DNA from: Christensenella sp. UBA7588
GTDB taxonomy: Bacteria > Bacillota > Clostridia > Christensenellales > CAG-917
Length of the DNA stretch: 64,000 bases
Assembly: GCA_002478945.1 (NCBI GenBank)
Contig: DLKM01000026.1
Location: 348-64,347, forward strand
Reading direction: 5' to 3'
In this document: positions 1 through 64,000 of the stretch, piece after piece
Layout of the letters: every line of letters starts with the position of its first letter
Position numbering within the stretch: the stretch's first letter is position 1
Notes under the pieces: model-generated
Seen by the model: the letters and a program-made list of their open reading frames with translations, nothing else
Database searches by the model: none
Told to the model about the DNA's origin: nothing
Translations under genes and position numbers: made by a program

Positions 1-633
1 TATCATCAACGCCGATTGCGCGTTGAGCGGACAATGAAGCGTGACGAAATCGGAATTTGCAAATACTTCCTCTTTTGATACGCTTCCGTCAAACGGCGTG
101 CGATTGTTAATGAGCAGTTTCATACCGAAAGCAGAACCGATTTTAGACACTTTTTTGCCTATACTTCCATAGCCGACAATGCCGAGAGTTTTTCCGTACA
201 ACTCGCTTATCGTATCGACGGTATATGAAAAATCACGACAATTTTGCCACTCTCCCCTATGCACCGACGCATCGTGAGCGGAAACTTTTGACGCAAACTC
301 GAGTATAAACGCAAACACGAGTTGCGCAACGGAATCCGTGCTGTAATACGGCACGTTGCATACGGTTATACCTCTTTCTTTTGCGTATTCGATGTCGATG
401 ACGTTGTAGCCCGTTGCCAAAACGCTGATAAGTTTGACGTTTTTGCACTTTGAAAGCACGTCTTTTGACAAAACCACCTTGTTGACTATGACGATTTGCG
501 CGTCTCCGATACGCTCAACGACGTCCTCGGGAGCGGTATAATCATAGTACGTCACGTCTCCGTACGCATTGAGAAAGTCAAAATTCAGTTCTTTACCTTT
601 AGCGGTTGCGCCGTCTAGTATTACTATTTTCAT
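1..633 (-). CDS. D-isomer-specific 2-hydroxyacid dehydrogenase family protein (N-terminal ~211 codons; C-terminus lies beyond the window edge)
   Basis: My own minus-strand translation from ATG at 633-631 reads MKIVILDGATAKGKELNFDFLNAYGDVTYYDY... It has the NAD-binding GxGxxG motif (GIVGYGSIGKKV). The frame is open to the window edge, so it is absent from the ORF track. Confidence 0.8.
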   Translation of the reverse strand, partial: MKIVILDGATAKGKELNFDFLNAYGDVTYYDYTAPEDVVERIGDAQIVIVNKVVLSKDVLSKCKNVKLISVLATGYNVIDIEYAKERGITVCNVPYYSTDSVAQLVFAFILEFASKVSAHDASVHRGEWQNCRDFSYTVDTISELYGKTLGIVGYGSIGKKVSKIGSAFGMKLLINNRTPFDGSVSKEEVFANSDFVTLHCPLNAQSALMI

Positions 634-640
634 AATCAAA

Positions 641-974
641 TTAATAGAGTGCGTCGTAACTCCTCTAAATACAATAACCCCCTCTTTCCGGACACGCCGG
701 TATTTCTCCCACCACTCGTATAAGGGCAATTCTCTACAACATTGTCCGTCGCTCGTGGGGGCGACAAGACGCGATTGACGCAAAGCGTAACAATCGCTAT
801 TCCGTCGCTACGCTCCTTACGGCACTCACATAGATAGGGACATTTCTCTCGTTGTGCCACTGCGCTTTGTGCGCCAGCTACGCAACAACACGGCGCAGTC
901 GCTTGTACTAATCGTCAAGTTCGGCACTCAAAGGCTCGCCACCTTGCGGCTCGAAATTCCGTCTCCGAAATAAT
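641..974 (+). repeat. Dispersed structured intergenic element, copy A (core)
   Basis: Shares CCCCCTCTTTCCGGACACGCCGGTATTTCTCCCACCACTCG with copy D. Shares GGCACTCACATAGATAGG with B/D/E. Shares GCGCTTTGTGCGCC...GGCGCAGTCGCTTGTACTAATCGTCAAGTTCGGCACTCAAAGGCTCGCC.CCTTGCGGCTCGAAATTCCGTCTCCGAA with C/E. Confidence 0.85.
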
Positions 975-1042
975 GAAAATCAACGTATTTGCGACAACCA
1001 TTCACTCTACAATGAGTGTAATATTGAGATGAAGAACAAGGA

Positions 1043-1105
1043 AGATGCGTTTGCACGGCAACCCTAATTTACTTATGGTAAATGAGTTGACGGACAAATG
1101 CGTCT
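1043..1105 (+). repeat. Long-hairpin module H1 (variable basal stem, conserved apex CAACCCTAATTTAC-loop-GTAAATGAGTTG)
   Basis: AGATGCGTTTG pairs with CAAATGCGTCT. The apex is near-identical to the module at 60175-60237. Flanks are CAAGGAAG and CTGACG. Confidence 0.7.
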
Positions 1106-1174
1106 GACGATGTTATTCGCTCAATAGTGCGTTCAAACTCGTTTAACCACGATATTTGCGCGTTAGGCAAGGAA

Positions 1175-1235
1175 GCGGGCATACGAAACAAAACCAAACG
1201 TACATTTAGTACGTGATTTTGGAGCGTATGCGCGC
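1175..1235 (+). repeat. Long-hairpin module H2 (tandem, diverged copy of the H1 unit)
   Basis: GCGGGCATACG pairs with CGTATGCGCGC and there is an inner CGTAC/GTACG stem. It has the same CAAGGAAG...CTGACGC flanks. The unit is bounded by 13-bp direct repeats AATAGTGCGTTCA at 1123-1135 and 1254-1266; the second covers the stop codon of the upstream CDS. Confidence 0.6.
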
Positions 1236-1263
1236 TGACGCAGCATCACGCCAAATAGTGCGT

Positions 1264-1713
1264 TCATTGCTCGACAAGCGCGCGTTTACGGTCGTTTATA
1301 ATCCCCAAACCGTCACGCATTGACTTCTCTGCTCCGTCAAGAATATTGAAAGCAAGCGAACGCGCTTCGTAATCCATTTTGTGATAGTTTTCCTCTGCTT
1401 CGCGTTGCATTGCTTCGGCTTCGGTTTTTGCGCGTTTGTAGACCTCGGTATCGGTCATCAAAAGTTTGGCTTGCGCTTCGGCTTTGTCCATAGTATCGTT
1501 GGCGTACGCTTCGGCTTTTGCGATAATGTCGTCGCGCTCTTTTTTGATTTGCGTTGCCTCTCTCAATACGAGCGGATAACTTGCTCTGAATCGAGAAATA
1601 AGGTCAAGCAAAACCGCTTTGTTGATAACGATGTCGGTGCTGCTGAACGCCGCTTTTTTGGCTTTTAGCACTTCGCTTTCGATTTCGTTGATAAGCATAT
1701 CGATGGTTTCCAT
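1264..1713 (-). CDS. Coiled-coil protein of unknown function (resembles small ATPase-subunit-b/H-like or DivIVA-like helical proteins)
   Basis: 149-aa ORF with charged heptad-like sequence (KAEAYANDTMDKAEAQAKLL...). RBS AAGGGG lies upstream. It is last in the co-directional alr-to-coaD gene string. Confidence 0.5.
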   Translation of the reverse strand: METIDMLINEIESEVLKAKKAAFSSTDIVINKAVLLDLISRFRASYPLVLREATQIKKERDDIIAKAEAYANDTMDKAEAQAKLLMTDTEVYKRAKTEAEAMQREAEENYHKMDYEARSLAFNILDGAEKSMRDGLGIINDRKRALVEQ

Positions 1714-1774
1714 ATTCTGTCCCCTTTTGTATATTCGTATTTATTCGTGCAAGCACGGTATTTTCAAATCTGAA

Positions 1775-2785
1775 TTATTCCAACGTCGCAAACTCTTTGG
1801 ACGTAACGAGCGGAATTGCAACCGACGGAAGATTGCGATAATCTCCGTTTTTAATCTGCTCTCTGACAAGAGTCGAGCTTATATCGACGTATCTGTCGAG
1901 AGTGATAAACACAGTCTCGAAGCCGTGAACGGAATTGTACTCCGCCATTTCTTTTTCGTAAGATTCGTCGTCGGAATTGCGAATGCCTCTGACAATGGCG
2001 GTCGCACCTACTGCTTTTGCCGTGTCTACGGCAAAATCGTGCGACAATATCGCTCTCGCGCCCTTTTTGTATTTGCAAACTTCTTGGCAAATCGCAAGCC
2101 TTTGCGCGTCGTTGAACGTATATTTCTTGTCGGGATTTATCAGGCACGCAACGACTACTTCGTCAAATTGACACAACGCCTCGTCCAAAAGTGCCTCGTG
2201 ACCTCTCGTAAACGGGTCGAAACTGCCCGTCATAAGCGCAACGCTTTTGCGAGATATAAACTCGCAAGTAACCGTTCCCATCTTTTTGGTGCGTTGTTTG
2301 AAACGCGAATCTTGCAGTTCGTAACGCTTTTCCGTGCCGTGTTCGAACACGATTATACCGTCTTTTGCGAGCAAGTCTAATTCGATGATAATTTCGATTG
2401 CGAGTTCTGCGAGATTTGTTGCGTACGGAGGGTCGAGAAATATCAAATCGTATTTTTTCCCTGCAACGAAACTCGAGCGAAGCGCAGAGGAAAAATCCGA
2501 ATTGACAACCTTGTAATTGCCGTCGATTCCTTTGAGATTCTGATACACCAAAGATACGCTGTCCTTGCTTCTGTCAACGAACGTAACGTCGCTTGCGCCT
2601 CTCGATATACACTCGATACCCAAAGAGCCGCTTCCTGCAAATAAATCAAGCACCACGGCTCCCGCAACGTAGCCTTGAAGCACGTTGAAAAGCGTTTCTT
2701 TTATTCTCGTCGTCGTTGGACGTACGCTTTCGTCTTTCGGCGAAATCAAATTTTTGCCTCTGTATTTGCCTGCTACAACTCTCAT
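1775..2785 (-). CDS. rsmD/coaD: Fusion protein: 16S rRNA m2G966 methyltransferase RsmD (N-terminal) plus phosphopantetheine adenylyltransferase CoaD (C-terminal)
   Basis: N-terminal half has the SAM motif VLDLFAGSGSLGIE and DPPY. C-terminal half has TGSFDPFTRGHE, RGIR and ISSTLVRE. No stop codon separates the two halves. The start overlaps the upstream stop (ATGA). Confidence 0.85.
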   Translation of the reverse strand: MRVVAGKYRGKNLISPKDESVRPTTTRIKETLFNVLQGYVAGAVVLDLFAGSGSLGIECISRGASDVTFVDRSKDSVSLVYQNLKGIDGNYKVVNSDFSSALRSSFVAGKKYDLIFLDPPYATNLAELAIEIIIELDLLAKDGIIVFEHGTEKRYELQDSRFKQRTKKMGTVTCEFISRKSVALMTGSFDPFTRGHEALLDEALCQFDEVVVACLINPDKKYTFNDAQRLAICQEVCKYKKGARAILSHDFAVDTAKAVGATAIVRGIRNSDDESYEKEMAEYNSVHGFETVFITLDRYVDISSTLVREQIKNGDYRNLPSVAIPLVTSKEFATLE

Positions 2786-3357
2786 AGCGTTTCTCCGTAT
2801 CTGTTTTCAGTTTGTCCGTCGGCGGTAATTATGCGTTTTTCGGTTACCACGCAGTCAAGCGGAATATCAAATTCACACGTTTCAAGCCCTTCCACGCATT
2901 GACAATCGAAAGCAAGTCCTATGGTATAGCAATCGTGCGAAGCAAGGTATCTGTCGTAATAACCTTTGCCGTGACCTGCGCGATTGAGTCCGTCAAAAGC
3001 GACGAGCGGAACGATTGCAACGTCAATATCTTCCACTTTATGCGAGCCTACGGGTTCGAGAATTCCCCACTTATTCGTTCTGAAATTCGTAAACGGAGAT
3101 ATTGCCACGGCGTCCATTTCGTCGCCTCTGACTCTCGGCACGCAAACGACTTTTTCAAGCATCAGCGCAAGCCCGACGATTTCTTCCGTGTTCGGCTCGC
3201 TTGAAGTGCCGAGATAGACAAAAACCTTGTGAGCGTGCGTAAACTCGTCGATTCCGCTCAAAGCGTCCGCAATCGCTCCGCTTGCCCACTCTTTCTGTTC
3301 GTCAGTCATCTTCGCAAGATTTGCGACGGCAGTTTTTCTCGCTTGTTTTTTGTCCAT
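2782..3357 (-). CDS. 5-formyltetrahydrofolate cyclo-ligase
   Basis: 191 aa with the family pattern ...CVPRV...WGILEP...IDVAIVPLVAFD..G.R.G.G.GYYDRYL. RBS AAAGGTG. Confidence 0.8.
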   Translation of the reverse strand: MDKKQARKTAVANLAKMTDEQKEWASGAIADALSGIDEFTHAHKVFVYLGTSSEPNTEEIVGLALMLEKVVCVPRVRGDEMDAVAISPFTNFRTNKWGILEPVGSHKVEDIDVAIVPLVAFDGLNRAGHGKGYYDRYLASHDCYTIGLAFDCQCVEGLETCEFDIPLDCVVTEKRIITADGQTENRYGETL

Positions 3358-4351
3358 TATAGCACCTTTTCACACGCCCTTTCCACGACGTATAGACGCA
3401 ATATTCTATAGTTTTTCTTTGTCTTGCAACCGTTTCGGCGCAGTTTTCGTCAAGCAAAGCGACCTGCTGTCCTACTCGTGCGAGAGTATCCCCCGTATCC
3501 ACGACGAACATATCCATACACACGTCGCCTATCACTTTGCAAGGCTTTTTGTCGATATAAACGTCGGAAGGGTTCTCTCTGTCAACTCCGTCGGCGTAGC
3601 CTCCGAAAACGACCGCCGTATTCGTGTCTCTTGTCACGGCGTAGTTTCCGTAACTTACGCACTCTCCCGCTTTCAGCCGTCTGCTTTCCAGTACTTGCGA
3701 AAACACGCTCATTGCGCCCGTATATGCGCCGATTCCAACCCTTACGGCATCGAATCGCAATCTCTCGTTCGCAAGCGAATGTGTGGACGCAAGATGCACT
3801 TTGGCATTTGGATAAACGTCTTTAACGGCGCAAACGCATCTGTTGAATTCCTCAAGTTGCGCCAAAGTTCCGTCACGAAGATGCGAATACACTCCTTCGA
3901 CGTTAAATCCGCTCGTTTTGAGCATTCTAACGGTATTTTTTGCACCGTCGTAATCAAAGCCGAGTCTGTGCATACCGCTGTCGACTTTGATATGAATTCT
4001 TGCGCCGTGCGTATCGATTGCGCCCTTTTTGGCAAGAGCGCGCAACGTTTGCACTTGTTCTAAGTTGTGAATTGCGACGATTGCACCGAGTTTTATCGCA
4101 GAGCGCAATTCCTCGCAGGCGCACGCGCACAATAATATATCCTTGCGTATGCCCGACTTTTTCAGCTTGCGAGCTTCCTCTACGGTAACGACGCCGAAAG
4201 CCGAAACGACGTTTTCCGTCGCTTTTGCCACTTGCACCGATCCCATACCGTAAGCGTCTGCTTTTACCATAAGCAAAATCGGCACGCCGACACTTTCTTT
4301 TATCTTTGCGATATTGCGCCTTATTACGTCAAGGTCAACGACGATTTTCAG
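3302..4351 (-). CDS. alr: Alanine racemase (start extended upstream of the track ORF to a probable CTG)
   Basis: PLP-lysine motif VKADAYGMG. The frame stays open 22 codons upstream of the listed GTG (LKIVVDLDVIRRNIAKIKESVG) back to a TAG. GAGGTGG lies about 9 nt before CTG at 4351-4349. Confidence 0.8.
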   Translation of the reverse strand: MKIVVDLDVIRRNIAKIKESVGVPILLMVKADAYGMGSVQVAKATENVVSAFGVVTVEEARKLKKSGIRKDILLCACACEELRSAIKLGAIVAIHNLEQVQTLRALAKKGAIDTHGARIHIKVDSGMHRLGFDYDGAKNTVRMLKTSGFNVEGVYSHLRDGTLAQLEEFNRCVCAVKDVYPNAKVHLASTHSLANERLRFDAVRVGIGAYTGAMSVFSQVLESRRLKAGECVSYGNYAVTRDTNTAVVFGGYADGVDRENPSDVYIDKKPCKVIGDVCMDMFVVDTGDTLARVGQQVALLDENCAETVARQRKTIEYCVYTSWKGRVKRCYNGQKTSEKNCRRKSCEDD

Positions 4352-4416
4352 TTTTATAACCCACCTCGGCTATCATTGTATGAGCCGAATGCGAAAACCG
4401 TGAAAGCGTTGTACTC

Positions 4417-6615
4417 TTAACCTCTTTTATAATAGTTGATAAGGCAACCGTCGGCTATTATTTGTTTTTCGGCTTCGGTAAGTGCGTCCATATGAACGTT
4501 TATTCTTTGAGCCTTGCAGTCGCGCACGAGGTACGCTTCAAAATCTTTGCCGTGCAACACGCTGTCTCTTGCGTTTGCTATTACGACGACGTCGCCTTTT
4601 CTATACTGCGTTTCGCTATCCAACAGCGGCAACATACCCCAGTTTATAAGATTCGAGCGGTATCTCTTTGTGGCGTATTCTCTTGCGATATTTGCGCCAC
4701 CGCCCAAAAAGCGTTGGCAACTTGCCGCCTGCTCTCTTGCGCTGCCGTCTCCCGGCTTTCTTGCGAATATACAAGAATTTATCGTCGTATCGTCCACATT
4801 CAATCCGCAAAGACGAATCGCTTTTTTCACGTCCTCGTTGTCGCTGTCTCTGACCTGCTTGCTTTCTTTGACGTACGCAGGGTCTTTCCTCGACAGCGCA
4901 AATTCGGCAAGTCGCAACGGATTGCTCCTGTAAGACGACGTTTCTCCCGAAGGTATAAGTTCGTCCGTAGTCGTAACGGGGTCCTCGATAACCGAGCAGA
5001 CTTTGAGTGCGAGATTCGTTTTGAGCGGTTCGATTGTCGGAATATCCGTAATATTAGGTCCGTAAACGAGTTCAACGGACGAATCGGCTTTGCCGAAACC
5101 GTCGTATACTCTCGAAGCATATACTTGCGGATTGTATTCGAACTTTTCAAATTCGTCGTCAAAGTCCATATCGAGCGCAGACGTCAACACTCCTCCGTTT
5201 GCGGCGGTTGCCGCAATGGAGCGTGCGTCCATAAGCGCAACGGAAGCAATTTGCTTGTCGGCAGGTTTGCTTCCCTCTCTGCGTTCAAAATTCCTCGTCG
5301 TATGCCTTATGCTGAAACCGTTGTTGCAAGGCACGTCTCCCGCGCCGAAACACGGTCCGCAAAAACAAGGCTTGACGATTGCTCCGCTCTCTATGAAATT
5401 TGCAATCGCTCCGTTTTTGACGAGAGCGTAATTTGTCGGTTGAGAACCGGGATAGATTGTCAGCGAAAACTCTCCTTCCCCGACGCTCTTGCCTTTAAGT
5501 ATGTTTGCGGCGCACATAAGATTGTCGTAAGTACCGCCTGCGCAACCTGCGATAACGCCTTGAGACACGACGACTTTGCCGTCCTTGATTTTGTCCGTCA
5601 ACTTAAATTCGCCGTCAAGTCCGAGCAATGCGTTGCCGTCTTTTTCGACTTGAGACAAAATCTCGTACGGATGAGCGATAACGTCGGCAAGTTTATATAC
5701 GTTGGACGGATGAAACGGAAGCGCAATCATCGGTTCGACCTTTGACAAATCTATCACGATGCCTGCGTCGTATTCTGCGCCGTCTTTCGGCTCGAGCGTT
5801 TCGTAATCGTTCTCTCTGCCGTAAGCGCTAAGATACTCTCTGACCTTTTCGTCTGTACGCCATACGCTTGACAGACACGCGCTTTCCGTGGTCATAACGT
5901 CGATGCCGTTTCTATATTCCACCGACAAACCGTCTATTCCGTCTCCGACAAACTCCAATACGGCGTTTTTTACAAATCCGTTTTTGAATACCGCTCCGAT
6001 AAGAGCAAGCGCGACGTCTTGCGGACCTACGCCTTTACGCACTTTGCCCGTAAGTTCCACAGCAATTACGCGAGGATAATCTACGTCGTAGGTACGTCCC
6101 AACAGTTGTTTGACAAGCTCGGGGCCGCCCTCTCCGATTGCAATCGTGCCGAGCGCGCCGTATCTCGTGTGCGAGTCGCTGCCGAGAATCATCTTGCCGC
6201 AACCTGCAAATCGCTCCCTCATATAACTATGTATAACCGCAACGTTTGCAGGAACGTAAATTCCGCCGTACTTTTTTGCGCAGGACAGACCGAAAACGTG
6301 GTCGTCCTCGTTTATCGTGCCGCCTACCGCGCAAAGCGAGTTATGGCAGTTGGTAAGAACGTACGGAACGGGAAATTCTTTAAGTCCGCTTGCCTTTGCG
6401 GATTGAATGATGCCGACGTACGTTATATCGTGCGACGCCAACGCGTCGAAACGCACGTTGAGCTTTTTATCGTCGCCGCCAACGCTGTGTTTTGACAAAA
6501 TTCCATAAGCGATAGTGCCTTTTTTGTCGCATTTCACGCCTTTTTCGTGAGCCTCGTTTTCGTCGACGAGACGACGCGAGACGTAACAAACTTTTTTGTC
6601 GATAAGTTTTATCAT
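4417..6615 (-). CDS. Aconitase-family hydratase (putative aconitate hydratase)
   Basis: 732 aa with Fe-S ligand regions ILGSDSHTRYG and CFCGPCFG, and a C-terminal swivel-domain-like segment (GDGSAREQAA...INWG). Confidence 0.8.
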   Translation of the reverse strand: MIKLIDKKVCYVSRRLVDENEAHEKGVKCDKKGTIAYGILSKHSVGGDDKKLNVRFDALASHDITYVGIIQSAKASGLKEFPVPYVLTNCHNSLCAVGGTINEDDHVFGLSCAKKYGGIYVPANVAVIHSYMRERFAGCGKMILGSDSHTRYGALGTIAIGEGGPELVKQLLGRTYDVDYPRVIAVELTGKVRKGVGPQDVALALIGAVFKNGFVKNAVLEFVGDGIDGLSVEYRNGIDVMTTESACLSSVWRTDEKVREYLSAYGRENDYETLEPKDGAEYDAGIVIDLSKVEPMIALPFHPSNVYKLADVIAHPYEILSQVEKDGNALLGLDGEFKLTDKIKDGKVVVSQGVIAGCAGGTYDNLMCAANILKGKSVGEGEFSLTIYPGSQPTNYALVKNGAIANFIESGAIVKPCFCGPCFGAGDVPCNNGFSIRHTTRNFERREGSKPADKQIASVALMDARSIAATAANGGVLTSALDMDFDDEFEKFEYNPQVYASRVYDGFGKADSSVELVYGPNITDIPTIEPLKTNLALKVCSVIEDPVTTTDELIPSGETSSYRSNPLRLAEFALSRKDPAYVKESKQVRDSDNEDVKKAIRLCGLNVDDTTINSCIFARKPGDGSAREQAASCQRFLGGGANIAREYATKRYRSNLINWGMLPLLDSETQYRKGDVVVIANARDSVLHGKDFEAYLVRDCKAQRINVHMDALTEAEKQIIADGCLINYYKRG

Positions 6616-6681
6616 ACTTGTCCTTTATGCCGTAAATTCAAGCATTCGTTGCAAAAAACGCTTCGGAATGCCTGATTTCTA

Positions 6682-7152
6682 TTATTTTTTGTTTTTATCT
6701 TTCTTTTCGGGAGTGAAAACCTCAACTATAACGTCTCCTCTGTGCGCACGCAGTTGAGCAATGAAATCGTCGACTTTCTGAGTCGGGATATTCACTCTGA
6801 AACTGATATTTCCGTCCGTTTCCTTCACGCCTTTCGTGATAAGGTAGATTTCTCTCGTTTCGCTGTTTTGTTTTACGCAAACGATGTCCGAATAGCCGAA
6901 TTTGTCGACGAAAACGCCCAAAGACGTGACGAGAATGTAGTCTTTGAACTTGTAGTAACTGTTGAAAATCATAAGCAATGCCAAAACGGCAATGAGAACT
7001 GCCGCGCCGAGCGACACTCCCGCTATGGCAGGTTCTGCAGAAACGCTGCCTACAAGCATCGCTATATCTACGCCGACGATTGCAAGCGCGCCTGCAACGA
7101 TAAGCGCAAGCAAAACGGTTTTTACTATACCGAAATACATTCTGAATTTCAT
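6682..7152 (-). CDS. Membrane protein, two N-terminal TM helices plus a small soluble (bPH-like) domain
   Basis: 156-aa ORF with a hydrophobic N-terminus. RBS AGGAGCGG. Confidence 0.5.
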   Translation of the reverse strand: MKFRMYFGIVKTVLLALIVAGALAIVGVDIAMLVGSVSAEPAIAGVSLGAAVLIAVLALLMIFNSYYKFKDYILVTSLGVFVDKFGYSDIVCVKQNSETREIYLITKGVKETDGNISFRVNIPTQKVDDFIAQLRAHRGDVIVEVFTPEKKDKNKK

Positions 7153-7183
7153 AATCCGCTCCTATTTACGATATTTGGCAACC

Positions 7184-8179
7184 TTACTCTATCGAGTCTT
7201 TATCCGTTTCGTCATTCGATTCCGTCAAATCGGCTTTGTCTTGTTGCTCCGTTCTGTATCCGAACTCCACCGTATTTACCACCGACGTCGCGTCCGTATA
7301 GAAGCTGAATCCTTTCGTCTTATAATAGCCGATAAGCTCTATTGCGCGAAGAATGAAATAATACAGCGACGGCAGAATCACGGACATAAGACCGCCCGTG
7401 GGTATCGAGAACGTCGTAGCAAACAGGTAAACGATTGTAAAAGTGACTGCGTAGGACTTGAAAAGACCGCCTACGTTTGACTTTACATAGGTCAGACTTC
7501 TTGCAAAAGCGGTAAACTCTTTTTCTTCGGGATGGAAAAGAAGTCTCGGCAACCACCCTGCGAAAAGCGTGGCTCTAAGCGAACAGAACACGACTCCGAG
7601 AACGAAAAGTATCGGCACGATGAAAAAGCCGATAAAACGGAACAAACCGAACGCTATCGAAGCTATTATCGTGAAAATAATCAAATCGATAGGCAATGCG
7701 ATTGCAAGTCTCGAAAGCGAATATCTCACGCATTTTTTGAAGTTGAGCGCAAGGTTGCTCGCAAAACCGAACTTAAGGTTGGACGCCATTATATTGTTGA
7801 TTATATCGGCAAGCGCATAATACGACAATCCGAACAAGAAACAATAGAACGCATACAAAAACACACCCGCAAACGCAAGTCCCGTCGCAACTCCTGCGTT
7901 TTGTCCCAAATCGCTCAATATGTTCTGCACTTCCAAAAACGCGCAGGACAGCGTACCCCTTATGGTACTCGAGCCGTCCCATACCGTGGATAAACACGCC
8001 TTTAGGGAATCGACGTGTACGGATATATCCGACTCGCAAGCAACGACGTTCCAAATCGGCAATATAATTGCCGCGCCGAGCGCGAGCGTAAGCGCAAGGC
8101 ATATCAAAATCCACAAGAAGATTTTGAGCGCATATCCCATATTGGAAAAGAGCATTGACAAAGAATACTTAAATTCCAT
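7184..8179 (-). CDS. Polytopic membrane protein, unknown function
   Basis: Multiple hydrophobic helices. Start trimmed to MEFKYSL, which has GGAGAGG upstream. Confidence 0.5.
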   Translation of the reverse strand: MEFKYSLSMLFSNMGYALKIFLWILICLALTLALGAAIILPIWNVVACESDISVHVDSLKACLSTVWDGSSTIRGTLSCAFLEVQNILSDLGQNAGVATGLAFAGVFLYAFYCFLFGLSYYALADIINNIMASNLKFGFASNLALNFKKCVRYSLSRLAIALPIDLIIFTIIASIAFGLFRFIGFFIVPILFVLGVVFCSLRATLFAGWLPRLLFHPEEKEFTAFARSLTYVKSNVGGLFKSYAVTFTIVYLFATTFSIPTGGLMSVILPSLYYFILRAIELIGYYKTKGFSFYTDATSVVNTVEFGYRTEQQDKADLTESNDETDKDSIE

Positions 8180-8206
8180 ATTCCTCTCCGAAACACGAGG
8201 CAAAGC

Positions 8207-9082
8207 CTAGTTTTCTTTTATTTTTTTGGACCAAATGTCCTTCTTTTTTTGGATTAAATCCATTCTTTCCGTTCCCGTAACGTCGTAGAAAACGATATAA
8301 GTCAACGTGACGTAGAACGGCACGACTACGACGTAAGCGATTACGTCAAGCAAAATTTGCGCAATCACGCCTGCGTCGAGCGCACCGCACAGTACCATAG
8401 CAAGTTCTATGGGCGCAATGCAGGTAAACAACGTAAACGCCGTTCTCGTAACCCTGCCCGACATACTGTGAAGCGCTCTGCCGAGCGCAACTTTTGCGGA
8501 CAAGCCCGTATGCAGACAATAAGGCGACCAAAGAATCAGCCACGTCATAAGCGCGAGCATCACGAATTGAACGACAATCAACGTCAAAGACGAAAACACG
8601 AGCCACGTTACCCTGCTTTCGAACGCTACAAACCACAAATAGTAAAACGCCGTAACGACGAGATTGCTCACTTCGAGTGCCGCAAACGCGGTAATTCCGA
8701 AACGCAAAGCCGTCAGCAAATTGTGATTGAGCCTCGTTTTGACTTTCGTCGGAGACACGGTAAACTCTCCGAGTCGCATATGTCTGTCGATAACGCCGAA
8801 CATTATCGCAAGCGCAAACACCAACAAAACGAGACCTATTATGCCGAGATACCAATACGAAAACGGCAAATCTCTCATCTCGAGGAACATCTGCGCAAAG
8901 TTTTGCGGAGCAATCGTCTTGTACTCGAACAAATAATTGAGCGTAGACGAGGGCGAAAGCAAAAACGGAATGAGGAGCGACGGCGCAATCGAGATAAGCA
9001 TCAGATACGCGCCTTTATCGAGAAAATATTTCCAAGTCGCCTTGAAACAGTTCATATTCTTCGTACTGTCGATTACACGCAT
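8207..9082 (-). CDS. Polytopic membrane protein, unknown function
   Basis: 291 aa with multiple TM helices. RBS AAGGAGGG. Lies directly downstream of valS. Confidence 0.5.
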   Translation of the reverse strand: MRVIDSTKNMNCFKATWKYFLDKGAYLMLISIAPSLLIPFLLSPSSTLNYLFEYKTIAPQNFAQMFLEMRDLPFSYWYLGIIGLVLLVFALAIMFGVIDRHMRLGEFTVSPTKVKTRLNHNLLTALRFGITAFAALEVSNLVVTAFYYLWFVAFESRVTWLVFSSLTLIVVQFVMLALMTWLILWSPYCLHTGLSAKVALGRALHSMSGRVTRTAFTLFTCIAPIELAMVLCGALDAGVIAQILLDVIAYVVVVPFYVTLTYIVFYDVTGTERMDLIQKKKDIWSKKIKEN

Positions 9083-9132
9083 ATACCGCCCTCCTTTTCG
9101 TTATTTTTATTTTTTCGTTTAATTTTCGATTT

Positions 9133-11757
9133 TTAATCGAACATTGCAAGTTTGTCCTTGAGTTTTGCAAGTTTGTCAACCGCTTTTTCAAGTTTGTCTT
9201 TCTCGTTGTCTATGAGTTTTTGCGGAGCTTTGGACACGAATCCCGTGTTTGCGAGCAACGCTTTGGTTTTGTTTATAACCGCTTCGGTCTGCGCGATTTC
9301 CGCATTGATACGCTCTTTTTCCTTATCTTCGTCGATGAGGTCTCCGAGCGGAATAAGCACTTCCGCGTCGTGCGTTACGATTGCGCTGACTTTGCCTTCG
9401 ACCATACTCTTGTCGGCAACGAGCGTAACTTCGGCAACGTTTGCGAGTTTTTGAATGTACGGAATCGCCGACGAAATAAACTTCTCGTCCTTTGCGATAA
9501 CGTAGGCGTTAATCTTTTTGGACGGAGCGACGTTCATCTCGTTGCGCACGTTTCTGATTGCGCCGATAATCTCTCTCAATCCCTCGAAAGACGCTTCCTC
9601 TTTGCGGAACACTCTGTGTTTGTTGTAAGAAGGCCACTCCTGCGTCATAAGCACGCTGCCCTTGGGCGCAAACTTGGAGTAAATCTCCTCCGTGACGAAC
9701 GGAATGAACGGATGCAACAACTTGAGTATCTGCGTGAGAACGTAAGAAAGCATTGCGATTGCGTGATTGTGTTGCTTTTTGTCGTCGCTGTAGAGCATCG
9801 TTTTGCTCATTTCGATGTACCAGTCGCAGAACTCGCTCCACACAAAATCGTAGATTCTTGCCGCCGCAAGCCCGATTTCATATTTATTGAGATTGATTGT
9901 AACCTCTTTCACGACGTCGTTGAGGCGCGTGAGTATCCACTTGTCCGCGCCGTTAAAGCGAGACGGCATCGTCAAATCGTCGTCGTCTTTTATGTTCATA
10001 ATGACGAAACGAGACGCATTCCACAACTTGTTTACGAAATTGCGGCAACTCTCGATTTTGCCGTCCGTAAATCTCGTGTCGCTACCGGGTGCAATGCCCG
10101 TCGCAAGCGAGAAACGCAATGCGTCCGCGCCGTATTTATCGATAATCTCGAGCGGGTCTATACCGTTGCCGAGGCTCTTTGACATCTTTCTGCCCTGCGC
10201 GTCTCTTACCAAACCGTGGATAAGCACTTCGCTGAACGGCACTTCGTGCATAAACTCCAGACCGCTGAACATCATTCTGGCAACCCAGAAGAAGATTATG
10301 TCGTAGCCGGTAACGAGTACGTTCGTCGGATAGAAATATTCGAGATTTTTGGTCTTTTTGGGATAGCCGAGCGTGCTGAACGGCCAAAGCGCGGAACTGA
10401 ACCAAGTGTCCAACACGTCCTCGTCCTGATGAACGTGATTGCCGCCGCATTTCGGACACACTTCGACTTTCGTCTTTGAAACTACGGTCTCTCCGCAATC
10501 GTCGCAGTAATACGCGGGAATGCGATGTCCCCACCAAAGTTGACGGGAAATGCACCAGTCGCGGATGTTCTCCATCCAGTTGAAATAAGTATTTTCGAAT
10601 CTCTTTGGAATAAACTCCGTCTTTTTGTCTCTGACGGCTTTGATTGCAGGCTCCGCAAGCGGTTTCATTTTCACAAACCATTGCTTGGACACGAGCGACT
10701 CCACCGTTTCGCCGCAACGATAGCAAGTGCCGACGTTGTGTGCGTACGGCTCGATTTTGACCATCAAACCGAGTGCGGTCAAATCTTCCACAATCGCTTT
10801 GCGAGCGGAAAGTCTGTCCATTCCCTTATACTTGCCTGCGTTTTCGTTCATAAGTCCGTCCTCGCCGATAACCTGAATGACGGGCAAATCGTGACGCAAA
10901 CCGAGTTCGAAGTCGTTGGGGTCGTGCGCGGGCGTAATCTTTACCGCGCCGGTACCGAAACCAATCTCGCAGTATTCGTCCGCAACGACGGGTATTTCTC
11001 TGTCCGTAAGCGGGAGTTTGACGGTTTTTCCGACGAATTTAGCCATTTTCTCGTCGTTGGGGTTGACCGCGACTGCCGTATCTCCGAGCATAGTCTCGGG
11101 ACGAGTCGTAGCAATAACGATTGCGTCGTCCTCCCCTACGACGGGGTACTTATAATACCAGAGATTTGATTGTTGCTCCTCGTATTCCACTTCTGCGTCG
11201 CTAAGCGCGGTATGGCAATGCGGACACCAGTTGATGATACGATTTCCTCTGTAAATCAAGCCTTTTTTGTAATATTTTACAAAAGCGTCGAGAACCGCAT
11301 TCGAGCAGTTATCGTCCATCGTGAACGCCGATTTCGACCAATCGCAAGAAATGCCGAGGGCTTTTTGTTGCTCGACGATTCTTCCGCCGTATTGATTTTT
11401 CCACGCCCACGCGCGCTCCAAAAAGCCGTCTCTGCCGACGTCGTTTTTGGAAAGTCCTTCTTCTTTACGCATTTTTTCCACGACTTTGACTTCTGTTGCG
11501 ATAGATGCGTGGTCCGTACCGGGCATCCAAAGCGTCTCGTATCCGCACATACGTTTAAAACGCACGATAACGTCTTGAATAGTTTCGTCAAGAGCGTGTC
11601 CCATATGAAGTTGTCCCGTGATATTCGGCGGTGGCATCATTACCGTAAACGGTTCTTTTTCCGGATTGACGTGCGCCTCGAAATACTTGCCTTTCATCCA
11701 CATATCGTAGATGCGTTTCTCAAACTCCGGATTGTAAGTTTTGTCCATCTGTTGCAT
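9133..11757 (-). CDS. valS: Valine--tRNA ligase
   Basis: 874 aa with the HIGH motif PPPNITGQLHMGHA, KMSKSLGN and a C-terminal coiled coil. Confidence 0.97.
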   Translation of the reverse strand: MQQMDKTYNPEFEKRIYDMWMKGKYFEAHVNPEKEPFTVMMPPPNITGQLHMGHALDETIQDVIVRFKRMCGYETLWMPGTDHASIATEVKVVEKMRKEEGLSKNDVGRDGFLERAWAWKNQYGGRIVEQQKALGISCDWSKSAFTMDDNCSNAVLDAFVKYYKKGLIYRGNRIINWCPHCHTALSDAEVEYEEQQSNLWYYKYPVVGEDDAIVIATTRPETMLGDTAVAVNPNDEKMAKFVGKTVKLPLTDREIPVVADEYCEIGFGTGAVKITPAHDPNDFELGLRHDLPVIQVIGEDGLMNENAGKYKGMDRLSARKAIVEDLTALGLMVKIEPYAHNVGTCYRCGETVESLVSKQWFVKMKPLAEPAIKAVRDKKTEFIPKRFENTYFNWMENIRDWCISRQLWWGHRIPAYYCDDCGETVVSKTKVEVCPKCGGNHVHQDEDVLDTWFSSALWPFSTLGYPKKTKNLEYFYPTNVLVTGYDIIFFWVARMMFSGLEFMHEVPFSEVLIHGLVRDAQGRKMSKSLGNGIDPLEIIDKYGADALRFSLATGIAPGSDTRFTDGKIESCRNFVNKLWNASRFVIMNIKDDDDLTMPSRFNGADKWILTRLNDVVKEVTINLNKYEIGLAAARIYDFVWSEFCDWYIEMSKTMLYSDDKKQHNHAIAMLSYVLTQILKLLHPFIPFVTEEIYSKFAPKGSVLMTQEWPSYNKHRVFRKEEASFEGLREIIGAIRNVRNEMNVAPSKKINAYVIAKDEKFISSAIPYIQKLANVAEVTLVADKSMVEGKVSAIVTHDAEVLIPLGDLIDEDKEKERINAEIAQTEAVINKTKALLANTGFVSKAPQKLIDNEKDKLEKAVDKLAKLKDKLAMFD

Positions 11758-11833
11758 AATAAAACTCCTTGCGCCCTAACGGGCGCATCTATTTTGTCTG
11801 TATTGAATTTTGTATTGAATTTAGCCTTGAAAA

Positions 11834-12559
11834 TCAGCCTTCGTAAGTGCCGTCTTTCTTCTCTTGCACTATTCTTTGGTCCTCTTGCTTGACGGATTCT
11901 GCCGTTGCCGCTTGCATTTTGCCCTCTTTTACGAGCTTGACCTGTTTCATCGTTTCGTTGAGATAGCTGAACGCCGCCGCATAGCTGAGCGCAATACCCC
12001 AAGCGAGAATGCCCCAATCGGCGTATTGAACGTAATTGTGGAAGAATGCGAGGATAACGCCGACGGAAATCGTGAACGAAGATACCTTTCCGAGCCAGTT
12101 TGCCTTTACCGTCGCGCCTTTTTTGAGGACGTAAAGCGCAATCATTGCCTGAATGAACTCTTTGACGAAAATCAAAATCACAAACGCATAGTGAACGAAC
12201 CACGGATTGTCAAGCACGCCCTCATTTACGAGGTTTTGTCCGAGAGGCGTAAGTCCCGTGCAGAACGCAAGACAGGCAAGCACCGCAACGTGCATAAGTT
12301 TGTCCGCAATCGGGTCGAGAACCATACCGATGCCGCTTTGCATATTGAATTTTCTCGCAATCCAACCGTCGAGCAAATCGCTTCCCGACGCAAAGAAAAA
12401 CACGCCGAGCGCGATATAAAAGAGCGTGAAATCGTCTCTTACGCCTGCAAGAGCCATAAGCGTGGCGAACACGGGTACGCAAATAATGCGGAAATAAGTG
12501 ATAATGTTTGGAATCGTCCAGATTTCTTTGAAATCGACTTGTCCGATTTTCTTTGCCAT
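11834..12559 (-). CDS. pgsA: CDP-alcohol phosphatidyltransferase (phosphatidylglycerophosphate synthase-like)
   Basis: Motif SDLLDGWIARK...G..LDPIADK. Start trimmed to MAKKIG, which has AGGAGG upstream. Confidence 0.8.
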   Translation of the reverse strand: MAKKIGQVDFKEIWTIPNIITYFRIICVPVFATLMALAGVRDDFTLFYIALGVFFFASGSDLLDGWIARKFNMQSGIGMVLDPIADKLMHVAVLACLAFCTGLTPLGQNLVNEGVLDNPWFVHYAFVILIFVKEFIQAMIALYVLKKGATVKANWLGKVSSFTISVGVILAFFHNYVQYADWGILAWGIALSYAAAFSYLNETMKQVKLVKEGKMQAATAESVKQEDQRIVQEKKDGTYEG

Positions 12560-12711
12560 AAAATCCTCCTGCACGCGCAAGCGCAAGACGTGCGTGTGCA
12601 AATATTATAAATATAAGATATTGTAACAAAGTTTTACGCGTATGTAAACAATAAATTTCGCGCAAATGCACAAAATATGTCAAAAGCTAATAATATGTGT
12701 TTGAGGTTAAT

Positions 12712-13644
12712 ATGAAAAAGTGCCTTATCGTTATCAATTTCAGTTCGGGTTCGAGCAAGAAAATCTCTTTTGAAAAAGTCGAAAAGCGACTCGGAAACGA
12801 TTTTGAATATTCGAGATGCTCTCTCCCCTCTCAAAAACTGCCCGATTTATCTTTATTCGACGCGATTGCGGTATGCGGCGGAGACGGCACTCTCGGCTCG
12901 GTATTGCAGGAAGTTTACGACAAAAAGATAGACGTGTTTTATTTTCCCGTCGGAACGCTCAACGACAAAGCAAAAGCGGAAAGATACATCCACGCAAAAG
13001 ACGGAGCGAACGACGACGCGCAAAAACAAATCGTAGTCGGCAAATGTCGTCGCATTGAAAAAGACGAAAGCGTTATCGACGAAGAAAAACGTACGGACGA
13101 CAGAAACGAAGAAATATTTACCTACGTTTTTGCGGCAGGTTCGTTTACTCCCATCGGATACACGTCGAGTCCTCGGGAAAAAAAGAAATTCGGCACTCTT
13201 GCGTACGTTGCGAAAATCATAAAAGAATATCGACCGTACAGAATGAAAACGACTTTGATATGCGACGGGAAAAAGTACGAGGACGACTTCACTCTGATTA
13301 TGTTTCTCAAGTCTCCGAGATGTTTCGGCTTTCCGTTCAACAAGGCGTTCAACTCAAAGAGCGCAAGCGGACATTTGCTTGCGATTCGCTCCCCCAAGCA
13401 CGACGGATTTCTCGGTTGCGTCGAAATGTTTTTCCCGTTTTTCAAAGCGTTTTTCATAGGTCTTAAAAACGAGAGAGACAGGGGTAAAATCATGTTCAAA
13501 CAAGTGTACGACGCCGCGATGATAACCGATGAAAATATCGTTTTTTGCAAGGACGGAGAGAGATGCGAAACGACGTCGGGAACGTACGACGTCTCGTTTA
13601 AGCGCGCTGCTTGTTCTTTCAAAGTGATTGACAAATTTAAGTAA
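12712..13644 (+). CDS. Diacylglycerol/lipid kinase family protein (YegS/BmrU-like)
   Basis: GGDGTL motif with the CLIVINFSSGS N-terminus. Start at MKKCLIV, preceded by GAGG. Confidence 0.75.
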   Translation: MKKCLIVINFSSGSSKKISFEKVEKRLGNDFEYSRCSLPSQKLPDLSLFDAIAVCGGDGTLGSVLQEVYDKKIDVFYFPVGTLNDKAKAERYIHAKDGANDDAQKQIVVGKCRRIEKDESVIDEEKRTDDRNEEIFTYVFAAGSFTPIGYTSSPREKKKFGTLAYVAKIIKEYRPYRMKTTLICDGKKYEDDFTLIMFLKSPRCFGFPFNKAFNSKSASGHLLAIRSPKHDGFLGCVEMFFPFFKAFFIGLKNERDRGKIMFKQVYDAAMITDENIVFCKDGERCETTSGTYDVSFKRAACSFKVIDKFK

Positions 13645-13747
13645 ACAAAAAAAGAAACGGCTTGCCGTCTCTTTTCTCAAATCTATTCTAAAATCAAGCA
13701 GTTTTTTGAATACTATTACAAAAAATGCGGTTTTTTGAAATAGTTAT

Positions 13748-14410
13748 TTAGTGTTTTAGCACCAAATCAACCACATTACAAGGTTTTTCCGCTATATACG
13801 TCGCACCGTTATCGACAAACTCTTTTTCGCTTCCGTAGCCGTATAAAACGGCGCAACAATCGATTTTGCAGACTTTTGCGCCCTCTATGTCGTACTTTCT
13901 GTCTCCGACCATAAGCACTTTGCTTCTGTCTTTTACGCCGAGGTTTTCAAGCACGTTTTCTATTACGTCGCACTTCGCTTCTCTGCTCACGTCGCTCGAC
14001 GCCGCGCCGACGTAATCGAAGTATTTTTCGAGGTCGAATCCTTTCAAAATCATATTTGTGAATTTGACTGGTTTTGACGTTGCGACGGCAAGAGTTTTGC
14101 CTGCGTTTTTAAGCGCGGCAAGCATATCCGTTACACCGTCGTAAACCTTGTTGTGCATCCAACCGTATTTCGCATATTCTCCCCTATAATGCGCAATAAG
14201 TTTTTCTATCATCGGCATATCGAGTCCCAAAAATTCTTTCATCGAAACTCTGAACGGCGGTCCTATCATTTTATCGAGAACGGACGGCTCGTAATCGATT
14301 CCCTCCGTATCCAAAGCATATTTTATACACTCCTGAATGCCCTCTTTGCTATCCGTCAGCGTTCCGTCCAAATCAAAGAGGATATAATCGTAATTCTTGC
14401 ATTTTTCCAT
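13748..14410 (-). CDS. HAD-superfamily phosphatase (phosphoglycolate phosphatase-like)
   Basis: Motif I FDLDGTL and motif IV-like MVGDRKYD. Start trimmed to MEKCKNY, which has GAAGGT upstream. Confidence 0.8.
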   Translation of the reverse strand: MEKCKNYDYILFDLDGTLTDSKEGIQECIKYALDTEGIDYEPSVLDKMIGPPFRVSMKEFLGLDMPMIEKLIAHYRGEYAKYGWMHNKVYDGVTDMLAALKNAGKTLAVATSKPVKFTNMILKGFDLEKYFDYVGAASSDVSREAKCDVIENVLENLGVKDRSKVLMVGDRKYDIEGAKVCKIDCCAVLYGYGSEKEFVDNGATYIAEKPCNVVDLVLKH

Positions 14411-14465
14411 AGCGTACCTTCGTTTTAATTTATCGGCGCAACGACGCGCCTTCGTACGAATAAGT

Positions 14466-15434
14466 TTAGATAAACCTTTTGATTTTGTCAATCCATTCTC
14501 CGTCCGCAAGCAACGAAACGGGAATATCAATGACGCTTTTTGCCCCTCTCGCTCCTTTCAAATACGATTTTGCGTTGGCTTTTGCGTACGCAAGCATAAT
14601 TGCTGCTGTAAAAAACGGATTGTTCTCTAATTTCAACGAAAACTCCATATTGCAATCCCACTCGTCCGCCTTTCCGAACGCCGTAACGACGCCTCCGTGC
14701 GGAAAACCGCTATGTTCGTTTATATACGTCGTTTCGTCTATAAAATGCACTATCGTGTCGTATTCGGCAAAATAATCGGGTATGGACTTGATTTGAGCCT
14801 CTATTCTCGCCTTATCCGCCCCGTCCTGCGCCACTACGAAGCATTCGCGTAAATGTTTTTCCCTATTGCTCAACGGTGCGCCACCCCCTTCTCGCGCCTT
14901 TTTCAAGGCTTCAGGCTTCGGTATTGTGTATTGTTTTGCAAATTTAACGCCGTCGAGGCGTTTTATTGCCTCGCTATGACCTTGCGATACGCCCTTTCCC
15001 CAAAACGTTTGCACGTCGCAATCGGGCAAAACAGACGAAAACAACGCTCTGCAGAGAGAAAAAAGCCCCGGGTCCCATCCTATGCCGAAATAACACAATC
15101 TATCGTTCTTCTCCGCGACCGATTGCAGTTTTTCGGCATAAAGCGGCATCTTTGAGTGCGTATCGAAACTATCTACCGTGTTGAAATCTTTTGCGAGCGT
15201 AAGCGCGGTATCCGTCAAATCGAACGCCGAACCCACGCACAAAATCAACACGTCGATTTTGCCTTTGAAGGACGGCAAATCGGTTGCAGAATACACTTTT
15301 GAGCCTAAAGAACGTACTTGCTTTGGATTTCTTCTCGTAAAAATGCCGATTATTTCGCAATTTTCGTCGTTTAGAGCCAGTTTTTCACAGGCTTTGCCGA
15401 CGTTACCGTATCCGACGATTCCTATTCTTGTCAT
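14466..15434 (-). CDS. ddh: meso-diaminopimelate D-dehydrogenase
   Basis: MTRIGIVGYGNVGK Rossmann start, then ...GIGWDPGLFS...WGKGVSQGHS. Start trimmed; AGAGGAG lies upstream. Confidence 0.85.
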   Translation of the reverse strand: MTRIGIVGYGNVGKACEKLALNDENCEIIGIFTRRNPKQVRSLGSKVYSATDLPSFKGKIDVLILCVGSAFDLTDTALTLAKDFNTVDSFDTHSKMPLYAEKLQSVAEKNDRLCYFGIGWDPGLFSLCRALFSSVLPDCDVQTFWGKGVSQGHSEAIKRLDGVKFAKQYTIPKPEALKKAREGGGAPLSNREKHLRECFVVAQDGADKARIEAQIKSIPDYFAEYDTIVHFIDETTYINEHSGFPHGGVVTAFGKADEWDCNMEFSLKLENNPFFTAAIMLAYAKANAKSYLKGARGAKSVIDIPVSLLADGEWIDKIKRFI

Positions 15435-15594
15435 AAAACTCCTCTTTGTGCGCTCAATGCAGTTTGCGTGACATAATTCTTCACGTTTAGTCGCCAAACA
15501 GGCATAATATGCATTGTGTCGCAATCTTATATTTTCGCATTTACGATATGCATAAACGACGGGATTGTTGACAATAATCTTTGCGAGTATGGAT

Positions 15595-15942
15595 ATGGTC
15601 AAACGAGGCGAATTATATTATGCGGATTTAAGTCCCGTCGTAGGGAGCGAACAAGGCGGCGTACGTCCCGTTCTTATCGTGCAAAACAACGTCGGCAACA
15701 AGTACAGCCCGACGATTATAGCCGCCGCAATCACTTCTCAACTTGATAAAGCAAAACTGCCTACGCACATAGCGTTGCCTGCGGGAGTTTACGGCCTGCC
15801 GAAAGATTCCGTCGTTCTGCTCGAACAAATCCGCACCCTTGACAAAAAACGCCTGAAAGAAAAAATCGGCGAATTGCCCGTTAATATGATGTCTCGAGTA
15901 AACGAAGCGTTGCTCGTATCTCTCGGCTTTTTCGAGACGTAA
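15595..15942 (+). CDS. mazF: MazF/EndoA-type mRNA interferase toxin (start uncertain, 15565-15595)
   Basis: [35 protein letters not shown]...[13 protein letters not shown] closely resembles Bacillus EndoA (NdoA). Confidence 0.9.
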
Positions 15943-15981
15943 AAGGCTAATATTCGGTTGAAAATATTCGGTTAGAATATC

Positions 15982-16021
15982 AAAAAAGCACAAAATCTCG
16001 CAGTACTGCGAGATTTTGTGC
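15982..16021. terminator. Intrinsic terminator shared by recX (minus, with a U-run) and possibly mazF (plus)
   Basis: GCACAAAATCTCGCAG-TAC-TGCGAGATTTTGTGC, preceded by AAAAAA on the plus strand. Confidence 0.8.
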
Positions 16022-16093
16022 TTCGTATAAATTGTGTATTATTGATTTTGATTGATACTTGTGTTTGTGAAAAATTTACTTCGTTTGTCAGTC

Positions 16094-16591
16094 TTATTCA
16101 AACACGTCGAATAAGGTTGTAATAACTTTGTTTATTACGCGTGCGTCAAAACCTTTCTGATACAAATGCGCGCCGACTTTTTGAGCGTCTTTTTTATCGA
16201 CGATTTTCTTTTGTTTGATATATTTTTGCGCCATTTTCATAGCGTTTTCAACCTGAAAATCTTCGTCGATATTATCTGCAATGACGTTTTCTACCGTATT
16301 TTTGTCAACGCCTTTCTCGTTTATGAGCTTATATGCGATTTTCTTTGCGCCGTAACGGTTTTTATTGAAAAGCAGATATGTGCGCACATATTCTTCGTCG
16401 TCGATATATTTGTACTTTTTTGCGCGCTCTATTGCGTATTCAACCTCGTTTTTGTGATAACCCTTGTCATAGAGTTTATTCTTGCATTCTTTTTCGGAAC
16501 GAGCCGAAAGCGCAAGATATTTCACAAGCGACTCATAGGCTTTTTGCGCTCTTTCTTCGTCGAGCGGATATACGATTTCTTCTTCTGCCAT
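16094..16591 (-). CDS. recX: Recombination regulator RecX (start is either ATG 16591 or TTG 16609)
   Basis: Repeated three-helix units of the RecX type (YLALSARSEKECKNKLYDKGY...VEYAIERAKKYKYIDDEEY...). Confidence 0.75.
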   Translation of the reverse strand: MAEEEIVYPLDEERAQKAYESLVKYLALSARSEKECKNKLYDKGYHKNEVEYAIERAKKYKYIDDEEYVRTYLLFNKNRYGAKKIAYKLINEKGVDKNTVENVIADNIDEDFQVENAMKMAQKYIKQKKIVDKKDAQKVGAHLYQKGFDARVINKVITTLFDVFE

Positions 16592-16643
16592 ATCTATACC
16601 GTTTTGCAACTTTTTAGCAACTCAAAGTGCGGTTTTTGAGCAT

Positions 16644-17270
16644 CTAAACACATTTATACTCTTTATTGTCGGTCAATACGACGTCTGCTTTACCGCCAGA
16701 TATTTCTCTCACGCTTGACACAAACGCCTCTGCGTCGTCCTCGGGAACGAACGCTTTGCACGCAACGTCCTGACCGTATTCCACGCTGTCGACAACGACG
16801 CCGCTTTTGCGGATAAATTTATCAATAACCGCAAAACTCGGATAATCTGCCGTTACGGCAATCTGTTTGCAAAGCACTTTTTGCGAGATTTTGCCCGCCT
16901 TTACGCCCTTACTTGCCGTATCCGAATACGCTCCGACAAGTCCGCCCGCGCCGAGTTTTATTCCTCCGAAGTATCTCGTCACTACAATCGCGCTCTTGAC
17001 AAGATTCTGCTTTCGAAGCACGTCGAGAATGGGCTGTCCTGCCGTACCCGACGGTTCTCCGTCGTCGCTGAATCTCGTCACGTTTCCGAGTTCGTCTCCG
17101 ACGTAGCCGTAGCAATTATGCGTGGCGTCGGGATACTTTTTCCGCACGCTTTTGACAAATTCTTCCGCCTCGTCGGCGTTTAATTCGCCTTTGACGGTAG
17201 CAATGAAAATCGAGCGTTTAATCTCGATTTTCACTTCGTATTCGCCGTCAATATAGCGGTAAGATTTCAC
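16644..17270 (-). CDS. yigZ: YigZ/IMPACT family protein
   Basis: KRSIFIA...HNCYGY...FSDDGEPSGTAGQPIL...VVTRYFGGIKLG. Confidence 0.85.
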   Translation of the reverse strand: MKSYRYIDGEYEVKIEIKRSIFIATVKGELNADEAEEFVKSVRKKYPDATHNCYGYVGDELGNVTRFSDDGEPSGTAGQPILDVLRKQNLVKSAIVVTRYFGGIKLGAGGLVGAYSDTASKGVKAGKISQKVLCKQIAVTADYPSFAVIDKFIRKSGVVVDSVEYGQDVACKAFVPEDDAEAFVSSVREISGGKADVVLTDNKEYKCV

Positions 17271-18478
17271 TCTACGGTAACCTTGTAGAAATTCTTTTTG
17301 CCTTTTTGCAGGACAAATCCGTTTGCGAGTTGACTATCGGTAACTTGCGCCATAATGTCCGTGATTTTTTGCCCGTCAACGGAGATTCCACCGCCTTGAA
17401 TGAGGCGTTTTGCCTCGCCTTTGGACGGAACTTTTGCAACGGCAACGAGAATATCGGCAACGGACGTCACGCCTTGCGGAATCGTTGCGGAAGGCATATT
17501 TTCGCTATCTCCCGAGAATGCCGCACGCGCTTTGTTCAAAGCGTCCTCCGCTTCTTCTTCGCCGTGAACCATTTTGGTAAGCTCGTATGCAAGACGCTCT
17601 TTTGCCTTGTTCATACGCTCGTCGTTGTACTTGGTAAGCTCTGCAATCTCGTCAAGCGGCACGAACGTGAGGAATCTGAACACCTTTTCCACGTCGGCGT
17701 CCGCAATGTTGCGCCAGTACTGGAAGAAATCGTACGGAGCGGTCTTGTTGGGGTCGAGCCACACGGCACCTTTTGCCGTCTTGCCCATTTTGATACCCTC
17801 GGACGTCGTAAGCAAGCCGAAAGTGATTGCAAAAGCGTCTTTTTGCTCTTTTCTGCGAATAAGGTCTGCGCCTGCAAGCATATTTGACCATTGGTCGTCT
17901 CCGCCGCATTGCAATACGCATCCGTATTTACGGTTAAGCACCAAAAAGTCATAAGACTGCATAAGCATATAGTTGAATTCGAGGAAGGTCAAGCCCTTTT
18001 CGAGGCGTTGCTTGTAGCACTCCGCCGTGAGCATACGATTGACCGAGAAATTCGCGCCGACTTCGCGCAAAAAGTCGATATAATTGAGGTCGAGAAGCCA
18101 ATCTGCGTTATTGACGAGAATCGCCGCATTTTCGCCCTCGAAACGCACGAATTTTGCCATTTGCTTTTTGAAGCAATCAACGTTGTGTTGAATGGTCTCT
18201 TTGGTCATCATAGAGCGCATATCGGTACGACCTGACGGGTCTCCGACCATTGCCGTGCCACCGCCGATAAGGATAATCGGACGATGTCCTGCGTCCTGCA
18301 AACGTTTTGCAACAATCATCTGCATAAAGTGTCCGACGTGAAGGCTGTCTGCCGTCGGGTCGAAACCGATGTAGAAAGATTGAGGACCTTCGTCCAACAT
18401 TTTTTTGAGGTCGTCCTCAAACACCACTTGTTTGACAAGTCCGCGCTCGCGGAGTTGATCGATAATGTTTTGTGACAT
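17267..18478 (-). CDS. tyrS: Tyrosine--tRNA ligase
   Basis: HIGH region DSLHVGHF, KMGKT (KMSKS-like) and a C-terminal S4 domain. Start trimmed to MSQNIIDQL. Confidence 0.95.
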   Translation of the reverse strand: MSQNIIDQLRERGLVKQVVFEDDLKKMLDEGPQSFYIGFDPTADSLHVGHFMQMIVAKRLQDAGHRPIILIGGGTAMVGDPSGRTDMRSMMTKETIQHNVDCFKKQMAKFVRFEGENAAILVNNADWLLDLNYIDFLREVGANFSVNRMLTAECYKQRLEKGLTFLEFNYMLMQSYDFLVLNRKYGCVLQCGGDDQWSNMLAGADLIRRKEQKDAFAITFGLLTTSEGIKMGKTAKGAVWLDPNKTAPYDFFQYWRNIADADVEKVFRFLTFVPLDEIAELTKYNDERMNKAKERLAYELTKMVHGEEEAEDALNKARAAFSGDSENMPSATIPQGVTSVADILVAVAKVPSKGEAKRLIQGGGISVDGQKITDIMAQVTDSQLANGFVLQKGKKNFYKVTVE

Positions 18479-18519
18479 AATACTATTCCTATTAAAAGAT
18501 ATTTTATTATATATTGCAA

Positions 18520-18548
18520 ATTGTACCACCGCCCCGCGCTTTTGGCAA
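18520..18548 (-). promoter_or_regulatory. Sigma-A-type promoter for tyrS
   Basis: Minus strand reads TTGCCA-17 nt-TACAAT, about 40 nt upstream of the tyrS start. Confidence 0.6.
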
Positions 18549-18601
18549 CATCTTTTTGCCACGAATCGATTGCTTGTCCGCCCCTGCCTCGAAAACGGTA
18601 T

Positions 18602-18629
18602 AAAAAAACCGCCGAAGCGGCGGTTTTTA
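18602..18629 (-). terminator. Intrinsic terminator downstream of the lipoprotein gene
   Basis: CCGCCG-AAGC-GGCGG flanked by an A-run and a T-run. Confidence 0.8.
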
Positions 18630-18649
18630 TGTAAAACGTCTTTATTCAA

Positions 18650-20014
18650 TCAACTTTTACAATATTTGTTGTTTGCGCTTTCCCAGTCATAATCAAGGTC
18701 TGTTGCGCTTGTGTAATAAGTGTAAGACATAGCATAGTTGCCCAATTCTCCAGATTTTGCCATTGAAATTATTTCTTCTCTGCTACAATATTCAGCAAAT
18801 GAAGAGAAATCATACCCGATGTATTGCGTTTTATGCTTGCTTTCATCGTAAGTCATTAATCTAACTTCGCTGAAATTTCCATTCTTATTATATATAATTT
18901 TTGAGGCGAAAAGTATCTTGTTGCCTTTGTCGTTTTCGCAACAATTAAAAATATAGATTGCCGATTCTTCATTATACGCATCTAATTTCAAAACGACTCT
19001 TACATCCCTGACACCATTAAAAAACTCAAGCAATTCTTTTGCATTGTTGTAATTTTTAGGAGTGTTAGCCCCTTCAAACGTTATAGCCATATAGTTCTTT
19101 TTGTATATTCCGCTAACATCTCTTGATATAATTTCAGCATCAACAATCAAATAGAAATTGTTCGATGTCTTTTTAATCGAATGAATTTTTCTCACATAGG
19201 AATTTGGATATTCTTTGGAATTTGCATAGTTTTCCGCATACCAATTCTTGACGATTTCAACTATCGTCCAATAGCTTTTTTCTTCTATTGCCTCATCTGC
19301 CTGTTGCTGTGCAAGTGCAATTTGTTCGTCGGTTGCTCCGTCCTCTTTTGTGGGAACAATCGGAATAATTATATCCTGCGGCTTTTTGTCGGGAACGTCG
19401 TTTTGTATTTCTTCTTTTATCTTTTCGCTTCTTGCGATTTCTTCTTGCGTAGGTGCGTTTTCCCCGCATCTAACACACTTTCCGTTTTCAAAAGAGTGAC
19501 CGAGACGAGAGACGGATTGTTTGGTCGAATACGAGCAGCCATCTCTCTTGCAAGCAACATAAGCCGTGTAACCGTCGTCAAGACAAGTAGGTTCTTGTGC
19601 TTGGTATGATTGCAAATCGTGTCCGTACTTTGCACACAAGTATTCGGCGGACGGAGTCGGTATTTCCGCGTCTGCGCTTCTTGCATACACAACCTCGTTG
19701 CCGTCGATATAAAGTTTCAAAGAACCTCTTATATGTCCGGACAACGTCAAGTCGCCGACAATACGGATATTCCCGTCCAAAACGTTATCGACGGTATACG
19801 TTCCGCAGTTTGCCTTATAATCTTGCCACGTTCCGTCGTCTTTCAAATAAAGCCATACGTCTTTATTTATATCGTCGCCGTCTTTGAGATAGAAAACGCC
19901 CTGATACGCACTATAATCTGCCTGTTGTGCTTTCGATTTGTCGCAAGAAACGAATAAAAGCATTGCGACCGACAAAACAATTAAAAACAATGCTATAGAT
20001 TTGAATAATCTCAT
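18650..20014 (-). CDS. Putative lipoprotein, unknown function; compositionally chimeric
   Basis: Signal peptide plus Cys (MRLFKSIALFLIVLSVAMLLFVSC). Start trimmed; GGGGAAA lies upstream. The 3' ~750 nt are visibly AT-rich. Confidence 0.6.
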   Translation of the reverse strand: MRLFKSIALFLIVLSVAMLLFVSCDKSKAQQADYSAYQGVFYLKDGDDINKDVWLYLKDDGTWQDYKANCGTYTVDNVLDGNIRIVGDLTLSGHIRGSLKLYIDGNEVVYARSADAEIPTPSAEYLCAKYGHDLQSYQAQEPTCLDDGYTAYVACKRDGCSYSTKQSVSRLGHSFENGKCVRCGENAPTQEEIARSEKIKEEIQNDVPDKKPQDIIIPIVPTKEDGATDEQIALAQQQADEAIEEKSYWTIVEIVKNWYAENYANSKEYPNSYVRKIHSIKKTSNNFYLIVDAEIISRDVSGIYKKNYMAITFEGANTPKNYNNAKELLEFFNGVRDVRVVLKLDAYNEESAIYIFNCCENDKGNKILFASKIIYNKNGNFSEVRLMTYDESKHKTQYIGYDFSSFAEYCSREEIISMAKSGELGNYAMSYTYYTSATDLDYDWESANNKYCKS

Positions 20015-20187
20015 AGTATTTCCCCATATACCTGCTGATACGTTCATTTTAGTTGAACGACGGAATTTTGTCAATACAACGGACACATACACAGCGAAAT
20101 GTAAAGATATGTAGGTCTAAAAATTCGGATATTTTATAAAAAACATATCAGAATTTCCGTGCGGCGGTATATTTTTTTTGTATTTTC

Positions 20188-20216
20188 TTGATAAAACTTT
20201 ATCTATATGATAAAAT
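20188..20216 (+). promoter_or_regulatory. Sigma-A-type promoter of the NifU-like/GGGtGRT operon
   Basis: TTGATA-17 nt-TAAAAT with a TG immediately upstream of the -10 element. RBS TGGAGG at 20248-20253. Confidence 0.6.
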
Positions 20217-20262
20217 ATCATCATAAAATCAATATAAACACTCTATATGGAGGCAATTATCT

Positions 20263-20964
20263 ATGCAATATTCAAGTGAAGTTGAAAACATGTGTTGCGT
20301 TGCTAAGGGTCCCAACCACGGTCCCGCACCTATCCCCGAAGAAGGCAAATGGGTGCAAGCAAGAGAAATCAAGGACATCAGCGGTCTTACCCACGGTGTC
20401 GGCTGGTGCGCTCCTCAACAAGGCGCGTGCAAACTTACGCTCAACGTTAAAGACGGCGTTATCCAAGAGGCTCTTGTGGAAACCATCGGTTGCTCAGGTA
20501 TGACTCACTCTGCGGCTATGGCAGCGGAAATTCTTACCGGTAAGACCATTCTCGAAGCACTCAACACCGACCTCGTATGCGATGCTATCAACACCGCTAT
20601 GCGTGAACTTTTCTTGCAAATCGTATATGGCAGAACGCAATCCGCATTCTCCGAAGGCGGTCTAGTTATCGGCGCAGGTCTCGAGGACCTCGGCAAAGGT
20701 CATCGCAGCCAAATCGGCACGATGTACTCCACCGTTTCCAAAGGCCCCCGTTATCTCGAAATGGCTGAAGGATACGTCACCAAAGTCGCTCTCGACGCAA
20801 ACAACGAGATTATCGGTTATCAATTCTGCAAGCTCGGCGTTTTGATGGATATGATTAAAAAAGGCGTCGACGCAAACGAAGCAGTGGCAAAATGCACAGG
20901 CACTTACGGCAGATACAAAGCCGAAGACGGTGCTGTCAAGTGGATTGACCCGCGTCAAGAATAA
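20263..20964 (+). CDS. NifU/IscU-like domain protein, partner of the GGGtGRT protein
   Basis: ETIGCSGMTHSAAMAAEILTGKTILEAL resembles the IscU scaffold region. Forms a tight operon with the next gene. Confidence 0.65.
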   Translation: MQYSSEVENMCCVAKGPNHGPAPIPEEGKWVQAREIKDISGLTHGVGWCAPQQGACKLTLNVKDGVIQEALVETIGCSGMTHSAAMAAEILTGKTILEALNTDLVCDAINTAMRELFLQIVYGRTQSAFSEGGLVIGAGLEDLGKGHRSQIGTMYSTVSKGPRYLEMAEGYVTKVALDANNEIIGYQFCKLGVLMDMIKKGVDANEAVAKCTGTYGRYKAEDGAVKWIDPRQE

Positions 20965-20979
20965 TCGGAGGACGAAACA

Positions 20980-21984
20980 ATGAGTGTAACATTTGAAGGT
21001 TATGAAAGAAGAATAGACAAAATCAACGGCGTTCTTGCTCAATACGGCATCAAGGACCTCGAAGAAGCAAGAGACCTCTGCCTCTCCAAAGGCGTTGATT
21101 GCAACGCAATCGTCAAAGGCATTCAACCTATCTGCTTTGAAAACGCAGTTTGGGCATACACCGTCGGATGCGCAATCGCAATCAAGAAAAATTGCGTAAA
21201 CGCGGCAGACGCGGCAGAAGCTATCGGCGAAGGTTTGCAATCGTTCTGCATCCCCGGCTCCGTTGCAGAGCAACGTAAAGTCGGTCTCGGACACGGCAAC
21301 CTCGCGGCAATGCTCCTCAGAGAAAGCACCAAGTGCTTCGCTTTCCTCGCAGGTCACGAATCGTTTGCGGCGGCAGAAGGCGCAATCGGCATTGCAAGAA
21401 CTGCAAACAAAGTCAGAAAAACTCCGCTCAAAGTCATCCTCAACGGTCTCGGCAAAGACGCGGCATTTATCATCTCTCGTATCAACGGCTTCACTTACGT
21501 CCAAACCAAAATGGACTACTTCAGCGGCGAAGTGAAAGTTGTCAAAGAGACTCCCTACTCCAACGGCGAGCGCGCGGCAGTCAGAGTGTACGGCGCAGAC
21601 GACGTAACCGAAGGCGTTGCGATTATGCGTCTCGAGGACGTTGACGTTTCTATCACGGGCAACTCCACCAACCCCACTCGTTTCCAACACCCCGTCGCAG
21701 GCACTTACAAGAAATGGTGCGTTGACAACGGCAAAAAATACTTCTCCGTTGCGTCAGGTGGCGGCACGGGTCGTACTCTCCACCCCGATAATATGGCGGC
21801 AGGTCCTGCGTCCTACGGTATGACCGACACGATGGGTAGAATGCACTCCGACGCACAATTTGCAGGTTCTTCATCCGTTCCCGCACACGTCGAAATGATG
21901 GGCTTAATCGGTATGGGCAACAACCCGATGGTCGGTGCAAGCGTTGCTTGCGCAGTCGCAGTACAAGAAGGTTTGACAAAGTAA
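20980..21984 (+). CDS. GGGtGRT family protein (function unknown)
   Basis: Contains the eponymous ASGGGTGRTLHP motif. Confidence 0.75.
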   Translation: MSVTFEGYERRIDKINGVLAQYGIKDLEEARDLCLSKGVDCNAIVKGIQPICFENAVWAYTVGCAIAIKKNCVNAADAAEAIGEGLQSFCIPGSVAEQRKVGLGHGNLAAMLLRESTKCFAFLAGHESFAAAEGAIGIARTANKVRKTPLKVILNGLGKDAAFIISRINGFTYVQTKMDYFSGEVKVVKETPYSNGERAAVRVYGADDVTEGVAIMRLEDVDVSITGNSTNPTRFQHPVAGTYKKWCVDNGKKYFSVASGGGTGRTLHPDNMAAGPASYGMTDTMGRMHSDAQFAGSSSVPAHVEMMGLIGMGNNPMVGASVACAVAVQEGLTK

Positions 21985-22333
21985 GTTGTGCGCAAAGCAA
22001 CGATTGATTGTTTGCGTAGCAAATAGCACCAGTAACACAAAAGGCACTCAACAGAGTGCCTTTTCTGGTGCAGAATAATCGGTCGCTTGTGCAGTAGCAG
22101 TACAAGAAGGTCTCACGAAGTAATCGTTTGCACAAGCGAACGAAAAATCTTTGCGTAAGCAAAGTAGAACCAAAACACAAAAGCACCTGAAAAGGTGCTT
22201 TTTGGGTTCTATAAATTGCGTTGCTTGCGCAGTCGCTGTTCAAGAAGGTTTGACGAAGTAAGAAAAACCTACTAAATAGTAGCATTTTGAAGAATATAGC
22301 ACCTATCCAAAAATTGCGATAGGTGCTATTTTT
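21943..22333 (+). repeat. Tandem array (period ~137-140 bp) of the last 13 codons plus stop of the GGGtGRT gene, each copy followed by its own terminator
   Basis: The 42-nt copies lie at 21943-21984 (in the gene), 22082-22123 and 22220-22261. All translate to VACAVAVQEGLTK-stop. Terminator hairpins lie at 22043-22066, 22182-22203 and 22297-22333. Confidence 0.9.
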
Positions 22334-22480
22334 ATATCTAAGAGTGTTCCGTTTGGGAAAGAAATGTAAACAATGTTTACCGTTTGTTTACCGAATTTTA
22401 AAAACGCAAAAACCCACCGTTGGATGGGGTTTCGCTATATTCAACTTCTTATTATCTTTTTTATTTGTAACATTTTAAGA

Positions 22481-22891
22481 CTACATATCTAAAACTAAAT
22501 TTTTAGTCAATTCTATAGCGTTATATATTGGCAATTGAATAGTTGACATGCCCGGTTGAGTCGTAACCAATGATATTTGACTACGCAAATATGGCAACAT
22601 TATAGCAACAGTATTTGTCTTGAGCATTGACAACTGAATCTCCTTATCTAAAATTTCAGCGTTGACAAGCTCAAAATCAGCTTGTTCACACGCCGTAACA
22701 TTCAGATCTCCTTGCCCCTTTATGGTTAGCATTATAACTACTCTTACAGATTTTTCCGTAAGTTTTCTATATTTAATATCAAAACTAGCATCAGCCTCAA
22801 TCTTTCCTATATAATCTACATTTCTTGAGATACACATACTAGGAAAGCATAAATTATACATCTTAAGTAATCCTTGTATGTTAGTTTCCAT
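22481..22891 (-). CDS. SecB-like chaperone (TAC system chaperone)
   Basis: VRVVIMLTIKG...ACEQADFEL...AIMLPYLRSQISLVTTQPGMSTIQLPIYNA parallels E. coli SecB VVLRVTVTA...LCEVQQGGIF...[41 protein letters not shown] lies 12 nt after the higA stop. Confidence 0.7.
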   Translation of the reverse strand: METNIQGLLKMYNLCFPSMCISRNVDYIGKIEADASFDIKYRKLTEKSVRVVIMLTIKGQGDLNVTACEQADFELVNAEILDKEIQLSMLKTNTVAIMLPYLRSQISLVTTQPGMSTIQLPIYNAIELTKNLVLDM

Positions 22892-22903
22892 AATACACCT
22901 CTT

Positions 22904-23272
22904 TTAAGCAGCATATACCGCTGAGTTAATAATTATCTTTTTCCCTACTGACAAATCTTCAACTGGCATAAACAGTTCGGTATTCTGTTTGTTTTCAGAT
23001 ATCTCGAATCTGCTTTTGTATGATTCTTCTTTTCCAAGTTGGAATAACTCATATTTTTTTTGTTGATACAGCAAACTATCAGCCGGATATCCTGTTGCCT
23101 TTTCAAAAGCAGCTGCCATCAATGTTGTGACGCTTCTCTTTCCTGCTAGCATACTACTAATTACAGTTTTATTTACATTCATCTCTTTTGCAAGCCATTT
23201 TTGAGATTTGTTAATTGACATTAAAACTGTTCGCATTATGCTTCCAGGATGAACGCAATAATCTTTTTCCAT
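22904..23272 (-). CDS. higA: HigA-type XRE-HTH antitoxin with a C-terminal extension (candidate chaperone-addiction segment)
   Basis: HPGSIMRTVLMSINKSQKWLAKEMNVNKTVISSMLAGKRSVTTLMAAAFEKATG is a HigA-like HTH. It is followed by a ~45-aa tail. Start at MEKDY, preceded by AAAGGAG. Confidence 0.75.
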   Translation of the reverse strand: MEKDYCVHPGSIMRTVLMSINKSQKWLAKEMNVNKTVISSMLAGKRSVTTLMAAAFEKATGYPADSLLYQQKKYELFQLGKEESYKSRFEISENKQNTELFMPVEDLSVGKKIIINSAVYAA

Positions 23273-23331
23273 ATTCATATCTCCTTTTATATTTAAAGCA
23301 ATACATCTATAACATAATATGATATGTATTG

Positions 23332-23652
23332 TCATAATCTATACTTATGTTTGTCTATTTTTATTATCTCAATTTCAATCCCTTGATTACAACGTTTTAG
23401 ATAAAGCCTATAAAGACTTTTTTTCTTTTTAGGAATAATCCTTAGTGAATACTTGTCAATTGTCCCTTGAACCTTTTCATAGTTATACCCATGGAAATTT
23501 CTCATTAGATCAATATTGTTAATTGATTCTAGCATAGAAATTAAGACTTTTAAACACATCACCAATTCTTTATTATGGTTAAAAAACTTGTTCATTTCTT
23601 TCTCGCTTGAACAAAGTTTTTCTATTTCATTATTGGCATATGTAATTATCAT
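23332..23652 (-). CDS. higB: HigB-like (plasmid-maintenance killer / RelE-fold) toxin
   Basis: Toxin-first gene order. Pattern ...DLMRNFHGYNYEKVQG..DKYSLRI....RLYLKR......IEIIKIDKHKY matches the HigB family layout. Start trimmed to MIITYANNE. Confidence 0.65.
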   Translation of the reverse strand: MIITYANNEIEKLCSSEKEMNKFFNHNKELVMCLKVLISMLESINNIDLMRNFHGYNYEKVQGTIDKYSLRIIPKKKKSLYRLYLKRCNQGIEIEIIKIDKHKYRL

Positions 23653-23678
23653 AGATCCTATACTTCCCCAAAACAATG

Positions 23679-23733
23679 GTTAACAATTTTTGTTAACTAA
23701 GGATATTATATATAAGGAAAACTTATATTTCAA
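23679..23733 (-). promoter_or_regulatory. TAC promoter with an operator-like inverted repeat
   Basis: Minus strand reads TTGAAA-17 nt-TATAAT (23733-23705). An 8-3-8 inverted repeat GTTAACAA-AAA-TTGTTAAC (23679-23697) lies just downstream of the -10 element. Confidence 0.65.
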
Positions 23734-23871
23734 GCATTTTAACGAACTTTTTTAAGTTTTTAATAAATCGCACTTTATTGTCACCAACAATACTCTTAGA
23801 AAACAGAGCTTACAATATTTAACCTCCACAAGAATTAAAAATTTCCAAGAGATAACAAATATATTAAATAA

Positions 23872-23970
23872 AGTATTTTGATATTGCTAGATATCAATTT
23901 TGGAATTACTGCAATGTTGCTTGCAGCTGTAACAATTCAAAAAAGACTTATAAGGCAAGTTAAACTTTAA
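23872..23970 (+). pseudogene. Possible relic 3' end of a divergent, AT-rich GGGtGRT-family gene
   Basis: Translates to ...NFGITAMLLAAVTIQKRLIRQVKL-stop, compared with the host gene end NPMVGASVACAVAVQEGLTK-stop. Shares TTGCTTGC at the nucleotide level. Similarity is weak. Confidence 0.35.
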
Positions 23971-24053
23971 AACAATCCCGTTTCGCCACTTTTATTTGCG
24001 TTATAGAGTTTTAAATTTATAATGTCTTAATTATTAATTTCAGTAAAAAACTT

Positions 24054-24659
24054 TTAGCACCCTAAAACTTGGTTTACAATCACCACCTCATACGGGCAAT
24101 TTGTGGGTTTGCGCCAAAGGACGACGAGACCTTTGCAAATGCGTTCGGGGCTGTTGCAATTATAGCATCTGTCGGCGTTTACGGCGCACGGCGTGTTTTT
24201 ATGAAGGCGTTTTGCATTCTTGGGTGCGGCAACGTTTCTTGCACGCCACAATGCGCTGTCGAAGTCGGGCGCAATCTTGTTGTTGCCGACGATAATATAC
24301 ACTTTCTCGTGTCCGTACAATTCCCCTGCCACTCTGTTGCAGTTGCCGTCGATATTGATAATCTCGCCCGTTTCGGCAATGCCGTTTGCACTTGTCAAAA
24401 AAACGTCGGCGGTAAGCGACTCTTTCATAACTTCGGTCGGAGTTTTTCCGTCGGGATTGTCAAACCTATATAGGACCTTGTTGTGCGATTCGAGCATTTT
24501 GAGTATTCCCGTCTCGTCAAGCGTCACGGAGCCGCCGAATCCGACGCTTTTGCCGTCTATTGCGCCGTTAAGATAGTCGTTTGCCTCTTGCACGGTATCG
24601 AATACGGACACCGTAAAGCCGTTTTTCTCGAGATTTGCTTTTATATTTGAATAGTCCAT
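24054..24659 (-). CDS. LUD-domain (LutC/YkgG-like) protein
   Basis: 201 aa; ...FGGSVTL...FLTSANGIAETGEIINIDGNCNRV... and a C-terminal Cys cluster CYNCNSPERIC. Confidence 0.7.
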   Translation of the reverse strand: MDYSNIKANLEKNGFTVSVFDTVQEANDYLNGAIDGKSVGFGGSVTLDETGILKMLESHNKVLYRFDNPDGKTPTEVMKESLTADVFLTSANGIAETGEIINIDGNCNRVAGELYGHEKVYIIVGNNKIAPDFDSALWRARNVAAPKNAKRLHKNTPCAVNADRCYNCNSPERICKGLVVLWRKPTNCPYEVVIVNQVLGC

Positions 24660-24734
24660 TCATACCCTCGCATTTTTACTTATAGTAAAGGCGCAAAATA
24701 CATTGCGCCTTAAAAATATCGTTTTTATTTACGA

Positions 24735-26102
24735 TTATTGTTCGCGAACAATATCGGTTTGAGCGAAATTCTTGATTTCTTTCATATGTGCGTTTGCTTC
24801 TTCAAACGTGTTTTGCGGAGAGCCTTTATGCACGTAAGTCTTGCGCTTAAGCACGAAGAAGAATTTGCCGTCAGCCGCTTCAATCGTGTAAGTACCGATA
24901 ATGGCGTGAGATTTGAAACGATTGATTGCTCTTTCGCAGAACTCTTTCGTCGTGTAGTTGGAACTCTCGTAAATATTGTTTCCGCTGGCGTCGTAGAGAG
25001 TATAGAAATACTCTTGAGAGCCGTCGGGCTTATCGACGTGTTCTATAACGTATTTACCGTAAATGACGGACTCGTCAAAGCCTGCGACCTTTTCGGGAGT
25101 TTTACGAACGTTCTTGGGCGTTTTGAGTGCCGCAAACGGAGGCGCGACTTTCTTGATGACGACCTTTTTATCCTTGTTTGCATTGAGGGCTTCGAGTTCT
25201 GCCTCTTTTGCCGCAAGTTTCTTTGCGAGAGCGGCAGACGGAGTGCCTTCGTAGTAGCAAGCGTCCTCGGGGTCGTAATAATAACCCTCATAGGTGCCGT
25301 CATACTTGGACCAATCGTCGGGTTTCTTCTTGACGACCTTCTTCGTAGTCGGCTTCTCAACGCCTTTCTTTACAGGAACTTCTTCCTTGACAGGTTCGGG
25401 TTCGACTACGGGTTCTTCCTTGACAGGTTCCTCTTTAACGGGAGCAGGTTCTTCTTTTTCGGCTACGGGTTCAGCCTCTTGAACGGGCGCAACCTCTTGA
25501 ACGGGTTCTGCAACTGGTTCTGCAGGGACAACGGGTTCTGCGGGAGCGGGTGTTTCGACAGCCTCGACAGGTGCAGGTTCTTGTACGGGAGCAGGTTTTT
25601 CTTTAACTTCCTCTTTCACAGGCTCTGCAACGGGTTCCGCAACGGGTTCCGCAGGAGCGACGGTTTCCGCTACGGGTTCCGCCACGGTTTCTTCTTTAAC
25701 CTCGTCGGCGGCAACTTGCTCTTGAACTTGTTCTTGCGCTTGTGCCTCCTCTGCGACAGGTTCGTCCTGCACTACGGGTTCCTCTCTCTGCTCTTGAACG
25801 GGTTGTTCGTCAACGTCGGGAACTACGGGAACGTCGTCGACGTCGTCAACGTCGTTACCTTTCAGTTTATTGCGCAATCTCGCAAGTTTCTGATTGAGGC
25901 GCAATTCCTCGCCCGTAACGCCGTATTCGGAATAAAACTCGTTTTCCTCTTTGTCCTCTTGAGCGTCTTTCTTTTCTTTGACCGCTTTCAAAATATTGAA
26001 AATGAGAACGGCAATAAGCGCCGCCGCTGCCAATGCGAGAGCAATGATAATCACGAGTGCGCTAAAACCATCGATAGGACCGAGTTTGAGGTTATCTAAC
26101 AT
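24735..26102 (-). CDS. Membrane-anchored protein with an E/P/V/A-rich spacer and a C-terminal tandem YegP (DUF1508)-like domain
   Basis: N-terminal TM helix (FSALVIIIALALAAAALIAVLIF). Repeats of the EPVAEPVAEPV type. C-terminus YGKYVIEHVDKPDGSQEYFYTLYDASGNNIYESSNYTTKEFCERAI...DGKFFFVLKRK resembles YegP repeats. Confidence 0.65.
   Translation of the reverse strand: MLDNLKLGPIDGFSALVIIIALALAAAALIAVLIFNILKAVKEKKDAQEDKEENEFYSEYGVTGEELRLNQKLARLRNKLKGNDVDDVDDVPVVPDVDEQPVQEQREEPVVQDEPVAEEAQAQEQVQEQVAADEVKEETVAEPVAETVAPAEPVAEPVAEPVKEEVKEKPAPVQEPAPVEAVETPAPAEPVVPAEPVAEPVQEVAPVQEAEPVAEKEEPAPVKEEPVKEEPVVEPEPVKEEVPVKKGVEKPTTKKVVKKKPDDWSKYDGTYEGYYYDPEDACYYEGTPSAALAKKLAAKEAELEALNANKDKKVVIKKVAPPFAALKTPKNVRKTPEKVAGFDESVIYGKYVIEHVDKPDGSQEYFYTLYDASGNNIYESSNYTTKEFCERAINRFKSHAIIGTYTIEAADGKFFFVLKRKTYVHKGSPQNTFEEANAHMKEIKNFAQTDIVREQ
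25385..25820 (-). repeat. Low-complexity coding repeat (P/E/V/A-rich) inside the YegP-like gene
   Basis: Reiterated GAACC/GGTTC-rich short units. They also create a full-length antisense shadow ORF. Confidence 0.8.
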
Positions 26103-26140
26103 ATACTTCCACCCCTTATGAGAGTATTATAAACAAAGAT

Positions 26141-26169
26141 ATATTAACACACAACGCGCGCAAGTGCAA
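26141..26169 (-). promoter_or_regulatory. Sigma-A-type promoter for the YegP-like gene
   Basis: Minus strand reads TTGCAC-17 nt-TAATAT with TGT directly upstream of the -10 element. Confidence 0.5.
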
Positions 26170-26290
26170 TACATTTTTGTTTTTTTTCGGCAACAAGCGT
26201 TTTTATGTCGCCGAAAAATGCAGAAAACACGTCTTTAGCGACGCGATTTTCCCGTCTAATCATTAGTTTATGTATTTTTTTGCGATAATA

Positions 26291-27838
26291 TCAACCGAAA
26301 TGCGCAACGATAGTCGCAACGACCATTCCCACCGAAGCGGTTATCGACAAAGCCTTGAGTCTTTCGCTTTTCTTGAGCAATACGAATCTCGAAAGCAACA
26401 ACAGCGATGTCAATAGGAAAAGCAATCCGACGATTCCGACCTCGGAATCGACCGAGGCAATATTCAAAGTGCCGATTGCTCCGACGTAAAGCCTGAACGG
26501 CAAAAGCAAATATTTGATTAGCCAAACAAAACCGCCCCACGTCGTAATCAAAGACAACAATACGAGTACGAGCATAATAACGTACACGACCATTATGTAC
26601 GGCAGAATCAAAAAGTTCGACAACAAAAACAGCACGGGAACCTGTCCGAAGAAGTATGCGACGAACGGATACGACATTAGGTTTGTGGCAAAAGAAACCG
26701 CACAAACGCTTGCGAACTTCTTGCCGATTTTGCGTTTGGGACTAATCTTGTTTACGATTTTATCTCCCACTCTTTCAAACGGTCTCACAAACGCATAAAT
26801 ACCTAAAACGGAAGCGAACGACAGCAAAAAACCGACATCCAAAATCGCGCACGGTCTGAACAATAAAATAAGTATGGCGGCAAGAGATAAAGACGATAAA
26901 TCGTCTTTCTTCCTACCGAAAGAGGACGCGAACATACTCACGCCGCTCATAACTACTGCACGCAACGACGACGCCGTGAACGAACAAAGCATCGAATAAA
27001 AGAACGTTGCGACAAGCACTATAACGAAACTGATTTTGGGATTTACCTTGAGTTTTTTGAAAACGAAATACAATGCGCCCGCAAGCGTCGAAACGTGCAA
27101 ACCGCTGACTGCGAGAACGTGTGCGAGTCCGCTGGCTTTGATGTTGTCGTATAAATCTCCGTCTATGCCGAATTTGTCGCCTATAACGAGTGCTTGCGCT
27201 ATCGACGAGGTGTAATCGTCGGTATTTTCGTAAAGAATGCGTTTGATTTTGAGTTGAATATTGTCGGGAAACTTGAGTTTGCCCTCGCCTATCTTTTGCA
27301 CGCTCGAAACGTTTGCGTGATAGCGCACTTTGTTTTGATTGTGCAAGGCATAATAAGTGCTGAATTTTTCGTGACCGTAAAAAGTTATCGTGCCTTCGAC
27401 TTGCACGAAATCTCCTGCGGAAAAATCTACGTCGTACAAGTATGCTTCCGCATAAACCGTATAACCGCACTCTCCGTCGTCGGTCTTTACGTTGTCGAGA
27501 TAGAAACGCGCTTTGCCGTTTTCGACGACGATTTCGCTCGAGACCTGCGCGGTAAAAGTGCCGCTGTATTTGCGAAAAGCCACGTCGTTATATGCAAGAT
27601 TGCTCGCAGTCATTGCGACAAAACCTATCATAATCGCAAGCGGAACGTAAAAGAGTTTTCGAGATTTTTTGAATGCGGTAACGAGAGAAAAACAGACTAT
27701 TAAAAGAGCAAGCAGTCCGATATACCACCAAACCGCAACTCCGTAAACAGCCTCCGCAAGCAATATGCCGACAATCAAAGAAATCGCAAAGCAGACCATA
27801 GGTCTGTAATTGAATATTCTTCTGCCCTTTATCGTCAT
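26291..27838 (-). CDS. comEC: ComEC/Rec2 family competence channel protein lacking the C-terminal metallo-beta-lactamase domain
   Basis: GLAHVLAVSGLHVSTLAG core, with an N-terminal OB/DUF4131-like region. Ends after the membrane domain. Start trimmed to MTIKGRR, preceded by GAGGGA. Confidence 0.75.
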   Translation of the reverse strand: MTIKGRRIFNYRPMVCFAISLIVGILLAEAVYGVAVWWYIGLLALLIVCFSLVTAFKKSRKLFYVPLAIMIGFVAMTASNLAYNDVAFRKYSGTFTAQVSSEIVVENGKARFYLDNVKTDDGECGYTVYAEAYLYDVDFSAGDFVQVEGTITFYGHEKFSTYYALHNQNKVRYHANVSSVQKIGEGKLKFPDNIQLKIKRILYENTDDYTSSIAQALVIGDKFGIDGDLYDNIKASGLAHVLAVSGLHVSTLAGALYFVFKKLKVNPKISFVIVLVATFFYSMLCSFTASSLRAVVMSGVSMFASSFGRKKDDLSSLSLAAILILLFRPCAILDVGFLLSFASVLGIYAFVRPFERVGDKIVNKISPKRKIGKKFASVCAVSFATNLMSYPFVAYFFGQVPVLFLLSNFLILPYIMVVYVIMLVLVLLSLITTWGGFVWLIKYLLLPFRLYVGAIGTLNIASVDSEVGIVGLLFLLTSLLLLSRFVLLKKSERLKALSITASVGMVVATIVAHFG

Positions 27839-27913
27839 TTTTCCCTCGTAAAACTTATCGCAACCGAGCGCGTGCGTCGGTTGCGACAATAAAGCGTTTT
27901 CTTTTGTTAAAAC

Positions 27914-28252
27914 TTATTTTCTGCCCGTAACGATAATGTCCGCTCCCAAACCGAGAACGTCGGTTGCGATAACGTCGCCTATTTTCGCGTCGTCGGGGCA
28001 AGTCAACGTTCCGACAAAGCAAACGACGTCGAAAATGCGCTCTTTTGGCACGGTACAACTCGTTTTTACGGAAGCAACGCCGCCGTTTTGCATTTTTACG
28101 AGCGTAGTCACGCATCTTTTGGGATGCGTATATTCTTCTTTTCCGTACATTTCGCCTCTTTTGCAAGTGTTTCCGCTGACGACCACAACGCCGTCTTTTT
28201 CTTCGATGGAAAGAGGACAACCCATCGGACACATTATGCAAATCGTATTCAT
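27914..28252 (-). CDS. DUF1667 domain protein (third subunit of the G3P-dehydrogenase-like trio)
   Basis: CIMCPMGCPL...GNTCKRG Cys motifs. Start overlaps the upstream stop. Confidence 0.75.
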   Translation of the reverse strand: MNTICIMCPMGCPLSIEEKDGVVVVSGNTCKRGEMYGKEEYTHPKRCVTTLVKMQNGGVASVKTSCTVPKERIFDVVCFVGTLTCPDDAKIGDVIATDVLGLGADIIVTGRK

Positions 28253-29490
28253 TTTTCCAACCTCACGACAACGTCTCCGTCAATCATAGCTTTGTCTACG
28301 ACGACGTTTCCCATTTCTCCGGGAGCGAGAACCATACATTTTTTGCTTATCAAAACGTTGTTTCCGCTCTCGACGATAAGTTTGCAATTCTTGTACACGT
28401 CTCCGACTCTGAAAAATATCTGCACTTTGCCCTCTCCCTTGCTTATTCTTTGCGGAAGCGCGTATCTAACGCCGTCTTTTGCAAGCACGTTTACTTGCTC
28501 CGCCGTGCTATCGATAGCTCCGAGCGCGTATTTTGCGGCGTATTCTCCCGCAATTTCCGCCTCGTGCGAAACGTTGTCCACAAGGTCGTGAACGTGAAGT
28601 ACGTTTCCGCAAGAGAAGATACCCTCGCAAGACGTCATACGATGCTCGTCGACGACTGCTCCGTTCGTTACTCTGCTCATTTCCACGTCCGTGCCGTTCA
28701 GCAAATCGTTTTCGGGAATAAGTCCCACCGACAAAAGCAACGTGTCGCAATCGATATATTGTTCTTCTTCGAGTATAGGCTTTCTGTCTGCGCCGACGGG
28801 TGCGTAATAAAGTCCCGTCATTCTCGGTTTTCCGACGATTCTCGTAATCGTATGGCTGTATTTGATGGGAATGTTATAGTCGTCGAGGCATTGCACGATA
28901 TTTCGTTTGAGTCCGCTCGAATAAGGCATAAGCTCGAGTACGAGTTTTACTTTTGCGCCCTCGGTAGTCATACGGCGCGCCATAATCAGTCCGATGTCTC
29001 CGCTTCCGAGAATCACGACTTCCTTTCCTACGAGATAACCGTCGAGGTTGCAGATTTTCTGCGCCATACCTGCGGTATAAATGCCTGCGGGACGAGTACC
29101 CGGCAACGCGATTGCGCCTGCGGTACGTTCTCTGCATCCCATTGCAAGCACGATTGCGCCTGCCTGAATCTTACAGAAACCTGCCGTCGGAGACAATACG
29201 CTGACCACTTTATTGCGGTCGATAGACAAAACCATACTTTCGAGCATAACGGTTATATCCTCTTTTTCGACCATTCCTCTGAAACGGTTTGCGTATTCGG
29301 GTCCCGTCATCTCCTCGCCGAAGTAATGCAGTCCGAAGCCTTGGTGTATGCATTGATTGAGTATACCGCCCAATCTTACGTCTCTTTCGAGTATAACGGT
29401 GCTTGCGCCTTGTTTTCTTGCAGACAGAGCCGCCGCCATACCTGCAGGACCGCCGCCTATAATCACGACGTCGTATTTGAGTGCGTTCAT
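28249..29490 (-). CDS. NAD(P)/FAD-dependent pyridine nucleotide-disulfide oxidoreductase
   Basis: VVIIGGGPAGMAAA and VVILGSGDIGL dinucleotide folds. 4-nt overlaps on both sides. Confidence 0.8.
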   Translation of the reverse strand: MNALKYDVVIIGGGPAGMAAALSARKQGASTVILERDVRLGGILNQCIHQGFGLHYFGEEMTGPEYANRFRGMVEKEDITVMLESMVLSIDRNKVVSVLSPTAGFCKIQAGAIVLAMGCRERTAGAIALPGTRPAGIYTAGMAQKICNLDGYLVGKEVVILGSGDIGLIMARRMTTEGAKVKLVLELMPYSSGLKRNIVQCLDDYNIPIKYSHTITRIVGKPRMTGLYYAPVGADRKPILEEEQYIDCDTLLLSVGLIPENDLLNGTDVEMSRVTNGAVVDEHRMTSCEGIFSCGNVLHVHDLVDNVSHEAEIAGEYAAKYALGAIDSTAEQVNVLAKDGVRYALPQRISKGEGKVQIFFRVGDVYKNCKLIVESGNNVLISKKCMVLAPGEMGNVVVDKAMIDGDVVVRLEK

Positions 29491-30923
29491 CTGTCCACCT
29501 CCTTAACCTTGCATACGGCTATGTTGGAATCTTCTCCGCCGCCCTTTCTGACTTTATCGAGCGGAATATTCAATTCTCTGGAAATAATCTCCATAACTCT
29601 CGGCCCGCAAAAACCGCCTTGGCATCTGCCCATACCTGCGCGCGTGCGGCGTTTAACGGCGTCTACTGTAAACGCAGGCACGGGAGAATGAATCGCTTCC
29701 ACTATTTCGGCCTCCGTGACCTTTTCGCAACGGCAAACGATTCTTCCCCACGCTTGATTCTCTTTTATGAGAGCGTTGAGAGTCTTTTCGTCGAGTTCGC
29801 AAAGTCTCTTACGCTTCGGCATAACCGTGACGTATTCGTCTTTGAGAGAGGCTCCCGACTTTTGAGCCACTATTCCGTCTATATACTCTGCTATGGCAGG
29901 AGCAGACGTAAGCCCGGGGGAACAGATGCCTATTGCCATAATAAAGTTTTCTTTTATCTTCGATTCGCCTATTACGAAATCGTGTCCGATAATGGTACGC
30001 AAACCCGAATACACTCTGATGCATTTGTTAAACGCAGGAGTTTTGTAGGATATAGGCACGCTCTTTCTCAACGTATCGAGAGAATCGAGAGACGAAGCGG
30101 TGTCGTCATCGTCGAGAGTATCGATTGCCGTAGGTCCGTATATAACGTTTCCGTCTGCGGTGGGAGCTACGAGAACTCCTTTACCGAGCGCGCTCGGAAG
30201 TTGGAATACTACGGTGTGTATATTCTTTCTCTCCGTATTGTCGAGGACGAAGTAATCTCCTCTGCGATAAGTCGTATCGTAATGTTCCGCGCCCGCTTGG
30301 TCGTTTACTTGCGCGCCGTGTGCGCCTGCGCAGTTGATAACGTATTTTGCGGTAAAGTCGCCTTTATTCGTCTTTACGATATACTCTCCGTTTTCTTTCT
30401 CGATTGATTGACTTTCGCATTCGAGCAAAACTTCCGCTCCGTTAAGCACCGCTCTGTCCGCATACGCGATGCAGAGTTGATAAGGAGATACCACGCCTGC
30501 GGTGGGCGCATAAAGCGAAAACTCGATGTCGTCGGCAACGTTCGGCTCGAGAGCAACGGTCTTTTCTCTGTCCCATATCTCCACGGGAACGCCGTTTGCC
30601 TCCGCTTTCTCTTTGAGAATTTCAAGCCCTTCGAGTTGGTCTGCTCTTGCAACGACGATAGAGGCGCATCTGTGATGCGGCACGTCAAGTTCTTGTGCGT
30701 CTTGCCACATAAGCTCGTTTCCGCGAACGTTGAATTTTGCTTTTAGCGTATTAGGTTCGCAATCGTAGCCTGCGTGAACGATTCCGCTGTTTGCTCTTGT
30801 AGAAAAAGAGGCGACGTCGTCGCACTTTTCGATAAGCAGAACTTTTAGGTTGCGCCTTGCAAGCCTGTCAAGAACTGCCGTGCCGACGATACCGCCGCCT
30901 ATTACGATACAATCGTAGTTCAT
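29487..30923 (-). CDS. FAD-dependent glycerol-3-phosphate dehydrogenase/oxidase-like protein with a BFD-like [2Fe-2S] domain
   Basis: CIVIGGGIVGTAV, and the C-terminal CRCEKVTEAEI...RAGMGRCQGGFC. Confidence 0.8.
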   Translation of the reverse strand: MNYDCIVIGGGIVGTAVLDRLARRNLKVLLIEKCDDVASFSTRANSGIVHAGYDCEPNTLKAKFNVRGNELMWQDAQELDVPHHRCASIVVARADQLEGLEILKEKAEANGVPVEIWDREKTVALEPNVADDIEFSLYAPTAGVVSPYQLCIAYADRAVLNGAEVLLECESQSIEKENGEYIVKTNKGDFTAKYVINCAGAHGAQVNDQAGAEHYDTTYRRGDYFVLDNTERKNIHTVVFQLPSALGKGVLVAPTADGNVIYGPTAIDTLDDDDTASSLDSLDTLRKSVPISYKTPAFNKCIRVYSGLRTIIGHDFVIGESKIKENFIMAIGICSPGLTSAPAIAEYIDGIVAQKSGASLKDEYVTVMPKRKRLCELDEKTLNALIKENQAWGRIVCRCEKVTEAEIVEAIHSPVPAFTVDAVKRRTRAGMGRCQGGFCGPRVMEIISRELNIPLDKVRKGGGEDSNIAVCKVKEVDR

Positions 30924-30989
30924 AGGTTATATTCCTCTAAAATGATTTTAGTTCTGTTTAGTGTCTTTCGGGTGTACCGATTGCAAATC

Positions 30990-31410
30990 AATGCAACTTA
31001 CCCCCCCTTCCTCAGGTGTTTCCCCTAAATTAACACTCTAACAAAGTTAGCGTCATAATTCCTTGAATGCAACATTACCCCTTCCCTTCGGGCTTTCCCC
31101 TATTGCTCAAATAGATGTCATTTCTCTTTTTAAGCAAACATCGTTCGCAAGAGGGGAACTCGGCACTCACATAGATAGGTATCGTTCACTTGTTATGCCA
31201 CTCGTTCGCCAACGAAAAGAACAACACTCGTTGGCTCACTTGTACAATCCGTCAAGTTCGGCACTCAAAGGCTCGCCGCCTTGCGGCTCGAAGCTCCGAA
31301 TAAGCACATTCAGTTTATAGGTACGCCTTGAATAGGCACATTCCGTTAATAAGTGCGCTTCGAATAAGTGTGCGTTCGGGTGTGGGCAAAGCCCACCCGC
31401 AATTATTAAC
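30990..31410 (+). repeat. Dispersed structured intergenic element, copy B (duplicated pyrimidine block, iteron-rich right end)
   Basis: AATGCAACTTACCCCCCCTTCCTCAGGTGTTTCCCCT plus a second AATGCAACATTACCCCTTCCCTTCGGGCTTTCCCCT. Also CTCGGCACTCACATAGATAGGTATCGTTCACTTGTTATGCCAC, GTCAAGTTCGGCACTCAAAGGCTCGCCGCCTTGCGGCTCGAA and a terminal GTGGGC-AAA-GCCCAC hairpin. Confidence 0.85.
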
Positions 31411-31429
31411 TATTAACTTTATCAAAGCG

Positions 31430-31966
31430 TTACTTTATGTTGAACTTCTTTTTGTATGCTTCCATATTGTCTTTGATGATAAGCTCGGCAAACTCTCTGT
31501 TCTTCACTTGGAATACCGTCGTTTGCTTGCCTTCGAGTTGCTTATACACTCTGAAGAAGTGCGACATTTCTTCCATAATGTGAGAGGGCAAATCTTCGAT
31601 TTCCTTATATATATTCCACGTCGGGTCTTTGAAAGGAATCGCGATGATTTTGTAGTCCATCTCTCCGCCGTCTTGCATCATCATTACGCCGATGGGATAG
31701 CATCTTACCATTGCCATCGGTACGATAGGTTCGGAGCAAAGCACCAAAACGTCCAACGGGTCGTTGTCCTCGCTGTATGTGCGAGGGATAAAACCGTAGT
31801 TTGCGGGATAGTGCGTCGACGTATAAAGCACTCTGTCCAAAATAAGTGCGCCGGACGCTTTGTCAAGTTCGTATTTGTTTTTACTGCCTTTCGAAATCTC
31901 TATGACAGCCAAAAAATCAGTTGTGGTAATGCGACTTTCGTCAATATCGTGCCAAATGCAACCCAT
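31430..31966 (-). CDS. ppa: Inorganic pyrophosphatase (family I)
   Basis: YPANYGFIP...DPLDVLVL...[11 protein letters not shown]. Start trimmed to MGCIWHD, preceded by GGAGAAG. Confidence 0.9.
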
Positions 31967-32162
31967 ATTCTTCTCCGATAAATCTTTATTATCTTTTATT
32001 ATAGTTATAATAAAAACAAAAGTCAATAGCGTTGACGCATTTGAAAATATTCTCGTTGCGTTTTGCTTGTTTGCAAGATAATATGGCACAAAACGTTTAC
32101 TATTGCGCGCAAATATGCTAATATACTGTTTTGGAAATAAATATAAAAAATCGGAATAAAAA

Positions 32163-33902
32163 ATGTCAAAACTACTCAAATACCTCAACGGTTATTGGGC
32201 AAAAACGATAATCGGACCTTTCTTCAAGCTCGTCGAAGCGGTTTTTGAACTAATCGTTCCCGTCATCGTCGCTTGGATAATCGACACGGCAATCCCTCAA
32301 GGTAAAAACGGGGATTTTTCGGGCTTGATTTACGGAAGTCTGATTATCCTCGCACTCGGCGTTTGCGGACTCGGATTTTCGCTTACGGCGCAGTTTTTTG
32401 CCTCGAGAGCGTCTATGGGATTCGGCACGAACTTGCGCAAAGAGCTTTACGCTCATATCAACACTTTCTCTTATGCCGAACTCGACAAGTTCTCCACCAC
32501 CTCACTCATTACGAGGATGACGAGCGACGTCAATCAGACTCAACAAGCGGTGCTGATGTTTATCCGCCTCGTTTTGCGCGCGCCGTTTATTGCGGTCGGC
32601 GCAATCGTTATGGCAATGATTATCGACCTTAAACTTTCGAGCATTTTCGTGATTGCGTCTCTTGCTATCGCAGGACTTCTTGCGCTCATTCTTTTCATCA
32701 CTATGCCCAAATATAAAGACGTTCAGGCAAAACTCGACGACGTGACGAGACTTACCAAAGAAAACTTGTCCGGCGCAAGAGTTATAAGAGCGTTCGACGC
32801 GGAACAGCGAGAAAAAGAACACTTCGACGGAGCGTCCGAAAAGCTCTCGTCGGCGTCTATAAAAGTCGGCGCGCTTTCGGCTTTGCTCAATCCTTTGACG
32901 TACGCCGTACTCAATCTCGCAATAATCGCTATCTTGTATTTCGGCGGCAAATCCGTAAACTACGGCAATCTGTCGCAGGGCGAGATTATCGCTTTGGTCA
33001 ATTATATGACGCAAATTCTCAACGCTCTTATCGTATTTGCCAACCTGCTCGTGACCTTTACCAAGGCTTCGGCTTCGGCGGCGCGCATAAACGAAGTGTT
33101 TGCGGTTACGTCGTCAATGAAAGAAGGAGACGGCGCAACTTGCGATTATTCAGCACCCGCAATAGAAATGAAGGACGTATCGTTCACTTACGCGTCGAGT
33201 CCTTCCCCCTCCCTCGAAAACGTCAATCTCGTCGTTGAAAAAGGCGCAAGCGTCGGCATACTCGGCGGTACGGGCAGCGGAAAAACGACGCTCGTAAGCC
33301 TTATGTCGAGGCTTTACGACGCAACGCAAGGCGAAGTTAAAGTTTTCGGCGAAAACGTAAAGAACTACACCAACGCACAGTTGTATACGATGTTCGGCGT
33401 CGTTCCTCAAAAAGCCGTCTTGTTCGAAGGCACAGTCAGAGACAACCTCAAATGGGGCAAAGCGGACGCTACGGACGAGGAAATCAACGACGCGCTTAGG
33501 ATTTCACAATCGGCGGAATTCGTAAACGCAATGAAAGACGGTCTCGACACTCTCGTCTCTCAAGGCGGAAAGAATTTGTCGGGAGGACAAAGACAACGTT
33601 TGACCATTGCTCGCGCACTCGTCGCGTCTCCGCAAATACTCGTACTCGACGACAGTTCCAGCGCGCTCGACTTTGCCACGGACGCAAGACTGCGCAAAGC
33701 CCTCGGAGAACTCCGAGAGAGAAAAGGGCTTACCACCGTTACGGTGTCGCAAAGAGCAACGAGCATCAAATACTGCGATTTGATAGTCGTTCTCGACGAC
33801 GGAAAGATAGTAGGACTCGGCAAACACGACGATTTGCTCGCTTCTTGCGACGTATATCGAGAGATTTGCCTGTCGCAGAACAAGGAGGACGAAACGAAAT
33901 GA
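32163..33902 (+). CDS. ABC exporter half-transporter (permease plus ATPase), subunit 1
   Basis: Six-TM N-terminal half. Walker [10 protein letters not shown], signature LSGGQRQR, Walker B ILVLDD. Confidence 0.9.
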
Positions 33903-35683
33903 AAAAAACCACCTCCGAAAAACAGCCGAAGATGCAAATCGGCGCAATAAAAAAACTTTTGAAATTCGCACGCCCGTATATACCGTACATCGTGCTTGCG
34001 CTTGTATGCTCGACAATTCAGATTGCCGCCACCCTGCTCGCGCCCGTAATTATCGGTAACACCGTCGACTACATTATCGGCAAAGATAACGTGGACTTCG
34101 GCGTGATTCTCAAAAATGCGGGAATTTTGGGCGGACTTATCGTTGCGGTATTCCTATTTCAATATCTCAGCAATCTTTGCATAAATTTTGCGTCGTTCCG
34201 CTCTATAAGGGACTTGCGCAGAAGTGCGTACGCAAAACTCAACGACGTGCCGCTTTCTTATATCGACTCCAACTCGCACGGAGATTTGATGTCGCGCGTC
34301 GGCAACGACATAGACCAAATATCGGACGGTCTTATTCAAGGCTTTTCGCAACTGTTCAGCGGAATCGTGACGATAATAGGCACGCTTGCGTTTATGATTT
34401 GGTACAACTGGCTGATTGCGCTTATCGTCGTCGTTCTGACCCCTCTGTCGCTGTTCGTCGCATACTTTATCGCAAAAGGCTGCCACAATATGTTTGCGTT
34501 GCAAGCTCAAAAACGCGGAGAATTGTCGGGACTCGTGACGGAAATGCTTTCCAACCAACGCATCGTCAAACTGTTCGGATATGAAAAGCGTGCGGAAAAT
34601 CGTTTTGCCGTCATCAACGGAGACTTGAAAATATGCGGACAGAACGCCGCTTTCTACTCCTCCCTCGTCAATCCCTGCACTCGCTTCGTCAACAGCGTCG
34701 TGTACGTTGCGGTCTGCGCTTTGGGTGCGTATCTCGTGATAAAAGGGAACGTCGTACCCGGTATGAGCGCATTCAGCGTCGGCGCGCTTTCCTGCGTGCT
34801 TTCGTACGCAAATCAATATACCAAGCCGTTCAACGAAATCACGGGCGTGGTCACGGAACTGCAAACGGCAACTGCCGCCGCAAACAGAGTGTTCGAGCTT
34901 CTCGAAGCTCCCAATCAATCCTCCGACGAAGGCTTTGAAAACCTTACCGACGTAAAAGGCAATATCAAAATCGACAACGTATACTTCTCTTACGTCAAAG
35001 ACGTACCGCTCATTCAAGGCTTTTCCCTCGACGTGGCAAGCGGTCAACGTATCGCGATAGTCGGTCCGACGGGTTGCGGAAAAACCACGCTCATCAATTT
35101 GCTTATGCGCTTCTACGACGCAGACAGCGGCACTATCAGCGTGGAAGGCAAAGACATTACAAAAGTTACCAGACGGTCTCTGCGACTCAATTACGGTATG
35201 GTATTGCAAGATACTTGGCTAAAAAAAGGCACCGTTAAAGAGAATATCGCATACGGCAATCCGAACGCAACCGACGAGGAAATCGTGCAAGCGGCAAAAG
35301 CGGCGCATATTCACAATTTCATTATGCGCCTCGAAAACGGTTACGACACCGTACTCGGCGACGACGGCGGAAACATTTCGCAAGGACAGAAACAACTCCT
35401 CTGCATCGCAAGAGTTATGCTAACTCATCCCCCGATGCTTATTCTCGACGAGGCTACGTCGTCAATCGATACCCGCACGGAAATAAAGATTCAACAAGCA
35501 TTCGAAGCGTTGATGAAAAACAAAACTTCGTTTATCGTTGCGCATCGTCTGTCTACCATAAAAAACGCCGACCTTATTCTCGTTATGAACAAAGGCAACG
35601 TAATCGAAAAAGGCACTCACGAGCAACTGCTTGAAAAAGGCGGTTTCTACGCGAATTTGTATAATTCACAATTTGAGCATTGA
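33899..35683 (+). CDS. ABC exporter half-transporter, subunit 2 (heterodimer partner)
   Basis: Walker A GPTGCGKTT, signature ISQGQKQL, Walker B ILILDEAT. ATGA overlap with subunit 1, with AAGGAGGA upstream. Confidence 0.9.
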   Translation: MKKTTSEKQPKMQIGAIKKLLKFARPYIPYIVLALVCSTIQIAATLLAPVIIGNTVDYIIGKDNVDFGVILKNAGILGGLIVAVFLFQYLSNLCINFASFRSIRDLRRSAYAKLNDVPLSYIDSNSHGDLMSRVGNDIDQISDGLIQGFSQLFSGIVTIIGTLAFMIWYNWLIALIVVVLTPLSLFVAYFIAKGCHNMFALQAQKRGELSGLVTEMLSNQRIVKLFGYEKRAENRFAVINGDLKICGQNAAFYSSLVNPCTRFVNSVVYVAVCALGAYLVIKGNVVPGMSAFSVGALSCVLSYANQYTKPFNEITGVVTELQTATAAANRVFELLEAPNQSSDEGFENLTDVKGNIKIDNVYFSYVKDVPLIQGFSLDVASGQRIAIVGPTGCGKTTLINLLMRFYDADSGTISVEGKDITKVTRRSLRLNYGMVLQDTWLKKGTVKENIAYGNPNATDEEIVQAAKAAHIHNFIMRLENGYDTVLGDDGGNISQGQKQLLCIARVMLTHPPMLILDEATSSIDTRTEIKIQQAFEALMKNKTSFIVAHRLSTIKNADLILVMNKGNVIEKGTHEQLLEKGGFYANLYNSQFEH

Positions 35684-35823
35684 GCAAAAATGCTGTGGCA
35701 ATGGCAACACGCACTCGTGCGTATTGCCAACTATGGCACTCAAAAACAACCTTGCAAGTGCTTTGCGCTTTATTTTTCATATATCCGCCCATTTACTCGC
35801 GAGCGAGACGGGGCGAATATATG

Positions 35824-35860
35824 AAAAAACAACCTCACGGTTTTCGCAAGGTTGTTTTTT
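35824..35860. terminator. Bidirectional intrinsic terminator (ABC operon and tRNA-Leu)
   Basis: AAAAAACAACCT-loop-AGGTTGTTTTTT. Confidence 0.8.
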
Positions 35861-35863
35861 CGT

Positions 35864-35951
35864 TGGTGCCGGCGGTCGGACTCGAACCGACACGGATGAT
35901 TAGTCCACAGGATTTTGAGTCCAGCGCGTCTGCCAGTTTCACCACGCCGGC
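35864..35951 (-). tRNA. tRNA-Leu (anticodon CAA), class II with a long variable arm and encoded CCA
   Basis: Minus strand reads GCCGGCG...CTGGA-CTCAAAA-TCCTG...GGTTCGAGTCCGACCGCCGGCACCA. The acceptor stem is 7 bp. There is one U-U mismatch in the anticodon stem. Confidence 0.85.
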
Positions 35952-35960
35952 GCAAGTGTT

Positions 35961-35989
35961 AATATACCATAATCTCATCTCTCTTGCAA
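35961..35989 (-). promoter_or_regulatory. Promoter of tRNA-Leu
   Basis: Minus strand reads TTGCAA-17 nt-TATATT with TGG upstream of the -10 element, about 8 nt before the tRNA 5' end. Confidence 0.6.
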
Positions 35990-36068
35990 CTGATTTTGCA
36001 AAAAAACTCAAAAAACGTTATTTATGATTGAGCCAAAATATAACTTGCGCCGACGTGCAAAATTTTGC

Positions 36069-36097
36069 TTGAATTAACACGGGCGGCGTTGTACAAT
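36069..36097 (+). promoter_or_regulatory. Promoter of the M20 peptidase gene
   Basis: TTGAAT-17 nt-TACAAT, 36 nt upstream of the ATG. Confidence 0.55.
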
Positions 36098-36133
36098 ATT
36101 TTTATAACGTAATACAACTATCAGGAGTTTGTT

Positions 36134-37450
36134 ATGAAATACGAAAACGGCTATGTAGACAGTTTTGTCAAGCTCATTCAATGCCCCACCGTTACCGACA
36201 GCGGTCACGAGTACTTCGAGGCTTTTCACAAGGTTTTGGACGAGGAATTTCCTCACGTCAAAGCAACTTGCGAAAAAATCGAGATAGGCGGAGACGCTTT
36301 GCTTTATAAATGGAAAGGCAAATCAAGCGACAGACCGTTGGTGCTTATGGCGCATCAGGACGTCGTACCCGTCGTCGAAGCAGATTGGAAATACCCTCCT
36401 TTCGGCGGAACGGTTGTGGACGGCAAAGTGTACGGCAGAGGCGCAATGGACTGCAAAAACACGCTTTTTTCAACAATTCAAGCCGTTGACGAACTCATAG
36501 AAGAAGGCTTCGTTCCCGAACAGGACGTATATTTGAGTTACAGCGACAACGAGGAAACGTCGGGTCCGGGTGCGAGTATGTCGCGCGATTGGTTCAAGTC
36601 ACAAGGAATAACTCCGTTCCTCGTCGTTGACGAAGGCGGCGCGATTATACGAAAAGCGGCAAGCGTTATGAAAAAAGACGCTGCCGCAGTCGGAATCCTC
36701 GAAAAAGGTTATGCCGACGTCAAGTTCATTGCAAGAGGCAAAGGCGGACACAGCTCTCAACCTCCCAAAAAAACGCCTATCGCAAGACTTGCCGCATTCG
36801 TAAACTATTGCGAAAAACACACCATTTTCAAGCCGAAAGCGTCAAAAGCCGCAAAAGCTATGATTTACGGTATCGGAGACGCACTTTCCCCCGCGCTCAA
36901 ACTGTTCTGCAGAACCATAGGCTTCAACGGTTGGTGGATTGCTAAGATTGCTCCGAAGGTCAACGCCGCATACGGCGGAGGTCTGTTCACAACGACGATG
37001 GTATTCACGATGTCGCAAGGCTCCCCTGCCCCCAACGTCATTCCGCAAGAAGCGTCCGTTGTCGCAAACCTGCGTTTTGCACCTACGGATACAAGCGAAA
37101 AATGCTTTGCAATCCTCAAAAAACTTGCAAAGAAATACGACCTCGAAATGGAAGTTTTGCAATCGCGCGAAGCGTCGCCGATGATTGATATAAAGGGAGA
37201 GGGCTTCCAAATGTACAAAAAAGCTCTCAACGAAGTGTATCCCGACGTTGCGGTCGTACCCTTCCTCGTGTTCGGCGGTACGGACTGCCGCATACTTCAA
37301 CAAATATCCAAAAACGCAATTCGTTGCACGCCGTGCGCGCTCTCGTTCGAACAACTCGGCGGTATGCACGCGGCAAACGAAAACGTGGACGTGGACTCCA
37401 TTACCAAATGCGTAGGTTTCTTCAATAGATTTATCAAAAACTATAAATAA
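36134..37450 (+). CDS. M20/M25/M40 family metallopeptidase
   Basis: LVLMAHQDVVPV metal-ligand motif, ...DNEETSG... and a C-terminal FGGTDCR. Confidence 0.8.
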   Translation: MKYENGYVDSFVKLIQCPTVTDSGHEYFEAFHKVLDEEFPHVKATCEKIEIGGDALLYKWKGKSSDRPLVLMAHQDVVPVVEADWKYPPFGGTVVDGKVYGRGAMDCKNTLFSTIQAVDELIEEGFVPEQDVYLSYSDNEETSGPGASMSRDWFKSQGITPFLVVDEGGAIIRKAASVMKKDAAAVGILEKGYADVKFIARGKGGHSSQPPKKTPIARLAAFVNYCEKHTIFKPKASKAAKAMIYGIGDALSPALKLFCRTIGFNGWWIAKIAPKVNAAYGGGLFTTTMVFTMSQGSPAPNVIPQEASVVANLRFAPTDTSEKCFAILKKLAKKYDLEMEVLQSREASPMIDIKGEGFQMYKKALNEVYPDVAVVPFLVFGGTDCRILQQISKNAIRCTPCALSFEQLGGMHAANENVDVDSITKCVGFFNRFIKNYK

Positions 37451-37470
37451 AATATAAAGTATACAATATA

Positions 37471-37500
37471 AAAAGCACGTCGTCGGACGTGCTTTTATTT
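37471..37500. terminator. Bidirectional terminator between the M20 peptidase gene and smpB
   Basis: AGCACGTC-GTCG-GACGTGCT flanked by A-runs and T-runs. Confidence 0.8.
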
Positions 37501-37519
37501 TGCAAAATTACGGTAAATT

Positions 37520-37975
37520 TTATCGAGTGTTGTACTCTTTCATCACTCTGCGCAAATTGCGGTCGTTTTCCTTTTCCTTGATTGCCTGACGCTTGTCGTG
37601 CAACTCTTTGCCTTTGCAAAGACCGATTTCGACTTTTACCAATGCGTCTTTGAAATACACTTTGAGCGGAATTAGCGTATAGCCTTTCTGCTCCACTTTG
37701 CCTCTCAATTTGTTTATCTCCGAACGATTGAGCAAAAGTTTGCGAGTGCGACGAGGGTCGACGTTATAATAACTGCCCATCTTGTAAGGAGAAATGTGAG
37801 TACCGAGCATAAAGACTTCGCCGTTTTTGATTATGACGAAACTGTCTCGAAGATTGATTTGTCCGAGACGAACCGACTTTACCTCACACCCTACAAGCAC
37901 GATGCCTGCCTCGTAGGTGTCCTCGACGAAATAGTCGTGATATGCTTTTTTATTGGTTGCGATAAGTTTTTCCAT
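37520..37975 (-). CDS. smpB: SsrA-binding protein
   Basis: NKKAYHDYF...GIVL.G.EVKS.R...RTRKLLL...Y.LIPLK.YF family pattern. Confidence 0.95.
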
Positions 37976-38030
37976 ATAAACAGATTATATATTACAATTA
38001 TCCATTATTCAAGTGATAAATTTGTCGATA

Positions 38031-38060
38031 TAAAAATAAAACGGCTCATATACGAGCCGT
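38031..38060 (-). terminator. Intrinsic terminator after secG
   Basis: ACGGCTC-loop-GAGCCGT followed by a U-run on the minus strand. Confidence 0.7.
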
Positions 38061-38080
38061 TGCGATATTGTCTTTGAAAA

Positions 38081-38398
38081 TTAAAGATTTGTACCGACAA
38101 ACTTCCACATCACAAAGCAAATGATTGCACATACGAGTATGAAAGCAAAGAGACCGAAAGTTACTTTTTTGAGAATGCTTTCTCTGTTGCTCTTTTTGTT
38201 TTTGCCGTAAAAAGTATCGCTTGCGCCCGTGATAACGCCCACGTTGTCGTTGGTGCCTTTTTGCATCATAATGACCACGATAATCGCAATAGACGCGATT
38301 GCCATCAATATAACGAATGCCATCAACACTTGTTGTGCTGTCTCATACTTAATGCCTTGTTCTGCGGCAAGAAGAATCGAATTCAAAGAATCTAGCAT
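38081..38398 (-). CDS. secG: Preprotein translocase subunit SecG
   Basis: Two TM helices with MMQKG..D...G in the loop. Start trimmed to MLDSLNS, preceded by AGGAGG. Confidence 0.75.
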   Translation of the reverse strand: MLDSLNSILLAAEQGIKYETAQQVLMAFVILMAIASIAIIVVIMMQKGTNDNVGVITGASDTFYGKNKKSNRESILKKVTFGLFAFILVCAIICFVMWKFVGTNL

Positions 38399-38563
38399 AC
38401 TATACCTCCTAAAGTTACTATGAGATTTTAGCATAAGCGATAACAATTTGCAAGCAGTTTTACAAATATATTGTGTTTTTTACTTATTTTTGGCACTAAC
38501 GGGGCAAATGCGACGTAACAAAACTCCGTTTGCGCTCATATAGTATCAAAAAAGGAGGACGAT

Positions 38564-39061
38564 ATGGACATTTCAAAGTATGCAAGCGACTTGCCTTACC
38601 CCAAAATAGAAGTGACGCAAAACGTTGCCGAATCCAAGCTGTTGATGCCCGTTTATTCAGGTTCGGCAAGCGAACTGACGGCAATAATGACCTATAGTTT
38701 TCAAAGTTACGTTTCCCCGAAATACCCCGAAATCGTCGACGCTTTGGAAGGCATTGCGATGACGGAAATGCGACATCACGAATTGTTGGGAGAAACTATA
38801 TACGCACTCGGCGGATACCCCGTTATGGGCGCGCGGACTTACTGGAACGGCAGTTACGTCAACTATACCCTTGACCCCCGAAAATATCTTAGGCAAAACA
38901 TCATTGCCGAGGAAACCGCAATAATCAATTACGAGCGAACGATTCTCAACCTGTCGACCGACAGCGTAAAGACGTTGCTCGAGCGCATAATCCTCGACGA
39001 AGAACTGCATATCGAAATATTCAAAGAGTTGTTGCGAACGCAATTCGGCGAAAGCGAATAA
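38564..39061 (+). CDS. Ferritin-like di-metal protein (CotJC/Mn-catalase-related)
   Basis: SELTAIMTYSFQSY, TEMRHHELL, AEETAIINYERTI and DEELHIEIF form four-helix-bundle E/H ligand motifs. Confidence 0.6.
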   Translation: MDISKYASDLPYPKIEVTQNVAESKLLMPVYSGSASELTAIMTYSFQSYVSPKYPEIVDALEGIAMTEMRHHELLGETIYALGGYPVMGARTYWNGSYVNYTLDPRKYLRQNIIAEETAIINYERTILNLSTDSVKTLLERIILDEELHIEIFKELLRTQFGESE

Positions 39062-39094
39062 TCTTCGTTTTTGCCGACAACGGGGCTTTATTGA

Positions 39095-39128
39095 CAAAAA
39101 ACAGGCTTATAAAACGCCTGTTTTTGTA
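39095..39128. terminator. Bidirectional terminator
   Basis: AAAAAACAGGC-loop-GCCTGTTTTTG. Confidence 0.8.
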
Positions 39129-39180
39129 TTATCGAATGTTGTTTTTCACGTTAGTTACGCCAACTTCGTTATGAGTGAGT

Positions 39181-39663
39181 TTATTTGCGGACGTAGCCGT
39201 TCAAAGTCTTTTTCGCACTCGTCACTTCCGCAAACAATTTGCCGAGAATACCGTTGAACAAGGCGTAAGTGCTTTCGTAAACTTCCTCGCTCATACCGTA
39301 CGGGTCGGCAATCGGTTGTCCGCAAAATGCGGAAAGCGACTTGACTTTTTTCTTTCCACCGAGTTTATTTGCGACGTAATCTGCTTGCTCGTCGTTCATC
39401 GTATAAATCAAATCTGCGGATTTGACGGCGTTTTTATCGCAAGTTTTTGCAACTCTGTCGATAAAATACGGAACGCCGTGTTTTTCGAGAACGAGCGCGC
39501 ACATAGGATTGAGAGTGTCAATCTTCGAGGAGGACGTATCGATTAGTCCTGCGCTGTCGACCTCTATATCTTTTCTGTCGCGCGCGAAAGCGTATGCTCT
39601 GAACATCTGCTCGAGCATCGGCGAACGACAGGTGTTTGCCGAACAGACAAACAAAACTTTCAT
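39181..39663 (-). CDS. Low-molecular-weight protein-tyrosine/arginine phosphatase
   Basis: MKVLFVCSANTCRSP (CX5R P-loop). ATGA overlap with the upstream gene. Only the last 160 codons of the listed 318-aa ORF are used. Confidence 0.85.
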   Translation of the reverse strand: MKVLFVCSANTCRSPMLEQMFRAYAFARDRKDIEVDSAGLIDTSSSKIDTLNPMCALVLEKHGVPYFIDRVAKTCDKNAVKSADLIYTMNDEQADYVANKLGGKKKVKSLSAFCGQPIADPYGMSEEVYESTYALFNGILGKLFAEVTSAKKTLNGYVRK

Positions 39664-40640
39664 ACTTCCTTGCCCCCTGCCGCTTTCGTTACGCGGTTCA
39701 TAACGGACGCTTCGAGACCGTCTCCGTTGAGTTCCTCGACGATTATGTAATCGTATTCTTTTTCGGCGGTATGCAAAGCCGAATAAATATTTCTCGTATA
39801 ATCTTCCACCGTTACGCCCAACGAAATGAGACTGCGCTCTTTTACTACGTCGCGATAAATATCTCTTGCGACTATAACGGGACGCTTGCCAAGCCCTACT
39901 TGCTTGTCGTACTCGCTCACGGCGTGCTGAATATTGAGTGCGGTTACGGTGTCGACTTTCGGAGCGTAATGGGTGTATTTCATACCCGGAGCTTTTGCGA
40001 TTTTTATAACTTTTCCGTTTTGACTGACTGCGCCGACAATATCGAGCAACATATCCGCCGTAACGGCACCCGGACGCAGAATCGTGGGAACGTCTACCGT
40101 CAAATCGAGTACTGTCGATTCGATTCCGACCTCGCACGGTCCGTCGTCCAAAATCAATTCCACCTCTCCGTTCAAATCCTCAAAAACGTGTTGCGCGGTT
40201 GTGGGAGATATATGCTTGGAGCGGTTTGCGCTCGGAGCGGCAAGCGGAAAACTTTTTGCTATAAGTTCTCTCGTATACGGATTTTTCGGCATACGGATAC
40301 CTACGGTCTCCCCTCCTGCCGTGACAACGTAAGGCACTTTGTCGCTTTTTTTGAGTATAACCGTAAGCGGTCCGGGCATAAACTTTTGCGCAAGTTTATA
40401 AAACGCGTCGGGAATATCCACGGCAAGCTCCTTTACCTGTTCGAGCGAAGAAATATGCACGATAAGCGGATTGTCCTGCGGTCTGCCTTTCGCTTTGAAA
40501 ATCTTTTCAACCGCTTTTTCGTCGAAAGCGTTTGCACCGAGTCCGTACACGGTTTCCGTCGGAAACACGACGAGACCGCCTTCTCGCAATATGCGCGCGC
40601 CCTCGTCTATTCCGTCTTTTGCGTCAACAATTCTCGTCAT
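39660..40640 (-). CDS. tsaC: L-threonylcarbamoyladenylate synthase (Sua5/YwlC long form)
   Basis: VVFPTETVYGLGANAF, KGRPQDNPLIVH, and a C-terminal Sua5 domain. Confidence 0.9.
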   Translation of the reverse strand: MTRIVDAKDGIDEGARILREGGLVVFPTETVYGLGANAFDEKAVEKIFKAKGRPQDNPLIVHISSLEQVKELAVDIPDAFYKLAQKFMPGPLTVILKKSDKVPYVVTAGGETVGIRMPKNPYTRELIAKSFPLAAPSANRSKHISPTTAQHVFEDLNGEVELILDDGPCEVGIESTVLDLTVDVPTILRPGAVTADMLLDIVGAVSQNGKVIKIAKAPGMKYTHYAPKVDTVTALNIQHAVSEYDKQVGLGKRPVIVARDIYRDVVKERSLISLGVTVEDYTRNIYSALHTAEKEYDYIIVEELNGDGLEASVMNRVTKAAGGKEV

Positions 40641-40648
40641 AATTTGCC

Positions 40649-42535
40649 TTATATCAATCTGTATACCGTATACGATACCGACGTGCCGACCGTAACCTTA
40701 TCGAATACGAATACGTTTTGCGGAGATTTCGAGGAAGAATACAACACGCTTCCCGACTGCATCGTTGCCGGCATAACGACGTTTTTGTTTACGTTCGGAT
40801 TGAAATTCTTTATGCCGAACAAATTGATTTCTTTGCCGTCTGCGTCTTTCGATTTTACGAAATACATATAGCATCCGATTTTGTAAATCGGCACACCGCT
40901 CGAATCGGACTTGGTGTACGCCATATCCGCAAGCGGTACGGAGCCGTCGCTCATTTCGGTTACGACTTTGCCGTCTGCGCCGAGAATCACTCTTTCTTTC
41001 TTTCTCGATTCGGCTTGGTATCTCTCGCCTATCGTATACGCGCCTCTGAATGCGGAAATCGAGGTGTATTCAAACGGAATAAGCAAATCGCCGTACACGT
41101 TGTATGCGCCGAACAAATAACTGTCCTCGTCGTCGGGGTCGGTTGCGGCGGCAATAATAACGTTGTTGGTAAGCTCTTGTTGAGCGATACCCGTTCTTTC
41201 GTTATGGCCTACTTTGTTGCCGTCCTTGTCGTATACGTTTACCTCGCTCGGTTGAACTGGATTGTAATAGTATCCGTCCACGCATTGCATAACGAGGTCG
41301 AAATATCCGACTTTCTCTTTTTTCTGCTCTTTTATGGTAACGCCGTAATTGCCCGAAAGCGACATCACGACGTTGAGATTTTCGTCGAGAATATACTGGT
41401 CGTAAGTGCCGAGCTTGCCGATAATCGACAAACCGTAACTTGCGTAGGTAAAGCCGTCTTTGAGATACGTGCGAGTGTCTATACCGCCCTTATCTCCGCC
41501 GTAATAGGCGTTTTCGAGATAGAGGAACACTTTGTCCGCATTATCCGTATATTGCTTGCTTGCGTCGTTATCGGGCGTGTAGATACGGCGTTGGAAAACG
41601 TAGTAATCGAATCCGTCGTAATAGGAATACTCGTCGGTAGATTCCACCGTCCAATCTTCGTGGATAAAGAATTTGCCGTTGCCGATATACGTGATTTCGC
41701 TGTAATAATCGTCTTTGCCGTTATCCTCGACGAGGCCGTTGGTCGTAGGATTGAGGTTTTTGACTTCGGAGGGATTTTGCGGAATCGCAAACATATAACT
41801 ACCGTCGGTATCCGTCACGCTGACGTATTTACCGTCAAAACCCCTGACGTTTGCGAGTTTTGCGCTCTTATTCTTTACTCTGCACGCAAGAACGCCTCTG
41901 TCCTCTGCCTTACCGTCGGTCGTCGGACGATAAATTGCGGTATATCCCGTGTTGGGGCTGACGTCGTATTGCGAAGCGACCGCAACGAGACCGCCGTCCA
42001 AAATCTTTATGACGTCGTCGATGTTCGCGCTCGAAGCGTTTGCGACGTATTTACGAGACATAACGGTGTTGCCCTTGGAGTTGAAAACGCCTGCTTTTCC
42101 GTTTGCGAACTTACAGGCAATAAGCCCGTCTTTCACTCTCAAAGCGGTAATTCCTTGGTCGAACGGAATAAGTTGTCCTTTCATTCCGCCCGTGAAGTGA
42201 ACTTGCTCGTCTCCGCATTTAATCAAGGACAAAAAGCCGTCTTTTACAATGACGAAAGCGTCGAGGCTCTCTATGTAGCCGACGTCGCTTTTAACGTCTA
42301 CGGCTTGATAAGACGTGCCTGACGAGACGTAAACGCTGCAACCTTCGTCAAGCGTAAACTCGTGTTTGAACGAACTGAATTCGCCCTCGCTCGTCTTGCT
42401 CTTGTAGATGTCGGCAACGGTTTTGGGTTCCTCCTTCTTTTTGTTGCAAGCGACCAGCGCAAAACAACACGAGACGATTAAAGCGACCGCCATAGCCAAC
42501 GCAATAAACTTTGCAAAAACTCTTTTGTTTGTCAT
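40649..42535 (-). CDS. Putative lipoprotein with repeated beta-rich units, unknown function
   Basis: Signal peptide with lipobox (CCFALVAC). 628 aa with no catalytic motif recognised. Confidence 0.55.
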   Translation of the reverse strand: MTNKRVFAKFIALAMAVALIVSCCFALVACNKKKEEPKTVADIYKSKTSEGEFSSFKHEFTLDEGCSVYVSSGTSYQAVDVKSDVGYIESLDAFVIVKDGFLSLIKCGDEQVHFTGGMKGQLIPFDQGITALRVKDGLIACKFANGKAGVFNSKGNTVMSRKYVANASSANIDDVIKILDGGLVAVASQYDVSPNTGYTAIYRPTTDGKAEDRGVLACRVKNKSAKLANVRGFDGKYVSVTDTDGSYMFAIPQNPSEVKNLNPTTNGLVEDNGKDDYYSEITYIGNGKFFIHEDWTVESTDEYSYYDGFDYYVFQRRIYTPDNDASKQYTDNADKVFLYLENAYYGGDKGGIDTRTYLKDGFTYASYGLSIIGKLGTYDQYILDENLNVVMSLSGNYGVTIKEQKKEKVGYFDLVMQCVDGYYYNPVQPSEVNVYDKDGNKVGHNERTGIAQQELTNNVIIAAATDPDDEDSYLFGAYNVYGDLLIPFEYTSISAFRGAYTIGERYQAESRKKERVILGADGKVVTEMSDGSVPLADMAYTKSDSSGVPIYKIGCYMYFVKSKDADGKEINLFGIKNFNPNVNKNVVMPATMQSGSVLYSSSKSPQNVFVFDKVTVGTSVSYTVYRLI

Positions 42536-43239
42536 ATTTGCTCCGTAAAGTAGTGAGTGCCTATGCGCACCCCCGACGTAATATATACAAATTCGGAGAG
42601 CAAAAGATTGGCTTTCACTCTCAAAGCGTGAGGAATCTGTCTATTCTCTCCGCTCAAATATTTTCTCGTTGTTTCGTCGATAGGAATATACCCGTCAAGC
42701 CCTTTGCAATGCTCGCAAACCACACCGTCCGAATCTTTGAAGTACGCCGTGCCTTCGAGATTGCACTTACACAGATTGCAATGCGCAAAATCAAGCTCGT
42801 TTCCGCATATTTTCAGCGTTTCGAGAAGGAAATCGGTCACGATTTCGTCCGTTTCCGTATCGGTATACGCAAGATTATTGAGCGTTTTGAGCGCGCATAC
42901 GAACAGGTCGGGTTGAGGCTCTATCGACAGTTTTTGAAGCACCTCAAGCACCAAAGACGCCGCATAATAGCGGTCGATGTCCGCGGTAATGTTTGAAAAA
43001 GATTCGATTTGAGAACATTCCGTGATAACGTAACGTCCGCCTCTGCCCGAGAGAACGTAATCTCCGAAATTCATAGGCTCTGCGCTGTAACGGAGTTTTG
43101 CCTTGGGCTTGAGGCAACCTTTTGCGGTCGCGGTAATTTTTCCGCATTCAACGCCGACAAGAGTGACAATCATATCACTCTCATTGTAAGGCACCGCTCT
43201 CGTTGCGATTGCTTTAATTTTCAGGTCGGCTGTTTGCAT
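42532..43239 (-). CDS. recO: DNA repair protein RecO
   Basis: OB-fold N-terminus (VPYNESDMIVTL...) and a zinc motif CNLCKC...CEHC. Confidence 0.85.
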   Translation of the reverse strand: MQTADLKIKAIATRAVPYNESDMIVTLVGVECGKITATAKGCLKPKAKLRYSAEPMNFGDYVLSGRGGRYVITECSQIESFSNITADIDRYYAASLVLEVLQKLSIEPQPDLFVCALKTLNNLAYTDTETDEIVTDFLLETLKICGNELDFAHCNLCKCNLEGTAYFKDSDGVVCEHCKGLDGYIPIDETTRKYLSGENRQIPHALRVKANLLLSEFVYITSGVRIGTHYFTEQI

Positions 43240-43356
43240 TTAATCGCTTTTTCGTCGCGACCGATTCTCCTTGTTCTCTTTCAACGCGCGGTACATCTTG
43301 TACCAATCCACGTCTCCGGTTTTTGCAAACATATTCCACAACTCGTATTCGTTCAC
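43240..43356 (-). CDS. yqzL: YqzL-like small protein (38 aa from GTG; start uncertain); not in the ORF track
   Basis: My own translation reads VNEYELWNMFAKTGDVDWYKMYRALKENKENRSRRKSD. It occupies the conserved era-yqzL-recO position. Its stop TAA directly abuts the recO ATG. Confidence 0.55.
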   Translation of the reverse strand: MNEYELWNMFAKTGDVDWYKMYRALKENKENRSRRKSD

Positions 43357-43404
43357 GATTGTAGAATGTGCAGAATCGGACGGATTATTCTTATCTTTTC
43401 GAAT

Positions 43405-44316
43405 TTAGTCTTTTTTCAGGGATTTGAGGTCGTATCCCAGTTCTTTCATAATGTAGTCGTTGTCGCGCCACTCGTCTTTCACTCTGACGTACAGAGTCAA
43501 AAACACTTGCATTCCTATCATTTGCTCGAGGTCTTTTCTTGCTTTCGTGGCAATTTGTTTGAGCATCTCTCCGCCCTTGCCGATAACGATTGCTTTGTGC
43601 GATTGCTTTTCGCAGATTATGTCGGCGTCAATGTCGACTATGGGTTGTCCTTCTCTTTCCTCAAACTTGTTGATGTAAACGCCGATGCCGTAAGGCACTT
43701 CTTTGTCGAGAAGATAAAGAGCCTTTTCTCTTATAATCTCCGACGCCATAAAACGCATACTGCTTTCGGTGTACATATCCTCGGGATACATCGGCACGCC
43801 CTCGGGCAACAAATCGACGAGTTCTTTTTTGAGAGGTTCGAGATTGTCCCCTTTCTTTGCGGAAATCGGCACGATTGCTTTGAGCGATTCGATGCCGTTG
43901 AGTTTTTGCAATGTCGCAAACATCGTCTCTCTCGTCACGCAATCTTCTTTGTTGAGCGCAACCACAACAGGCACTTTCTTTGCGTTTTTCTCCAAAAACT
44001 CGTAATCTTCTTTCTGCATACCTCTCGACGCGTCGATAACGTACACGACGCCGTCCACGTCTTTCATAGAATTATCAACCGCTTGCATCATATACTCTCC
44101 GAGATGATTGCGCACTTTGTGGATACCAGGAGTATCGATAAGCACCATTTGATAATCGTCTCCGTTTACAATGCCGAGCAATTTATTTCTGGTGGTCTGC
44201 GGTCTCCACGATACGATTGACACTTTCTCTCCCACGAGAGCGTTGGTAAGCGTAGACTTGCCTGCGTTTGCAAGTCCTGCGATACAAATAAATCCGCTTT
44301 TGAAATTTTCGTACAT
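43405..44316 (-). CDS. era: GTPase Era
   Basis: G1 GLANAGKST, G3 DTPG, G4 NKED, and a C-terminal KH domain. Start trimmed to MYENFKSGF, preceded by GAAAGG. Confidence 0.95.
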   Translation of the reverse strand: MYENFKSGFICIAGLANAGKSTLTNALVGEKVSIVSWRPQTTRNKLLGIVNGDDYQMVLIDTPGIHKVRNHLGEYMMQAVDNSMKDVDGVVYVIDASRGMQKEDYEFLEKNAKKVPVVVALNKEDCVTRETMFATLQKLNGIESLKAIVPISAKKGDNLEPLKKELVDLLPEGVPMYPEDMYTESSMRFMASEIIREKALYLLDKEVPYGIGVYINKFEEREGQPIVDIDADIICEKQSHKAIVIGKGGEMLKQIATKARKDLEQMIGMQVFLTLYVRVKDEWRDNDYIMKELGYDLKSLKKD

Positions 44317-44387
44317 ATATTTACCTTTCGTGTTAGTTTTATATAGCTTTACGCAACTTTGATTGAGTTGCAATAACTTTTAGCATA

Positions 44388-44730
44388 AATACAACTTTCC
44401 CCCTTCCTCAGGTGTTTCCCCTATTCCGTTCCCCCTCTGCGCAATGCTTGAGGGAACCCACGGAACCGCTCCGCGGGGGGACACACTCGGTCTTCGCATA
44501 AATAGGGACTTTCGTCTTATTATGTCACGCGCTTTGTGCGCCGCTACGCAACGGAATGGCGCAGTGCTTGTACTAATTCGTCAAGCTCGACACTCGATTT
44601 GCTCGCCGCCTTGCGGCTCGAATTCCGTCTCCGAATAAGGTTTATTTTATCAACCTCAATGCCGCCTTGCGGCTCGAAATTCCGTCTCCGAATAAGAATA
44701 CTAGGTGTGGGCAACGCCCACCCTCAATTA
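44388..44730 (+). repeat. Dispersed structured intergenic element, copy C (fills the whole ybeY-era spacer)
   Basis: Near-identical to copy E over about 240 nt. The GCCGCCTTGCGGCTCGAA(A)TTCCGTCTCCGAATAAG block is duplicated. Ends with a terminal GTGGGC-AAC-GCCCAC hairpin. Confidence 0.9.
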
Positions 44731-45207
44731 TTATTTCTCGTTTCTTTTTAGGTTTACCATAGCCATAATCGCTTTTTGATGAGCAATCATAACTTTTTCG
44801 TCGGCAGGTTCGATATGGTCAAATCCGAGAATGTGCAAAAAGCCGTGACACGCCAAAAAGCCCAACTCTCTCGCATAAGAGTGTCCGTATTCTTCGGCTT
44901 GTTGCATCGCTCTTTGACGACAAATCATTATCGAGCCGAGCATAACTTTTTTTCCGTCGAAATCGCAAGCGGAAAAATCTTGCGGATATACGGGCAAATC
45001 GAGCGGAGCAAAACACGGAAAACTCAATACGTCCGTCACTTTGTCCACGCCTCTTGCTTCTCTGTTGAGGTCTCTTATGGTTTCTTCGTCGACGATAGTG
45101 ATGTCCGTCACGAAGAAATCTCGTTGTTTCAGATGTCTGAAACACGCTTTTTCCACTCTTTTTATCAGCATTTTTTCGCTGAATTTTGCACCCGAAATTC
45201 TAATCAT
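44731..45207 (-). CDS. ybeY: rRNA maturation endoribonuclease YbeY
   Basis: HGFLHILGFDH metal motif. Confidence 0.95.
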   Translation of the reverse strand: MIRISGAKFSEKMLIKRVEKACFRHLKQRDFFVTDITIVDEETIRDLNREARGVDKVTDVLSFPCFAPLDLPVYPQDFSACDFDGKKVMLGSIMICRQRAMQQAEEYGHSYARELGFLACHGFLHILGFDHIEPADEKVMIAHQKAIMAMVNLKRNEK

Positions 45208-45228
45208 AATCTTTTGCGGAGTTTCGTT

Positions 45229-46719
45229 TTATTTTTTGAAAGTAGCCGTTCTGCTTTTCTTTTCGTAATTGATTCTGCCGTGATGAATGGACGGAAGAAC
45301 TTCGATAATCGTACGCTTGATAATAGCGATGTCTCCCATCGTGATGGGGCATTCGTCAAACTGACGAAGTTCCAACTTTTCGTCAACGAGCTTGTTGATA
45401 CGAGCCTCGAACTCCTCTTTCGTATCGGGCATATACGCACGCATTGCCGCTTCGATTGTATCCGAAATCATAATGATTGCCGCGATTTTCGTCTGAGGCT
45501 TCGGACCTGCGTAGGTATATTTGTCGACTGCAAGGTCGCCCTCCTCTTTGAGCGTCAAAGCCTTGCGGTAGAAATATCCGACGGGAGACGTGCCGTGATG
45601 CTCTCTGCAAATTGCGACTATCTCTTGCGGAAGTCTGTTTTGTTTTGCCAAAATCTCTCCGAAAAGCGTGTGCGAAGTTATCATACTGACGCTGACTTCG
45701 GGGATAAGTTCGTCGTGAGGGTTATAGGAAGATTGATTCTCGCTGAAGTAAATCGGGGCTTTCAACTTTCCTATATCGTGATAGTAAGCGGCGCATCTTG
45801 CCATATTGGGGTTCTCCCCTATAGCCGATGCACACGCTTCCGCGAGGTTACCAACAACCAACGAGTGATTGAACGTACCCGGAGCTTCGCTTGCAAGTCT
45901 CTTGAGCAAGGGGTTGGAAAGATTGCACAATTCGTTGAGTCTGAAATCGTCCGCGATGTTGAACACGCCCTCGAAGATTGCCACGAGAGGCATAAACACC
46001 AGCGAAGCCGCTACGTTTGCACCGTAAGAATTGAGGAAGTTCCAAAGCAGATTTATCGAGGTATCTCCCGACGCGAGCGTGAGCATAATCACGAGAGGCT
46101 GAATAATCAGCGGAGTCGCAAGCGATACCAACAGGAATTTTAGTCTCGTAAGATGCTTTTTCTCATAGAAATTCACGATAATCGCGCACAAACTGTTGCA
46201 AATCAGCGACGACATAACCGGAGCGAAGGGATAAACTTCGGGGTTCATCATATAAGAAACGATAAGCAACAAACCCACCGTACAAGTCGCAAGCGTTGCC
46301 GACCTGCGGTCGATAAGCTCGATAAGCACGAGTGTGGCAAGCGAAATAGGCATTGCGTAGATATTGAGGCCTTCGATTTGCGGAACGCCGATACACGCAA
46401 AGAACGTAAGTACGATAAGAATGACCGTGAGATAGAAATCTCTCGTACTCGTACCCTTTTTCTCCGTATAACGATAAATGCCTGCAAGCAAAATCATCAT
46501 CAAAGCGACTGCCGTAACAAGACGACCTGCCGTCGACAAAGCGTTTGCGGCAGTAAAAGCAGCCATAAAATCTCCGACGATGTAAAACGCAAAGAGCATC
46601 ATACCGACGCCTGCGACTATTGCGCCCATAAAGCATTGTCCGAAATATCTTGAAACCTTTCGCCTTGCAAGGGCTTTTTCCTTTTCGGCTCTCGAAATAT
46701 CTCTAATATCGTCTATCAT
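45229..46719 (-). CDS. pgpH: 7TM-HD phosphohydrolase (PgpH/YqfF-like), without the usual long extracellular N-terminal domain
   Basis: Seven hydrophobic helices followed by an HD domain (HSLVVGNLAE...YYHDIGK). Confidence 0.85.
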   Translation of the reverse strand: MIDDIRDISRAEKEKALARRKVSRYFGQCFMGAIVAGVGMMLFAFYIVGDFMAAFTAANALSTAGRLVTAVALMMILLAGIYRYTEKKGTSTRDFYLTVILIVLTFFACIGVPQIEGLNIYAMPISLATLVLIELIDRRSATLATCTVGLLLIVSYMMNPEVYPFAPVMSSLICNSLCAIIVNFYEKKHLTRLKFLLVSLATPLIIQPLVIMLTLASGDTSINLLWNFLNSYGANVAASLVFMPLVAIFEGVFNIADDFRLNELCNLSNPLLKRLASEAPGTFNHSLVVGNLAEACASAIGENPNMARCAAYYHDIGKLKAPIYFSENQSSYNPHDELIPEVSVSMITSHTLFGEILAKQNRLPQEIVAICREHHGTSPVGYFYRKALTLKEEGDLAVDKYTYAGPKPQTKIAAIIMISDTIEAAMRAYMPDTKEEFEARINKLVDEKLELRQFDECPITMGDIAIIKRTIIEVLPSIHHGRINYEKKSRTATFKK

Positions 46720-46722
46720 AAT

Positions 46723-47706
46723 TTATTCTCCTGCGGAATCTCCGTCGACATTTCGTCTCGCGTTTTCCGCTCTTTCGTATGCTTGAATTATTTTCGTAAC
46801 CAACTCGTGCCTTACGACGTCCTTTGCCGTCAATCGCACGATTTCTATTCCCTCTACGTCTTTAAGCACGTTGAGTGCGTCTGCCATACCGCTCGTAACG
46901 TTGTGAGGAAGGTCTATCTGCGTAATATCTCCCGTCACGACGATGCGGCTGTTTTCGCCCATTCTCGTAAGGAACATTTTCATCTGCTCTCTCGTCGTGT
47001 TCTGCGCCTCGTCGAGAATGATGAAACTGTTTGAAAGCGTTCGACCTCTCATATATGCCAGAGGCGCAATCTCGATACTGCCTCTCTCTATGTGGCGAAG
47101 ATACGCTTCCTGCCCCATCATCTCCTGCAACGCGTCGAAAAGCGGTCTGAGATACGGGTCTACCTTTTCGTTGAGGTCTCCCGGCAAAAAGCCGAGTTTC
47201 TCTCCTGCCTCCACCGCAGGTCTCGTGAGAATGATTTTGTCAATCTCCTTATTTTTGAGCGCGTAAACGGCAAGCGCAACCGCAAGATACGTTTTGCCCG
47301 TACCCGCGGGTCCCACGCCGAAAACGATGCTGTTTTTCTTTATAGCGTCGACGTACTGCTTTTGACCGAGCGTTTTCGGACGAATGATTTTGCCTCGTGC
47401 GGTAATTGCCACAGTACCCATCAAATCGTTTACGTCAAAGTCTTTGCCTGCTTTTGCGTATCCGATGACCATACTCACTTGTTGCGCCTTGAGAGGCTGC
47501 TTTTCGCTCAGTTTTTCAAGAGCGTCTATGGCGCGCATCGCGCCTTCCACGTCCTTTTCCTCTCCGCTTATTTTCACGCTCGAGCCGAGCGCGAACACGT
47601 CCACGTCAAAAGCGTCGGTAAGCCTCTCGATATTCTCGTCAAGCTCTCCGAACACGCTCATCATCGTTTCATATTTTTCAAAATGCTTTTCTTTTTGCAC
47701 TTTCAC
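46723..47706 (-). CDS. phoH: PhoH-like ATPase (GTG start)
   Basis: Walker A GPAGTGKTYLAVA and Walker B FIILDEAQN. Confidence 0.95.
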   Translation of the reverse strand: MKVQKEKHFEKYETMMSVFGELDENIERLTDAFDVDVFALGSSVKISGEEKDVEGAMRAIDALEKLSEKQPLKAQQVSMVIGYAKAGKDFDVNDLMGTVAITARGKIIRPKTLGQKQYVDAIKKNSIVFGVGPAGTGKTYLAVALAVYALKNKEIDKIILTRPAVEAGEKLGFLPGDLNEKVDPYLRPLFDALQEMMGQEAYLRHIERGSIEIAPLAYMRGRTLSNSFIILDEAQNTTREQMKMFLTRMGENSRIVVTGDITQIDLPHNVTSGMADALNVLKDVEGIEIVRLTAKDVVRHELVTKIIQAYERAENARRNVDGDSAGE

Positions 47707-49025
47707 GCTATAGATTCCTCCGCTTCTACGGTTACGTCAACCACGACTCCCCCGTCCACGTTCTTCACATCGTAATAAACGTTCAATACCTTTGCGCTCT
47801 CCTCGAACTCTGTCGCAAGCACGGAAAACGCCTTCCGTTTCATACTTTCTTCGTCGAGATTGTTCTCGACTTTGCTTATCGTCAGTTGTCTGAAAGTATA
47901 CTCGTATATTTTCATCGGCAACATAAAGCCGTAATCTCTTACCGACGTTGCCAACTCGTAACACTCGTACGGACTTTGCGGAGTTTTCGGAACTTTTCCG
48001 AACATACCGAGTCTTGTGAGAGTCTTTTGTTCGCCGTACTCCTTGACGGTCTCCTCTGTGGGGAAATATACGCTCTTTTTGTAATACACTTTGCCGAAAG
48101 CGTATCCCCTTGCAAGAGACGGAATTTTGGAATCTCCGTATTCGACGAATCCGTCTATAAGCACGTCTCCCGCTTTGACTACGTCTCCGTACTTTTTTAT
48201 TGCCGTGCCGCCCTCGACGATTATTCTGGTAACGACCGCAGTCTTTGTTGCCTTGACGCTCGAGCCTTGCATTTGAGCGAAACTCTCTTTGGGCAACTCG
48301 CTTTTTATCACTATGTCGAAATGCGTACCGTTTCTCTTTACGCTTGCAAACGCAACGCCGTCAAGCTCTGTCAACGCTTTTTCAAGTTCGTTACCGTCGA
48401 TGTCGGACGCTTTCGCGCCGCTTTCCGCTCCGTACTCGGATAGTATGTCGGAAATCTGCCGTTTTAATGCCTCGTTAGGCTCGACTGCGCCCGCATAGCG
48501 CACGCTTACGCGCGTGACGAAACTCGAATAAATCGCAAACGCCACCACCCCTACGCATATTCCGACGACAACGCCGAATCTCGCAACGGTCCTTAAAGCG
48601 GAAGGCACTACGCCCCCTATCCTAACTATTTTATAATCATAGCATAAGTTATCTAATAATGCAATAATCTTGTCGCAATGTTTTGAATCAATAAAAAAGC
48701 GCACTCCATCGGGCGTGGTTTGCACGTCCGAAACACGACAAATCTTTGAAATCGCGGCAAGCGCGCGCACTCCGTATTTTGACGAAATTTCTAGTTGCGT
48801 TTTTCCGAACTTTGCAAGAATATTATGCAATCTATCGTGCCTGATAGCAGATTTTCGCTCGATAATTCCGACAAATTTTCCAAAAAAACTTATTTCGCGA
48901 CTTTTTTTCTCTTTTTTCTTGCTTTTTCGAGCATCTATAACGGTATTTTTAGTTTTCGCATCGGTTGCGTCGACGCGCTTACGCGTTTTGTTTAAACGCG
49001 ATACTTTCGACTTCTCCCTCGACAT
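47703..49025 (-). CDS. yqfD: Sporulation protein YqfD-like, with a Lys-rich N-terminal extension
   Basis: Lies between yqfC and phoH. Has a single central TM helix (VVVGICVGVVAFAIYSSFV) and the repeated beta units typical of YqfD. Confidence 0.7.
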   Translation of the reverse strand: MSREKSKVSRLNKTRKRVDATDAKTKNTVIDARKSKKKEKKSREISFFGKFVGIIERKSAIRHDRLHNILAKFGKTQLEISSKYGVRALAAISKICRVSDVQTTPDGVRFFIDSKHCDKIIALLDNLCYDYKIVRIGGVVPSALRTVARFGVVVGICVGVVAFAIYSSFVTRVSVRYAGAVEPNEALKRQISDILSEYGAESGAKASDIDGNELEKALTELDGVAFASVKRNGTHFDIVIKSELPKESFAQMQGSSVKATKTAVVTRIIVEGGTAIKKYGDVVKAGDVLIDGFVEYGDSKIPSLARGYAFGKVYYKKSVYFPTEETVKEYGEQKTLTRLGMFGKVPKTPQSPYECYELATSVRDYGFMLPMKIYEYTFRQLTISKVENNLDEESMKRKAFSVLATEFEESAKVLNVYYDVKNVDGGVVVDVTVEAEESIA

Positions 49026-49239
49026 ATACGTCCCCTCCTCCTATTTCGGCAATAGAAAGTTCCTTGCCCGTTATCGTCAAAACGTCGGAGCCGACTTTGA
49101 TTTTGAGCTCGTTTGCGGTTGCTTCGTTCACTCTCTTTACTCCGCTTACGACGAGTTTGTGCCTTCCGAGCATATTGAGCGCAAACGGAAACATCTCGTC
49201 TTTTACGTTGAGTTTTCTTTTTATTTCATCCTTAAACAT
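48979..49239 (-). CDS. yqfC: Sporulation protein YqfC-like
   Basis: The last 86 codons of the listed ORF read MFKDEIKRKLNV...HKLVVSGVKRVNEATANELKIKVGSDVLTITGKELSIAEIGGGDVYVEGEVESIAF. Confidence 0.7.
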   Translation of the reverse strand: MFKDEIKRKLNVKDEMFPFALNMLGRHKLVVSGVKRVNEATANELKIKVGSDVLTITGKELSIAEIGGGDVYVEGEVESIAFKQNA

Positions 49240-49301
49240 AATAAATGTATATGTAAAAATTTTCGATACATTAACTTTCAACTCAAAAACTCTCTCGACA
49301 T

Positions 49302-49337
49302 AAAAAACGCCCCTTGCACGCAATTTGTGCAAGGGGC
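49302..49337 (-). terminator. Intrinsic terminator after dnaB
   Basis: 11-bp stem GCCCCTTGCAC/GTGCAAGGGGC followed by a U-run on the minus strand. Confidence 0.85.
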
Positions 49338-49357
49338 TTAAATATTCGTTTTGTTTG

Positions 49358-50971
49358 TCAGAACGGCATATCTTCGTCGTCTGTCGTATCGTCGTCCACA
49401 TATTCGTCGTCGACGTACTCGTCGTCCTCAAACGGAGCGTCGTCGTCACTCGGCGCAGGAGCGTCCTCCGCCTTGTCGTCGAACGGCATCGCAAACGGCA
49501 TATCTCCTGCGTCTGCGGCAACTTCTTTCAAATCGTCGGTAACGTCCGAAATGGATTTCATATCCATACCGCTCTCGTCGTCTTTCTTTTTAGGCTCGTC
49601 GTAAATGTACTCCGTGGTGTTTGCGTTTTGGTCTACGCACTCCTTGAAAGACGTGGTTGCGCCGTCCCAATCGAGCTTGATTTCGCCGATTTCGCCGTTT
49701 CTGTTTTTCTTTACGTCGAGAATAACCTCGTTTGCCGGCAACGCTTTATTATAAGTCCACGGTTTATTGAGGAACATAACCACGTCGGCGTCTTGTTCGA
49801 TTGAACCCGATTCGCGAAGGTCGGAAAGTTGCGGCGTGTGGTCGTTACGTTGTTCCACGCCACGGGACATTTGCGAAAGAAGAATAATCGGACAGTTGAG
49901 TTCCTTTGCGTATATCTTCATTTTTCTCGACATATCGCTGACTTCGACCTGACGGCTTTCGGCGGCTCTGCCGTTTTTGCTTGCGGTCATAAGTTGCAAA
50001 TAGTCGATAATTACGAGGTCGAGACCTTTTTCGCGTTTAAGACGTCTGCACTTCGACAATACGTCGGCAGGTCCGTTCATCGAGTAATCGTCGATGTAAA
50101 TATCCGTTGCAAGCAACGCGCGGTAGCCGTTGTAAAGTTTTTTATAATCGGTTTGAGTAAGTCCGCCTCTCGTGTCCATCTTCTTGCTTTCGACTTTTGA
50201 TATGTAAGCAAGCATACGTTTTGCGAGCAAATCGGCAGGCATTTCGAGTGAGAAAATAGCCACTTTTTTGCCGTGATTGATTGCTACGTTTGCGGCAATA
50301 TTCAGCGCAAAAGCCGTTTTACCGACGGACGGACGAGCGGCTATAAGCACCATTTCGCCGGGTTTCAATCCGTGCGTGAGATTGTCGAAAGTCGGGAAAT
50401 CGATGTAAATCGTATTCTTGGGAACGTTGCCCGTCTGTGCGTCTTGTATGTTTTTGAGCGCAAGAGCGGCTGCGTCGTCTACTTTTTCGAGAGCTTTTTC
50501 GCTCGTCTGCTCCGCAATGGCGTAAACGAGTTTTTCGGCATTGTCGAGAGCGTCCGTGCCGTTTTCGCATTCATAGCCGTATTTTGCGATATTATTGCCT
50601 GCCTCGATAACCTTTCTCGTGAGGCTGTCGCGCTTGATAATGCTTGCGTAATACTCGCCGTTTGCCGCAGATACGACGCCTTCGGCAAGTTCGCTCAAAT
50701 AAGAAACGGAGCCGACCTCGTCAAGTTGTCCTTTGACGTCGAGCGCGTCGCATACGGAAACCGTGTCTATAGGTTTGCTCTCCATCTGGAGTTGCTTCAT
50801 CGCGGCAAAAATCAGCCTGTTTTGCGCAAGATAAAAATCATCGACGGACAGCGTCGGAATTATAATATCCGCCGCTTTGTTATCAATGAGGATTGCGCCA
50901 AGCACCGACGCTTCCGCGTCGACGTTGTTGGGCATACCTCTGCTCACTCTCTTGTTTTCTTCTTTTGCCAT
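49358..50971 (-). CDS. dnaB: Replicative DNA helicase (DnaB/DnaC) with a 93-aa acidic C-terminal extension
   Basis: NVDAEASVLGAILID N-terminal domain, Walker A ARPSVGKTAFAL, and QLSDLRESGSIEQDADVV. The tail ends in ...DDEDMPF. Confidence 0.95.
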   Translation of the reverse strand: MAKEENKRVSRGMPNNVDAEASVLGAILIDNKAADIIIPTLSVDDFYLAQNRLIFAAMKQLQMESKPIDTVSVCDALDVKGQLDEVGSVSYLSELAEGVVSAANGEYYASIIKRDSLTRKVIEAGNNIAKYGYECENGTDALDNAEKLVYAIAEQTSEKALEKVDDAAALALKNIQDAQTGNVPKNTIYIDFPTFDNLTHGLKPGEMVLIAARPSVGKTAFALNIAANVAINHGKKVAIFSLEMPADLLAKRMLAYISKVESKKMDTRGGLTQTDYKKLYNGYRALLATDIYIDDYSMNGPADVLSKCRRLKREKGLDLVIIDYLQLMTASKNGRAAESRQVEVSDMSRKMKIYAKELNCPIILLSQMSRGVEQRNDHTPQLSDLRESGSIEQDADVVMFLNKPWTYNKALPANEVILDVKKNRNGEIGEIKLDWDGATTSFKECVDQNANTTEYIYDEPKKKDDESGMDMKSISDVTDDLKEVAADAGDMPFAMPFDDKAEDAPAPSDDDAPFEDDEYVDDEYVDDDTTDDEDMPF

Positions 50972-51582
50972 ACTCTGCCCTTAACGACGAAATACACGAT
51001 TAACACGATAAGCCCCGCACCCAACACGCATCCGAGCAAAGTGCCGTACCAACCGGCGGCGTTTGCGCTCTTTAACGTGAGAGTGAACGTCTGACTTTCG
51101 GCGGTCTCGTCAAGCTCGAACAGGTGCGTATAAGTTCTGTTTTTACTCGAGACTTCTCCGTCGCTTTTTATAGATTTATAGATTGTATCATACCTTATAA
51201 CCACTTTCAAGCGATTATATTGCACGCCGTCGTATATAAGCCTGTCTTGTGGTACGACGCTTTGCACGGCACTAAATATCCGTGCGGATTCAACGGCGAT
51301 ATACGTCTCGCTCGTACGATAAAAGGAAGATTTTTCGATTTCCTTACTTGTCCAAACCGTCGTCGCGTCGGGGACTTTTTCGTCCGTTTGCGAAAAAGTG
51401 AGATAGACGTACGCGGTCTGTTCTTCCTCTGAAAACGCTATTTCGTACAGATACAAATCTCTTTGCACTTCTCCTTCGTCATCGGACGAGTTGTCGCACG
51501 CCGTCAAAAAGACGGCGCAAAGCGCGATTGTCAAAACAATCGCAACAACCAATCCTGATATTCTCGGAAATTTGCTTTTCAT
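50944..51582 (-). CDS. Putative lipoprotein with a C-terminal TM anchor, unknown function
   Basis: Lipobox LTAC after a hydrophobic signal. C-terminal helix LLGCVLGAGLIVLIVYFVV. Confidence 0.5.
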   Translation of the reverse strand: MKSKFPRISGLVVAIVLTIALCAVFLTACDNSSDDEGEVQRDLYLYEIAFSEEEQTAYVYLTFSQTDEKVPDATTVWTSKEIEKSSFYRTSETYIAVESARIFSAVQSVVPQDRLIYDGVQYNRLKVVIRYDTIYKSIKSDGEVSSKNRTYTHLFELDETAESQTFTLTLKSANAAGWYGTLLGCVLGAGLIVLIVYFVVKGRVWQKKKTRE

Positions 51583-51605
51583 AATGCGATAAAACCTATC
51601 CTCGA

Positions 51606-53390
51606 TTATTCGTAAGACTTTTCGAGTTCCGCCAACGTATCGGCAAACTCTTTTATTGCAAGCTCGTACGGAGCGTCGCTCTCGAGGTCTACGTCCGCAA
51701 GACGAATGATGTCGAGCGGAGGCATACTTCCGCCTGCGGAAAGGAATTTTTTGTATTTTGCAAAATATTTCTCTCCTTGCGAAAGAATGTTGTTTGCAAT
51801 CGACACGGCGGTCGTGATACCCGTTGCGTACTTATAAACGTAGAAACTCGTGAAGAAATGCGGTATTCTCGACCATTCGTAACGAATGAGGTCGTTGTGT
51901 TCCACACTCGGGCCGTAATATTTCTTATTGAGTTCGTAATATGCGTCGCAAAGCGCGTCTGCGGTTATCGGCTCGCCCTTTTCGACCATACCGTGCGCAA
52001 TCGCCTCGAATTCGCTGAACATAGTCTGTCTGAAAAGCGTCGTGCGGAACATATCGAGATAATAGGAAAGCAAATACTTTCTGAACTCGCCCGTTGCGGT
52101 TTTGAGCAAATGCTTCAAAAGCAACACTTCGTTGACGGTGGAAGCGATTTCCGCGCAGAAAATTTCGTAATCCGCTTTCGTCTCGGGAAGCGACGAACTG
52201 CTATAATAAGAATGCATCGAGTGTCCGAGTTCGTGCGCAATGGTAAACACGTCGTGAACGGTCTTTTGATAGTTGAGAAGAACGAACGGATGCACTCCGT
52301 AAACGCCCCACGAATACGCGCCGCTTCTCTTGCCTTTGTTCTCGAAAACGTCTACCCAACCGCTCTCGAATGCGGACGCCAAAACGTCGGAATATTCCTT
52401 ACCCATAACTTTAAGTGCCTGTTTGACAAGCTCAACCGCGTCTTTGTATTCGAGCGCAAGTTCCTGCTCTTTGACCATAGACACATACAAATCGTACATA
52501 TTGAGGGTATCGACGCCCAAAACTTTCTTGCGCAAAGCGATATATCTGTGCAGAGGCTCCGTGCCTTTTCCTACCGCTTCGAGCAACTTTTGATAGCAAG
52601 TGGACGGTACGTTTTCTTTGTACATAGAATAGTCGAGCGCGCTTTGGAAACCTCTTACCTTTGCAAAGAACCAGTCTTTTTTGACGTTGCCTGCGTAGTT
52701 TGCCGCAAGCGTGTTGATATGGTCTTTATATGCGCCGAACATACTCTCAAAAGCGTCTTTTCTCACTTGTTGTGAGGGATTTTGCAAAAGTATTCCGTAC
52801 ACGCCGTGGCTCATATCCACTTTGTTGCCCGTGCCGTCGTCAACGGGTTTGAACTTTACGTCGGCGTTGTCGAACATAGAAAAGACTTCTTGGTTTGTCT
52901 CCGAGAAAAGCCCAACTTCTCCGAGCAGTTTTTCTTCTTTTTTGGAAAGAATTATATCTTTGTTTCTAATGATTTCTCCGAAGAACACGTCGTAGTCGAC
53001 AAAGCGTTTGCTATTTTTCAAAGCCTCGAGTTTTTCTTTTGAAAACTCGCTGATTTCGGGTGTAATGAAAGAACTTGCCGTCGAAAATTTGACGATTAGC
53101 ATTTCCGCTTTGTTTACCATACCTTGGTGTACGCTGTCTCTCGTGTCTTGGTCGAGACGCATTTTCGCATAGGCATAAAGATACACTATGTCGTGCGTAA
53201 GTCTCGTTTGAAACTCGAGGCAATCGAAAAGCATATCGTCGTCTGCAAGTTTATCCTGATATTTGGAAAAATAGCCTATTCTTTCTTCGCACTTGAAAAA
53301 CAATTCGTCCCAAGCGTCGTTTGACGGCACGATGTCCTCGAGCGTCCATTTATACTGTTGCGGTATTTGATTGCGATTTTCGTAAAGCAT
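51606..53390 (-). CDS. pepF: Oligoendopeptidase F (M3B)
   Basis: HELGHSMH zinc motif; 594 aa. Confidence 0.9.
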   Translation of the reverse strand: MLYENRNQIPQQYKWTLEDIVPSNDAWDELFFKCEERIGYFSKYQDKLADDDMLFDCLEFQTRLTHDIVYLYAYAKMRLDQDTRDSVHQGMVNKAEMLIVKFSTASSFITPEISEFSKEKLEALKNSKRFVDYDVFFGEIIRNKDIILSKKEEKLLGEVGLFSETNQEVFSMFDNADVKFKPVDDGTGNKVDMSHGVYGILLQNPSQQVRKDAFESMFGAYKDHINTLAANYAGNVKKDWFFAKVRGFQSALDYSMYKENVPSTCYQKLLEAVGKGTEPLHRYIALRKKVLGVDTLNMYDLYVSMVKEQELALEYKDAVELVKQALKVMGKEYSDVLASAFESGWVDVFENKGKRSGAYSWGVYGVHPFVLLNYQKTVHDVFTIAHELGHSMHSYYSSSSLPETKADYEIFCAEIASTVNEVLLLKHLLKTATGEFRKYLLSYYLDMFRTTLFRQTMFSEFEAIAHGMVEKGEPITADALCDAYYELNKKYYGPSVEHNDLIRYEWSRIPHFFTSFYVYKYATGITTAVSIANNILSQGEKYFAKYKKFLSAGGSMPPLDIIRLADVDLESDAPYELAIKEFADTLAELEKSYE

Positions 53391-53424
53391 AGTATCTCCT
53401 TTATTGAAAACGTATTTTTTATTC

Positions 53425-54912
53425 TTATTCGCTGAAAAGCGTATTGTCGAGAAATTCGGGAGCGCAAGACAATCTCACTCCGAGTTTTCTGAACGGGTTT
53501 TCGTCCGCTTTTACGAGAATATGCGTAGAATGTGCGTCGCACCCGTCGAGCATCGTCAGTTGTTCCATAGCGTTTGCCGCCTGTGCGTCGCTTGCGGCGC
53601 ATATCGATAATGCGAGCAACGCTTCCTCGAGCGTGAGCGTCTTGTGATGCTCTTTGAGAATTTTCGTCTTGAGGTCGATGATAGGTCCTATGACGTAAGG
53701 CGATATGAGTTTTTGCGAGTCTTTTATCCCTGCAAGCATCTTTACCGCATTGAAAACGCAAGCGGCGGACGCACTCATACGCTTCGTATTTTTGCCCGTA
53801 ACGATACGTCCGTCGGGCAATTCGAGCGCAACCGCTCCGCAGTTATCGTTGTCCTCGCTCTTTTTCTTTGCCGTATCGATAACCTTTCTGTCGGAAAGAT
53901 TTATTGACAACCTCGACATCAAAAATTCAAGTCTGCTGACCGTATCTTCGCTTCCGCTGCCGTTTTTAAGGTCGCAAAGTGCCTTGTAATATCTGCGGAT
54001 AATTTCCGCTTTGGACGCTTCTTGGCACGCCTCGTCGTCGACGATGCAATATCCTGCCATATTAACGCCCATATCCGTCGGAGATTTGTAGATGCACTCC
54101 TCTCCCGTAATCTTCGCAAGTATGCTTCTCACGACGGGGAACACTTCTATATCCCTGTTGTAGTTGACGGTTATTTCTCCGTAAGCGTCGAGGTGGAAAT
54201 TGTCCACCTTGTTTACGTCCTTGAGGTCGGCGGTTGCGGCCTCGTACGCAACGTTGACGGGATGATTGAGAGGCAAGTTCCAAATCGGGAAAGTCTCGAA
54301 TTTCGCATATCCAGCTTTTACACCTCTCTTGTTCTCATGATAAAGTTGCGAAAGACACGTCGCAAGTTTTCCGCTTCCCGGACCGGGTGCGGTAAGCACG
54401 ACGAGCGGACGCGTCGTTTCGATGTACGGATTTGCGCCGTATCCCTCGTCGGAAACTATCGTGTCAATCTCGTGAGGATAGCCTTTCGTCGGACGATGTA
54501 TATATACCTTGACGCCTCTGTTTTCAAGTTTTTGCTTATACGCGAGCGCGCCTTGTTGGTCGGTAAACATAGTTATCACGACGCAGTTGATATATATGCC
54601 CATTGCGGAGATATTGTCTATCATTCTCTCCACTTCGCTTCCGTAAGTAATGCCGTAATCCGCGCGAATCTTGTTGCGTTCTATAGCGTTGGCGTTGATG
54701 CAGATAATCAATTCCGCTTTATCTCTGAGTTTCTGCAAAAGTTTGATTTTTGCAGCCTTGTCAAAACCGGGCAACACTCTTGCTGCGTGCAAATCGTCAA
54801 AGAGTTTTCCGCCGAATTCGAGATAAAGTTTGTCAAATCGGTTTATTCTTTCAAGAATATGTTCCGACTGTTTTTGCATATACAGGTTGCTGTCAAATCC
54901 GATTTTTTGCAT
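53425..54912 (-). CDS. DUF1846 (UPF0371) family protein
   Basis: N-terminus MQKIGFDSNLYMQKQSEHILERI...LYLEFGGKLFDD.HAARVLPGF is typical of the family. Confidence 0.75.
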   Translation of the reverse strand: MQKIGFDSNLYMQKQSEHILERINRFDKLYLEFGGKLFDDLHAARVLPGFDKAAKIKLLQKLRDKAELIICINANAIERNKIRADYGITYGSEVERMIDNISAMGIYINCVVITMFTDQQGALAYKQKLENRGVKVYIHRPTKGYPHEIDTIVSDEGYGANPYIETTRPLVVLTAPGPGSGKLATCLSQLYHENKRGVKAGYAKFETFPIWNLPLNHPVNVAYEAATADLKDVNKVDNFHLDAYGEITVNYNRDIEVFPVVRSILAKITGEECIYKSPTDMGVNMAGYCIVDDEACQEASKAEIIRRYYKALCDLKNGSGSEDTVSRLEFLMSRLSINLSDRKVIDTAKKKSEDNDNCGAVALELPDGRIVTGKNTKRMSASAACVFNAVKMLAGIKDSQKLISPYVIGPIIDLKTKILKEHHKTLTLEEALLALSICAASDAQAANAMEQLTMLDGCDAHSTHILVKADENPFRKLGVRLSCAPEFLDNTLFSE

Positions 54913-54949
54913 ATATTTACCTTTTGTATTTAGTGCGTTTATTTGTTAT

Positions 54950-57391
54950 TTAATAATCTTCTCCCTCGTTCACGGGGGTAACGAGCGTAACTTCCTGTTT
55001 GAACAGTTGCTTGCCTTTTGTCGTTCTCGTATCGATACGAATATCCTCCGTATTTACGATATTCGTCTTTCCGCCGCTGACGAAAGCGAGGTCGTAAGGC
55101 ATTTTGACCGTTCCGACGTATTTTACGAACGATTTGTCAAGCTCGATAATCTTTATACCTTTGAGGTATCTCGACGACGGGTCTATAAGCGACGAAATAA
55201 CTCTCTTTGCATAACCCGTATTTGAGCATACGATAATCTCGCCTTCTTCTTCGACCTGACCGCCGAACACCACGCTGTCGTTGTCGTTGAGTTTTATACC
55301 CTTAACGCCCGCCGCCGTACGTCCTTGAAGCGGAATCTCGGTTGCCTTGTACACGAGTACTTGTCCATCGGCGGTAACTTCCATAACGTTCTTTTCGTCG
55401 TCAACGACTTCGCATCCGATAACTTCGTCTTTGTCTGCAAGATTGATTGCTTTAAGGTAAGCTTTATTGACGGACGTGAACTCCGACAAATCCACTCTCT
55501 TTGCGCCGCCTTGTTTTGTAAACAACACGAGTTCTCCGACAGGCACGCCGTCAAAGAAAATCAGTTTGACGACCTTTTCTCCCGTTTGCACGTCTTGGTT
55601 TATCGAACCGAGTTTGAACGCTTTTTCTTTGAATTTCTTTTCGGGCAAAGACGTAACGTCGATTTTCACTATATTGCCCAAATTGGTCGCGGCGTACAAA
55701 TTGCCCTTATTATTCACGCTCAACCATTGTAGCGGCAGATTATCTTCCGTAAGTCCGCTCATATCCTTCTTTGCGGTTGAAAACGCCTTTTGAGACATAA
55801 AGCGCAGTTGTCCTTCGCTGTTGGTTACGATAACTCCGTCGCGATACGCAACGGCTTCCGCCTCGCTCGGCGCGCTGTAATCGCCTTCTTGTTCGTCGCT
55901 GTCGAGTATTACGCTCATACGCTCGGAATTGAGGGCTTTCTTGATTGCAAGCAATTCGTCTTTGACGATGGTGTATTGTCTGCGTCTCGACGCAAGTATG
56001 GCTTCGAAAAGCGCAATCTGTTTTTCGAGATGCGCAAGTTCTTCTTCGAGTTTGCCCACCTCGAGTTTTGCAAGGCTCTTAAGACGCATATCGAGTATCG
56101 CTTGCGCCTGTGCGTCGCTTAAATCGAATCTCGCTCTCAAAGTCTCCTTTGCTTTTGCGGTAGATTCCGACTCTTTGATTATGCGGATAACTTCGTCTAT
56201 GTTCCTTATCGCAACGAGAAGCCCTCTCACGATTTCCGCTCTTGCTTTTGCCGCTTTCAAGTCGAAATTCGTGCGATTGACGATAATCTTGCGCTGATAT
56301 TCGATGTAATAATCGAGATACGCGGTAAGGCTCAACTGCTCGGGCTTTCCGTTTGCGATTGCAACCATATTTATCGAGTATCCCATCTCGAGATTGCTCT
56401 TTTTGAAAAGGAAAGAAATTATTTTGTTGACGTCGGCGTCTCGTTTGCACTTGATGACGGCGCGAGTACCCGACTTATCGCTTTCGTCCACGATTTCGGA
56501 TATGCCCGCAAGCGCGTCTTTGTTGGCTTCTTTGAGGTCTGCTATACGAGAAAGCAATTCCGCTTTGGAAACCTGATACGGAATTTCGGTTATTACGACG
56601 TTTTTCTTGCCGTTGTCGTCGTTTTCTATATGCAGACGGGAGCGAATCTTAATTCTGCCCTTGCCCGTCTCGTATATGCTTTCGAGGCTGTCCACGGGAA
56701 TAATAAACGCCCCCGTGGGGAAATCGGGTCCGTGGAACACTTTGAACAAGTCTTTAACCGTCGCATTGGGATTGTCTATCTTATAAACCGTAGCGTCTAT
56801 ACACTCTCCCATATTGTGAGTGGGAATGTTGGTCGCAAGACCGACCGCTATACCGTTTGCGCCGTTTACGAGCAAGTTCGGGAAACGTCCGGGCAGAGTC
56901 GTAGGTTCTTCGAGGCTGTCGTCGAAGTTGGGAGTCCAGCTCACGGTCTCTTTGTCCAAATCTCTCAAAAGCTCGAGTGCCAAAGGACTCATTCTCGCTT
57001 CCGTATAACGCATCGCGGCGGCGGAATCTCCGTCGATAGAGCCGAAGTTGCCGTGTCCGTCGACAAGTTTCATTCTCATAGAGAACGGTTGCGCCATACG
57101 CACCATTGCGCCGTAAACGGAACTGTCTCCGTGCGGATGGTATTTGCCGAGGCAATCTCCGACGATTCTCGCGCACTTTTTGTGCGGTTTATCGGGCGTC
57201 AAGCCCATTTCGTGCATCGAATAAAGCACTCTGCGCTGAACGGGTTTCAATCCGTCCTCCACTCTCGGCAACGCGCGGTCGAGAATGACGTTTTCCGAAT
57301 ACGGAATCATCGAATTGTGCATCACGTCCTCAAAGACGGTATCGAGCACAACCGAATTAAACTCGATTTCTTTGTGTTGTTTTTTTGCCAT
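54950..57391 (-). CDS. parC: Type IIA topoisomerase subunit A (more ParC-like than GyrA-like)
   Basis: [10 protein letters not shown] active-site region. LKPVQRR has the Q typical of ParC, where GyrA usually has H. I found no QRRGGKG-type GyrA box in the C-terminal domain. Confidence 0.6.
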
Positions 57392-57474
57392 AGTTTTCTA
57401 CCCTACAATGTATTATTGTTGGTTTTCACAACAAACTGTGATTATTTATAAATTTCTCCACCCTGAATAGAGTC

Positions 57475-57750
57475 TTAATAGAGTGCATTATACCACTCTA
57501 AATGCAACTTTCCCCCTCTTTCCGGACACGCCGGTATTTCTCCCACCACTCGGTTAGTGACATTTCTCTACAATATTATTCATCGCTCGTGGGGGCGACA
57601 CTCGGCACTCACATAGATAGGTATCGTTCACTTGTTATGTCACTCGTTCGCAAACGAAAGAACAACACTCGTTTGCTCACTTGTACTATCCGTCAAGTTC
57701 GGCGCTCAATCGCTCGCCGCCTTGCGGCTCGAAATCACGCCTTCGAAAGA
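57475..57750 (+). repeat. Dispersed structured intergenic element, copy D (between the topoisomerase B and A genes)
   Basis: The left half matches copy A (TTAATAGAGTGC...CCCCCTCTTTCCGGACACGCCGGTATTTCTCCCACCACTCG). The right half matches copy B (CTCGGCACTCACATAGATAGGTATCGTTCACTTGTTATG.CAC TCGTTCGC.AACGA...). Confidence 0.9.
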
Positions 57751-57764
57751 ATTTAGCGACAAAT

Positions 57765-59744
57765 CTATTGTTCGTCCTCTTTTTGGACTTTAAAGTTGTC
57801 TACTTTGTTGAAATCGGCGTATTTGTAGATGTAATCTTTTCTTATATTACTGTCGTCGCCCATAAGAATGGTTATACGCTTGTCCGCCATTGCGGCGTCG
57901 TCTATCGTAACCCTCGTAAGAGTACGCTTCGCTGGGTCCATAGTCGTATCCCAAAGTTGTTCGGGATTCATTTCTCCGAGACCTTTGAAGCGTTGAAGAA
58001 GCGCGTTTTTACCCATCTTCTTTTGTCCTTCCACAAGAGCGTTGTCATCGTAGCAATATAGTATTTCGTCTTTCTTTTGCAGACGATAAAGCGGAGGCAT
58101 ACCGATATAAACGTGTCCCTCGGTTATCAACTGTCTCATATAGCGGAAGAAGAACGTAAGGAGCAACGCTCTGATATGCGCGCCGTCTTGGTCCGCGTCG
58201 GCAAGAATGATAACCTTGTCGTATTTGAGGCTTTCCATATCGAAAGACGGGTCTATTCCCGTGCCGAGCGCACTGATAAGCGTTGCGAATTCTTCGTTTG
58301 CGAGAATCTTTTCAAGGCTTGCTTTTTCCACGTTGAGCGGCTTTCCTCTTAGCGGCAAAATCGCTTGGAAGAATCTGTCTCTCGCTTGCTTTGCGCTGCC
58401 GCCTGCCGAATCGCCCTCGACGATAAACAGCTCGTTAATGGCGGTATTCTTGCCAGAGCAACTTGCGAGTTTTCCGACAAGATTAAGTCCGTTGAGCTTG
58501 TTTTGCTGACGGCTCAAATCTTTTGCGCGTTTTGCGGCTTCTCTCGTTTTTGCCGCGCCCATTGCCTTTGCGATAATCTTTTCCGCAATAGCCTTGTTAC
58601 CTCTTTGCAAAAGCAAATCCGCGAGTTTTTCGCTGACTAGATTTTCGACTTTGGGACGCACTTCGGGATTGCCGAGTTTGCCTTTCGTCTGTCCCTCGAA
58701 TTGAACGTTTTGCATCTTTACGGTTACGACTGCAACCATACCCTCTCTAAAGTCCTCGCCCAAAAGATTGGCTTGCTTTTCTTTGAGTATATTGTTTTTG
58801 CGCGCGTAATCGTTGAATACTTTTGTAATCGCGCTCTTAAAGCCCACTTCGTGCGTGCCGCCTTCCGCCGTGGGAATATTGTTGACGTACGAGTAAATAT
58901 TTTCCGAATAACCTTCGGTGTGTTGAATTGCCACTTCGACCTCGAAATGGTCCTCTTTGGCCTCGACGTACAACGGCTTGTCGTACAACACCACTCTACC
59001 TTCGTTGAGATACTGGACGTAATCGGCAATACCGCCTTTATAGCAGAACACGTCGTGTTTGCCCGTGCCGCCCTCGAGAGGCATACGCAAATCGTCAATG
59101 ATAATCGTAACGCCCTTGTTGAGATACGCAACGTCACGCATACGCTCGGCAATAGTGCCGTAATCGAATTTTTCTTTGCCGAAAACTCTCTCGTCGGGTT
59201 TGAATTTTACGGAAGTACCCGTGCCTTTAACTTTGCCGATAACGGTAAGCGGAGTTTTTACGATACCGCTTTTGATTTTCGTACCGACCTGCGGAGACCA
59301 AAATTCCGCTCTGTAAAGATTGCCGTCACGCTTGACGTCAACCGTAAGCCATTCGGACAAAGCGTTGGTAACCGACGCGCCTACGCCGTGCAAACCGCCC
59401 GAATAATTGTATTGTCCGTTGTCGAATTTCGCGCCGGCGTGCAACTGCGTGTATACCACTTCGACGCCGCTGATTTTGAGCTTCGGATGCTTGTCGACAG
59501 GCACGCCTCTGCCGTTGTCGCTCACTCTTGCGACGTTATCGTCCAAGAGTTCGATACGCACGGTGTCTCCGTATCCGTTAGCAGCTTCGTCGATACTGTT
59601 GTCGATGATTTCCCAAAGAATATGGTGCATACCCTTGCTACCAGTCGTACCGATGTACATACCGGGGCGTTTTCTCACGGCGTCAAGCCCTTCGAGAATG
59701 CGTATGTCGCCTGCCTTGTAATTGTTGTAATCTTGATTTGCCAT
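57765..59744 (-). CDS. parE: Type IIA topoisomerase subunit B (GyrB/ParE)
   Basis: GHKL ATPase motif EIIDNSIDEA, Toprim EGDSAGGSAKQARD and PLRGK. Confidence 0.6.
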   Translation of the reverse strand: MANQDYNNYKAGDIRILEGLDAVRKRPGMYIGTTGSKGMHHILWEIIDNSIDEAANGYGDTVRIELLDDNVARVSDNGRGVPVDKHPKLKISGVEVVYTQLHAGAKFDNGQYNYSGGLHGVGASVTNALSEWLTVDVKRDGNLYRAEFWSPQVGTKIKSGIVKTPLTVIGKVKGTGTSVKFKPDERVFGKEKFDYGTIAERMRDVAYLNKGVTIIIDDLRMPLEGGTGKHDVFCYKGGIADYVQYLNEGRVVLYDKPLYVEAKEDHFEVEVAIQHTEGYSENIYSYVNNIPTAEGGTHEVGFKSAITKVFNDYARKNNILKEKQANLLGEDFREGMVAVVTVKMQNVQFEGQTKGKLGNPEVRPKVENLVSEKLADLLLQRGNKAIAEKIIAKAMGAAKTREAAKRAKDLSRQQNKLNGLNLVGKLASCSGKNTAINELFIVEGDSAGGSAKQARDRFFQAILPLRGKPLNVEKASLEKILANEEFATLISALGTGIDPSFDMESLKYDKVIILADADQDGAHIRALLLTFFFRYMRQLITEGHVYIGMPPLYRLQKKDEILYCYDDNALVEGQKKMGKNALLQRFKGLGEMNPEQLWDTTMDPAKRTLTRVTIDDAAMADKRITILMGDDSNIRKDYIYKYADFNKVDNFKVQKEDEQ

Positions 59745-59775
59745 TTATAAACCTACATAGGATAATAATATAATG

Positions 59776-59804
59776 ATTGTACCACAAGATATTGTTTTTT
59801 TCAA
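59776..59804 (-). promoter_or_regulatory. Sigma-A-type promoter for the topoisomerase B gene
   Basis: Minus strand reads TTGAAA-17 nt-TACAAT with TGG upstream of the -10 element, between element copy E and the start codon. Confidence 0.6.
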
Positions 59805-59871
59805 GGAAAATCGGAAACAAATATACTTAACAAATAATAAAAATAAATTCTGTATTTTCAAAATTACTTTT

Positions 59872-60118
59872 AATGCAAGTTTCCCCCTTCCTCAGGTGTT
59901 TCCCCTATTCCGTTCCCCCTCTGCGCAATGCTTGAGGGAACCCACGGAACTGCTCCGCAGGGGGCAACACTCAGCACTCGCATAGATAGGGGCAATTCTC
60001 TAATTATGCCACGCGCTTTGTGCGCCGCTACGCAACAGAATGGCGCAGTCGCTTGTACTAATCGTCAAGCTCGGCGTTCGATTTGCTCGCCGCCTTGCGA
60101 CTCGAAACTTCGATTAAG
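59872..60118 (+). repeat. Dispersed structured intergenic element, copy E
   Basis: Near-identical to copy C: AATGCAAGTTTCCCCCTTCCTCAGGTGTTTCCCCTATTCCGTTCCCCCTCTGCGCAATGCTTGAGGGAACCCACGGAAC... Confidence 0.9.
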
Positions 60119-60130
60119 TTTCCGTTATTT

Positions 60131-60281
60131 TTTCATCAATGATTTAAGAGAGAATATCCGTCATAGAACAAGAAAGAGCCACGCTCTCGGCAACCCTAAT
60201 TTACTAATCGTAAATGAGTTGTCGAGAGTGTGGCTCTGACGCAGTTATCTGGCGGATAGTCCGCTTAAATCATTGATGAAA
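60131..60281 (+). repeat. Long-hairpin module enclosed by an 18-bp inverted repeat that includes the last 5 codons and stop of the hydrolase gene
   Basis: TTTCATCAATGATTTAAG (60131-60148) is the inverted repeat of CTTAAATCATTGATGAAA (60264-60281). The inner 16-bp stem is AGAGCCACGCTCTCGG/GTCGAGAGTGTGGCTCT (60175-60237), with the same apex as H1. Confidence 0.8.
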
Positions 60282-61182
60282 TGCGAGCAAGGAAGTCCGC
60301 ATACACTTCCCCCCTGTTAACCTCGTTCAAAATCTCGTGACGTGCGTCGGGATAGAGTTTGAGAGACAAATCTTTCACGCCGAGAGTTTTGTATTGTTCG
60401 TAGAGTTTGTTGACGAGTTTGCCGTTTCCGCCGACGGGGTCTTTGTCGCCCGAGAAAATGGCGATAGGTTTGTTGACGTCGATTTTGGCAAGATTCTCTT
60501 TCTTGTAACTCTCTTTGAGTCCGCAGAGGAAGAATTTGAAGAACGCAATGGACATAACGTTTCCGCATTGCTCGTCGAGAATGTATTTCTTGACTTGTTC
60601 TTTATCTCTGGAAAGCCACGCAAACGGAATCTTATCCGCTTTGAACGGCTTGTTGTAATTGCCGAAAGAAAGTTTGTCGAGCAACTTGCCCGTTTTTTCT
60701 CCGCCGAGGGTTTTGTACTGAAGATTCGCAACCGCCGCGCCCGTGGACAGAATCGCGCCTTTCATCATAGCCGAACCGCTGAGTACTGCTCCCGTATAAT
60801 CTTTGCATTCCTCGATATAGCGTTGTCCGACCATACTGCCGTAACTGTGACCGAGATAAATCACGGGAAGATTGTATCTGTCTTTAAGCATTTTGGTAAT
60901 TGCGCACTCGTCCTGAACGGTATCAAAATATATATTGCCTTTGTGATAGCCTTTCACACCCTTTGCGGATTGCTTCGTGCTAGTCATTCCGTGAGCGCGG
61001 TGGTCGTCCGCAAAAACGATGAAGCCGTTTTGATTGAGATAATTTGCGAAATCGTCGTATCTGCGAGCGTGTTCCGCCATACCGTGCGAGATTTGCACGA
61101 CGCCTTTTGCGTTTCTTACGTTGTCCCACAGATAGCACTGCAAAACGGTTCCGTCAAAACTTTTGAATTTTTCGGTTTTCAT
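60265..61182 (-). CDS. Alpha/beta hydrolase (lysophospholipase/monoglyceride-lipase-like)
   Basis: HGMAEH oxyanion region and GHSYGS nucleophile elbow. Start trimmed to MKTEKFKS, preceded by AAGGGG. Confidence 0.8.
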   Translation of the reverse strand: MKTEKFKSFDGTVLQCYLWDNVRNAKGVVQISHGMAEHARRYDDFANYLNQNGFIVFADDHRAHGMTSTKQSAKGVKGYHKGNIYFDTVQDECAITKMLKDRYNLPVIYLGHSYGSMVGQRYIEECKDYTGAVLSGSAMMKGAILSTGAAVANLQYKTLGGEKTGKLLDKLSFGNYNKPFKADKIPFAWLSRDKEQVKKYILDEQCGNVMSIAFFKFFLCGLKESYKKENLAKIDVNKPIAIFSGDKDPVGGNGKLVNKLYEQYKTLGVKDLSLKLYPDARHEILNEVNRGEVYADFLARISSMI

Positions 61183-61309
61183 ATACACCCCTTTTATCGC
61201 GAAAATGCGATTACGTATCAATATGCATATATTGTATCACGATAAAAAGTCGATTTCAAGATGCAAATTTACGCAACTTTATGCGTTTTGGTTTCATAAT
61301 ATAGACATT

Positions 61310-62431
61310 ATGAGTCAAAAATCGTCGATAAAGAAGCAATCCGAAAAAATAATCGTTTTCACGGGAGGCGGAACGGGCGGCCACGTCTACCCCAACCTCG
61401 CGCTTATAAACGAGTTTGAAAAACGAGGCTACAAAGCCGTATACGTCGGAGGGAAAGGAGACACAATCGAAAATCGTCTCGCTCGGGAGCGAGGCATTCC
61501 GTATCACGGCGTGAATACGATAAAGTTTGTGCGGTCGTTCGACTTCGACGCAATCAAAAACAATATCAAAATTCCTCTCACTCTCAAAAAATCGATTACC
61601 GAAACGACGGAATTGCTCAAAGCAATATCCCCCGTATGCGTTTTTTCAAAAGGCGGTTTCGTGTCGTTGCCCGTCGTATGCGCCGCAAAAAAACTCGGTT
61701 TGCCGATTTTCGCTCACGAAAGCGATTTGACGCTCGGGCTTGCCAACAAAATTGCCGCAAATAAAGGCGCAACGATTTTCAAAGCCAACCCGCATTCTAC
61801 GTTCAAAGGCGTTTTTTCGGGTATGCCGCTAAGAGACGACTTGTTCAAAAAAAGCAAAATCGACGCTTATGGCAAACTTTCTATAACAAACCCTCGAGGC
61901 AAAAACGTCTTGTTGATTCTCGGCGGTTCGTCGGGAGCAAAAGCGTTAAACGACGCGGTTATTCGCAATCTCGACGCGCTGACTCGCGATTTTGTAGTAT
62001 TGCACGTTTTCGGAAAAGACAAAACCGTAAAAATCACGCACGAGGATTATTTCGGCTTCGAATACGCAGACGATATATCGCTGTTCTACGCCGCAAGCGA
62101 CGTTGTTGTATCGAGAGCGGGCGCGACGGCGGTTTTTGAGATTTCGGCATTGCAAAAACGCGCGCTGTTCGTTCCGCTTCCCAAAGGCGTTTCCAGAGGA
62201 GACCAGATTTTCAACGCGAATCTTGCAAAAGAATACGGCGCAAACGTTCTGATACAAGACGACGACTTTGAAAGAAAATTCGTACAAGCGGTTAAAACCG
62301 TCGCTTCCGCTCCGCCTATGAAAATTATCGCAAACGACGCAAACGGAAAAATTGCGGACGTCGTGTGTGATACATTGAGGCGAGGTGAAAAATGCAAAAA
62401 CAAAAAACCATCGCCAAATGGCTTAGCGTAG
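61310..62431 (+). CDS. murG: Undecaprenyldiphospho-muramoylpentapeptide beta-N-acetylglucosaminyltransferase
   Basis: FTGGGTGGHVYP...GGSSGA...SRAGATAVFE. Start trimmed to MSQKSS. Confidence 0.85.
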   Translation: MSQKSSIKKQSEKIIVFTGGGTGGHVYPNLALINEFEKRGYKAVYVGGKGDTIENRLARERGIPYHGVNTIKFVRSFDFDAIKNNIKIPLTLKKSITETTELLKAISPVCVFSKGGFVSLPVVCAAKKLGLPIFAHESDLTLGLANKIAANKGATIFKANPHSTFKGVFSGMPLRDDLFKKSKIDAYGKLSITNPRGKNVLLILGGSSGAKALNDAVIRNLDALTRDFVVLHVFGKDKTVKITHEDYFGFEYADDISLFYAASDVVVSRAGATAVFEISALQKRALFVPLPKGVSRGDQIFNANLAKEYGANVLIQDDDFERKFVQAVKTVASAPPMKIIANDANGKIADVVCDTLRRGEKCKNKKPSPNGLA

Positions 62432-63717
62432 TACTGCTCACAACCATAGCAATCGCAAGTTATTTATTGTTGACGGCGGTCAACGACCGACCCGCGGCGG
62501 AAAACGTCGTATCGGGCGCGGAACAAACTCCGTCGCAAGAAGAAACTCCGCCTCCGCTCGTGTTTTCTTCTTTTCCGAGAAAATGCGAAAAAGTGCAAAA
62601 CGCCCTCGTCGCTCACGTCGGAGGAGGAGACGACGAGAAAGTCCTCGATTACGCTTTTTATCACGGGAAAACGCTCCTGTTTTTCTCTACTCTTTCAATA
62701 GACAGAGACGTTCGCGAAAAAGGAATTTACATAGCCGTCTTTGACGAGTTCGAACTTGAAAAAACAATAAAAATTTTCGATGAAAAACACGACTATCTCT
62801 CCTCTGCTCTCTGCGATTCGGGATTGATTGTTTTCGTAAACGGAGAGAACGCAACCAAAGCCGTTATTCTCAACGACGAGTTGCAGGTTTGCGCCGAAAA
62901 CGAGTTTGAAAAACAAGACGTAGTTATCCCCGTCGACAACGGACGAGGAAGCGAATTCGCGTGCGTAAAGAACGACGTTTTGCGTATCGTAAAAATCGAT
63001 TCTTCGCTCAATCGAACGCAAGACAACTTCGTATATTCGGGCAATTCAATCTCCGTAAAACACGCCGTTAGCATCAACGGCAAAACGATGCTGTTTATAC
63101 AAAACGACAAAGAGTTCAAAACGTTGCGTTATGAACAGAACAAGGGGTTTACAAGCACGTTTTCCGCAGATAAAAGCGAATTGTTGCAAATACTTCCGAT
63201 AATTTCAAACAATAAACAGGCTTTTGCCACGCTATGTAAAACCGACGATTCGTTGCGTCTCGACTCGTTTGACGAGGACTTGAATCACACCGCTCGATAC
63301 GTTGTGAAAAACGCGCGAAAAGGAGTGCTGTCGTTTAAGGACAACAACCTTACTCTCTTTGCGGACAAAAGCGTATACTCGTTCTGCTCCCATATAGAAT
63401 TTTTGAAAAAAATCGACGTATCGGCGGAATTTTCGTTTGATGATTACGTCGAATACTTCGGCGTTGACGGATGTCCTTATCTATTCGTCGCAAAGACGGA
63501 AAACGGTTTCGATTTGTGCCGATTTTCACAGGATAACGCAATCAAATTGACGTCGTTTTCCGCGGCTTCCCGTCCTATCGTTTTCGCTACGGGACAAGAA
63601 GAAAACACAGTCGATATTTCGTTGCTTTTCGACGCAAATTCGCAAAACGAAAACACTTATATGTGTTTTGGAAAGAACGACGCGTTCTATTTGTCGTTGA
63701 CAACGGATAAAACGTGA
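62392..63717 (+). CDS. Membrane-anchored protein, unknown function
   Basis: 441 aa with an N-terminal TM helix (WLSVVLLTTIAIASYLLL). RBS GAGGTG. Overlaps the murG end by 40 nt. Confidence 0.5.
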   Translation: MQKQKTIAKWLSVVLLTTIAIASYLLLTAVNDRPAAENVVSGAEQTPSQEETPPPLVFSSFPRKCEKVQNALVAHVGGGDDEKVLDYAFYHGKTLLFFSTLSIDRDVREKGIYIAVFDEFELEKTIKIFDEKHDYLSSALCDSGLIVFVNGENATKAVILNDELQVCAENEFEKQDVVIPVDNGRGSEFACVKNDVLRIVKIDSSLNRTQDNFVYSGNSISVKHAVSINGKTMLFIQNDKEFKTLRYEQNKGFTSTFSADKSELLQILPIISNNKQAFATLCKTDDSLRLDSFDEDLNHTARYVVKNARKGVLSFKDNNLTLFADKSVYSFCSHIEFLKKIDVSAEFSFDDYVEYFGVDGCPYLFVAKTENGFDLCRFSQDNAIKLTSFSAASRPIVFATGQEENTVDISLLFDANSQNENTYMCFGKNDAFYLSLTTDKT

Positions 63718-63731
63718 CGTATAATGACAGT

Positions 63732-64000
63732 ATGAAGAAAAAACAAGAGCAAAACGTCCAAACGTCGCAAGACGGTCAAGCGGTTCAATCTCAGCCGTAT
63801 TCCGATATGAAAGCACGCAAAATCGTGCTTATTCTCGGATTCGCTCTGACGATTGCAAGTTTCGTTGCGGCGTTGTGTTCCTCTCTGCTCTTATTCGTTC
63901 CCGGTAACGGCGCAGGTTTTTCCGCTATAAGCGCGCTTTACGTCGTCGCAATGTCTTGCGCGTTCATAGGCATCGTTTTTGCGGTGGCAGGCGCAAATAC
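63732..64000 (+). CDS. Membrane protein, N-terminal fragment (runs off the window)
   Basis: My own translation reads MKKKQEQNVQTSQDGQAVQSQPYSDMKARKIVLILGFALTIASFVAALCSSLLLFVPG... The frame is open to the window end. Confidence 0.45.
   Translation, partial: MKKKQEQNVQTSQDGQAVQSQPYSDMKARKIVLILGFALTIASFVAALCSSLLLFVPGNGAGFSAISALYVVAMSCAFIGIVFAVAGAN

Follow-up and report, generated by a model that had tools for sequence, protein, structure and literature searches.

The 64-kb stretch of DNA analysed here (the window) carries on its forward strand a gene of the GGGtGRT family (20980..21984), which encodes a protein of 334 aa that matches Pfam PF14057 with E=5e-198. Its upstream partner is a NifU/IscU-like gene on the same strand (20263..20964; Pfam NifU_N, E=1.2e-4; NCBIfam NifU_clost, 3.9e-6, under the curated cut-off), and the pair is kept in relatives. 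The organism is Christensenella-like, with 99% identity at the protein level to the nearest reference genome, and 22 contigs encode a GGGtGRT protein identical to that of the window. The terminus of the gene is GTTGCTTGCGCAGTCGCAGTACAAGAAGGTTTGACAAAGTAA, and VACAVAV is kept throughout the GGGtGRT family.

The last 45 nt of the gene (21940..21984) are the live copy of a repeat and consist of a Ser codon followed by a 42-mer for VACAVAVQEGLTK and the stop codon; positions 21943-21954 form the 5′ arm of a helix, H1. A tail of type A follows (21985..22081), with the 3′ arm of H1 at 21989-22001, the hairpin H2 at 22011-22023, a composite terminator at 22025-22071 in which an outer stem, H3, is built around the stem H4 (AAAAGGCACTC/GAGTGCCTTTT), and then a linker ending in TCG. 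Next comes a silent copy of the 42-mer (copy 2, 22082..22123) with a tail of type B (22124..22219; H1 3′ arm 22129-22141, H2 22149-22164, composite terminator 22165-22211), and finally a second silent copy (copy 3, 22220..22261) with a tail of type T (22262..22404), which holds a small hairpin (22269-22282), a terminator hairpin with a T-run (22296-22329) and GTTTAC-type motifs (22366-22392). All of these features lie on the forward strand, and tail T is found also in strains with other cargo or with none.

Beyond the array lies an AT-rich islet on the reverse strand (approximately 22405..24026; GC 25-35%), which is missing from two empty-site comparators (L119 and L096) and holds three reverse-strand genes, encoding a weakly SecB-like protein (22481-22891), a HigA-like antitoxin (22904-23335) and a putative toxin of 114 aa that was not recognised (23332-23676). 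A convergent gene for a LUD-domain protein (24054..24659, reverse strand; Pfam LUD_dom, E=7e-37) forms the right-hand border of the hotspot, and a ComEC competence gene (26291-27889) is found 4 kb from the array.

Three copies of one gene end

An earlier note on this DNA had reported that the final 42 nt of the GGGtGRT gene occur twice more downstream, and this is borne out by a search of the 64-kb window with a degenerate, peptide-preserving pattern, which matched exactly three times (21943-21984, 22082-22123 and 22220-22261) and not once in 100 shuffles. Its count of differences was equally accurate: copy 2 departs from copy 1 at 6 nt (positions 3, 9, 15, 31, 33 and 36) and copy 3 at 3 nt (positions 18, 21 and 36), all nine changes are synonymous, lying at third-codon positions and at the first position of one Leu codon, and all three copies encode VACAVAVQEGLTK-stop. 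Since 25.4% of the possible single-nucleotide changes in the 42-mer are synonymous, nine out of nine corresponds to P ~4.4e-6. Separate translation of copies 2 and 3 was considered and rejected, as an in-frame TAA interrupts the reading two codons ahead of copy 2 and no ATG is available as a start; the 139-nt spacing also sets copies 1 and 2 in different frames. An antisense open reading frame (21653-22285) spans the copies in differing frames and is thus not coding. A candidate fourth copy at 23916 (GTTGCTTGCAGC...) reached a local alignment score of 21, against 16.9 +/- 1.9 (maximum 25) for shuffles, and is not significant. No other gene with stacked ends was found within the window.

The 42-mer does recur, but it is not the full extent of the repeat, which is a tandem unit of 139 nt (Tandem Repeats Finder: period 139 nt, 2.3 copies). 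This alters the reading of the terminators, which the earlier note had described as three different ones: a G+C-rich hairpin with a T-run does follow every copy (22039-22064, 22176-22204 and 22296-22333), but the tails that follow copies 1 and 2 share homology, being 70% identical over their full length and built on the same four helices, and the third tail alone is unrelated. Nor does the islet begin directly 3′ of copy 3, as had been thought, since about 145 nt (22262-22404) intervene and are present also in strains that lack the islet.

A structured 139-nt module

Each module joins 45 nt of coding sequence (Ser, 13 residues and the stop) to a structured tail of some 97 nt, closed by a terminator. 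The homology sets in one codon ahead of the 42-mer, at the Ser codon, and runs on through the tail. In A-type and second-species arrays a triplet resembling the live Ser codon (TCG, TCT or TCC) stands ahead of every downstream copy, and there is no trace before these copies of the Gly-Ala codons that precede the Ser codon in the gene. The linker is homologous in all internal units, ending in a Ser triplet in those same A-type and second-species arrays, and this sharing points to one ancestral junction.

Four helices make up the module. In H1 the first 12-13 nt of the 42-mer pair with sequence immediately past the stop codon; H2 is a small hairpin, H3 an outer stem, and H4 the terminator stem between an A-tract and a T-tract. 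Across 30 non-redundant units the helices pair in 95% of cells, as against 86% in shuffled data (0 of 500 shuffles reached 95%), and sliding the helix partners lowers pairing to about 45% of cells. Compensatory change was seen at 13 pairs across the 30 units, at six of the seven pairs of H3 types A and B have switched the pair, and three pairs of H1 include synonymous sites of the gene. The tails are under structural selection. H1 is a conserved imperfect hairpin with a bulged base, mismatched in about one quarter of units, and the edge of the unit, sharp and shared, stands at its foot.

The module resembles no catalogued RNA, in that an Rfam 15 scan of 19500-25000 returned sub-threshold matches only, the best of them (26.7 bits against a gathering threshold of 49) being driven by the terminator. 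Outside this locus, tails A, B and T had no match in the window and 1.1 Mb of fetched loci, and a dispersed repeat of the REP/BIME or MITE kind was rejected on this confinement. Sigma-70-like promoters were sought in the linkers and none was predicted.

Array polymorphism and imported gene ends

Across about 60 related contigs, which come from independent studies and assemblers, copy number ranges from 1 to 5, although the survey draws on metagenome assemblies only and counts of identical units are accordingly uncertain. Occupancy and copy number had been predicted to differ between related genomes, and both do. A metagenome scan, for which at least one intact copy per contig was required, contributed 51 of the contigs, about half of them with 2-4 intact copies; as the first scan was limited to peptide-preserving copies, a nucleotide-level rescan was then run, which brought in decayed copies, VACTVAVQGGLTK and VAGAVAVQEGLTK among them. 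The units are arranged head to tail and in register, with a period of 134-142 nt. Among contigs with the identical protein there are five architectures (a single copy with an unrelated tail; B-A; an A/B hybrid and then A; B-B-A; and A-B-T with the islet), of which the last, that of the window, was found independently in ENA, Logan and JGI assemblies. The order and type of tails differ even between strains whose gene bodies diverge by 1% or less, and two strain groups within that limit hold five and nine architectures. A unit that leads the array in some strains stands second in others, and A-type and B-type units precede at least five different backgrounds of 42-mer plus tail. Adjacent units are identical in two loci (L093 and L094) and a two-unit duplication is present in a third (L116), which shows that duplication in place is ongoing; unit 1 of L083 carries an A/B hybrid tail, and this, together with the mismatched H1 pairs, fits crossovers within units. 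The earlier note had set against its own reading the finding of a simple tandem duplication with no variation in occupancy; the repeat is indeed a local tandem one, but far from being invariant it is highly polymorphic and made of diverged alleles.

Arrays are not confined to one species. In a second one (L003, L094 and L100), with a protein about 90% identical, there are 3-5 copies, all of its own variant QEALTK, and one of the arrays terminates in a truncated copy. Among 80 reference-genome loci, repeated ends occur only in L003, as an array, and in L025, an unrelated genome in which an independent 67-bp duplication shows amino-acid changes. Two single-copy strains, L139 and L097, have an A-type or B-type tail as their sole tail, and this solitary occurrence of the two types, with the four helices that they have in common, marks them as native modules.

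Live and silent copies differ in constraint. Amino-acid changes are found in 12 of 63 downstream copies and in 1 of 62 live ends (Fisher P=0.002), and the downstream copies are free of coding selection. Compared with the nearest live allele they nevertheless show 97 synonymous and 26 non-synonymous nucleotide differences, or about 0.018 non-synonymous changes per site. The mostly synonymous divergence suggests that every copy was recently the live end of a diverged allele, and the low non-synonymous rate points to a short silent residence, which would be brief relative to the divergence of about 30% between tail types. The proposal that the silent copies once served as working ends in different lineages is in this respect supported by the synonymous signature.

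The gene end itself bears traces of exchange. Where the protein is identical, strains show 0-4 differences from the window per 201 nt over the first 800 nt of the gene, and yet two of them (L081 and L087) differ at 13 of the 46 terminal nucleotides, including a switch of the Ser codon between AGC and TCG. That incoming DNA had replaced the end of this gene was part of the earlier note, and these strains bear it out: their genes diverge by about 0.5% over the first ~950 nt, and the terminal ~46 nt are a foreign patch. The mosaic breakpoint is not fixed: that of L081 falls in the interval from -45 to -51, and that of L087 in the interval from -57 to -78. Across the whole sample the terminal 46 nt are the most diverged segment of the gene, an excess that is owed partly to the many four-fold degenerate codons there. 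The 3′-terminal ~100 nt of the LUD gene are mosaic too, with 18-19 differences in the 101 nt closest to the array, compared with 1-10 per block in the rest of the gene.

Origin and meaning of the array

The locus is probably best explained as a tandem array in which the end module of the gene itself turns over quickly, at a recombination hotspot between two convergent core genes, GGGtGRT and LUD. An old tandem duplication, with its left edge at -45 and its right edge about 15 nt past the terminator, would have produced the short repeat; unequal homologous recombination inside genomes would then add, delete and reshuffle modules, and recombination with the DNA of diverged relatives would do likewise. 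Only the first copy is translated, and modules displaced downstream are silent. The silent copies would keep the coding signature because they were lately live ends, exposed to very strong purifying selection on the C-terminus of the protein, and because modules turn over quickly relative to point mutation. Arrays of diverged modules, having no long identical stretches, may resist deletion and so persist longer. Three points sit uneasily with fast turnover by recombination. The left edge, at -45 in A-type, B-type and second-species arrays alike, lies no more than 3 nt from the base of H1, which a structure- or site-directed process would also give; recombination would be expected to be inefficient over 42-45 nt of imperfect homology, although turnover is fast; and about half of the strains sampled in two species carry arrays, for which selection or an active process, as opposed to neutral turnover, may be needed.

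The earlier note had instead attributed the copies to integrative elements that target the 42-nt core and leave att-like scars. In this account, site-specific elements with replacement ends integrate serially and decay to att-flanked remnants, and direct repeats of a gene's 3′ end that differ synonymously are its classic footprint. The accretion model expects integrases, element DNA between the att copies, bracketed cargo and an attP form, and tandem accretion with decayed elements is on record (PMC5704250). The window resembles accreted ICEs and CIMEs at a target 3′ end (ICESt1-type at fda, or those at tRNA genes) in its stacked direct repeats, three here and up to five elsewhere, in the origin of the copies from different lineages, in the intact gene and in the neighbouring site of variable cargo, which among strains holds a HigA-like toxin-antitoxin islet, a reverse-transcriptase cassette, two kinds of acyltransferase, an M3 peptidase or an Mrr-type nuclease. 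One locus (L138) even has its cargo bracketed by gene ends, a 5.2-kb retroelement-like insert flanked by one copy that resembles the donor and one that resembles the recipient, the latter with an abrupt start at -69; the arrangement suggests a single insertion-duplication, which would be anchored on gene-end homology. Against the account, no tyrosine or serine recombinase was recognised within ~6 kb downstream of the arrays at about 60 loci, where open reading frames were compared with the window proteins and read by eye, or among ten representative cargo proteins run against Pfam (RVT_1, DUF6273, Acyl_transf_3 in two, Peptidase_M3, Mrr_cat, a sub-threshold Ig-like match in one and no family in three). 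A pattern scan for the gene end in viral contigs gave no match; attP candidates from a phage database (MT835590 and others) proved to be whole NifU-like and GGGtGRT genes or gene ends at contig edges, and the single match in a plasmid collection was the annotated GGGtGRT gene of Collinsella. What lies between the copies is not element DNA but a mere ~97 nt that match the native tail seen in the single-copy strains L139 and L097. Apart from L138, and from an additional array copy in L107, cargo has no gene-end remnant at its far edge, and the comparators with empty sites place the start of the toxin-antitoxin islet about 145 nt past copy 3. The edge of the repeat varies by event (-45 in the arrays, -69 in L138, -54 in L025), as do the mosaic breakpoints, and identical units have been duplicated in place. 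Accretion of integrative elements is thus weakly refuted, and we hold it to be very unlikely at this locus; the att-like scars, with no integrase, attP or general far-edge remnant to accompany them, are unsupported.

Other readings of the array were considered. Improbable in our judgement, but suggested by the sharp common edge at the foot of a conserved, bulged hairpin, by modules that stand ahead of at least five backgrounds and by rapid turnover in spite of short homology, is a non-autonomous cassette that inserts at the base of H1, brings its own gene end and terminator and is moved by a folded-DNA recombinase encoded elsewhere, whether integron-like or of the HUH type. The absence of any visible recombinase near the arrays and the restriction of the tails to one locus in 1.1 Mb tell against it, as do the hybrid tails and mismatched H1 pairs, which indicate crossovers inside units, and the variable mosaic breakpoints. 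Integron attC sites have the layout RYYYAAC...GTTRRRY. The H1 arms, GTTGCTTGCGCA...TGCGCAAAGCAAC (GTTGC...GCAAC), place GTT outermost on the 5′ side and are unlike it, and neither an IntI integrase nor attI was found beside the array, where the adjacent genes are only the NifU-like, GGGtGRT, islet and LUD genes. The repeats of a diversity-generating retroelement were likewise rejected, since the differences (T/C, C/T, C/A, T/C, G/C and A/G) fall at third positions of codons and not at template adenines. Selection for extra modules, as stacked two-way terminators that shield a highly expressed gene from the convergent genes and the cargo or as sources of 3′ UTR-derived small RNAs, is unlikely as the explanation, and it is compatible with a turnover array. 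The structural selection on the tails, the terminators flanked by both A- and T-tracts between convergent genes and the commonness of arrays in two species speak for it, and the GGGtGRT protein seems to feature in gut and rumen metaproteome and expression studies; on the other side, a function of the tails does not account for the codon periodicity with which the loop part of the 42-mer (~29 nt) is conserved, about half of the strains do with one module, no sigma-70-like promoter was predicted in the linkers, and no Rfam family matched. That metagenome assemblers joined strain variants of one locus in series is scarcely credible. All of the loci do come from short-read metagenome assemblies, in which identical units (L093, L094) are not reliably countable, but the linker-to-42-mer junction needs reads that contain it, the copies differ and so have unique k-mers, and matching architecture emerges from different assemblers, studies and archives.

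A bolder reading, to which we likewise give little credence, is that the folded module is a gene-end cassette moved by a structure-specific recombinase, its foot being the insertion point and its content a spare set of essential C-terminal codons with a terminator, or else that the array offers homology landing pads for swaps of cargo. The cargo in question would include toxin-antitoxin modules, retroelements and acyltransferases, exchanged downstream of a gene in which no change is tolerated. If true, this would be a new class of small mobile or recombination-guiding element.

Taken as a fast-turnover array, the locus has several known counterparts. Prophages that integrate in genes carry replacement 3′ ends, as e14 and phage 21 do at icd in E. 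coli. There, as here, a displaced and untranslated former end differs mostly synonymously from the live one; however, each such case is one event with one displaced copy beyond a whole prophage, whereas the present arrays have up to five copies at 139-nt spacing with no element between them. Ordinary arrays formed by unequal crossing over at hotspots flanked by core genes have the same head-to-tail register, copy-number polymorphism, identical neighbours and mosaic ends of flanking genes, but here the units of a single array are diverged alleles (70-90% identical) from different lineages, and the repeat covers a coding end, such that the silent copies record past live alleles. The silent cassettes of pilS/pilE and vls are also untranslated partial copies beside an expressed gene, able to exchange with the live copy; in contrast to these, all copies here encode one peptide and no protein variation results. 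A polymorphic tandem array at a hotspot is of a known kind, and it is the archiving of former live gene ends that is the unusual property.

For genome scans there is a caution in this, as synonymous-only divergence in untranslated fragments is by itself no pointer to integrases, and a strongly constrained gene beside a recombination hotspot can yield the identical pattern. An abundant gut-bacterial gene of unknown function now has a defined and conserved four-helix 3′ module. Its silent copies are dated fossils of earlier live ends, with one locus displaying the diverged alleles that a lineage has carried, and because non-synonymous changes accrue only after silencing, the order and decay of the copies could serve to gauge rates of recombination and turnover in an uncultured gut clade.

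Cargo genes behind the GGGtGRT gene

In the comparison locus L138, two copies of the gene end bracket an insert of 5.2 kb (about 2572-7700, in coordinates of the reverse complement of the stored locus), which looks like a candidate diversity-generating retroelement. The insert carries a reverse transcriptase gene (RVT_1, with a YMDD motif), a DUF6273 protein whose C-terminal end reads WWLRSPY, a large protein whose Ig-like match is weak and below threshold, and a 150-aa protein that matched no family and that, judging by its size and position, we took to be a putative accessory protein.

The three minus-strand genes of the AT-rich islet (window 22481-23676) can be identified only weakly: the antitoxin resembles HigA (E=5e-11, slightly under the curated cut-off), the similarity of the chaperone to SecB is marginal (E about 1e-3), and the putative toxin, of 114 aa, matched no family. 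In L003, a locus of the second species, whose GGGtGRT protein is ~90% identical, a gene behind the array (5260-7280) encodes 673 aa with a restriction-endonuclease domain of the Mrr type, and in another comparison locus, L129, copy 2 is a partial gene-end copy joined directly to a piece of the gene for this Mrr-type protein.

Repeated motifs in the tails

Within the T tail that follows the third gene-end copy, window 22366-22392 reads TGTAAACAATGTTTACCGTTTGTTTACC, made up of inverted and direct GTTTAC motifs. This segment is kept beside varied cargo (the toxin-antitoxin islet, the retroelement, an acyltransferase, or none), the T' tail holds a diverged version of it, and it may be a protein-binding site. 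Another repeat is found downstream of the terminator in the single-copy strains L001 (about 5070-5170) and L134, which has the same tail; here four copies of the motif GTGATATT each precede a distinct mini-hairpin of 4-6 bp (CTCGCaaaGCGAG, TGCCtttGGCA, TTTTGCtttcGCAAAA and TGCGCCgtaGGCGCA).

Virome records and flanking DNA

Bacterial GGGtGRT sequence was found in three UNVERIFIED “Bacteriophage sp.” virome records (L142-L144; GenBank MT835590, MT838301 and MT835897). MT835590 holds a complete NifU-like and GGGtGRT pair, the gene ends in MT838301 and MT835897 are located at contig edges, and this DNA is either bacterial DNA within virome data or transduced DNA.

Further along the window, the minus-strand gene at 24735-26102 encodes a protein of 455 aa whose long internal repeats are rich in Pro, Glu and Val (direct-repeat families D1, D3, D4, D5 and D10); among strains, the protein ranges in length from 392 to 455 aa.

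The DNA 5′ of the NifU-like/GGGtGRT pair (window about 17270-20260) is also strain-specific when compared with L081, L082, L084, L085 and L087: the window has a single minus-strand gene of 480 aa, whereas other strains in which the GGGtGRT protein is identical carry two genes here, one of 460 aa and a ferredoxin/flavodoxin-like one of 231 aa. Thus, the two-gene core of NifU-like and GGGtGRT genes has variable DNA on either side.

Follow-up and report, generated by a model that had tools for sequence, protein, structure and literature searches.

Introduction

Systems of the toxin-antitoxin-chaperone (TAC) type are established as stress-responsive and anti-phage modules. Their antitoxins carry a C-terminal chaperone-addiction (ChAD) element and depend on the chaperone (PMC5105189, PMC6377645). 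In the Mycobacterium tuberculosis TAC, Rv1955-Rv1957, the ChAD tail of HigA1 bears a C-terminal aliphatic ClpX degron (Val-Ala), and in Escherichia coli CmdTAC the Ala-Ala end of CmdA (LAA) is a ClpXP degron (bioRxiv 10.1101/2024.02.24.581848, PMC11618068). The TAC chaperone is titrated by phage capsid or tail proteins (bioRxiv 10.1101/2024.02.24.581848, PMC11618068). CmdTAC, which is also PD-T4-9 (PMC9519451), pairs an ADP-ribosyltransferase toxin of ~190 aa with an antitoxin that has no helix-turn-helix (HTH) domain (PMC9519451, PMC11618068). HigBAC of E. coli NT1F31, a mobile accessory locus in a lambdoid prophage, combines a HigB-type toxin, a HigA with a C-terminal ChAD of 96 residues and four spaced aromatics, and a SecB-like chaperone, encoded in that order (Mets et al. 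2024, bioRxiv 10.1101/2024.02.24.581848). Rts1 HigBA of Proteus vulgaris and GraTA of Pseudomonas putida (PDB 4MCT, 4MCX, 4PX8, 6F8S) are two-component systems, also toxin first, without chaperone and without tail.

Here, we describe a locus in a 64-kb stretch of Christensenella sp. UBA7588 DNA (the window) that is very probably a tripartite TAC operon, carried by ~1.9 kb of horizontally acquired DNA. A previous sequence-only reading had proposed such an operon with the architecture of Rv1955-1957. That interpretation is supported, in that its computable predictions came out favorably, some of them weakly so by sequence, and it can be refined in two respects: the toxin-antitoxin pair belongs to the Rts1 HigBA type, and the chaperone clade is the usual partner of CmdT ADP-ribosyltransferase toxins, not the M. 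tuberculosis one.

Results

Operon layout and regulatory elements

On the minus strand (Table 1), the first gene encodes a divergent HigB-like toxin, the second a HigA-type antitoxin and the third a SecB-like chaperone. This is the gene order of E. coli HigBAC, and the toxin comes first as in Rts1 HigBA and GraTA. The gaps are 57 nt between toxin and antitoxin and 12 nt between the antitoxin stop and the chaperone, and the three linked, co-directional genes form one operon with one promoter and one terminator. GC content is 26-33% over positions 22200-24000 versus 45-55% in the flanks. These elements bear out the layout given by the sequence-only reading: three tightly packed ORFs in an AT-rich islet, a chaperone start 12 nt past the antitoxin stop, the peptide strings quoted from the translations, a near-consensus promoter and, just past its -10 element, an 8-3-8 palindrome were all found where it had placed them. 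The toxin gene has a weak ribosome-binding site, as read from the sequence. For the antitoxin gene, an in-frame ATG two codons upstream is an alternative start that would give 124 aa.

Table 1. Features of the TAC locus, in window coordinates
Feature	Position	Strand	Details
Toxin gene	23332..23652	-	106 aa counted from ATG
HTH antitoxin gene	22904..23272	-	122 aa from MEKDY
Antitoxin tail coding region	22907..23032	-	Residues 81-122, ...KKIIINSAVYAA; beyond HigA model
SecB-like chaperone gene	22481..22891	-	136 aa
Sigma-70-type promoter	23705..23733	-	TTGAAA, 17-nt spacer, TATAAT; 11/12 consensus
Putative HigA operator	23679..23697		GTTAAC-N7-GTTAAC (8-3-8 palindrome), GTTAACAAaaaTTGTTAAC
Intrinsic terminator	22403..22428	-	CCCATCCAACGGTGGG then T-run
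Inserted accessory segment	22204..24068		~1.87 kb, versus empty sites in close relatives

Within the 1.9-kb region, no promoter-like site scores higher than this promoter, which is tied for first place and has the same sequence in the related loci L004 and L005. The terminator 3' of the chaperone gene, absent from the sequence-only reading, is the sole terminator-like site of the region. The palindrome is separated from the -10 element by 7 nt and, in the form GTTAAC-N7-GTTAAC, occurs once in the window, where 0.01 occurrences are expected by chance. It recurs in three lineages: L177, whose toxin is 54-55% identical, has GTTAAC-N7-GTTAAC between its -10 element and start codon as well, and so does L001, whose toxin is 49% identical, while L007 carries a different palindrome (9-1-9) in its place. 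We infer that HigA binds this site, which would make it the operator.

Accessory segment and relatives

The trio sits on DNA that close relatives lack. In a blastn comparison with the relative L183, homology ends at 22203 and picks up at 24069, with ~97% nucleotide identity in the neighboring LUD gene and 94.7% in GGGtGRT; in L178-L185, LUD and GGGtGRT are adjacent, with no TAC between them. The protein cluster of the neighboring GGGtGRT carries the name of a Christensenellales MAG, and the best identity in a GTDB scan was 35-40%. The window and L004 share a core (22079-23778) at 94.7% identity, and dS between them is 0.075-0.124 for the TAC genes versus 0.64 for the adjacent LUD gene. Since the neighboring gene exceeds the cassette 5-8-fold in dS, and since close relatives have empty sites, the cassette is mobile accessory DNA, as is HigBAC. 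No integrase, transposase or target-site duplication was found at the insert edges, nor any phage, plasmid or defense-island context for the TAC. Phage genes do not flank the locus, unlike the prophage site of HigBAC. We considered a phage- or plasmid-borne module and dropped this idea, as the chaperone had one marginal match in known phages and none in plasmids.

The toxin-antitoxin-chaperone order is kept in L001-L006, L007, L087-L089 and L177, and relatives hold the trio, with a tailed HTH antitoxin, even where their toxins are only 35-55% identical. A reduced form occurs in L171-L173, which have lost the toxin and the HTH domain and keep the chaperone with only a tail-coding remnant; in L171, the 56-aa ORF beside the chaperone is what is left of the antitoxin gene at its 3' end. 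A reverse transcriptase is also encoded next to the chaperone in L171. We ruled out a retron or defense reverse transcriptase coupled to the chaperone, since it belongs to a diversity-generating retroelement with a variable repeat, a template repeat and an Avd-like gene.

The toxin

The 106-aa toxin had been called HigB-like, a label that holds through intermediates and not by a direct match. Direct comparison of its sequence with Pfam, NCBIfam, PADLOC and PDB turned up nothing meaningful; it shows no match at all to the HigB model PF05015, let alone one above the gathering threshold, in which it differs from the toxin of E. coli HigBAC. Profiles of its close family found no match in PDB either. 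The exception was PHROG 3066, annotated "toxin of TA system", which matches the full length at an E value of 0.004. The family is rare, with 7 relatives in a word-indexed protein search and only 29 representatives in an exhaustive profile search among 1.84 billion proteins.

The link to HigB emerges when the family is extended. We aligned 28 proteins, namely the query, close homologs and distant matches, and PF05015 is matched at E<=0.01 by 12 of them; the L007 homolog passes the gathering threshold (33 bits versus 27). The core family aligns by hhalign with this PF05015-positive set over 100 columns, at 99.6% probability and an E value of 1.4e-23, and the set in turn matches the HigB and GraT structures in PDB (E values of 4e-7 to 5e-6). 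R71, R82, H102 and Y104 are invariant in the toxin family, and among them R82 and H102 line up with the HigB-type conserved Arg and terminal His. The family also has features of its own: a basic loop, PKK(K/R)KS, is an insertion absent from canonical HigB, and the family ends in ..DKHKY instead of the ..DYH of Rts1 HigBA and GraTA. With a pLDDT of 66, the AlphaFold model is of low quality and gave no fold match, though the predicted succession of helices and then a beta-sheet is compatible with RelE/HigB. Altogether, these transitive profile links suggest that the gene encodes a divergent HigB-like toxin of the RelE superfamily, with a predicted RelE fold and RNase activity.

The antitoxin and its tail

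The second gene encodes a HigA-type XRE HTH antitoxin (residues 7-80) followed by a C-terminal tail. Its assignment to XRE-HTH HigA, as first proposed, stands just at threshold for HTH_3 (23.1 bits, cut-off 23) and falls slightly below the cut-off of the HigA model TIGR02607 (42.8 bits versus 47.7; E value of 3.5e-11), a match that spans model positions 5-79 of 81. The best PDB matches are P. vulgaris HigA, 4MCX and 4MCT, so that Rts1 HigBA and GraTA are the nearest solved relatives of this pair, directly for the antitoxin and through intermediates for the toxin.

An extension of about 45 aa had been claimed; we find 42 extra residues, ending in Tyr-Ala-Ala. All relatives have such an extension. 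Its sequence is variable and poorly conserved, yet the terminal aromatic/Cys-Ala-Ala(Ile) is kept. Among distinct antitoxins adjoining the chaperone clade, 36 of 70 end in Ala-Ala, versus 7 of 1021 background ORFs. The Tyr-Ala-Ala end resembles an ssrA-like ClpX degron, as well as the LAA of CmdA, and M. tuberculosis HigA1 likewise has a degron at its end; by analogy with these published cases, the tail is a putative ChAD element and its end a putative degron. The ChAD of E. coli HigBAC differs in its length, its spaced aromatics and its independence of ClpXP.

The chaperone

The third protein had been likened to SecB over its C-terminal half, and this likeness stands in the fold and falls short in sequence. 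The AlphaFold model (pLDDT 79.6) gave E. coli SecB (1QYN) as the first Foldseek match in PDB, with a TM score of 0.72 and an E value of 7e-6, and M. tuberculosis Rv1957 with ChAD peptide (5MTW) as the third, at 1.4e-5. By this comparison, the protein has a SecB fold. By sequence, SecB PF02556 scores 19.5 bits, below its gathering score of 26 (E value of 1e-3), and the NCBIfam SecB match is likewise below threshold; two more distant relatives, P0014 and P0015, have precomputed PF02556 matches. Single-sequence and profile searches of the chaperone against PDB found nothing, and only the fold comparison worked.

PADLOC PD-T4-9_C, the CmdTAC chaperone, matches this gene at an E value of 5.9e-10, and by sequence it is a member of the CmdC/PD-T4-9_C clade. 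The word-indexed search found just 8 relatives, and the closest relatives in reference genomes stand after CmdT-like toxins. The locus is not itself a CmdTAC: the toxin is a small HigB-like protein without a PADLOC match where CmdT is an ADP-ribosyltransferase, the antitoxin has an HTH domain where CmdA has none, and only the chaperone matches. Neither is it an M. tuberculosis-type TAC in every part. The three-gene logic of Rv1955-1957 stood and SecB^TA is among the top fold matches, but the chaperone is only 14-18% identical to Rv1957 in the structural alignment and falls in a different sequence clade. In ~70 other loci, members of this clade always lie 3' of a small gene, whatever the toxin family, and the product of that gene usually ends in Ala-Ala or Ala-Cys.

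Discussion

How firmly can a three-component system be attributed to these genes? It is very unlikely that the locus is an ordinary two-component HigBA beside a SecB-like gene with a separate role, as a general or export chaperone, the antitoxin being independent of it. SecB-like genes do occur alone in some Firmicutes (PMC4257090), and the poor conservation of the tail sequence would fit such a reading; however, the 12-nt gap and common promoter and terminator, the persistence of the trio across strongly diverged toxins, and the position of the clade after small genes whose products end in Ala-Ala or Ala-Cys in ~70 loci all argue against it, as does the retention of chaperone plus tail-coding remnant alone in L171-L173. 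We hold it to be just as improbable that gene 1 is not a RelE-type RNase and is some other effector or regulator, HigB-like in profile space only. The missing direct PF05015 or structure match, the low-confidence model without a fold match and the basic insertion leave room for this, but the hhalign alignment to PF05015-positive proteins, the L007 relative above the Pfam threshold and the predicted order of helices and sheet speak for a RelE/HigB protein, and it is paired with a HigA to which, among solved structures, the antitoxin of Rts1 HigB is closest.

Slightly easier to entertain, and still improbable, is that the locus is a remnant, decaying or silent, with an inactive toxin, and persists only as hitch-hiking DNA. 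Related loci do decay: L001-L003 carry a -1 frameshift in the toxin, seen in three samples, and L171-L173 have lost the toxin and HTH domain. Because of this decay in relatives, activity of the window copy is not guaranteed, and the toxin is very divergent from characterized HigB and preceded by a weak ribosome-binding site. Against this, none of the three ORFs is disrupted in the window, in L004-L006 or in L087-L089, the Arg, His and Tyr that are invariant in the family are retained, and lineages whose cassettes differ by 5% have the same promoter and operator. In addition, a comparison of the window with L004 gives a dN/dS of 0.08-0.17 for the TAC genes (small counts), which shows purifying selection on all three of them. 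A TAC operon remains our preferred reading.

As to mechanism, the scheme published for TACs is the likeliest, by analogy with M. tuberculosis HigBA1-SecB^TA, E. coli HigBAC and CmdTAC. In this scheme, the tail would act as a chaperone-addiction element that renders the antitoxin aggregation-prone, and the Ala-Ala C terminus would make it a ClpXP substrate. This degron step is not universal among TACs, because E. coli HigBAC needs no ClpXP (bioRxiv 10.1101/2024.02.24.581848). A chaperone tetramer bound to the tail would keep the antitoxin able to neutralize the toxin; if newly made phage structural proteins or other unfolded clients titrated the chaperone, the antitoxin would be lost, and the freed toxin would cleave ribosome-bound mRNA and stop translation, so that growth is arrested or the infection aborted. 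By itself or together with the toxin, the antitoxin may bind GTTAAC-N7-GTTAAC over the transcription start and so autoregulate the operon.

It is tempting to go further and see here a natural hybrid TAC, in which a CmdC-clade chaperone recombined with a rare, previously unclassified HigB-like lineage to give an abortive-infection phage sensor in gut Christensenellales, the toxin being released upon competition for the chaperone by capsid or tail proteins of gut phages; in relatives without the toxin, the tail remnant and chaperone beside the diversity-generating retroelement could have gained a function of their own. We offer this extended scenario tentatively and consider it possible but on the unlikely side.

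The locus is a real, ordinary example of a known TAC module, with a toxin that is unusually divergent among its HigB RNA-cutting relatives. It leaves the understanding of TAC systems unchanged; what it adds is a clean case from an uncultured lineage of gut Clostridia, together with a small subfamily of HigB-like toxins that goes unrecognized by current Pfam models. Natural modularity is also apparent, as a single chaperone clade is shared by at least three types of toxin-antitoxin pair (CmdT-like, RelE/MqsA-like and HigB/HigA-like). For work on chaperone addiction beyond Proteobacteria and Actinobacteria, the locus and its relatives make a compact set open to testing: the tail of 42 residues ends in Ala-Ala, the operator is conserved, and decay intermediates occur naturally.

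Identity of the three proteins

A family-level profile and a predicted structure together place the third protein among SecB-fold chaperones. From sequence alone the SecB assignment would be weak, since Pfam SecB gives E 1e-3 and 19.5 bits (gathering score 26), NCBIfam SecB models give E 0.004-0.08, and a PDB sequence search, including one with the family profile, returned no match. Two further results settled the question. The protein matches PADLOC PD-T4-9_C (E 5.9e-10), the chaperone of the system afterwards named CmdTAC (PMC9519451). An AlphaFold model made with nine homologues as input (pLDDT 79.6, pTM 0.74) has four long strands followed by a long helix, and at E < 5e-4 it matched SecB proteins only, with E. 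coli SecB 1QYN on top (TM 0.72, E 7e-6) and M. tuberculosis Rv1957 with its bound chaperone-addiction (ChAD) peptide, 5MTW, third. The SecB likeness proposed in the sequence-only reading is thereby borne out at the level of the predicted fold.

The second protein is predicted to be a HigA-type antitoxin carrying a tail. TIGR02607, "HigA family addiction module antitoxin," covers residues 7-80 over its full model length (E 3.5e-11; 42.8 bits versus a cut-off of 47.7), the HTH_3 score is barely at threshold, and among solved structures P. vulgaris HigA (4MCX, 4MCT) comes closest. Residues 81-122 fall outside the HigA domain and make up the C-terminal extension that had been noticed; they include Y85, F89, F101, and Y120. 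Tail length and sequence differ from one relative to the next, and the extreme C-terminus is retained as YAA, FAA, CAA, or FAI.

The first protein is labeled HigB-like by transitive homology only, because it has no direct match in Pfam, PADLOC, or PDB, its AlphaFold model is of low quality (pLDDT 66), and its connection to HigB runs through profile links; we do not claim formal PF05015 membership. A fold search with the model gave no match, and its order of helices then beta-sheet is the one expected. Searched directly, the protein gives a single hint, a weak match along its full length to PHROG 3066, "toxin of TA system" (E 0.004). The family is very small: a word-indexed protein search found 7 relatives, and exhaustive HMMER profile searching across 1.84 billion representatives yielded 29 at E<=1e-3, of which just 8 reach E<=1e-10. 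In an alignment of 28 proteins, made up of the window toxin with four close homologues and more distant matches, 12 match PF05015 HigB-like_toxin (best E 9.7e-15). Profile-profile comparison joins the core family to the distant PF05015-type proteins over 100 columns (99.6% probability, E 1.4e-23), and the profile of the distant set reaches HigB 4MCT and 4PX8 and GraT 6F8S in the PDB (E 4e-7 to 5e-6), where the core profile alone reached no match. The toxin of a Catabacter MAG (L007) provides a direct bridge, as it matches the core profile (E 4.7e-11), exceeds the PF05015 gathering score (33 bits versus 27), and shares the window's arrangement of toxin, HTH antitoxin, and SecB-like gene. R71, R82, H102, and Y104 are among the residues invariant across the family; R82 aligns with the conserved Arg of HigB and GraT, and H102 with the His that closes "..DYH" sequences. 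A basic insertion, PKK(K/R)KS, is family specific. The earlier HigB-like label therefore stands as a remote relationship traced through profiles and L007, and not as a direct PF05015 match. No names for the three proteins appeared in the sources looked up.

Operon organization and predicted control elements

The three open reading frames, the near-consensus promoter, and the palindrome were present exactly as first described, in an AT-rich islet (26-33% GC across 22200-24000; 45-55% in the flanks).

Coordinates of the TAC operon, its surroundings, and features in relatives
Feature	Position	Strand	Remarks
Toxin-like gene	23652..23332	minus	106 aa
Antitoxin gene	23272..22904	minus	122 aa
Chaperone gene	22891..22481	minus	136 aa; starts 12 nt past antitoxin stop
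Promoter TTGAAA-17-TATAAT	23733..23705	minus	11/12 consensus positions; joint-best promoter-like score in region
Palindrome GTTAACAAaaaTTGTTAAC	23697..23679		seven bases past -10 element
Terminator-like hairpin	22428..22413		3' of chaperone gene; sole such hairpin in region
LUD-domain gene	24054..24659	minus	one flank of cassette
GGGtGRT gene	20980..21984	plus	other flank of cassette
GGGtGRT-end repeats	21921-22261		three tandem copies, period ~139 nt
Non-coding segment	23779-24068		~290 nt, ~27% GC; common cassette edge to LUD stop codon
tRNA gene	35867-35951	minus	single Rfam match in window at gathering threshold
Frameshifted toxin gene	L001 5895-6216		also L002, L003
Acyltransferase-like gene	L091 3177-4178		333-aa membrane protein
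Acyltransferase-like remnant	L004 5744-5878		44 aa, N-terminal
Retroelement	L171 83-3598		also L172, L173
Tail ORF and chaperone	L171 3817-4411		56-aa ORF

Read as GTTAAC-N7-GTTAAC, the palindrome occurs once in the 64 kb (0.01 expected). In the window and in three relatives (L004, L177, and L001) it is placed downstream of the -10 element and ahead of the start codon, amid sequence that has diverged in these loci; L007 has a different palindrome at the equivalent position. This is how an autoregulatory operator co-evolving with its HTH protein should look, and its binding by that protein is inferred.

Conservation and partners of the chaperone clade

The complete trio is also found in near-identical contigs (L087-L089), in a 95% identical lineage (L004-L006), and where toxin identity drops to ~55% (L177), 49% (L001-L003), and 35% (L007). 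Compared with L004, the window shows dN/dS of 0.17 for the toxin, 0.16 for the antitoxin, and 0.08 for the chaperone, on just 8-12 substitutions per gene. In contigs of three independent samples (L001-L003), the toxin gene has a -1 frameshift past about codon 33: the frame of the N-terminal part, MKIEYENNKIEKLCNDENEMKRFFKNAKLEEV, meets a stop, and the remainder lies in a different frame. Both partner genes, antitoxin and chaperone, are intact in these contigs.

Scanning one genome per GTDB species yielded 105 chaperone loci, of which 80 were kept (L007-L086), with best matches only 35-41% identical to the window chaperone; 78 of the 80 are titled Clostridia, Bacillota, or unclassified bacteria. 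About 70 have a toxin-sized gene and a small gene immediately before the chaperone. The partners are of three kinds: ~190-aa toxins matching PD-T4-9_A (CmdT), paired with 80-95-aa antitoxins, ~139-aa toxins with a weak RelE PF06296 match and MqsA/HTH_3 antitoxins of ~128 aa, and a HigB-like toxin with an HTH antitoxin, as in the window. Distinct antitoxin C-termini beside the clade end in Ala-Ala (36/70) or Ala-Cys (15/70); the Ala-Ala figure for long background ORFs in these loci is 7/1021. Antitoxins of the RelE PF06296 and MqsA/HTH_3 loci have hydrophobic ends (..VAMF, ..VAML, ..VAVI), not Ala-Ala, and in CmdT-like systems from a large group of Lachnospiraceae the ending is ..AIAC.

Insertion site and mobility

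In eight contigs with LUD at least 90% identical, LUD and GGGtGRT are adjacent, 248-500 nt apart, without TAC. Homology with the closest empty site (L183) ends at 22203 and restarts at 24069, giving an insert of ~1.87 kb. The segment common to the window and L004 (22079-23778) is 94.7% identical, compared with 80-85% in its flanks, and dS is 0.075-0.124 for the TAC genes versus 0.64 for LUD. The module is therefore accessory, and its transfer between lineages postdates their split. At the window insert, a search for an integrase, a transposase, or a target duplication found none of these. The host is probably a Christensenellales bacterium, the affiliation of the single named protein in the cluster of the neighboring GGGtGRT protein.

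Other occupants are seen at this site. A close relative with 95% identical GGGtGRT (L091) has an acyltransferase-like gene in the interval, without TAC, and in L004 the cassette is directly bordered by what is left of such a gene. L171-L173 have the last 56 antitoxin codons and an intact chaperone, with a diversity-generating retroelement upstream. In L171, toxin and HTH domain are missing, and the ORF amounts to the antitoxin tail (..KKYELFQLEKEE...NTVVYAA); its chaperone is 74% identical to the window protein (dN 0.17, dS saturated). This pair may be a remnant of the antitoxin-chaperone type or may have retained function. The retroelement comprises a target ORF ending ..YWWLRSPRSGYSSSFCYVNSSGNADSTYASASCGLSFGFCI, an Avd-like gene (152 aa), a template repeat whose encoded sequence, ..NWWLRSPNSGNSNNFCNVNSNGNANNNNANNSYGLSFGFC, has Asn at the variable positions, an RVT_1 reverse transcriptase (400 aa), and a membrane protein (127 aa).

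The tandem copies beside the window cassette each hold the last ~45 nt of GGGtGRT and a hairpin terminator; copy 1 forms the true end of the gene, and the other two are remnants. Two copies are present in L183, and copy 1 is absent from L004, differences that suggest repeated recombination or insertion events at the GGGtGRT 3' end. The non-coding segment on the LUD side has no counterpart in L004 or the empty sites, and the last ~5 LUD codons differ between the window and empty sites.

Proposed mechanism and role

The anatomy of the operon matches published TACs point for point, and the TAC interpretation of the locus is supported. Most likely, the chaperone would guard antitoxin stability, and the toxin would be freed once the chaperone is occupied elsewhere. 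Published systems differ in how the antitoxin is removed: CmdA has an LAA C-terminus and is degraded by ClpXP without its chaperone CmdC (PMC11618068), M. tuberculosis HigA1 has a Val-Ala degron (bioRxiv 10.1101/2024.02.24.581848; PMC11618068), and E. coli HigBAC functions without ClpXP (bioRxiv 10.1101/2024.02.24.581848). Set beside these results, the YAA end of the window antitoxin would favor, without proving, a protease-dependent version. By analogy with HigBAC, CmdTAC, and MqsRAC in E. coli, the role could be phage defense by abortive infection; alternatively, it could be a stress or export-jamming response, as proposed for M. tuberculosis.

TACs with HigBA, MqsRA, HicAB, and CmdTA units, their sporadic, horizontally transferred occurrence outside Proteobacteria, and antitoxin-chaperone pairs without a toxin have all been described (PMC5105189; PMC4257090). 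The window locus belongs among these, and its novelty is limited. What it adds is a toxin subfamily missed by Pfam, the pairing of this HigB-like subfamily with a CmdC-clade chaperone, a conserved putative operator, and a range of naturally occurring stages of decay and occupancy at a single chromosomal site.

Follow-up and report, generated by a model that had tools for sequence, protein, structure and literature searches.

Mosaic intergenic repeats with covarying stem-loops in uncultured human-gut Clostridia

Copies of the repeat in the window

The 64-kb stretch of DNA analysed here (the window) holds five copies (A, B, C, D and E) of a repeat. Direct reading of the window found every motif of the original prediction in place. 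The copies, their hairpins and an additional solitary module are located as follows.

808..959, plus strand: 152-nt conserved core of copy A (nhmmer match; covariance model, 146 bits)
870..897, plus strand: central hairpin of copy A, TGCGCC/16-nt loop/GGCGCA, arms 870-875 and 892-897 (sequence; the helix covaries family-wide)
938..950, plus strand: terminal hairpin of copy A, GCCAC-CTT-GCGGC (sequence)
30997..31397, plus strand: whole composite of copy B, boundaries approximate (sequence, repeat-family comparison and inverted-repeat search)
31149..31296, plus strand: core of copy B, central hairpin type GCCAACGA/TCGTTGGC (nhmmer; covariance model, 126 bits)
31203-31207, upstream of the central hairpin: proposed competitor TCGTT of copy B (sequence)
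31208..31235, plus strand: central hairpin of copy B, GCCAACGA at 31208-31215, 12-nt loop, TCGTTGGC at 31228-31235 (sequence)
44424..44476, plus strand: left-module hairpins of copy C, TTCCGT...ACGGAA (44424-44465) and CCGC-TCC-GCGG (44466-44476) (sequence; both stems covary in the family)
44476..44626, plus strand: core of copy C (nhmmer; covariance model, 128.5 bits)
44537..44563, plus strand: central hairpin of copy C, TGCGCC/15-nt loop/GGCGCA, arms 44537-44542 and 44558-44563 (sequence)
44661..44692, plus strand: solitary extra 3' terminal module GCCGCCTTGCGGCTCGAAATTCCGTCTCCGAA (repeat-family comparison within the window)
57591..57737, plus strand: core of copy D, between parE and parC (nhmmer; covariance-model match)
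57650..57676, plus strand: central hairpin of copy D, GCAAACGA at 57650-57657, 11-nt loop, TCGTTTGC at 57669-57676 (sequence)
59908..59960, plus strand: left-module hairpins of copy E, including CTGC-TCC-GCAG at 59950-59960 (sequence)
59960..60110, plus strand: core of copy E (nhmmer; covariance model, 153.5 bits)
60021..60047, plus strand: central hairpin of copy E, TGCGCC/15-nt loop/GGCGCA, arms 60021-60026 and 60042-60047 (sequence)

The terminal hairpin of copy A contains a single A.C mismatch on the plus strand, which would be a G.U pair on the minus strand. The composite of copy B is made up of a further C-rich fragment of a left module, a left module that itself forms the hairpin TTCCCCTATTGC/GCAAGAGGGGAA (31095-31158), the core, CGAATAAG-type units of 15-17 nt in tandem, and a G+C hairpin at 31377-31397. 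Copies C and E are 89% identical across 178 nt, and the solitary 3' terminal module at 44661-44692 indicates that modules can exist alone. Copy D carries the same upstream TCGTT motif as copy B, and in copies A, C and E the upstream alternative partner is found in GCGC-TTTGT-GCGC.

A repeat family with covarying stems

A strict-pattern search found 20 loci in 11 species-level genomes, and an anchor search without constraint on the hairpins found at least 116 metagenome loci. In total, 155 near-full copies, of which 146 are distinct, were gathered from these 11 genomes and from human-gut metagenomes; the hosts are uncultured human-gut Clostridia related to MAGs labelled "Christensenella sp.". 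Rfam release 15 at gathering thresholds gave a tRNA-Leu as the sole match in the window, and relaxed Rfam scans of two copies gave matches at chance level only. No match to the element was found in plasmid and phage collections, nor in the full-text literature, where the literal motif was included in the search. The family of modular intergenic repeats is large and previously undescribed, and constitutes a sizeable unannotated share of the intergenic DNA in these small gut Clostridia genomes (about 1.6 Mb). Coding potential was rejected, as copies differ by indels of 1-2 nt, and a conserved-looking stretch beside some copies was found to lie only in a spurious ORF overlapping the element.

The element is a string of stem-loops with almost invariant, single-stranded linkers (CATAGAT, TTATGCCAC, GTAC, CGTCAAG and TCGGCRCTC). 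The 152-nt core holds four or more distinct hairpins and is flanked by variable left and right modules. Combination is free among three types of left module, two classes of central part and several modules at the 3' end. Copies occur singly, in direct tandem or nested, and one has a nested insertion inside it. The copies are mosaic, with truncated, tandem or nested forms frequent, and only one inverted pair was seen, around a gene in L018.

A compensatory change between copies B and D had been noted in the central hairpin; the 134 aligned nt of these two copies contain only 7 substitutions, 2 of them the paired C>A and G>T (chance p about 0.015, from the window only). Compensatory changes in this hairpin proved to be real and hold across more than 150 copies. 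Of 153 copies, 145 have a central stem with perfect Watson-Crick pairing over 6 bp or more, and at least nine sequence versions of the stem, all fully Watson-Crick, are each represented by several copies. Independent variation of the paired positions had been named beforehand as the refuting outcome; instead, all six central pairs covary with two-sided changes, and 96.3% of the alignment cells are paired. At one of these pairs the counts are CG 60, GC 23, UA 22, AU 7 and UG 1. Evidently, the hairpins keep their pairing while the sequence is replaced.

Besides the central stem, three more stems covary, including those of the left module across the family. Between copies C and E there are 23 substitutions over 236 nt, of which 2 are the paired changes (chance p about 0.03, from the window only), and the covarying pair CCGC-TCC-GCGG against CTGC-TCC-GCAG claimed for them is confirmed by the family counts: CCGC/GCGG was found 29 times and CTGC/GCAG 5 times, with no half-changed intermediates. 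In the terminal stem, 98.7% of the cells are paired and two pairs show two-sided changes; at one pair the counts are CG 103, UA 13 and GC 5, half-changed wobble pairs are absent and just 3 cells are unpaired. The whole-structure covariation score is 0.191, compared with 0.081 +/- 0.003 in shuffles (0 of 500 as high) and with 0.061 at most when the partners are slid by 1-3 columns. Folding energies of single copies were not significant against shuffles (z -0.01 to -1.7), so the evidence is covariation and not thermodynamic stability. Taken together, the region has folded stem-loops under some constraint.

The pairs are almost purely Watson-Crick. The central stem has 690 Watson-Crick cells, 3 G.T on the plus strand and 5 A.C on the plus strand (equivalent to G.T on the minus strand), and the terminal stem has 607 Watson-Crick cells versus 5 G.T on each strand. 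Mismatches that become G.U on the minus strand are in mild excess in the CTTGtAC/GTCAAG helix (27 to 1), and the corresponding ratio in the left-module stem is about 7 to 0.

The family alignment used is that of a covariance model (R1), which replaced a MAFFT alignment and can be used for annotating the family. RNAalifold on the MAFFT alignment had placed the central stem in a shifted register because two stem classes were misaligned. Further structures were rejected: an outer helix of 2-3 bp and the inner part of the CATAG...TTATG hairpin, in which only 62-64% of cells pair and which have no support in a fixed register, and a long-range pairing of a terminal-hairpin arm with CGTCAAG predicted on the minus strand, whose flanking base was without covariation when the alignment was inspected.

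Genomic distribution and turnover

All but one of the 155 copies are intergenic. Filled spacers are tandem in 82, convergent in 29 and divergent in 4 cases, compared with 505, 72 and 100 among empty spacers, so that the element is about 10-fold rarer between divergent than between convergent genes (odds ratio 0.10, p = 7e-7). In spacers between co-directional genes, 61 copies are antisense and 23 sense, that is, the minus strand of the element is the sense strand in 61 of 84 (p = 4e-5), and in CP091723.1 all five copies are antisense to the local genes. Copies were found inside the operon spacers ybeY-era, parE-parC and pgk-tpi and beside gene 3' ends. Orientation had at first seemed linked to replication in 30 copies; with GC skew corrected for coding strand in 150 copies no such link was seen (86 versus 64), in a test that is weak on short contigs.

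The neighbouring genes are unrelated housekeeping genes. No transposase adjoins any copy, all-against-all clustering of 927 neighbouring proteins revealed no multi-copy gene, and no RAYT (TnpA-REP) candidate was found in the neighbourhoods (up to 14 kb around each copy). Two large "empty" sites contain a GmrSD restriction gene and ordinary genes, with no transposases; at L132, the accessory gene GmrSD occupies the same site in another strain.

Strains with 97-99% identity in the flanking genes differ in whether a site carries an element and in which one it carries, which makes the family a useful strain marker. The spacer at L082 is 655 nt and that at L049 is 56 nt, with flanks 98-99% identical. 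The site of copy D is filled in the window, whereas its orthologue in the complete genome CP091723.1 is a spacer of only 76 nt with no element; downstream of parC the pattern is reversed, with CP091723.1 filled and the window empty. Copies at orthologous sites of strains that are 96-98% identical are only 70-72% alike, compared with 75% for random pairs. Exchange breakpoints lie within shared modules, and in one swapped pair aligned in detail the breakpoint sequence recurs beside other copies. The family is also a likely source of mis-assembly in MAGs.

Comparison of filled and empty sites with flanks 94-99% identical found no target-site duplication and no clean junction; the whole spacer is replaced. 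No terminal inverted repeats join the ends in any of three composites, whose two ends, a C-rich module and GCCGCCTTGCGGC, are unrelated, and the mosaic make-up of the composites leaves the ends of the element ill-defined. A classical MITE was rejected, as both terminal inverted repeats and target-site duplication are absent. The distribution suggests that the element is mobile; no mechanism was seen.

Interpretation of the conserved hairpins

The original prediction also held that a segment upstream of the central stem can pair with its 5' arm, that the resulting pair of mutually exclusive hairpins is conserved, and that the element resembles an attenuator or switch, in which two such hairpins choose termination or processing. 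Competition of two hairpins for one arm is indeed shared, in some copies, with attenuators and riboswitch platforms. The upstream segment is able to pair with the 5' arm in all five copies of the window, the alternative hairpin of the commonest variant reaches -6.4 kcal/mol (p about 0.02 against shuffled upstream segments), copy L021 preserves the alternative pairing by a compensatory change (TGCAC with TGTGCC), and 78% of the alternative-pair cells in the family alignment are pairable versus 62% in shuffles. However, an out-of-register control in which the alternative pairing was slid by -2 scored about equally (75% pairable; covariation score 0.26 versus 0.30 in register). The alternative hairpin beats shuffled upstream segments only for TGCGC..TGCGCC, GCAAACGA, GCCAACGA and one TGCAC..TGTGCC copy, and is not more stable than shuffled in most variant classes (GCGGACGA, p 0.43; ACGGGCGA, 0.54; TGCGTGGC, 0.32; TGTGAC, about 0.5). 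The upstream segment remains TGCGC where the stem is TGTGAC/GTCACA, and TCGTTC where the 3' arm is TCGCCCGT; four copies have CGTCC in its place, which pairs with a downstream GGACG and gives an outer helix. In the A/C/E classes it duplicates the 5' arm (GCGC is self-complementary) and in B/D the start of the 3' arm; thus the two either/or schemes are not homologous. The main stem is more stable than the alternative by 4-10 kcal/mol (-10.5 versus -2.0 kcal/mol in copy B).

The claim of a conserved exclusive pair therefore failed, since the upstream competitor is without covariation and better than shuffled controls in only about 44% of the copies. The likeness to an attenuator did not hold either. 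The spacers of copies B and D contain neither a terminator-like hairpin followed by a T-run nor promoter matches beyond the chance level, no T-run follows any of the conserved hairpins, and no Rfam match was obtained. The copies lie in both orientations and also in convergent spacers, with no fixed position in a sense 5' leader, and the unrelated neighbours indicate no common regulated function downstream. A switch, already largely refuted, is thus very improbable, and we conclude that the element is not a regulatory either/or switch. Strong covariation alone need not mean an attenuator or riboswitch; in this case it is the mark of a repeat family that is selfish or structural.

We consider it reasonably probable that the element is a mosaic interspersed intergenic repeat of the BIME/BOX/NIME kind, with multi-copy extragenic recombined modules, compensatory stems, and presence, absence or replacement between strains. 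Compared by description, it resembles the BIME/REP (PU) repeats of enterobacteria, which are extragenic, high-copy mosaics of stem-loop modules, with stems held by compensatory changes, common at gene 3' ends and in operons and co-transcribed with genes. REPs, however, are palindromes of about 35 nt that have a GTAG-type head, frequently form inverted pairs (REPINs) and are associated with a RAYT transposase, whereas this family has a 152-nt core with at least four hairpins, long invariant linkers, no inverted-pair arrangement and no RAYT seen in the neighbourhoods, and lacks the 20-40 nt palindromes with a tetranucleotide head of a REP/BIME unit. The BOX elements of Streptococcus pneumoniae (boxA-boxB(n)-boxC) are likewise Firmicute, intergenic, a few hundred nt long and built of variable modules with predicted stem-loops, and need no classical MITE terminal inverted repeats; their host lineage and modules differ from those found here in uncultured gut Clostridia, a comparison made by description and not by sequence. 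The NIMEs and "minimal mobile elements" of Neisseria also fill spacers with shuffled repeat units and swap cassettes by recombination, and the accessory GmrSD gene noted above is a further likeness to them. NIMEs are bounded by 20-bp dRS3 inverted repeats, which are phage integration sites, and no such bounding repeat was found in this family. The bcr1-type repeats of the Bacillus cereus group, likewise interspersed in Firmicutes and about 150 nt long, have a conserved predicted structure, compensatory substitutions and strain-variable presence. They show MITE-like behaviour with the target duplication TTTAT, whereas in the present family neither a target duplication nor a clean junction was observed.

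Several observations speak against this reading of a mosaic repeat. Terminal inverted repeats, target-site duplication, clean junctions and an adjoining transposase are all lacking, and the weak test above gave no sign that orientation follows replication, as would be expected for single-strand-DNA transposons and for non-autonomous derivatives of IS200/IS605 (PATEs), which insert into the lagging-strand template. The 61:23 orientation bias and the excess of minus-strand G.U-type mismatches could reflect a function of the transcript, and the conserved unpaired linkers could be RNA-protein rather than DNA-protein contacts. These invariant linkers, the two helices with minus-strand G.U mismatches, the orientation bias, and the location in the three operon spacers and at gene 3' ends, with scarcity at divergent promoter regions, would also fit a cis-acting RNA, co-transcribed in operons or 3' UTRs mostly from the minus strand, whose hairpins serve as an RNase barrier or processing site and tune upstream versus downstream gene expression, as reported for REP/BIME and BOX. 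Such a role is possible but rather unlikely: 23 of the 84 co-directional copies are reversed and 29 lie between convergent genes, the two best-supported helices are nearly wobble-free without strand asymmetry, single-sequence folding energies are no better than shuffles, and the gain, loss and swapping of elements between near-identical strains argue against a site-specific regulatory need.

The nearly exclusive Watson-Crick pairing with few one-sided intermediates (as in the terminal pair counted above), the lack of strand asymmetry and the module exchange seen between copies are consistent too with a mutational by-product, in which hairpin-templated repair or replication, or conversion between copies, keeps the arms complementary in inert junk without selection on the fold. 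We regard this as improbable, as the loops, at 11-16 nt, are long for one arm to template the other efficiently, stems with multiple differences such as TGCGCC and GCGGACGA are replacements and not corrected point mutations, and the four independent stems behave alike with invariant linkers, which looks like purifying selection on architecture. A multi-copy gene family for a trans-acting RNA, for example a guide or scaffold of the omega-RNA, reRNA or bridge-RNA type, could account for conserved linkers with variable stems and loops in many copies absent from Rfam, but deserves hardly any credence: a distance of about 7 kb around all 155 copies contains no TnpB, IscB or IS110-like gene, nor a repeated gene of any other kind, no promoter above chance was found in the intergenic regions of copies B and D, the copies are mosaics that frequently take truncated, tandem or nested form, and wobble-free pairing is atypical for RNA.

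Since the pairing is almost purely Watson-Crick and shows no strand asymmetry, the hairpins are most likely kept at the DNA level, and probably as recognition or propagation structures of the mosaic repeat. The folded stem-loops and conserved linkers may let a copy be propagated or retained, and the folded element could be the recognition structure for a mobilisation or recombination activity acting in trans, most likely on DNA as a single-stranded hairpin or cruciform. Only copies with intact stems would then spread, while ectopic recombination between shared modules would shuffle the stem "cassettes" and give rise to the mosaic. If a mobilising activity were found, Watson-Crick stems and invariant linkers without terminal repeats could point to an unusual mechanism. 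More speculatively, and in our view unlikely, the invariant linkers and interchangeable stem cassettes might be the recognition grammar of a new folded-ssDNA system, with an HUH-type or other enzyme that needs neither terminal inverted repeats nor target duplications. In uncultured gut Christensenellales-like bacteria this system would transfer or recombine entire intergenic cassettes from strain to strain, and the family would represent a new class of non-autonomous bacterial element driving the rapid evolution of intergenic regions and operon spacers. Where copies are co-transcribed in operons, their hairpins may incidentally affect mRNA stability or processing, and the family may thereby influence expression within the essential operons parE-parC, ybeY-era and pgk-tpi.

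Covariation in the stems of the repeat

Copies A to E, the five window copies of a hairpin-rich intergenic repeat, all lie on the + strand, in spacers of − strand housekeeping genes. Re-reading of the sequence confirmed every coordinate and motif of the original prediction for them, and the upstream segments able to compete for the 5′ arm of the central stem were present as stated.

Hairpins of the window copies, read from the sequence (+ strand)
870-897, copy A, central hairpin TGCGCC-N16-GGCGCA
31208-31235, copy B, central hairpin GCCAACGA-N12-TCGTTGGC
44537-44563, copy C, central hairpin TGCGCC-N15-GGCGCA
57650-57676, copy D, central hairpin GCAAACGA-N11-TCGTTTGC
60021-60047, copy E, central hairpin TGCGCC-N15-GGCGCA
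44466-44476, copy C, small hairpin CCGC-TCC-GCGG
59950-59960, copy E, small hairpin CTGC-TCC-GCAG

One copy is close to the window start and copy D is in the parE/parC spacer; the other sites are the ybeY/era spacer, the spacer between a hydrolase gene and parE, and one with a glpD-like oxidoreductase downstream and a pyrophosphatase upstream. The copies share a 152-nt core with near-invariant blocks (CATAGAT, TTATGCCAC, GTAC, CGTCAAG, TCGGCRCTC and GCCGCCTTGCGGC), flanked by differing left modules and 3′ units. Rfam gave no match for the repeat at curated or relaxed thresholds. Within the window alone, two of the seven substitutions between B and D over 134 nt form the paired change (p ~0.015), and a paired change is among the 23 substitutions between C and E over 236 nt (p ~0.03).

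With a strict search pattern, 20 loci were recovered from 11 species-level genomes, MAGs labelled Christensenella sp., uncultured Clostridia or Clostridiales and similar; the complete 1.65-Mb CP091723.1 (labelled Christensenella sp.) is among the genomes carrying the repeat. A second pattern, with the central and terminal hairpins left unconstrained on purpose, found at least 116 human-gut metagenome loci, and nhmmer gave 168 matches, 155 of them near full length, with 146 distinct cores and 73 distinct central segments. One window protein also turns up again in gut metagenome assemblies.

Of 153 copies, 145 have a central stem of six or more uninterrupted Watson-Crick pairs, and the stem has at least nine multi-copy sequence versions: TGCGCC/GGCGCA, TGTGAC/GTCACA, TGTGCC/GGCACA, TGCGTGGC/GCCACGCA, GCGGACGA/TCGTCCGC, ACGGGCGA/TCGCCCGT, GCAAACGA/TCGTTTGC, GCCAACGA/TCGTTGGC and GCAGACGA/TCGTCTGC. 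We built a covariance model of the repeat, R1, from our own structure annotation and realigned 127 matches to it; in this alignment, which is fitted to the structure supplied, the whole-structure covariation score was 0.191 against 0.081 ± 0.003 for shuffles (0/500 reached 0.191), and at most 0.061 with partners slid out of register. The compensatory change predicted at the central stem was borne out family-wide, with both-sided changes at 6/6 pairs and 96.3% of cells paired in the covariance-model alignment. The terminal GCCGC/GCGGC helix showed GC<>AU and CG<>UA/GC exchanges, and 98.7% of its cells were paired. The covariation proposed for the small left-module hairpin likewise held: CCGC/GCGG occurred 29 times and CTGC/GCAG five times, with no half-changed intermediates. 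The outer arms of the left module also covary (CGCCGT/ACGGCG in 39 copies, TCACCGT/ACGGTGA in 19, TTCCGT/ACGGAA and TCGCCGT/ACGGCGA in six each, and others). Support was weaker for a 2-bp outer helix and for the inner portion of the CATAG...TTATG hairpin (62-64% of cells paired), and the CTTGtAC/GTCAAG helix is invariant except that about 26 copies have a C.A mismatch. Single-sequence folding energies were no better than those of shuffles (z −0.01 to −1.7); thus the case for structure rests on covariation.

Genomic location and turnover between strains

With genes at metagenome loci called by a simple codon-usage model, 154 of 155 copies were intergenic. Filled spacers were tandem in 82 cases, convergent in 29 and divergent in 4, against 505, 72 and 100 for empty spacers of the same contigs (chi-square p = 2e-6; divergent versus convergent, odds ratio 0.10, p = 7e-7). 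No link between orientation and replication was detectable (86 versus 64, GC skew corrected for coding strand), in a test that is weak on short contigs.

The L082 and L049 loci, with flanks 98-99% identical, have spacers of 655 and 56 nt, respectively; the entire 600-nt composite is present or absent, with no target duplication. Copy D has no counterpart in the orthologous CP091723.1 spacer, which is 76 nt long, and downstream of parC that genome has a copy where the window has only 38 nt. Where orthologous sites hold single copies, core identity roughly follows flank identity in many pairs, but three pairs whose flanks are 96-98% identical have resident copies only 70-72% alike, not above the level of copy pairs drawn at random (75 ± 7%). 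Alignments of loci also revealed extra tandem copies, one nested insertion, one deletion located at a short repeat, and an internal segment of 500-600 nt that had been replaced, its breakpoints falling within shared modules. No transposase or multi-copy gene was found near any copy, no terminal inverted repeats were seen in the three composites examined, and searches of plasmid and phage collections and of the literature gave no match to the repeat.

In L132 (5413-7158) a restriction endonuclease gene of the GmrSD type (Pfam GmrSD_N + GmrSD_C) occupies the intergenic site that carries the repeat in L062 (3356-4036), the flanks being 94-100% identical; spacers with the repeat may thus also be hot spots at which accessory or defence genes insert. 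N-runs, masked or unassembled, fall exactly within the composites at several genome-collection loci, including L004 and L014, which fits the repeats breaking or confusing MAG assemblies.

Interpretation of the conserved stems

We class the element as a new family within a known kind, the mosaic interspersed intergenic repeats of BIME/REP, BOX, NIME and bcr type. It has a modular build, a promoter-avoiding extragenic distribution, strain-to-strain turnover, and four hairpins that covary, with invariant linkers flanking them. The stems would be kept because recognition or propagation acts on the folded structure and linkers, probably in DNA form, and recombination between shared modules would shuffle the stem cassettes.

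The main rival is a stability or processing role, incidental or selected, in operon transcripts carrying the element. Of the copies in co-directional spacers, 61 have the − strand as sense strand and 23 the + strand (p = 4e-5), pgk-element-tpi being an example of the latter, and two helices other than the central and terminal stems show a mild surplus of mismatches that would be G.U on the − strand. The copies behind this surplus probably descend in many cases from one event. Helices of functional RNAs usually accept wobble pairing on one strand. The two best helices of the repeat are nearly pure Watson-Crick, with rare G.T and A.C cells balanced across strands: the central stem has 690 Watson-Crick cells, 3 G.T on the + strand and 5 A.C (G.T on the −), and the terminal stem has 607, with 5 cells in each of these two mismatch classes, cell counts that exceed the independent events since many metagenome copies are kin by descent. 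This pattern fits better with DNA hairpins, or with spread from a few intact "master" copies.

The original prediction also held that mutually exclusive hairpins, in which an upstream segment competes for the 5′ arm of the central stem, are conserved and resemble an attenuator or switch. The attenuator or switch reading is essentially excluded. The upstream segment does not change in step with the stem: it stays TGCGC beside TGTGAC/GTCACA stems and TCGTTC beside TCGCCCGT, and in four copies it is CGTCC, whose partner is a downstream GGACG in an outer helix. The main stem has −8 to −13 kcal/mol and the alternative hairpin −2 to −6.4. With the upstream segment shuffled as control, the alternative came out ahead for TGCGC..TGCGCC, GCAAACGA, GCCAACGA and a single TGCAC..TGTGCC copy, together only about 44% of copies, the last a genuine compensatory change that counts for a switch; it was no better than shuffles for GCGGACGA, ACGGGCGA, TGCGTGGC, TGTGAC and CGTCC copies. 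In the family alignment 78% of alternative-pair cells were pairable, many as G.U, against 75% in a register slid by −2 with a similar covariation score; the same was seen when the upstream segment was paired to the 3′ arm. In A/C/E the segment duplicates the 5′ arm (GCGC being self-complementary) and in B/D the start of the 3′ arm, so the two schemes are not homologous. The spacers scanned, those of copies B and D, contain no terminator-like site and no promoter matches above chance.

Neighbouring and internal modules

Left modules of types II and III (window 678-766, 57512-57600 and many loci) include a paralogue of the core CATAG hairpin region (CCACCACTCAAATAGGGGCAATTCTCTAC versus GGCACTCACATAGATAGGGACATTTCTCTC), and the core carries TCGGCRCTCA as two direct repeats; internal duplication seems to be how the element grew. 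Further modules and repeats were observed as follows.

1033-1137 and 60165-60269, beside copies A and E: second repeat, 105 nt, 70% identical, of the form GATGAAGAACAAGGAAGA...GGCAACCCTAATTTACT-N5-GTAAATGAGTTG...; recurs in 3′ flanks of many metagenome loci, has no Rfam match at gathering thresholds and looks like a separate structured module
31296-31376 and 44622-44700, directly right of the core: 15-17-nt tandem units of CGAATAAGCACATTCCGTTAATAAGTRCGCTYCGA type, varying in number between copies and present at most metagenome copies
31377-31397 and 44706-44726: G+C-rich hairpin GGGTGTGGGCAAAGCCCACCC with no T-run behind, a recurrent intergenic module followed at other loci by (AATTATT)n-like runs
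3′ flanks of L027, L121, L014 and L041: REP-array-like arrays of short variable-sequence hairpins, each followed by the heptamer ATATCAC (TGCAACGAAGTTGCA-ATATCAC-TTGCGCAAAGCGCAA-ATATCAC-...), with apparent covariation of their own
L003 (~3380-3450), L002, L045, L026, L099, L114 and L057/L094: recurrent ~70-100-nt module CACCAAGCAGACAATCTTGCGAAACTGCGGCAGGAGTTTTTGTCC...CTGATAGCAAAGATTTT with no supported ORF, tandem in L057/L094, where it is the right-hand breakpoint of a cassette replacement
21941-22262, downstream of the + strand gene 20980-21984: three tandem copies of GCGTTGCTTGCGCAGTCGCAGTACAAGAAGGTTTGACAAAGTAAG at a spacing of ~139 nt, with 80-93% identity over 45 nt
25390-25700, within the 455-aa ORF 24735-26102 (−): degenerate 12-nt repeats, GCAACGGGTTCC and variants, implying a repetitive low-complexity protein segment
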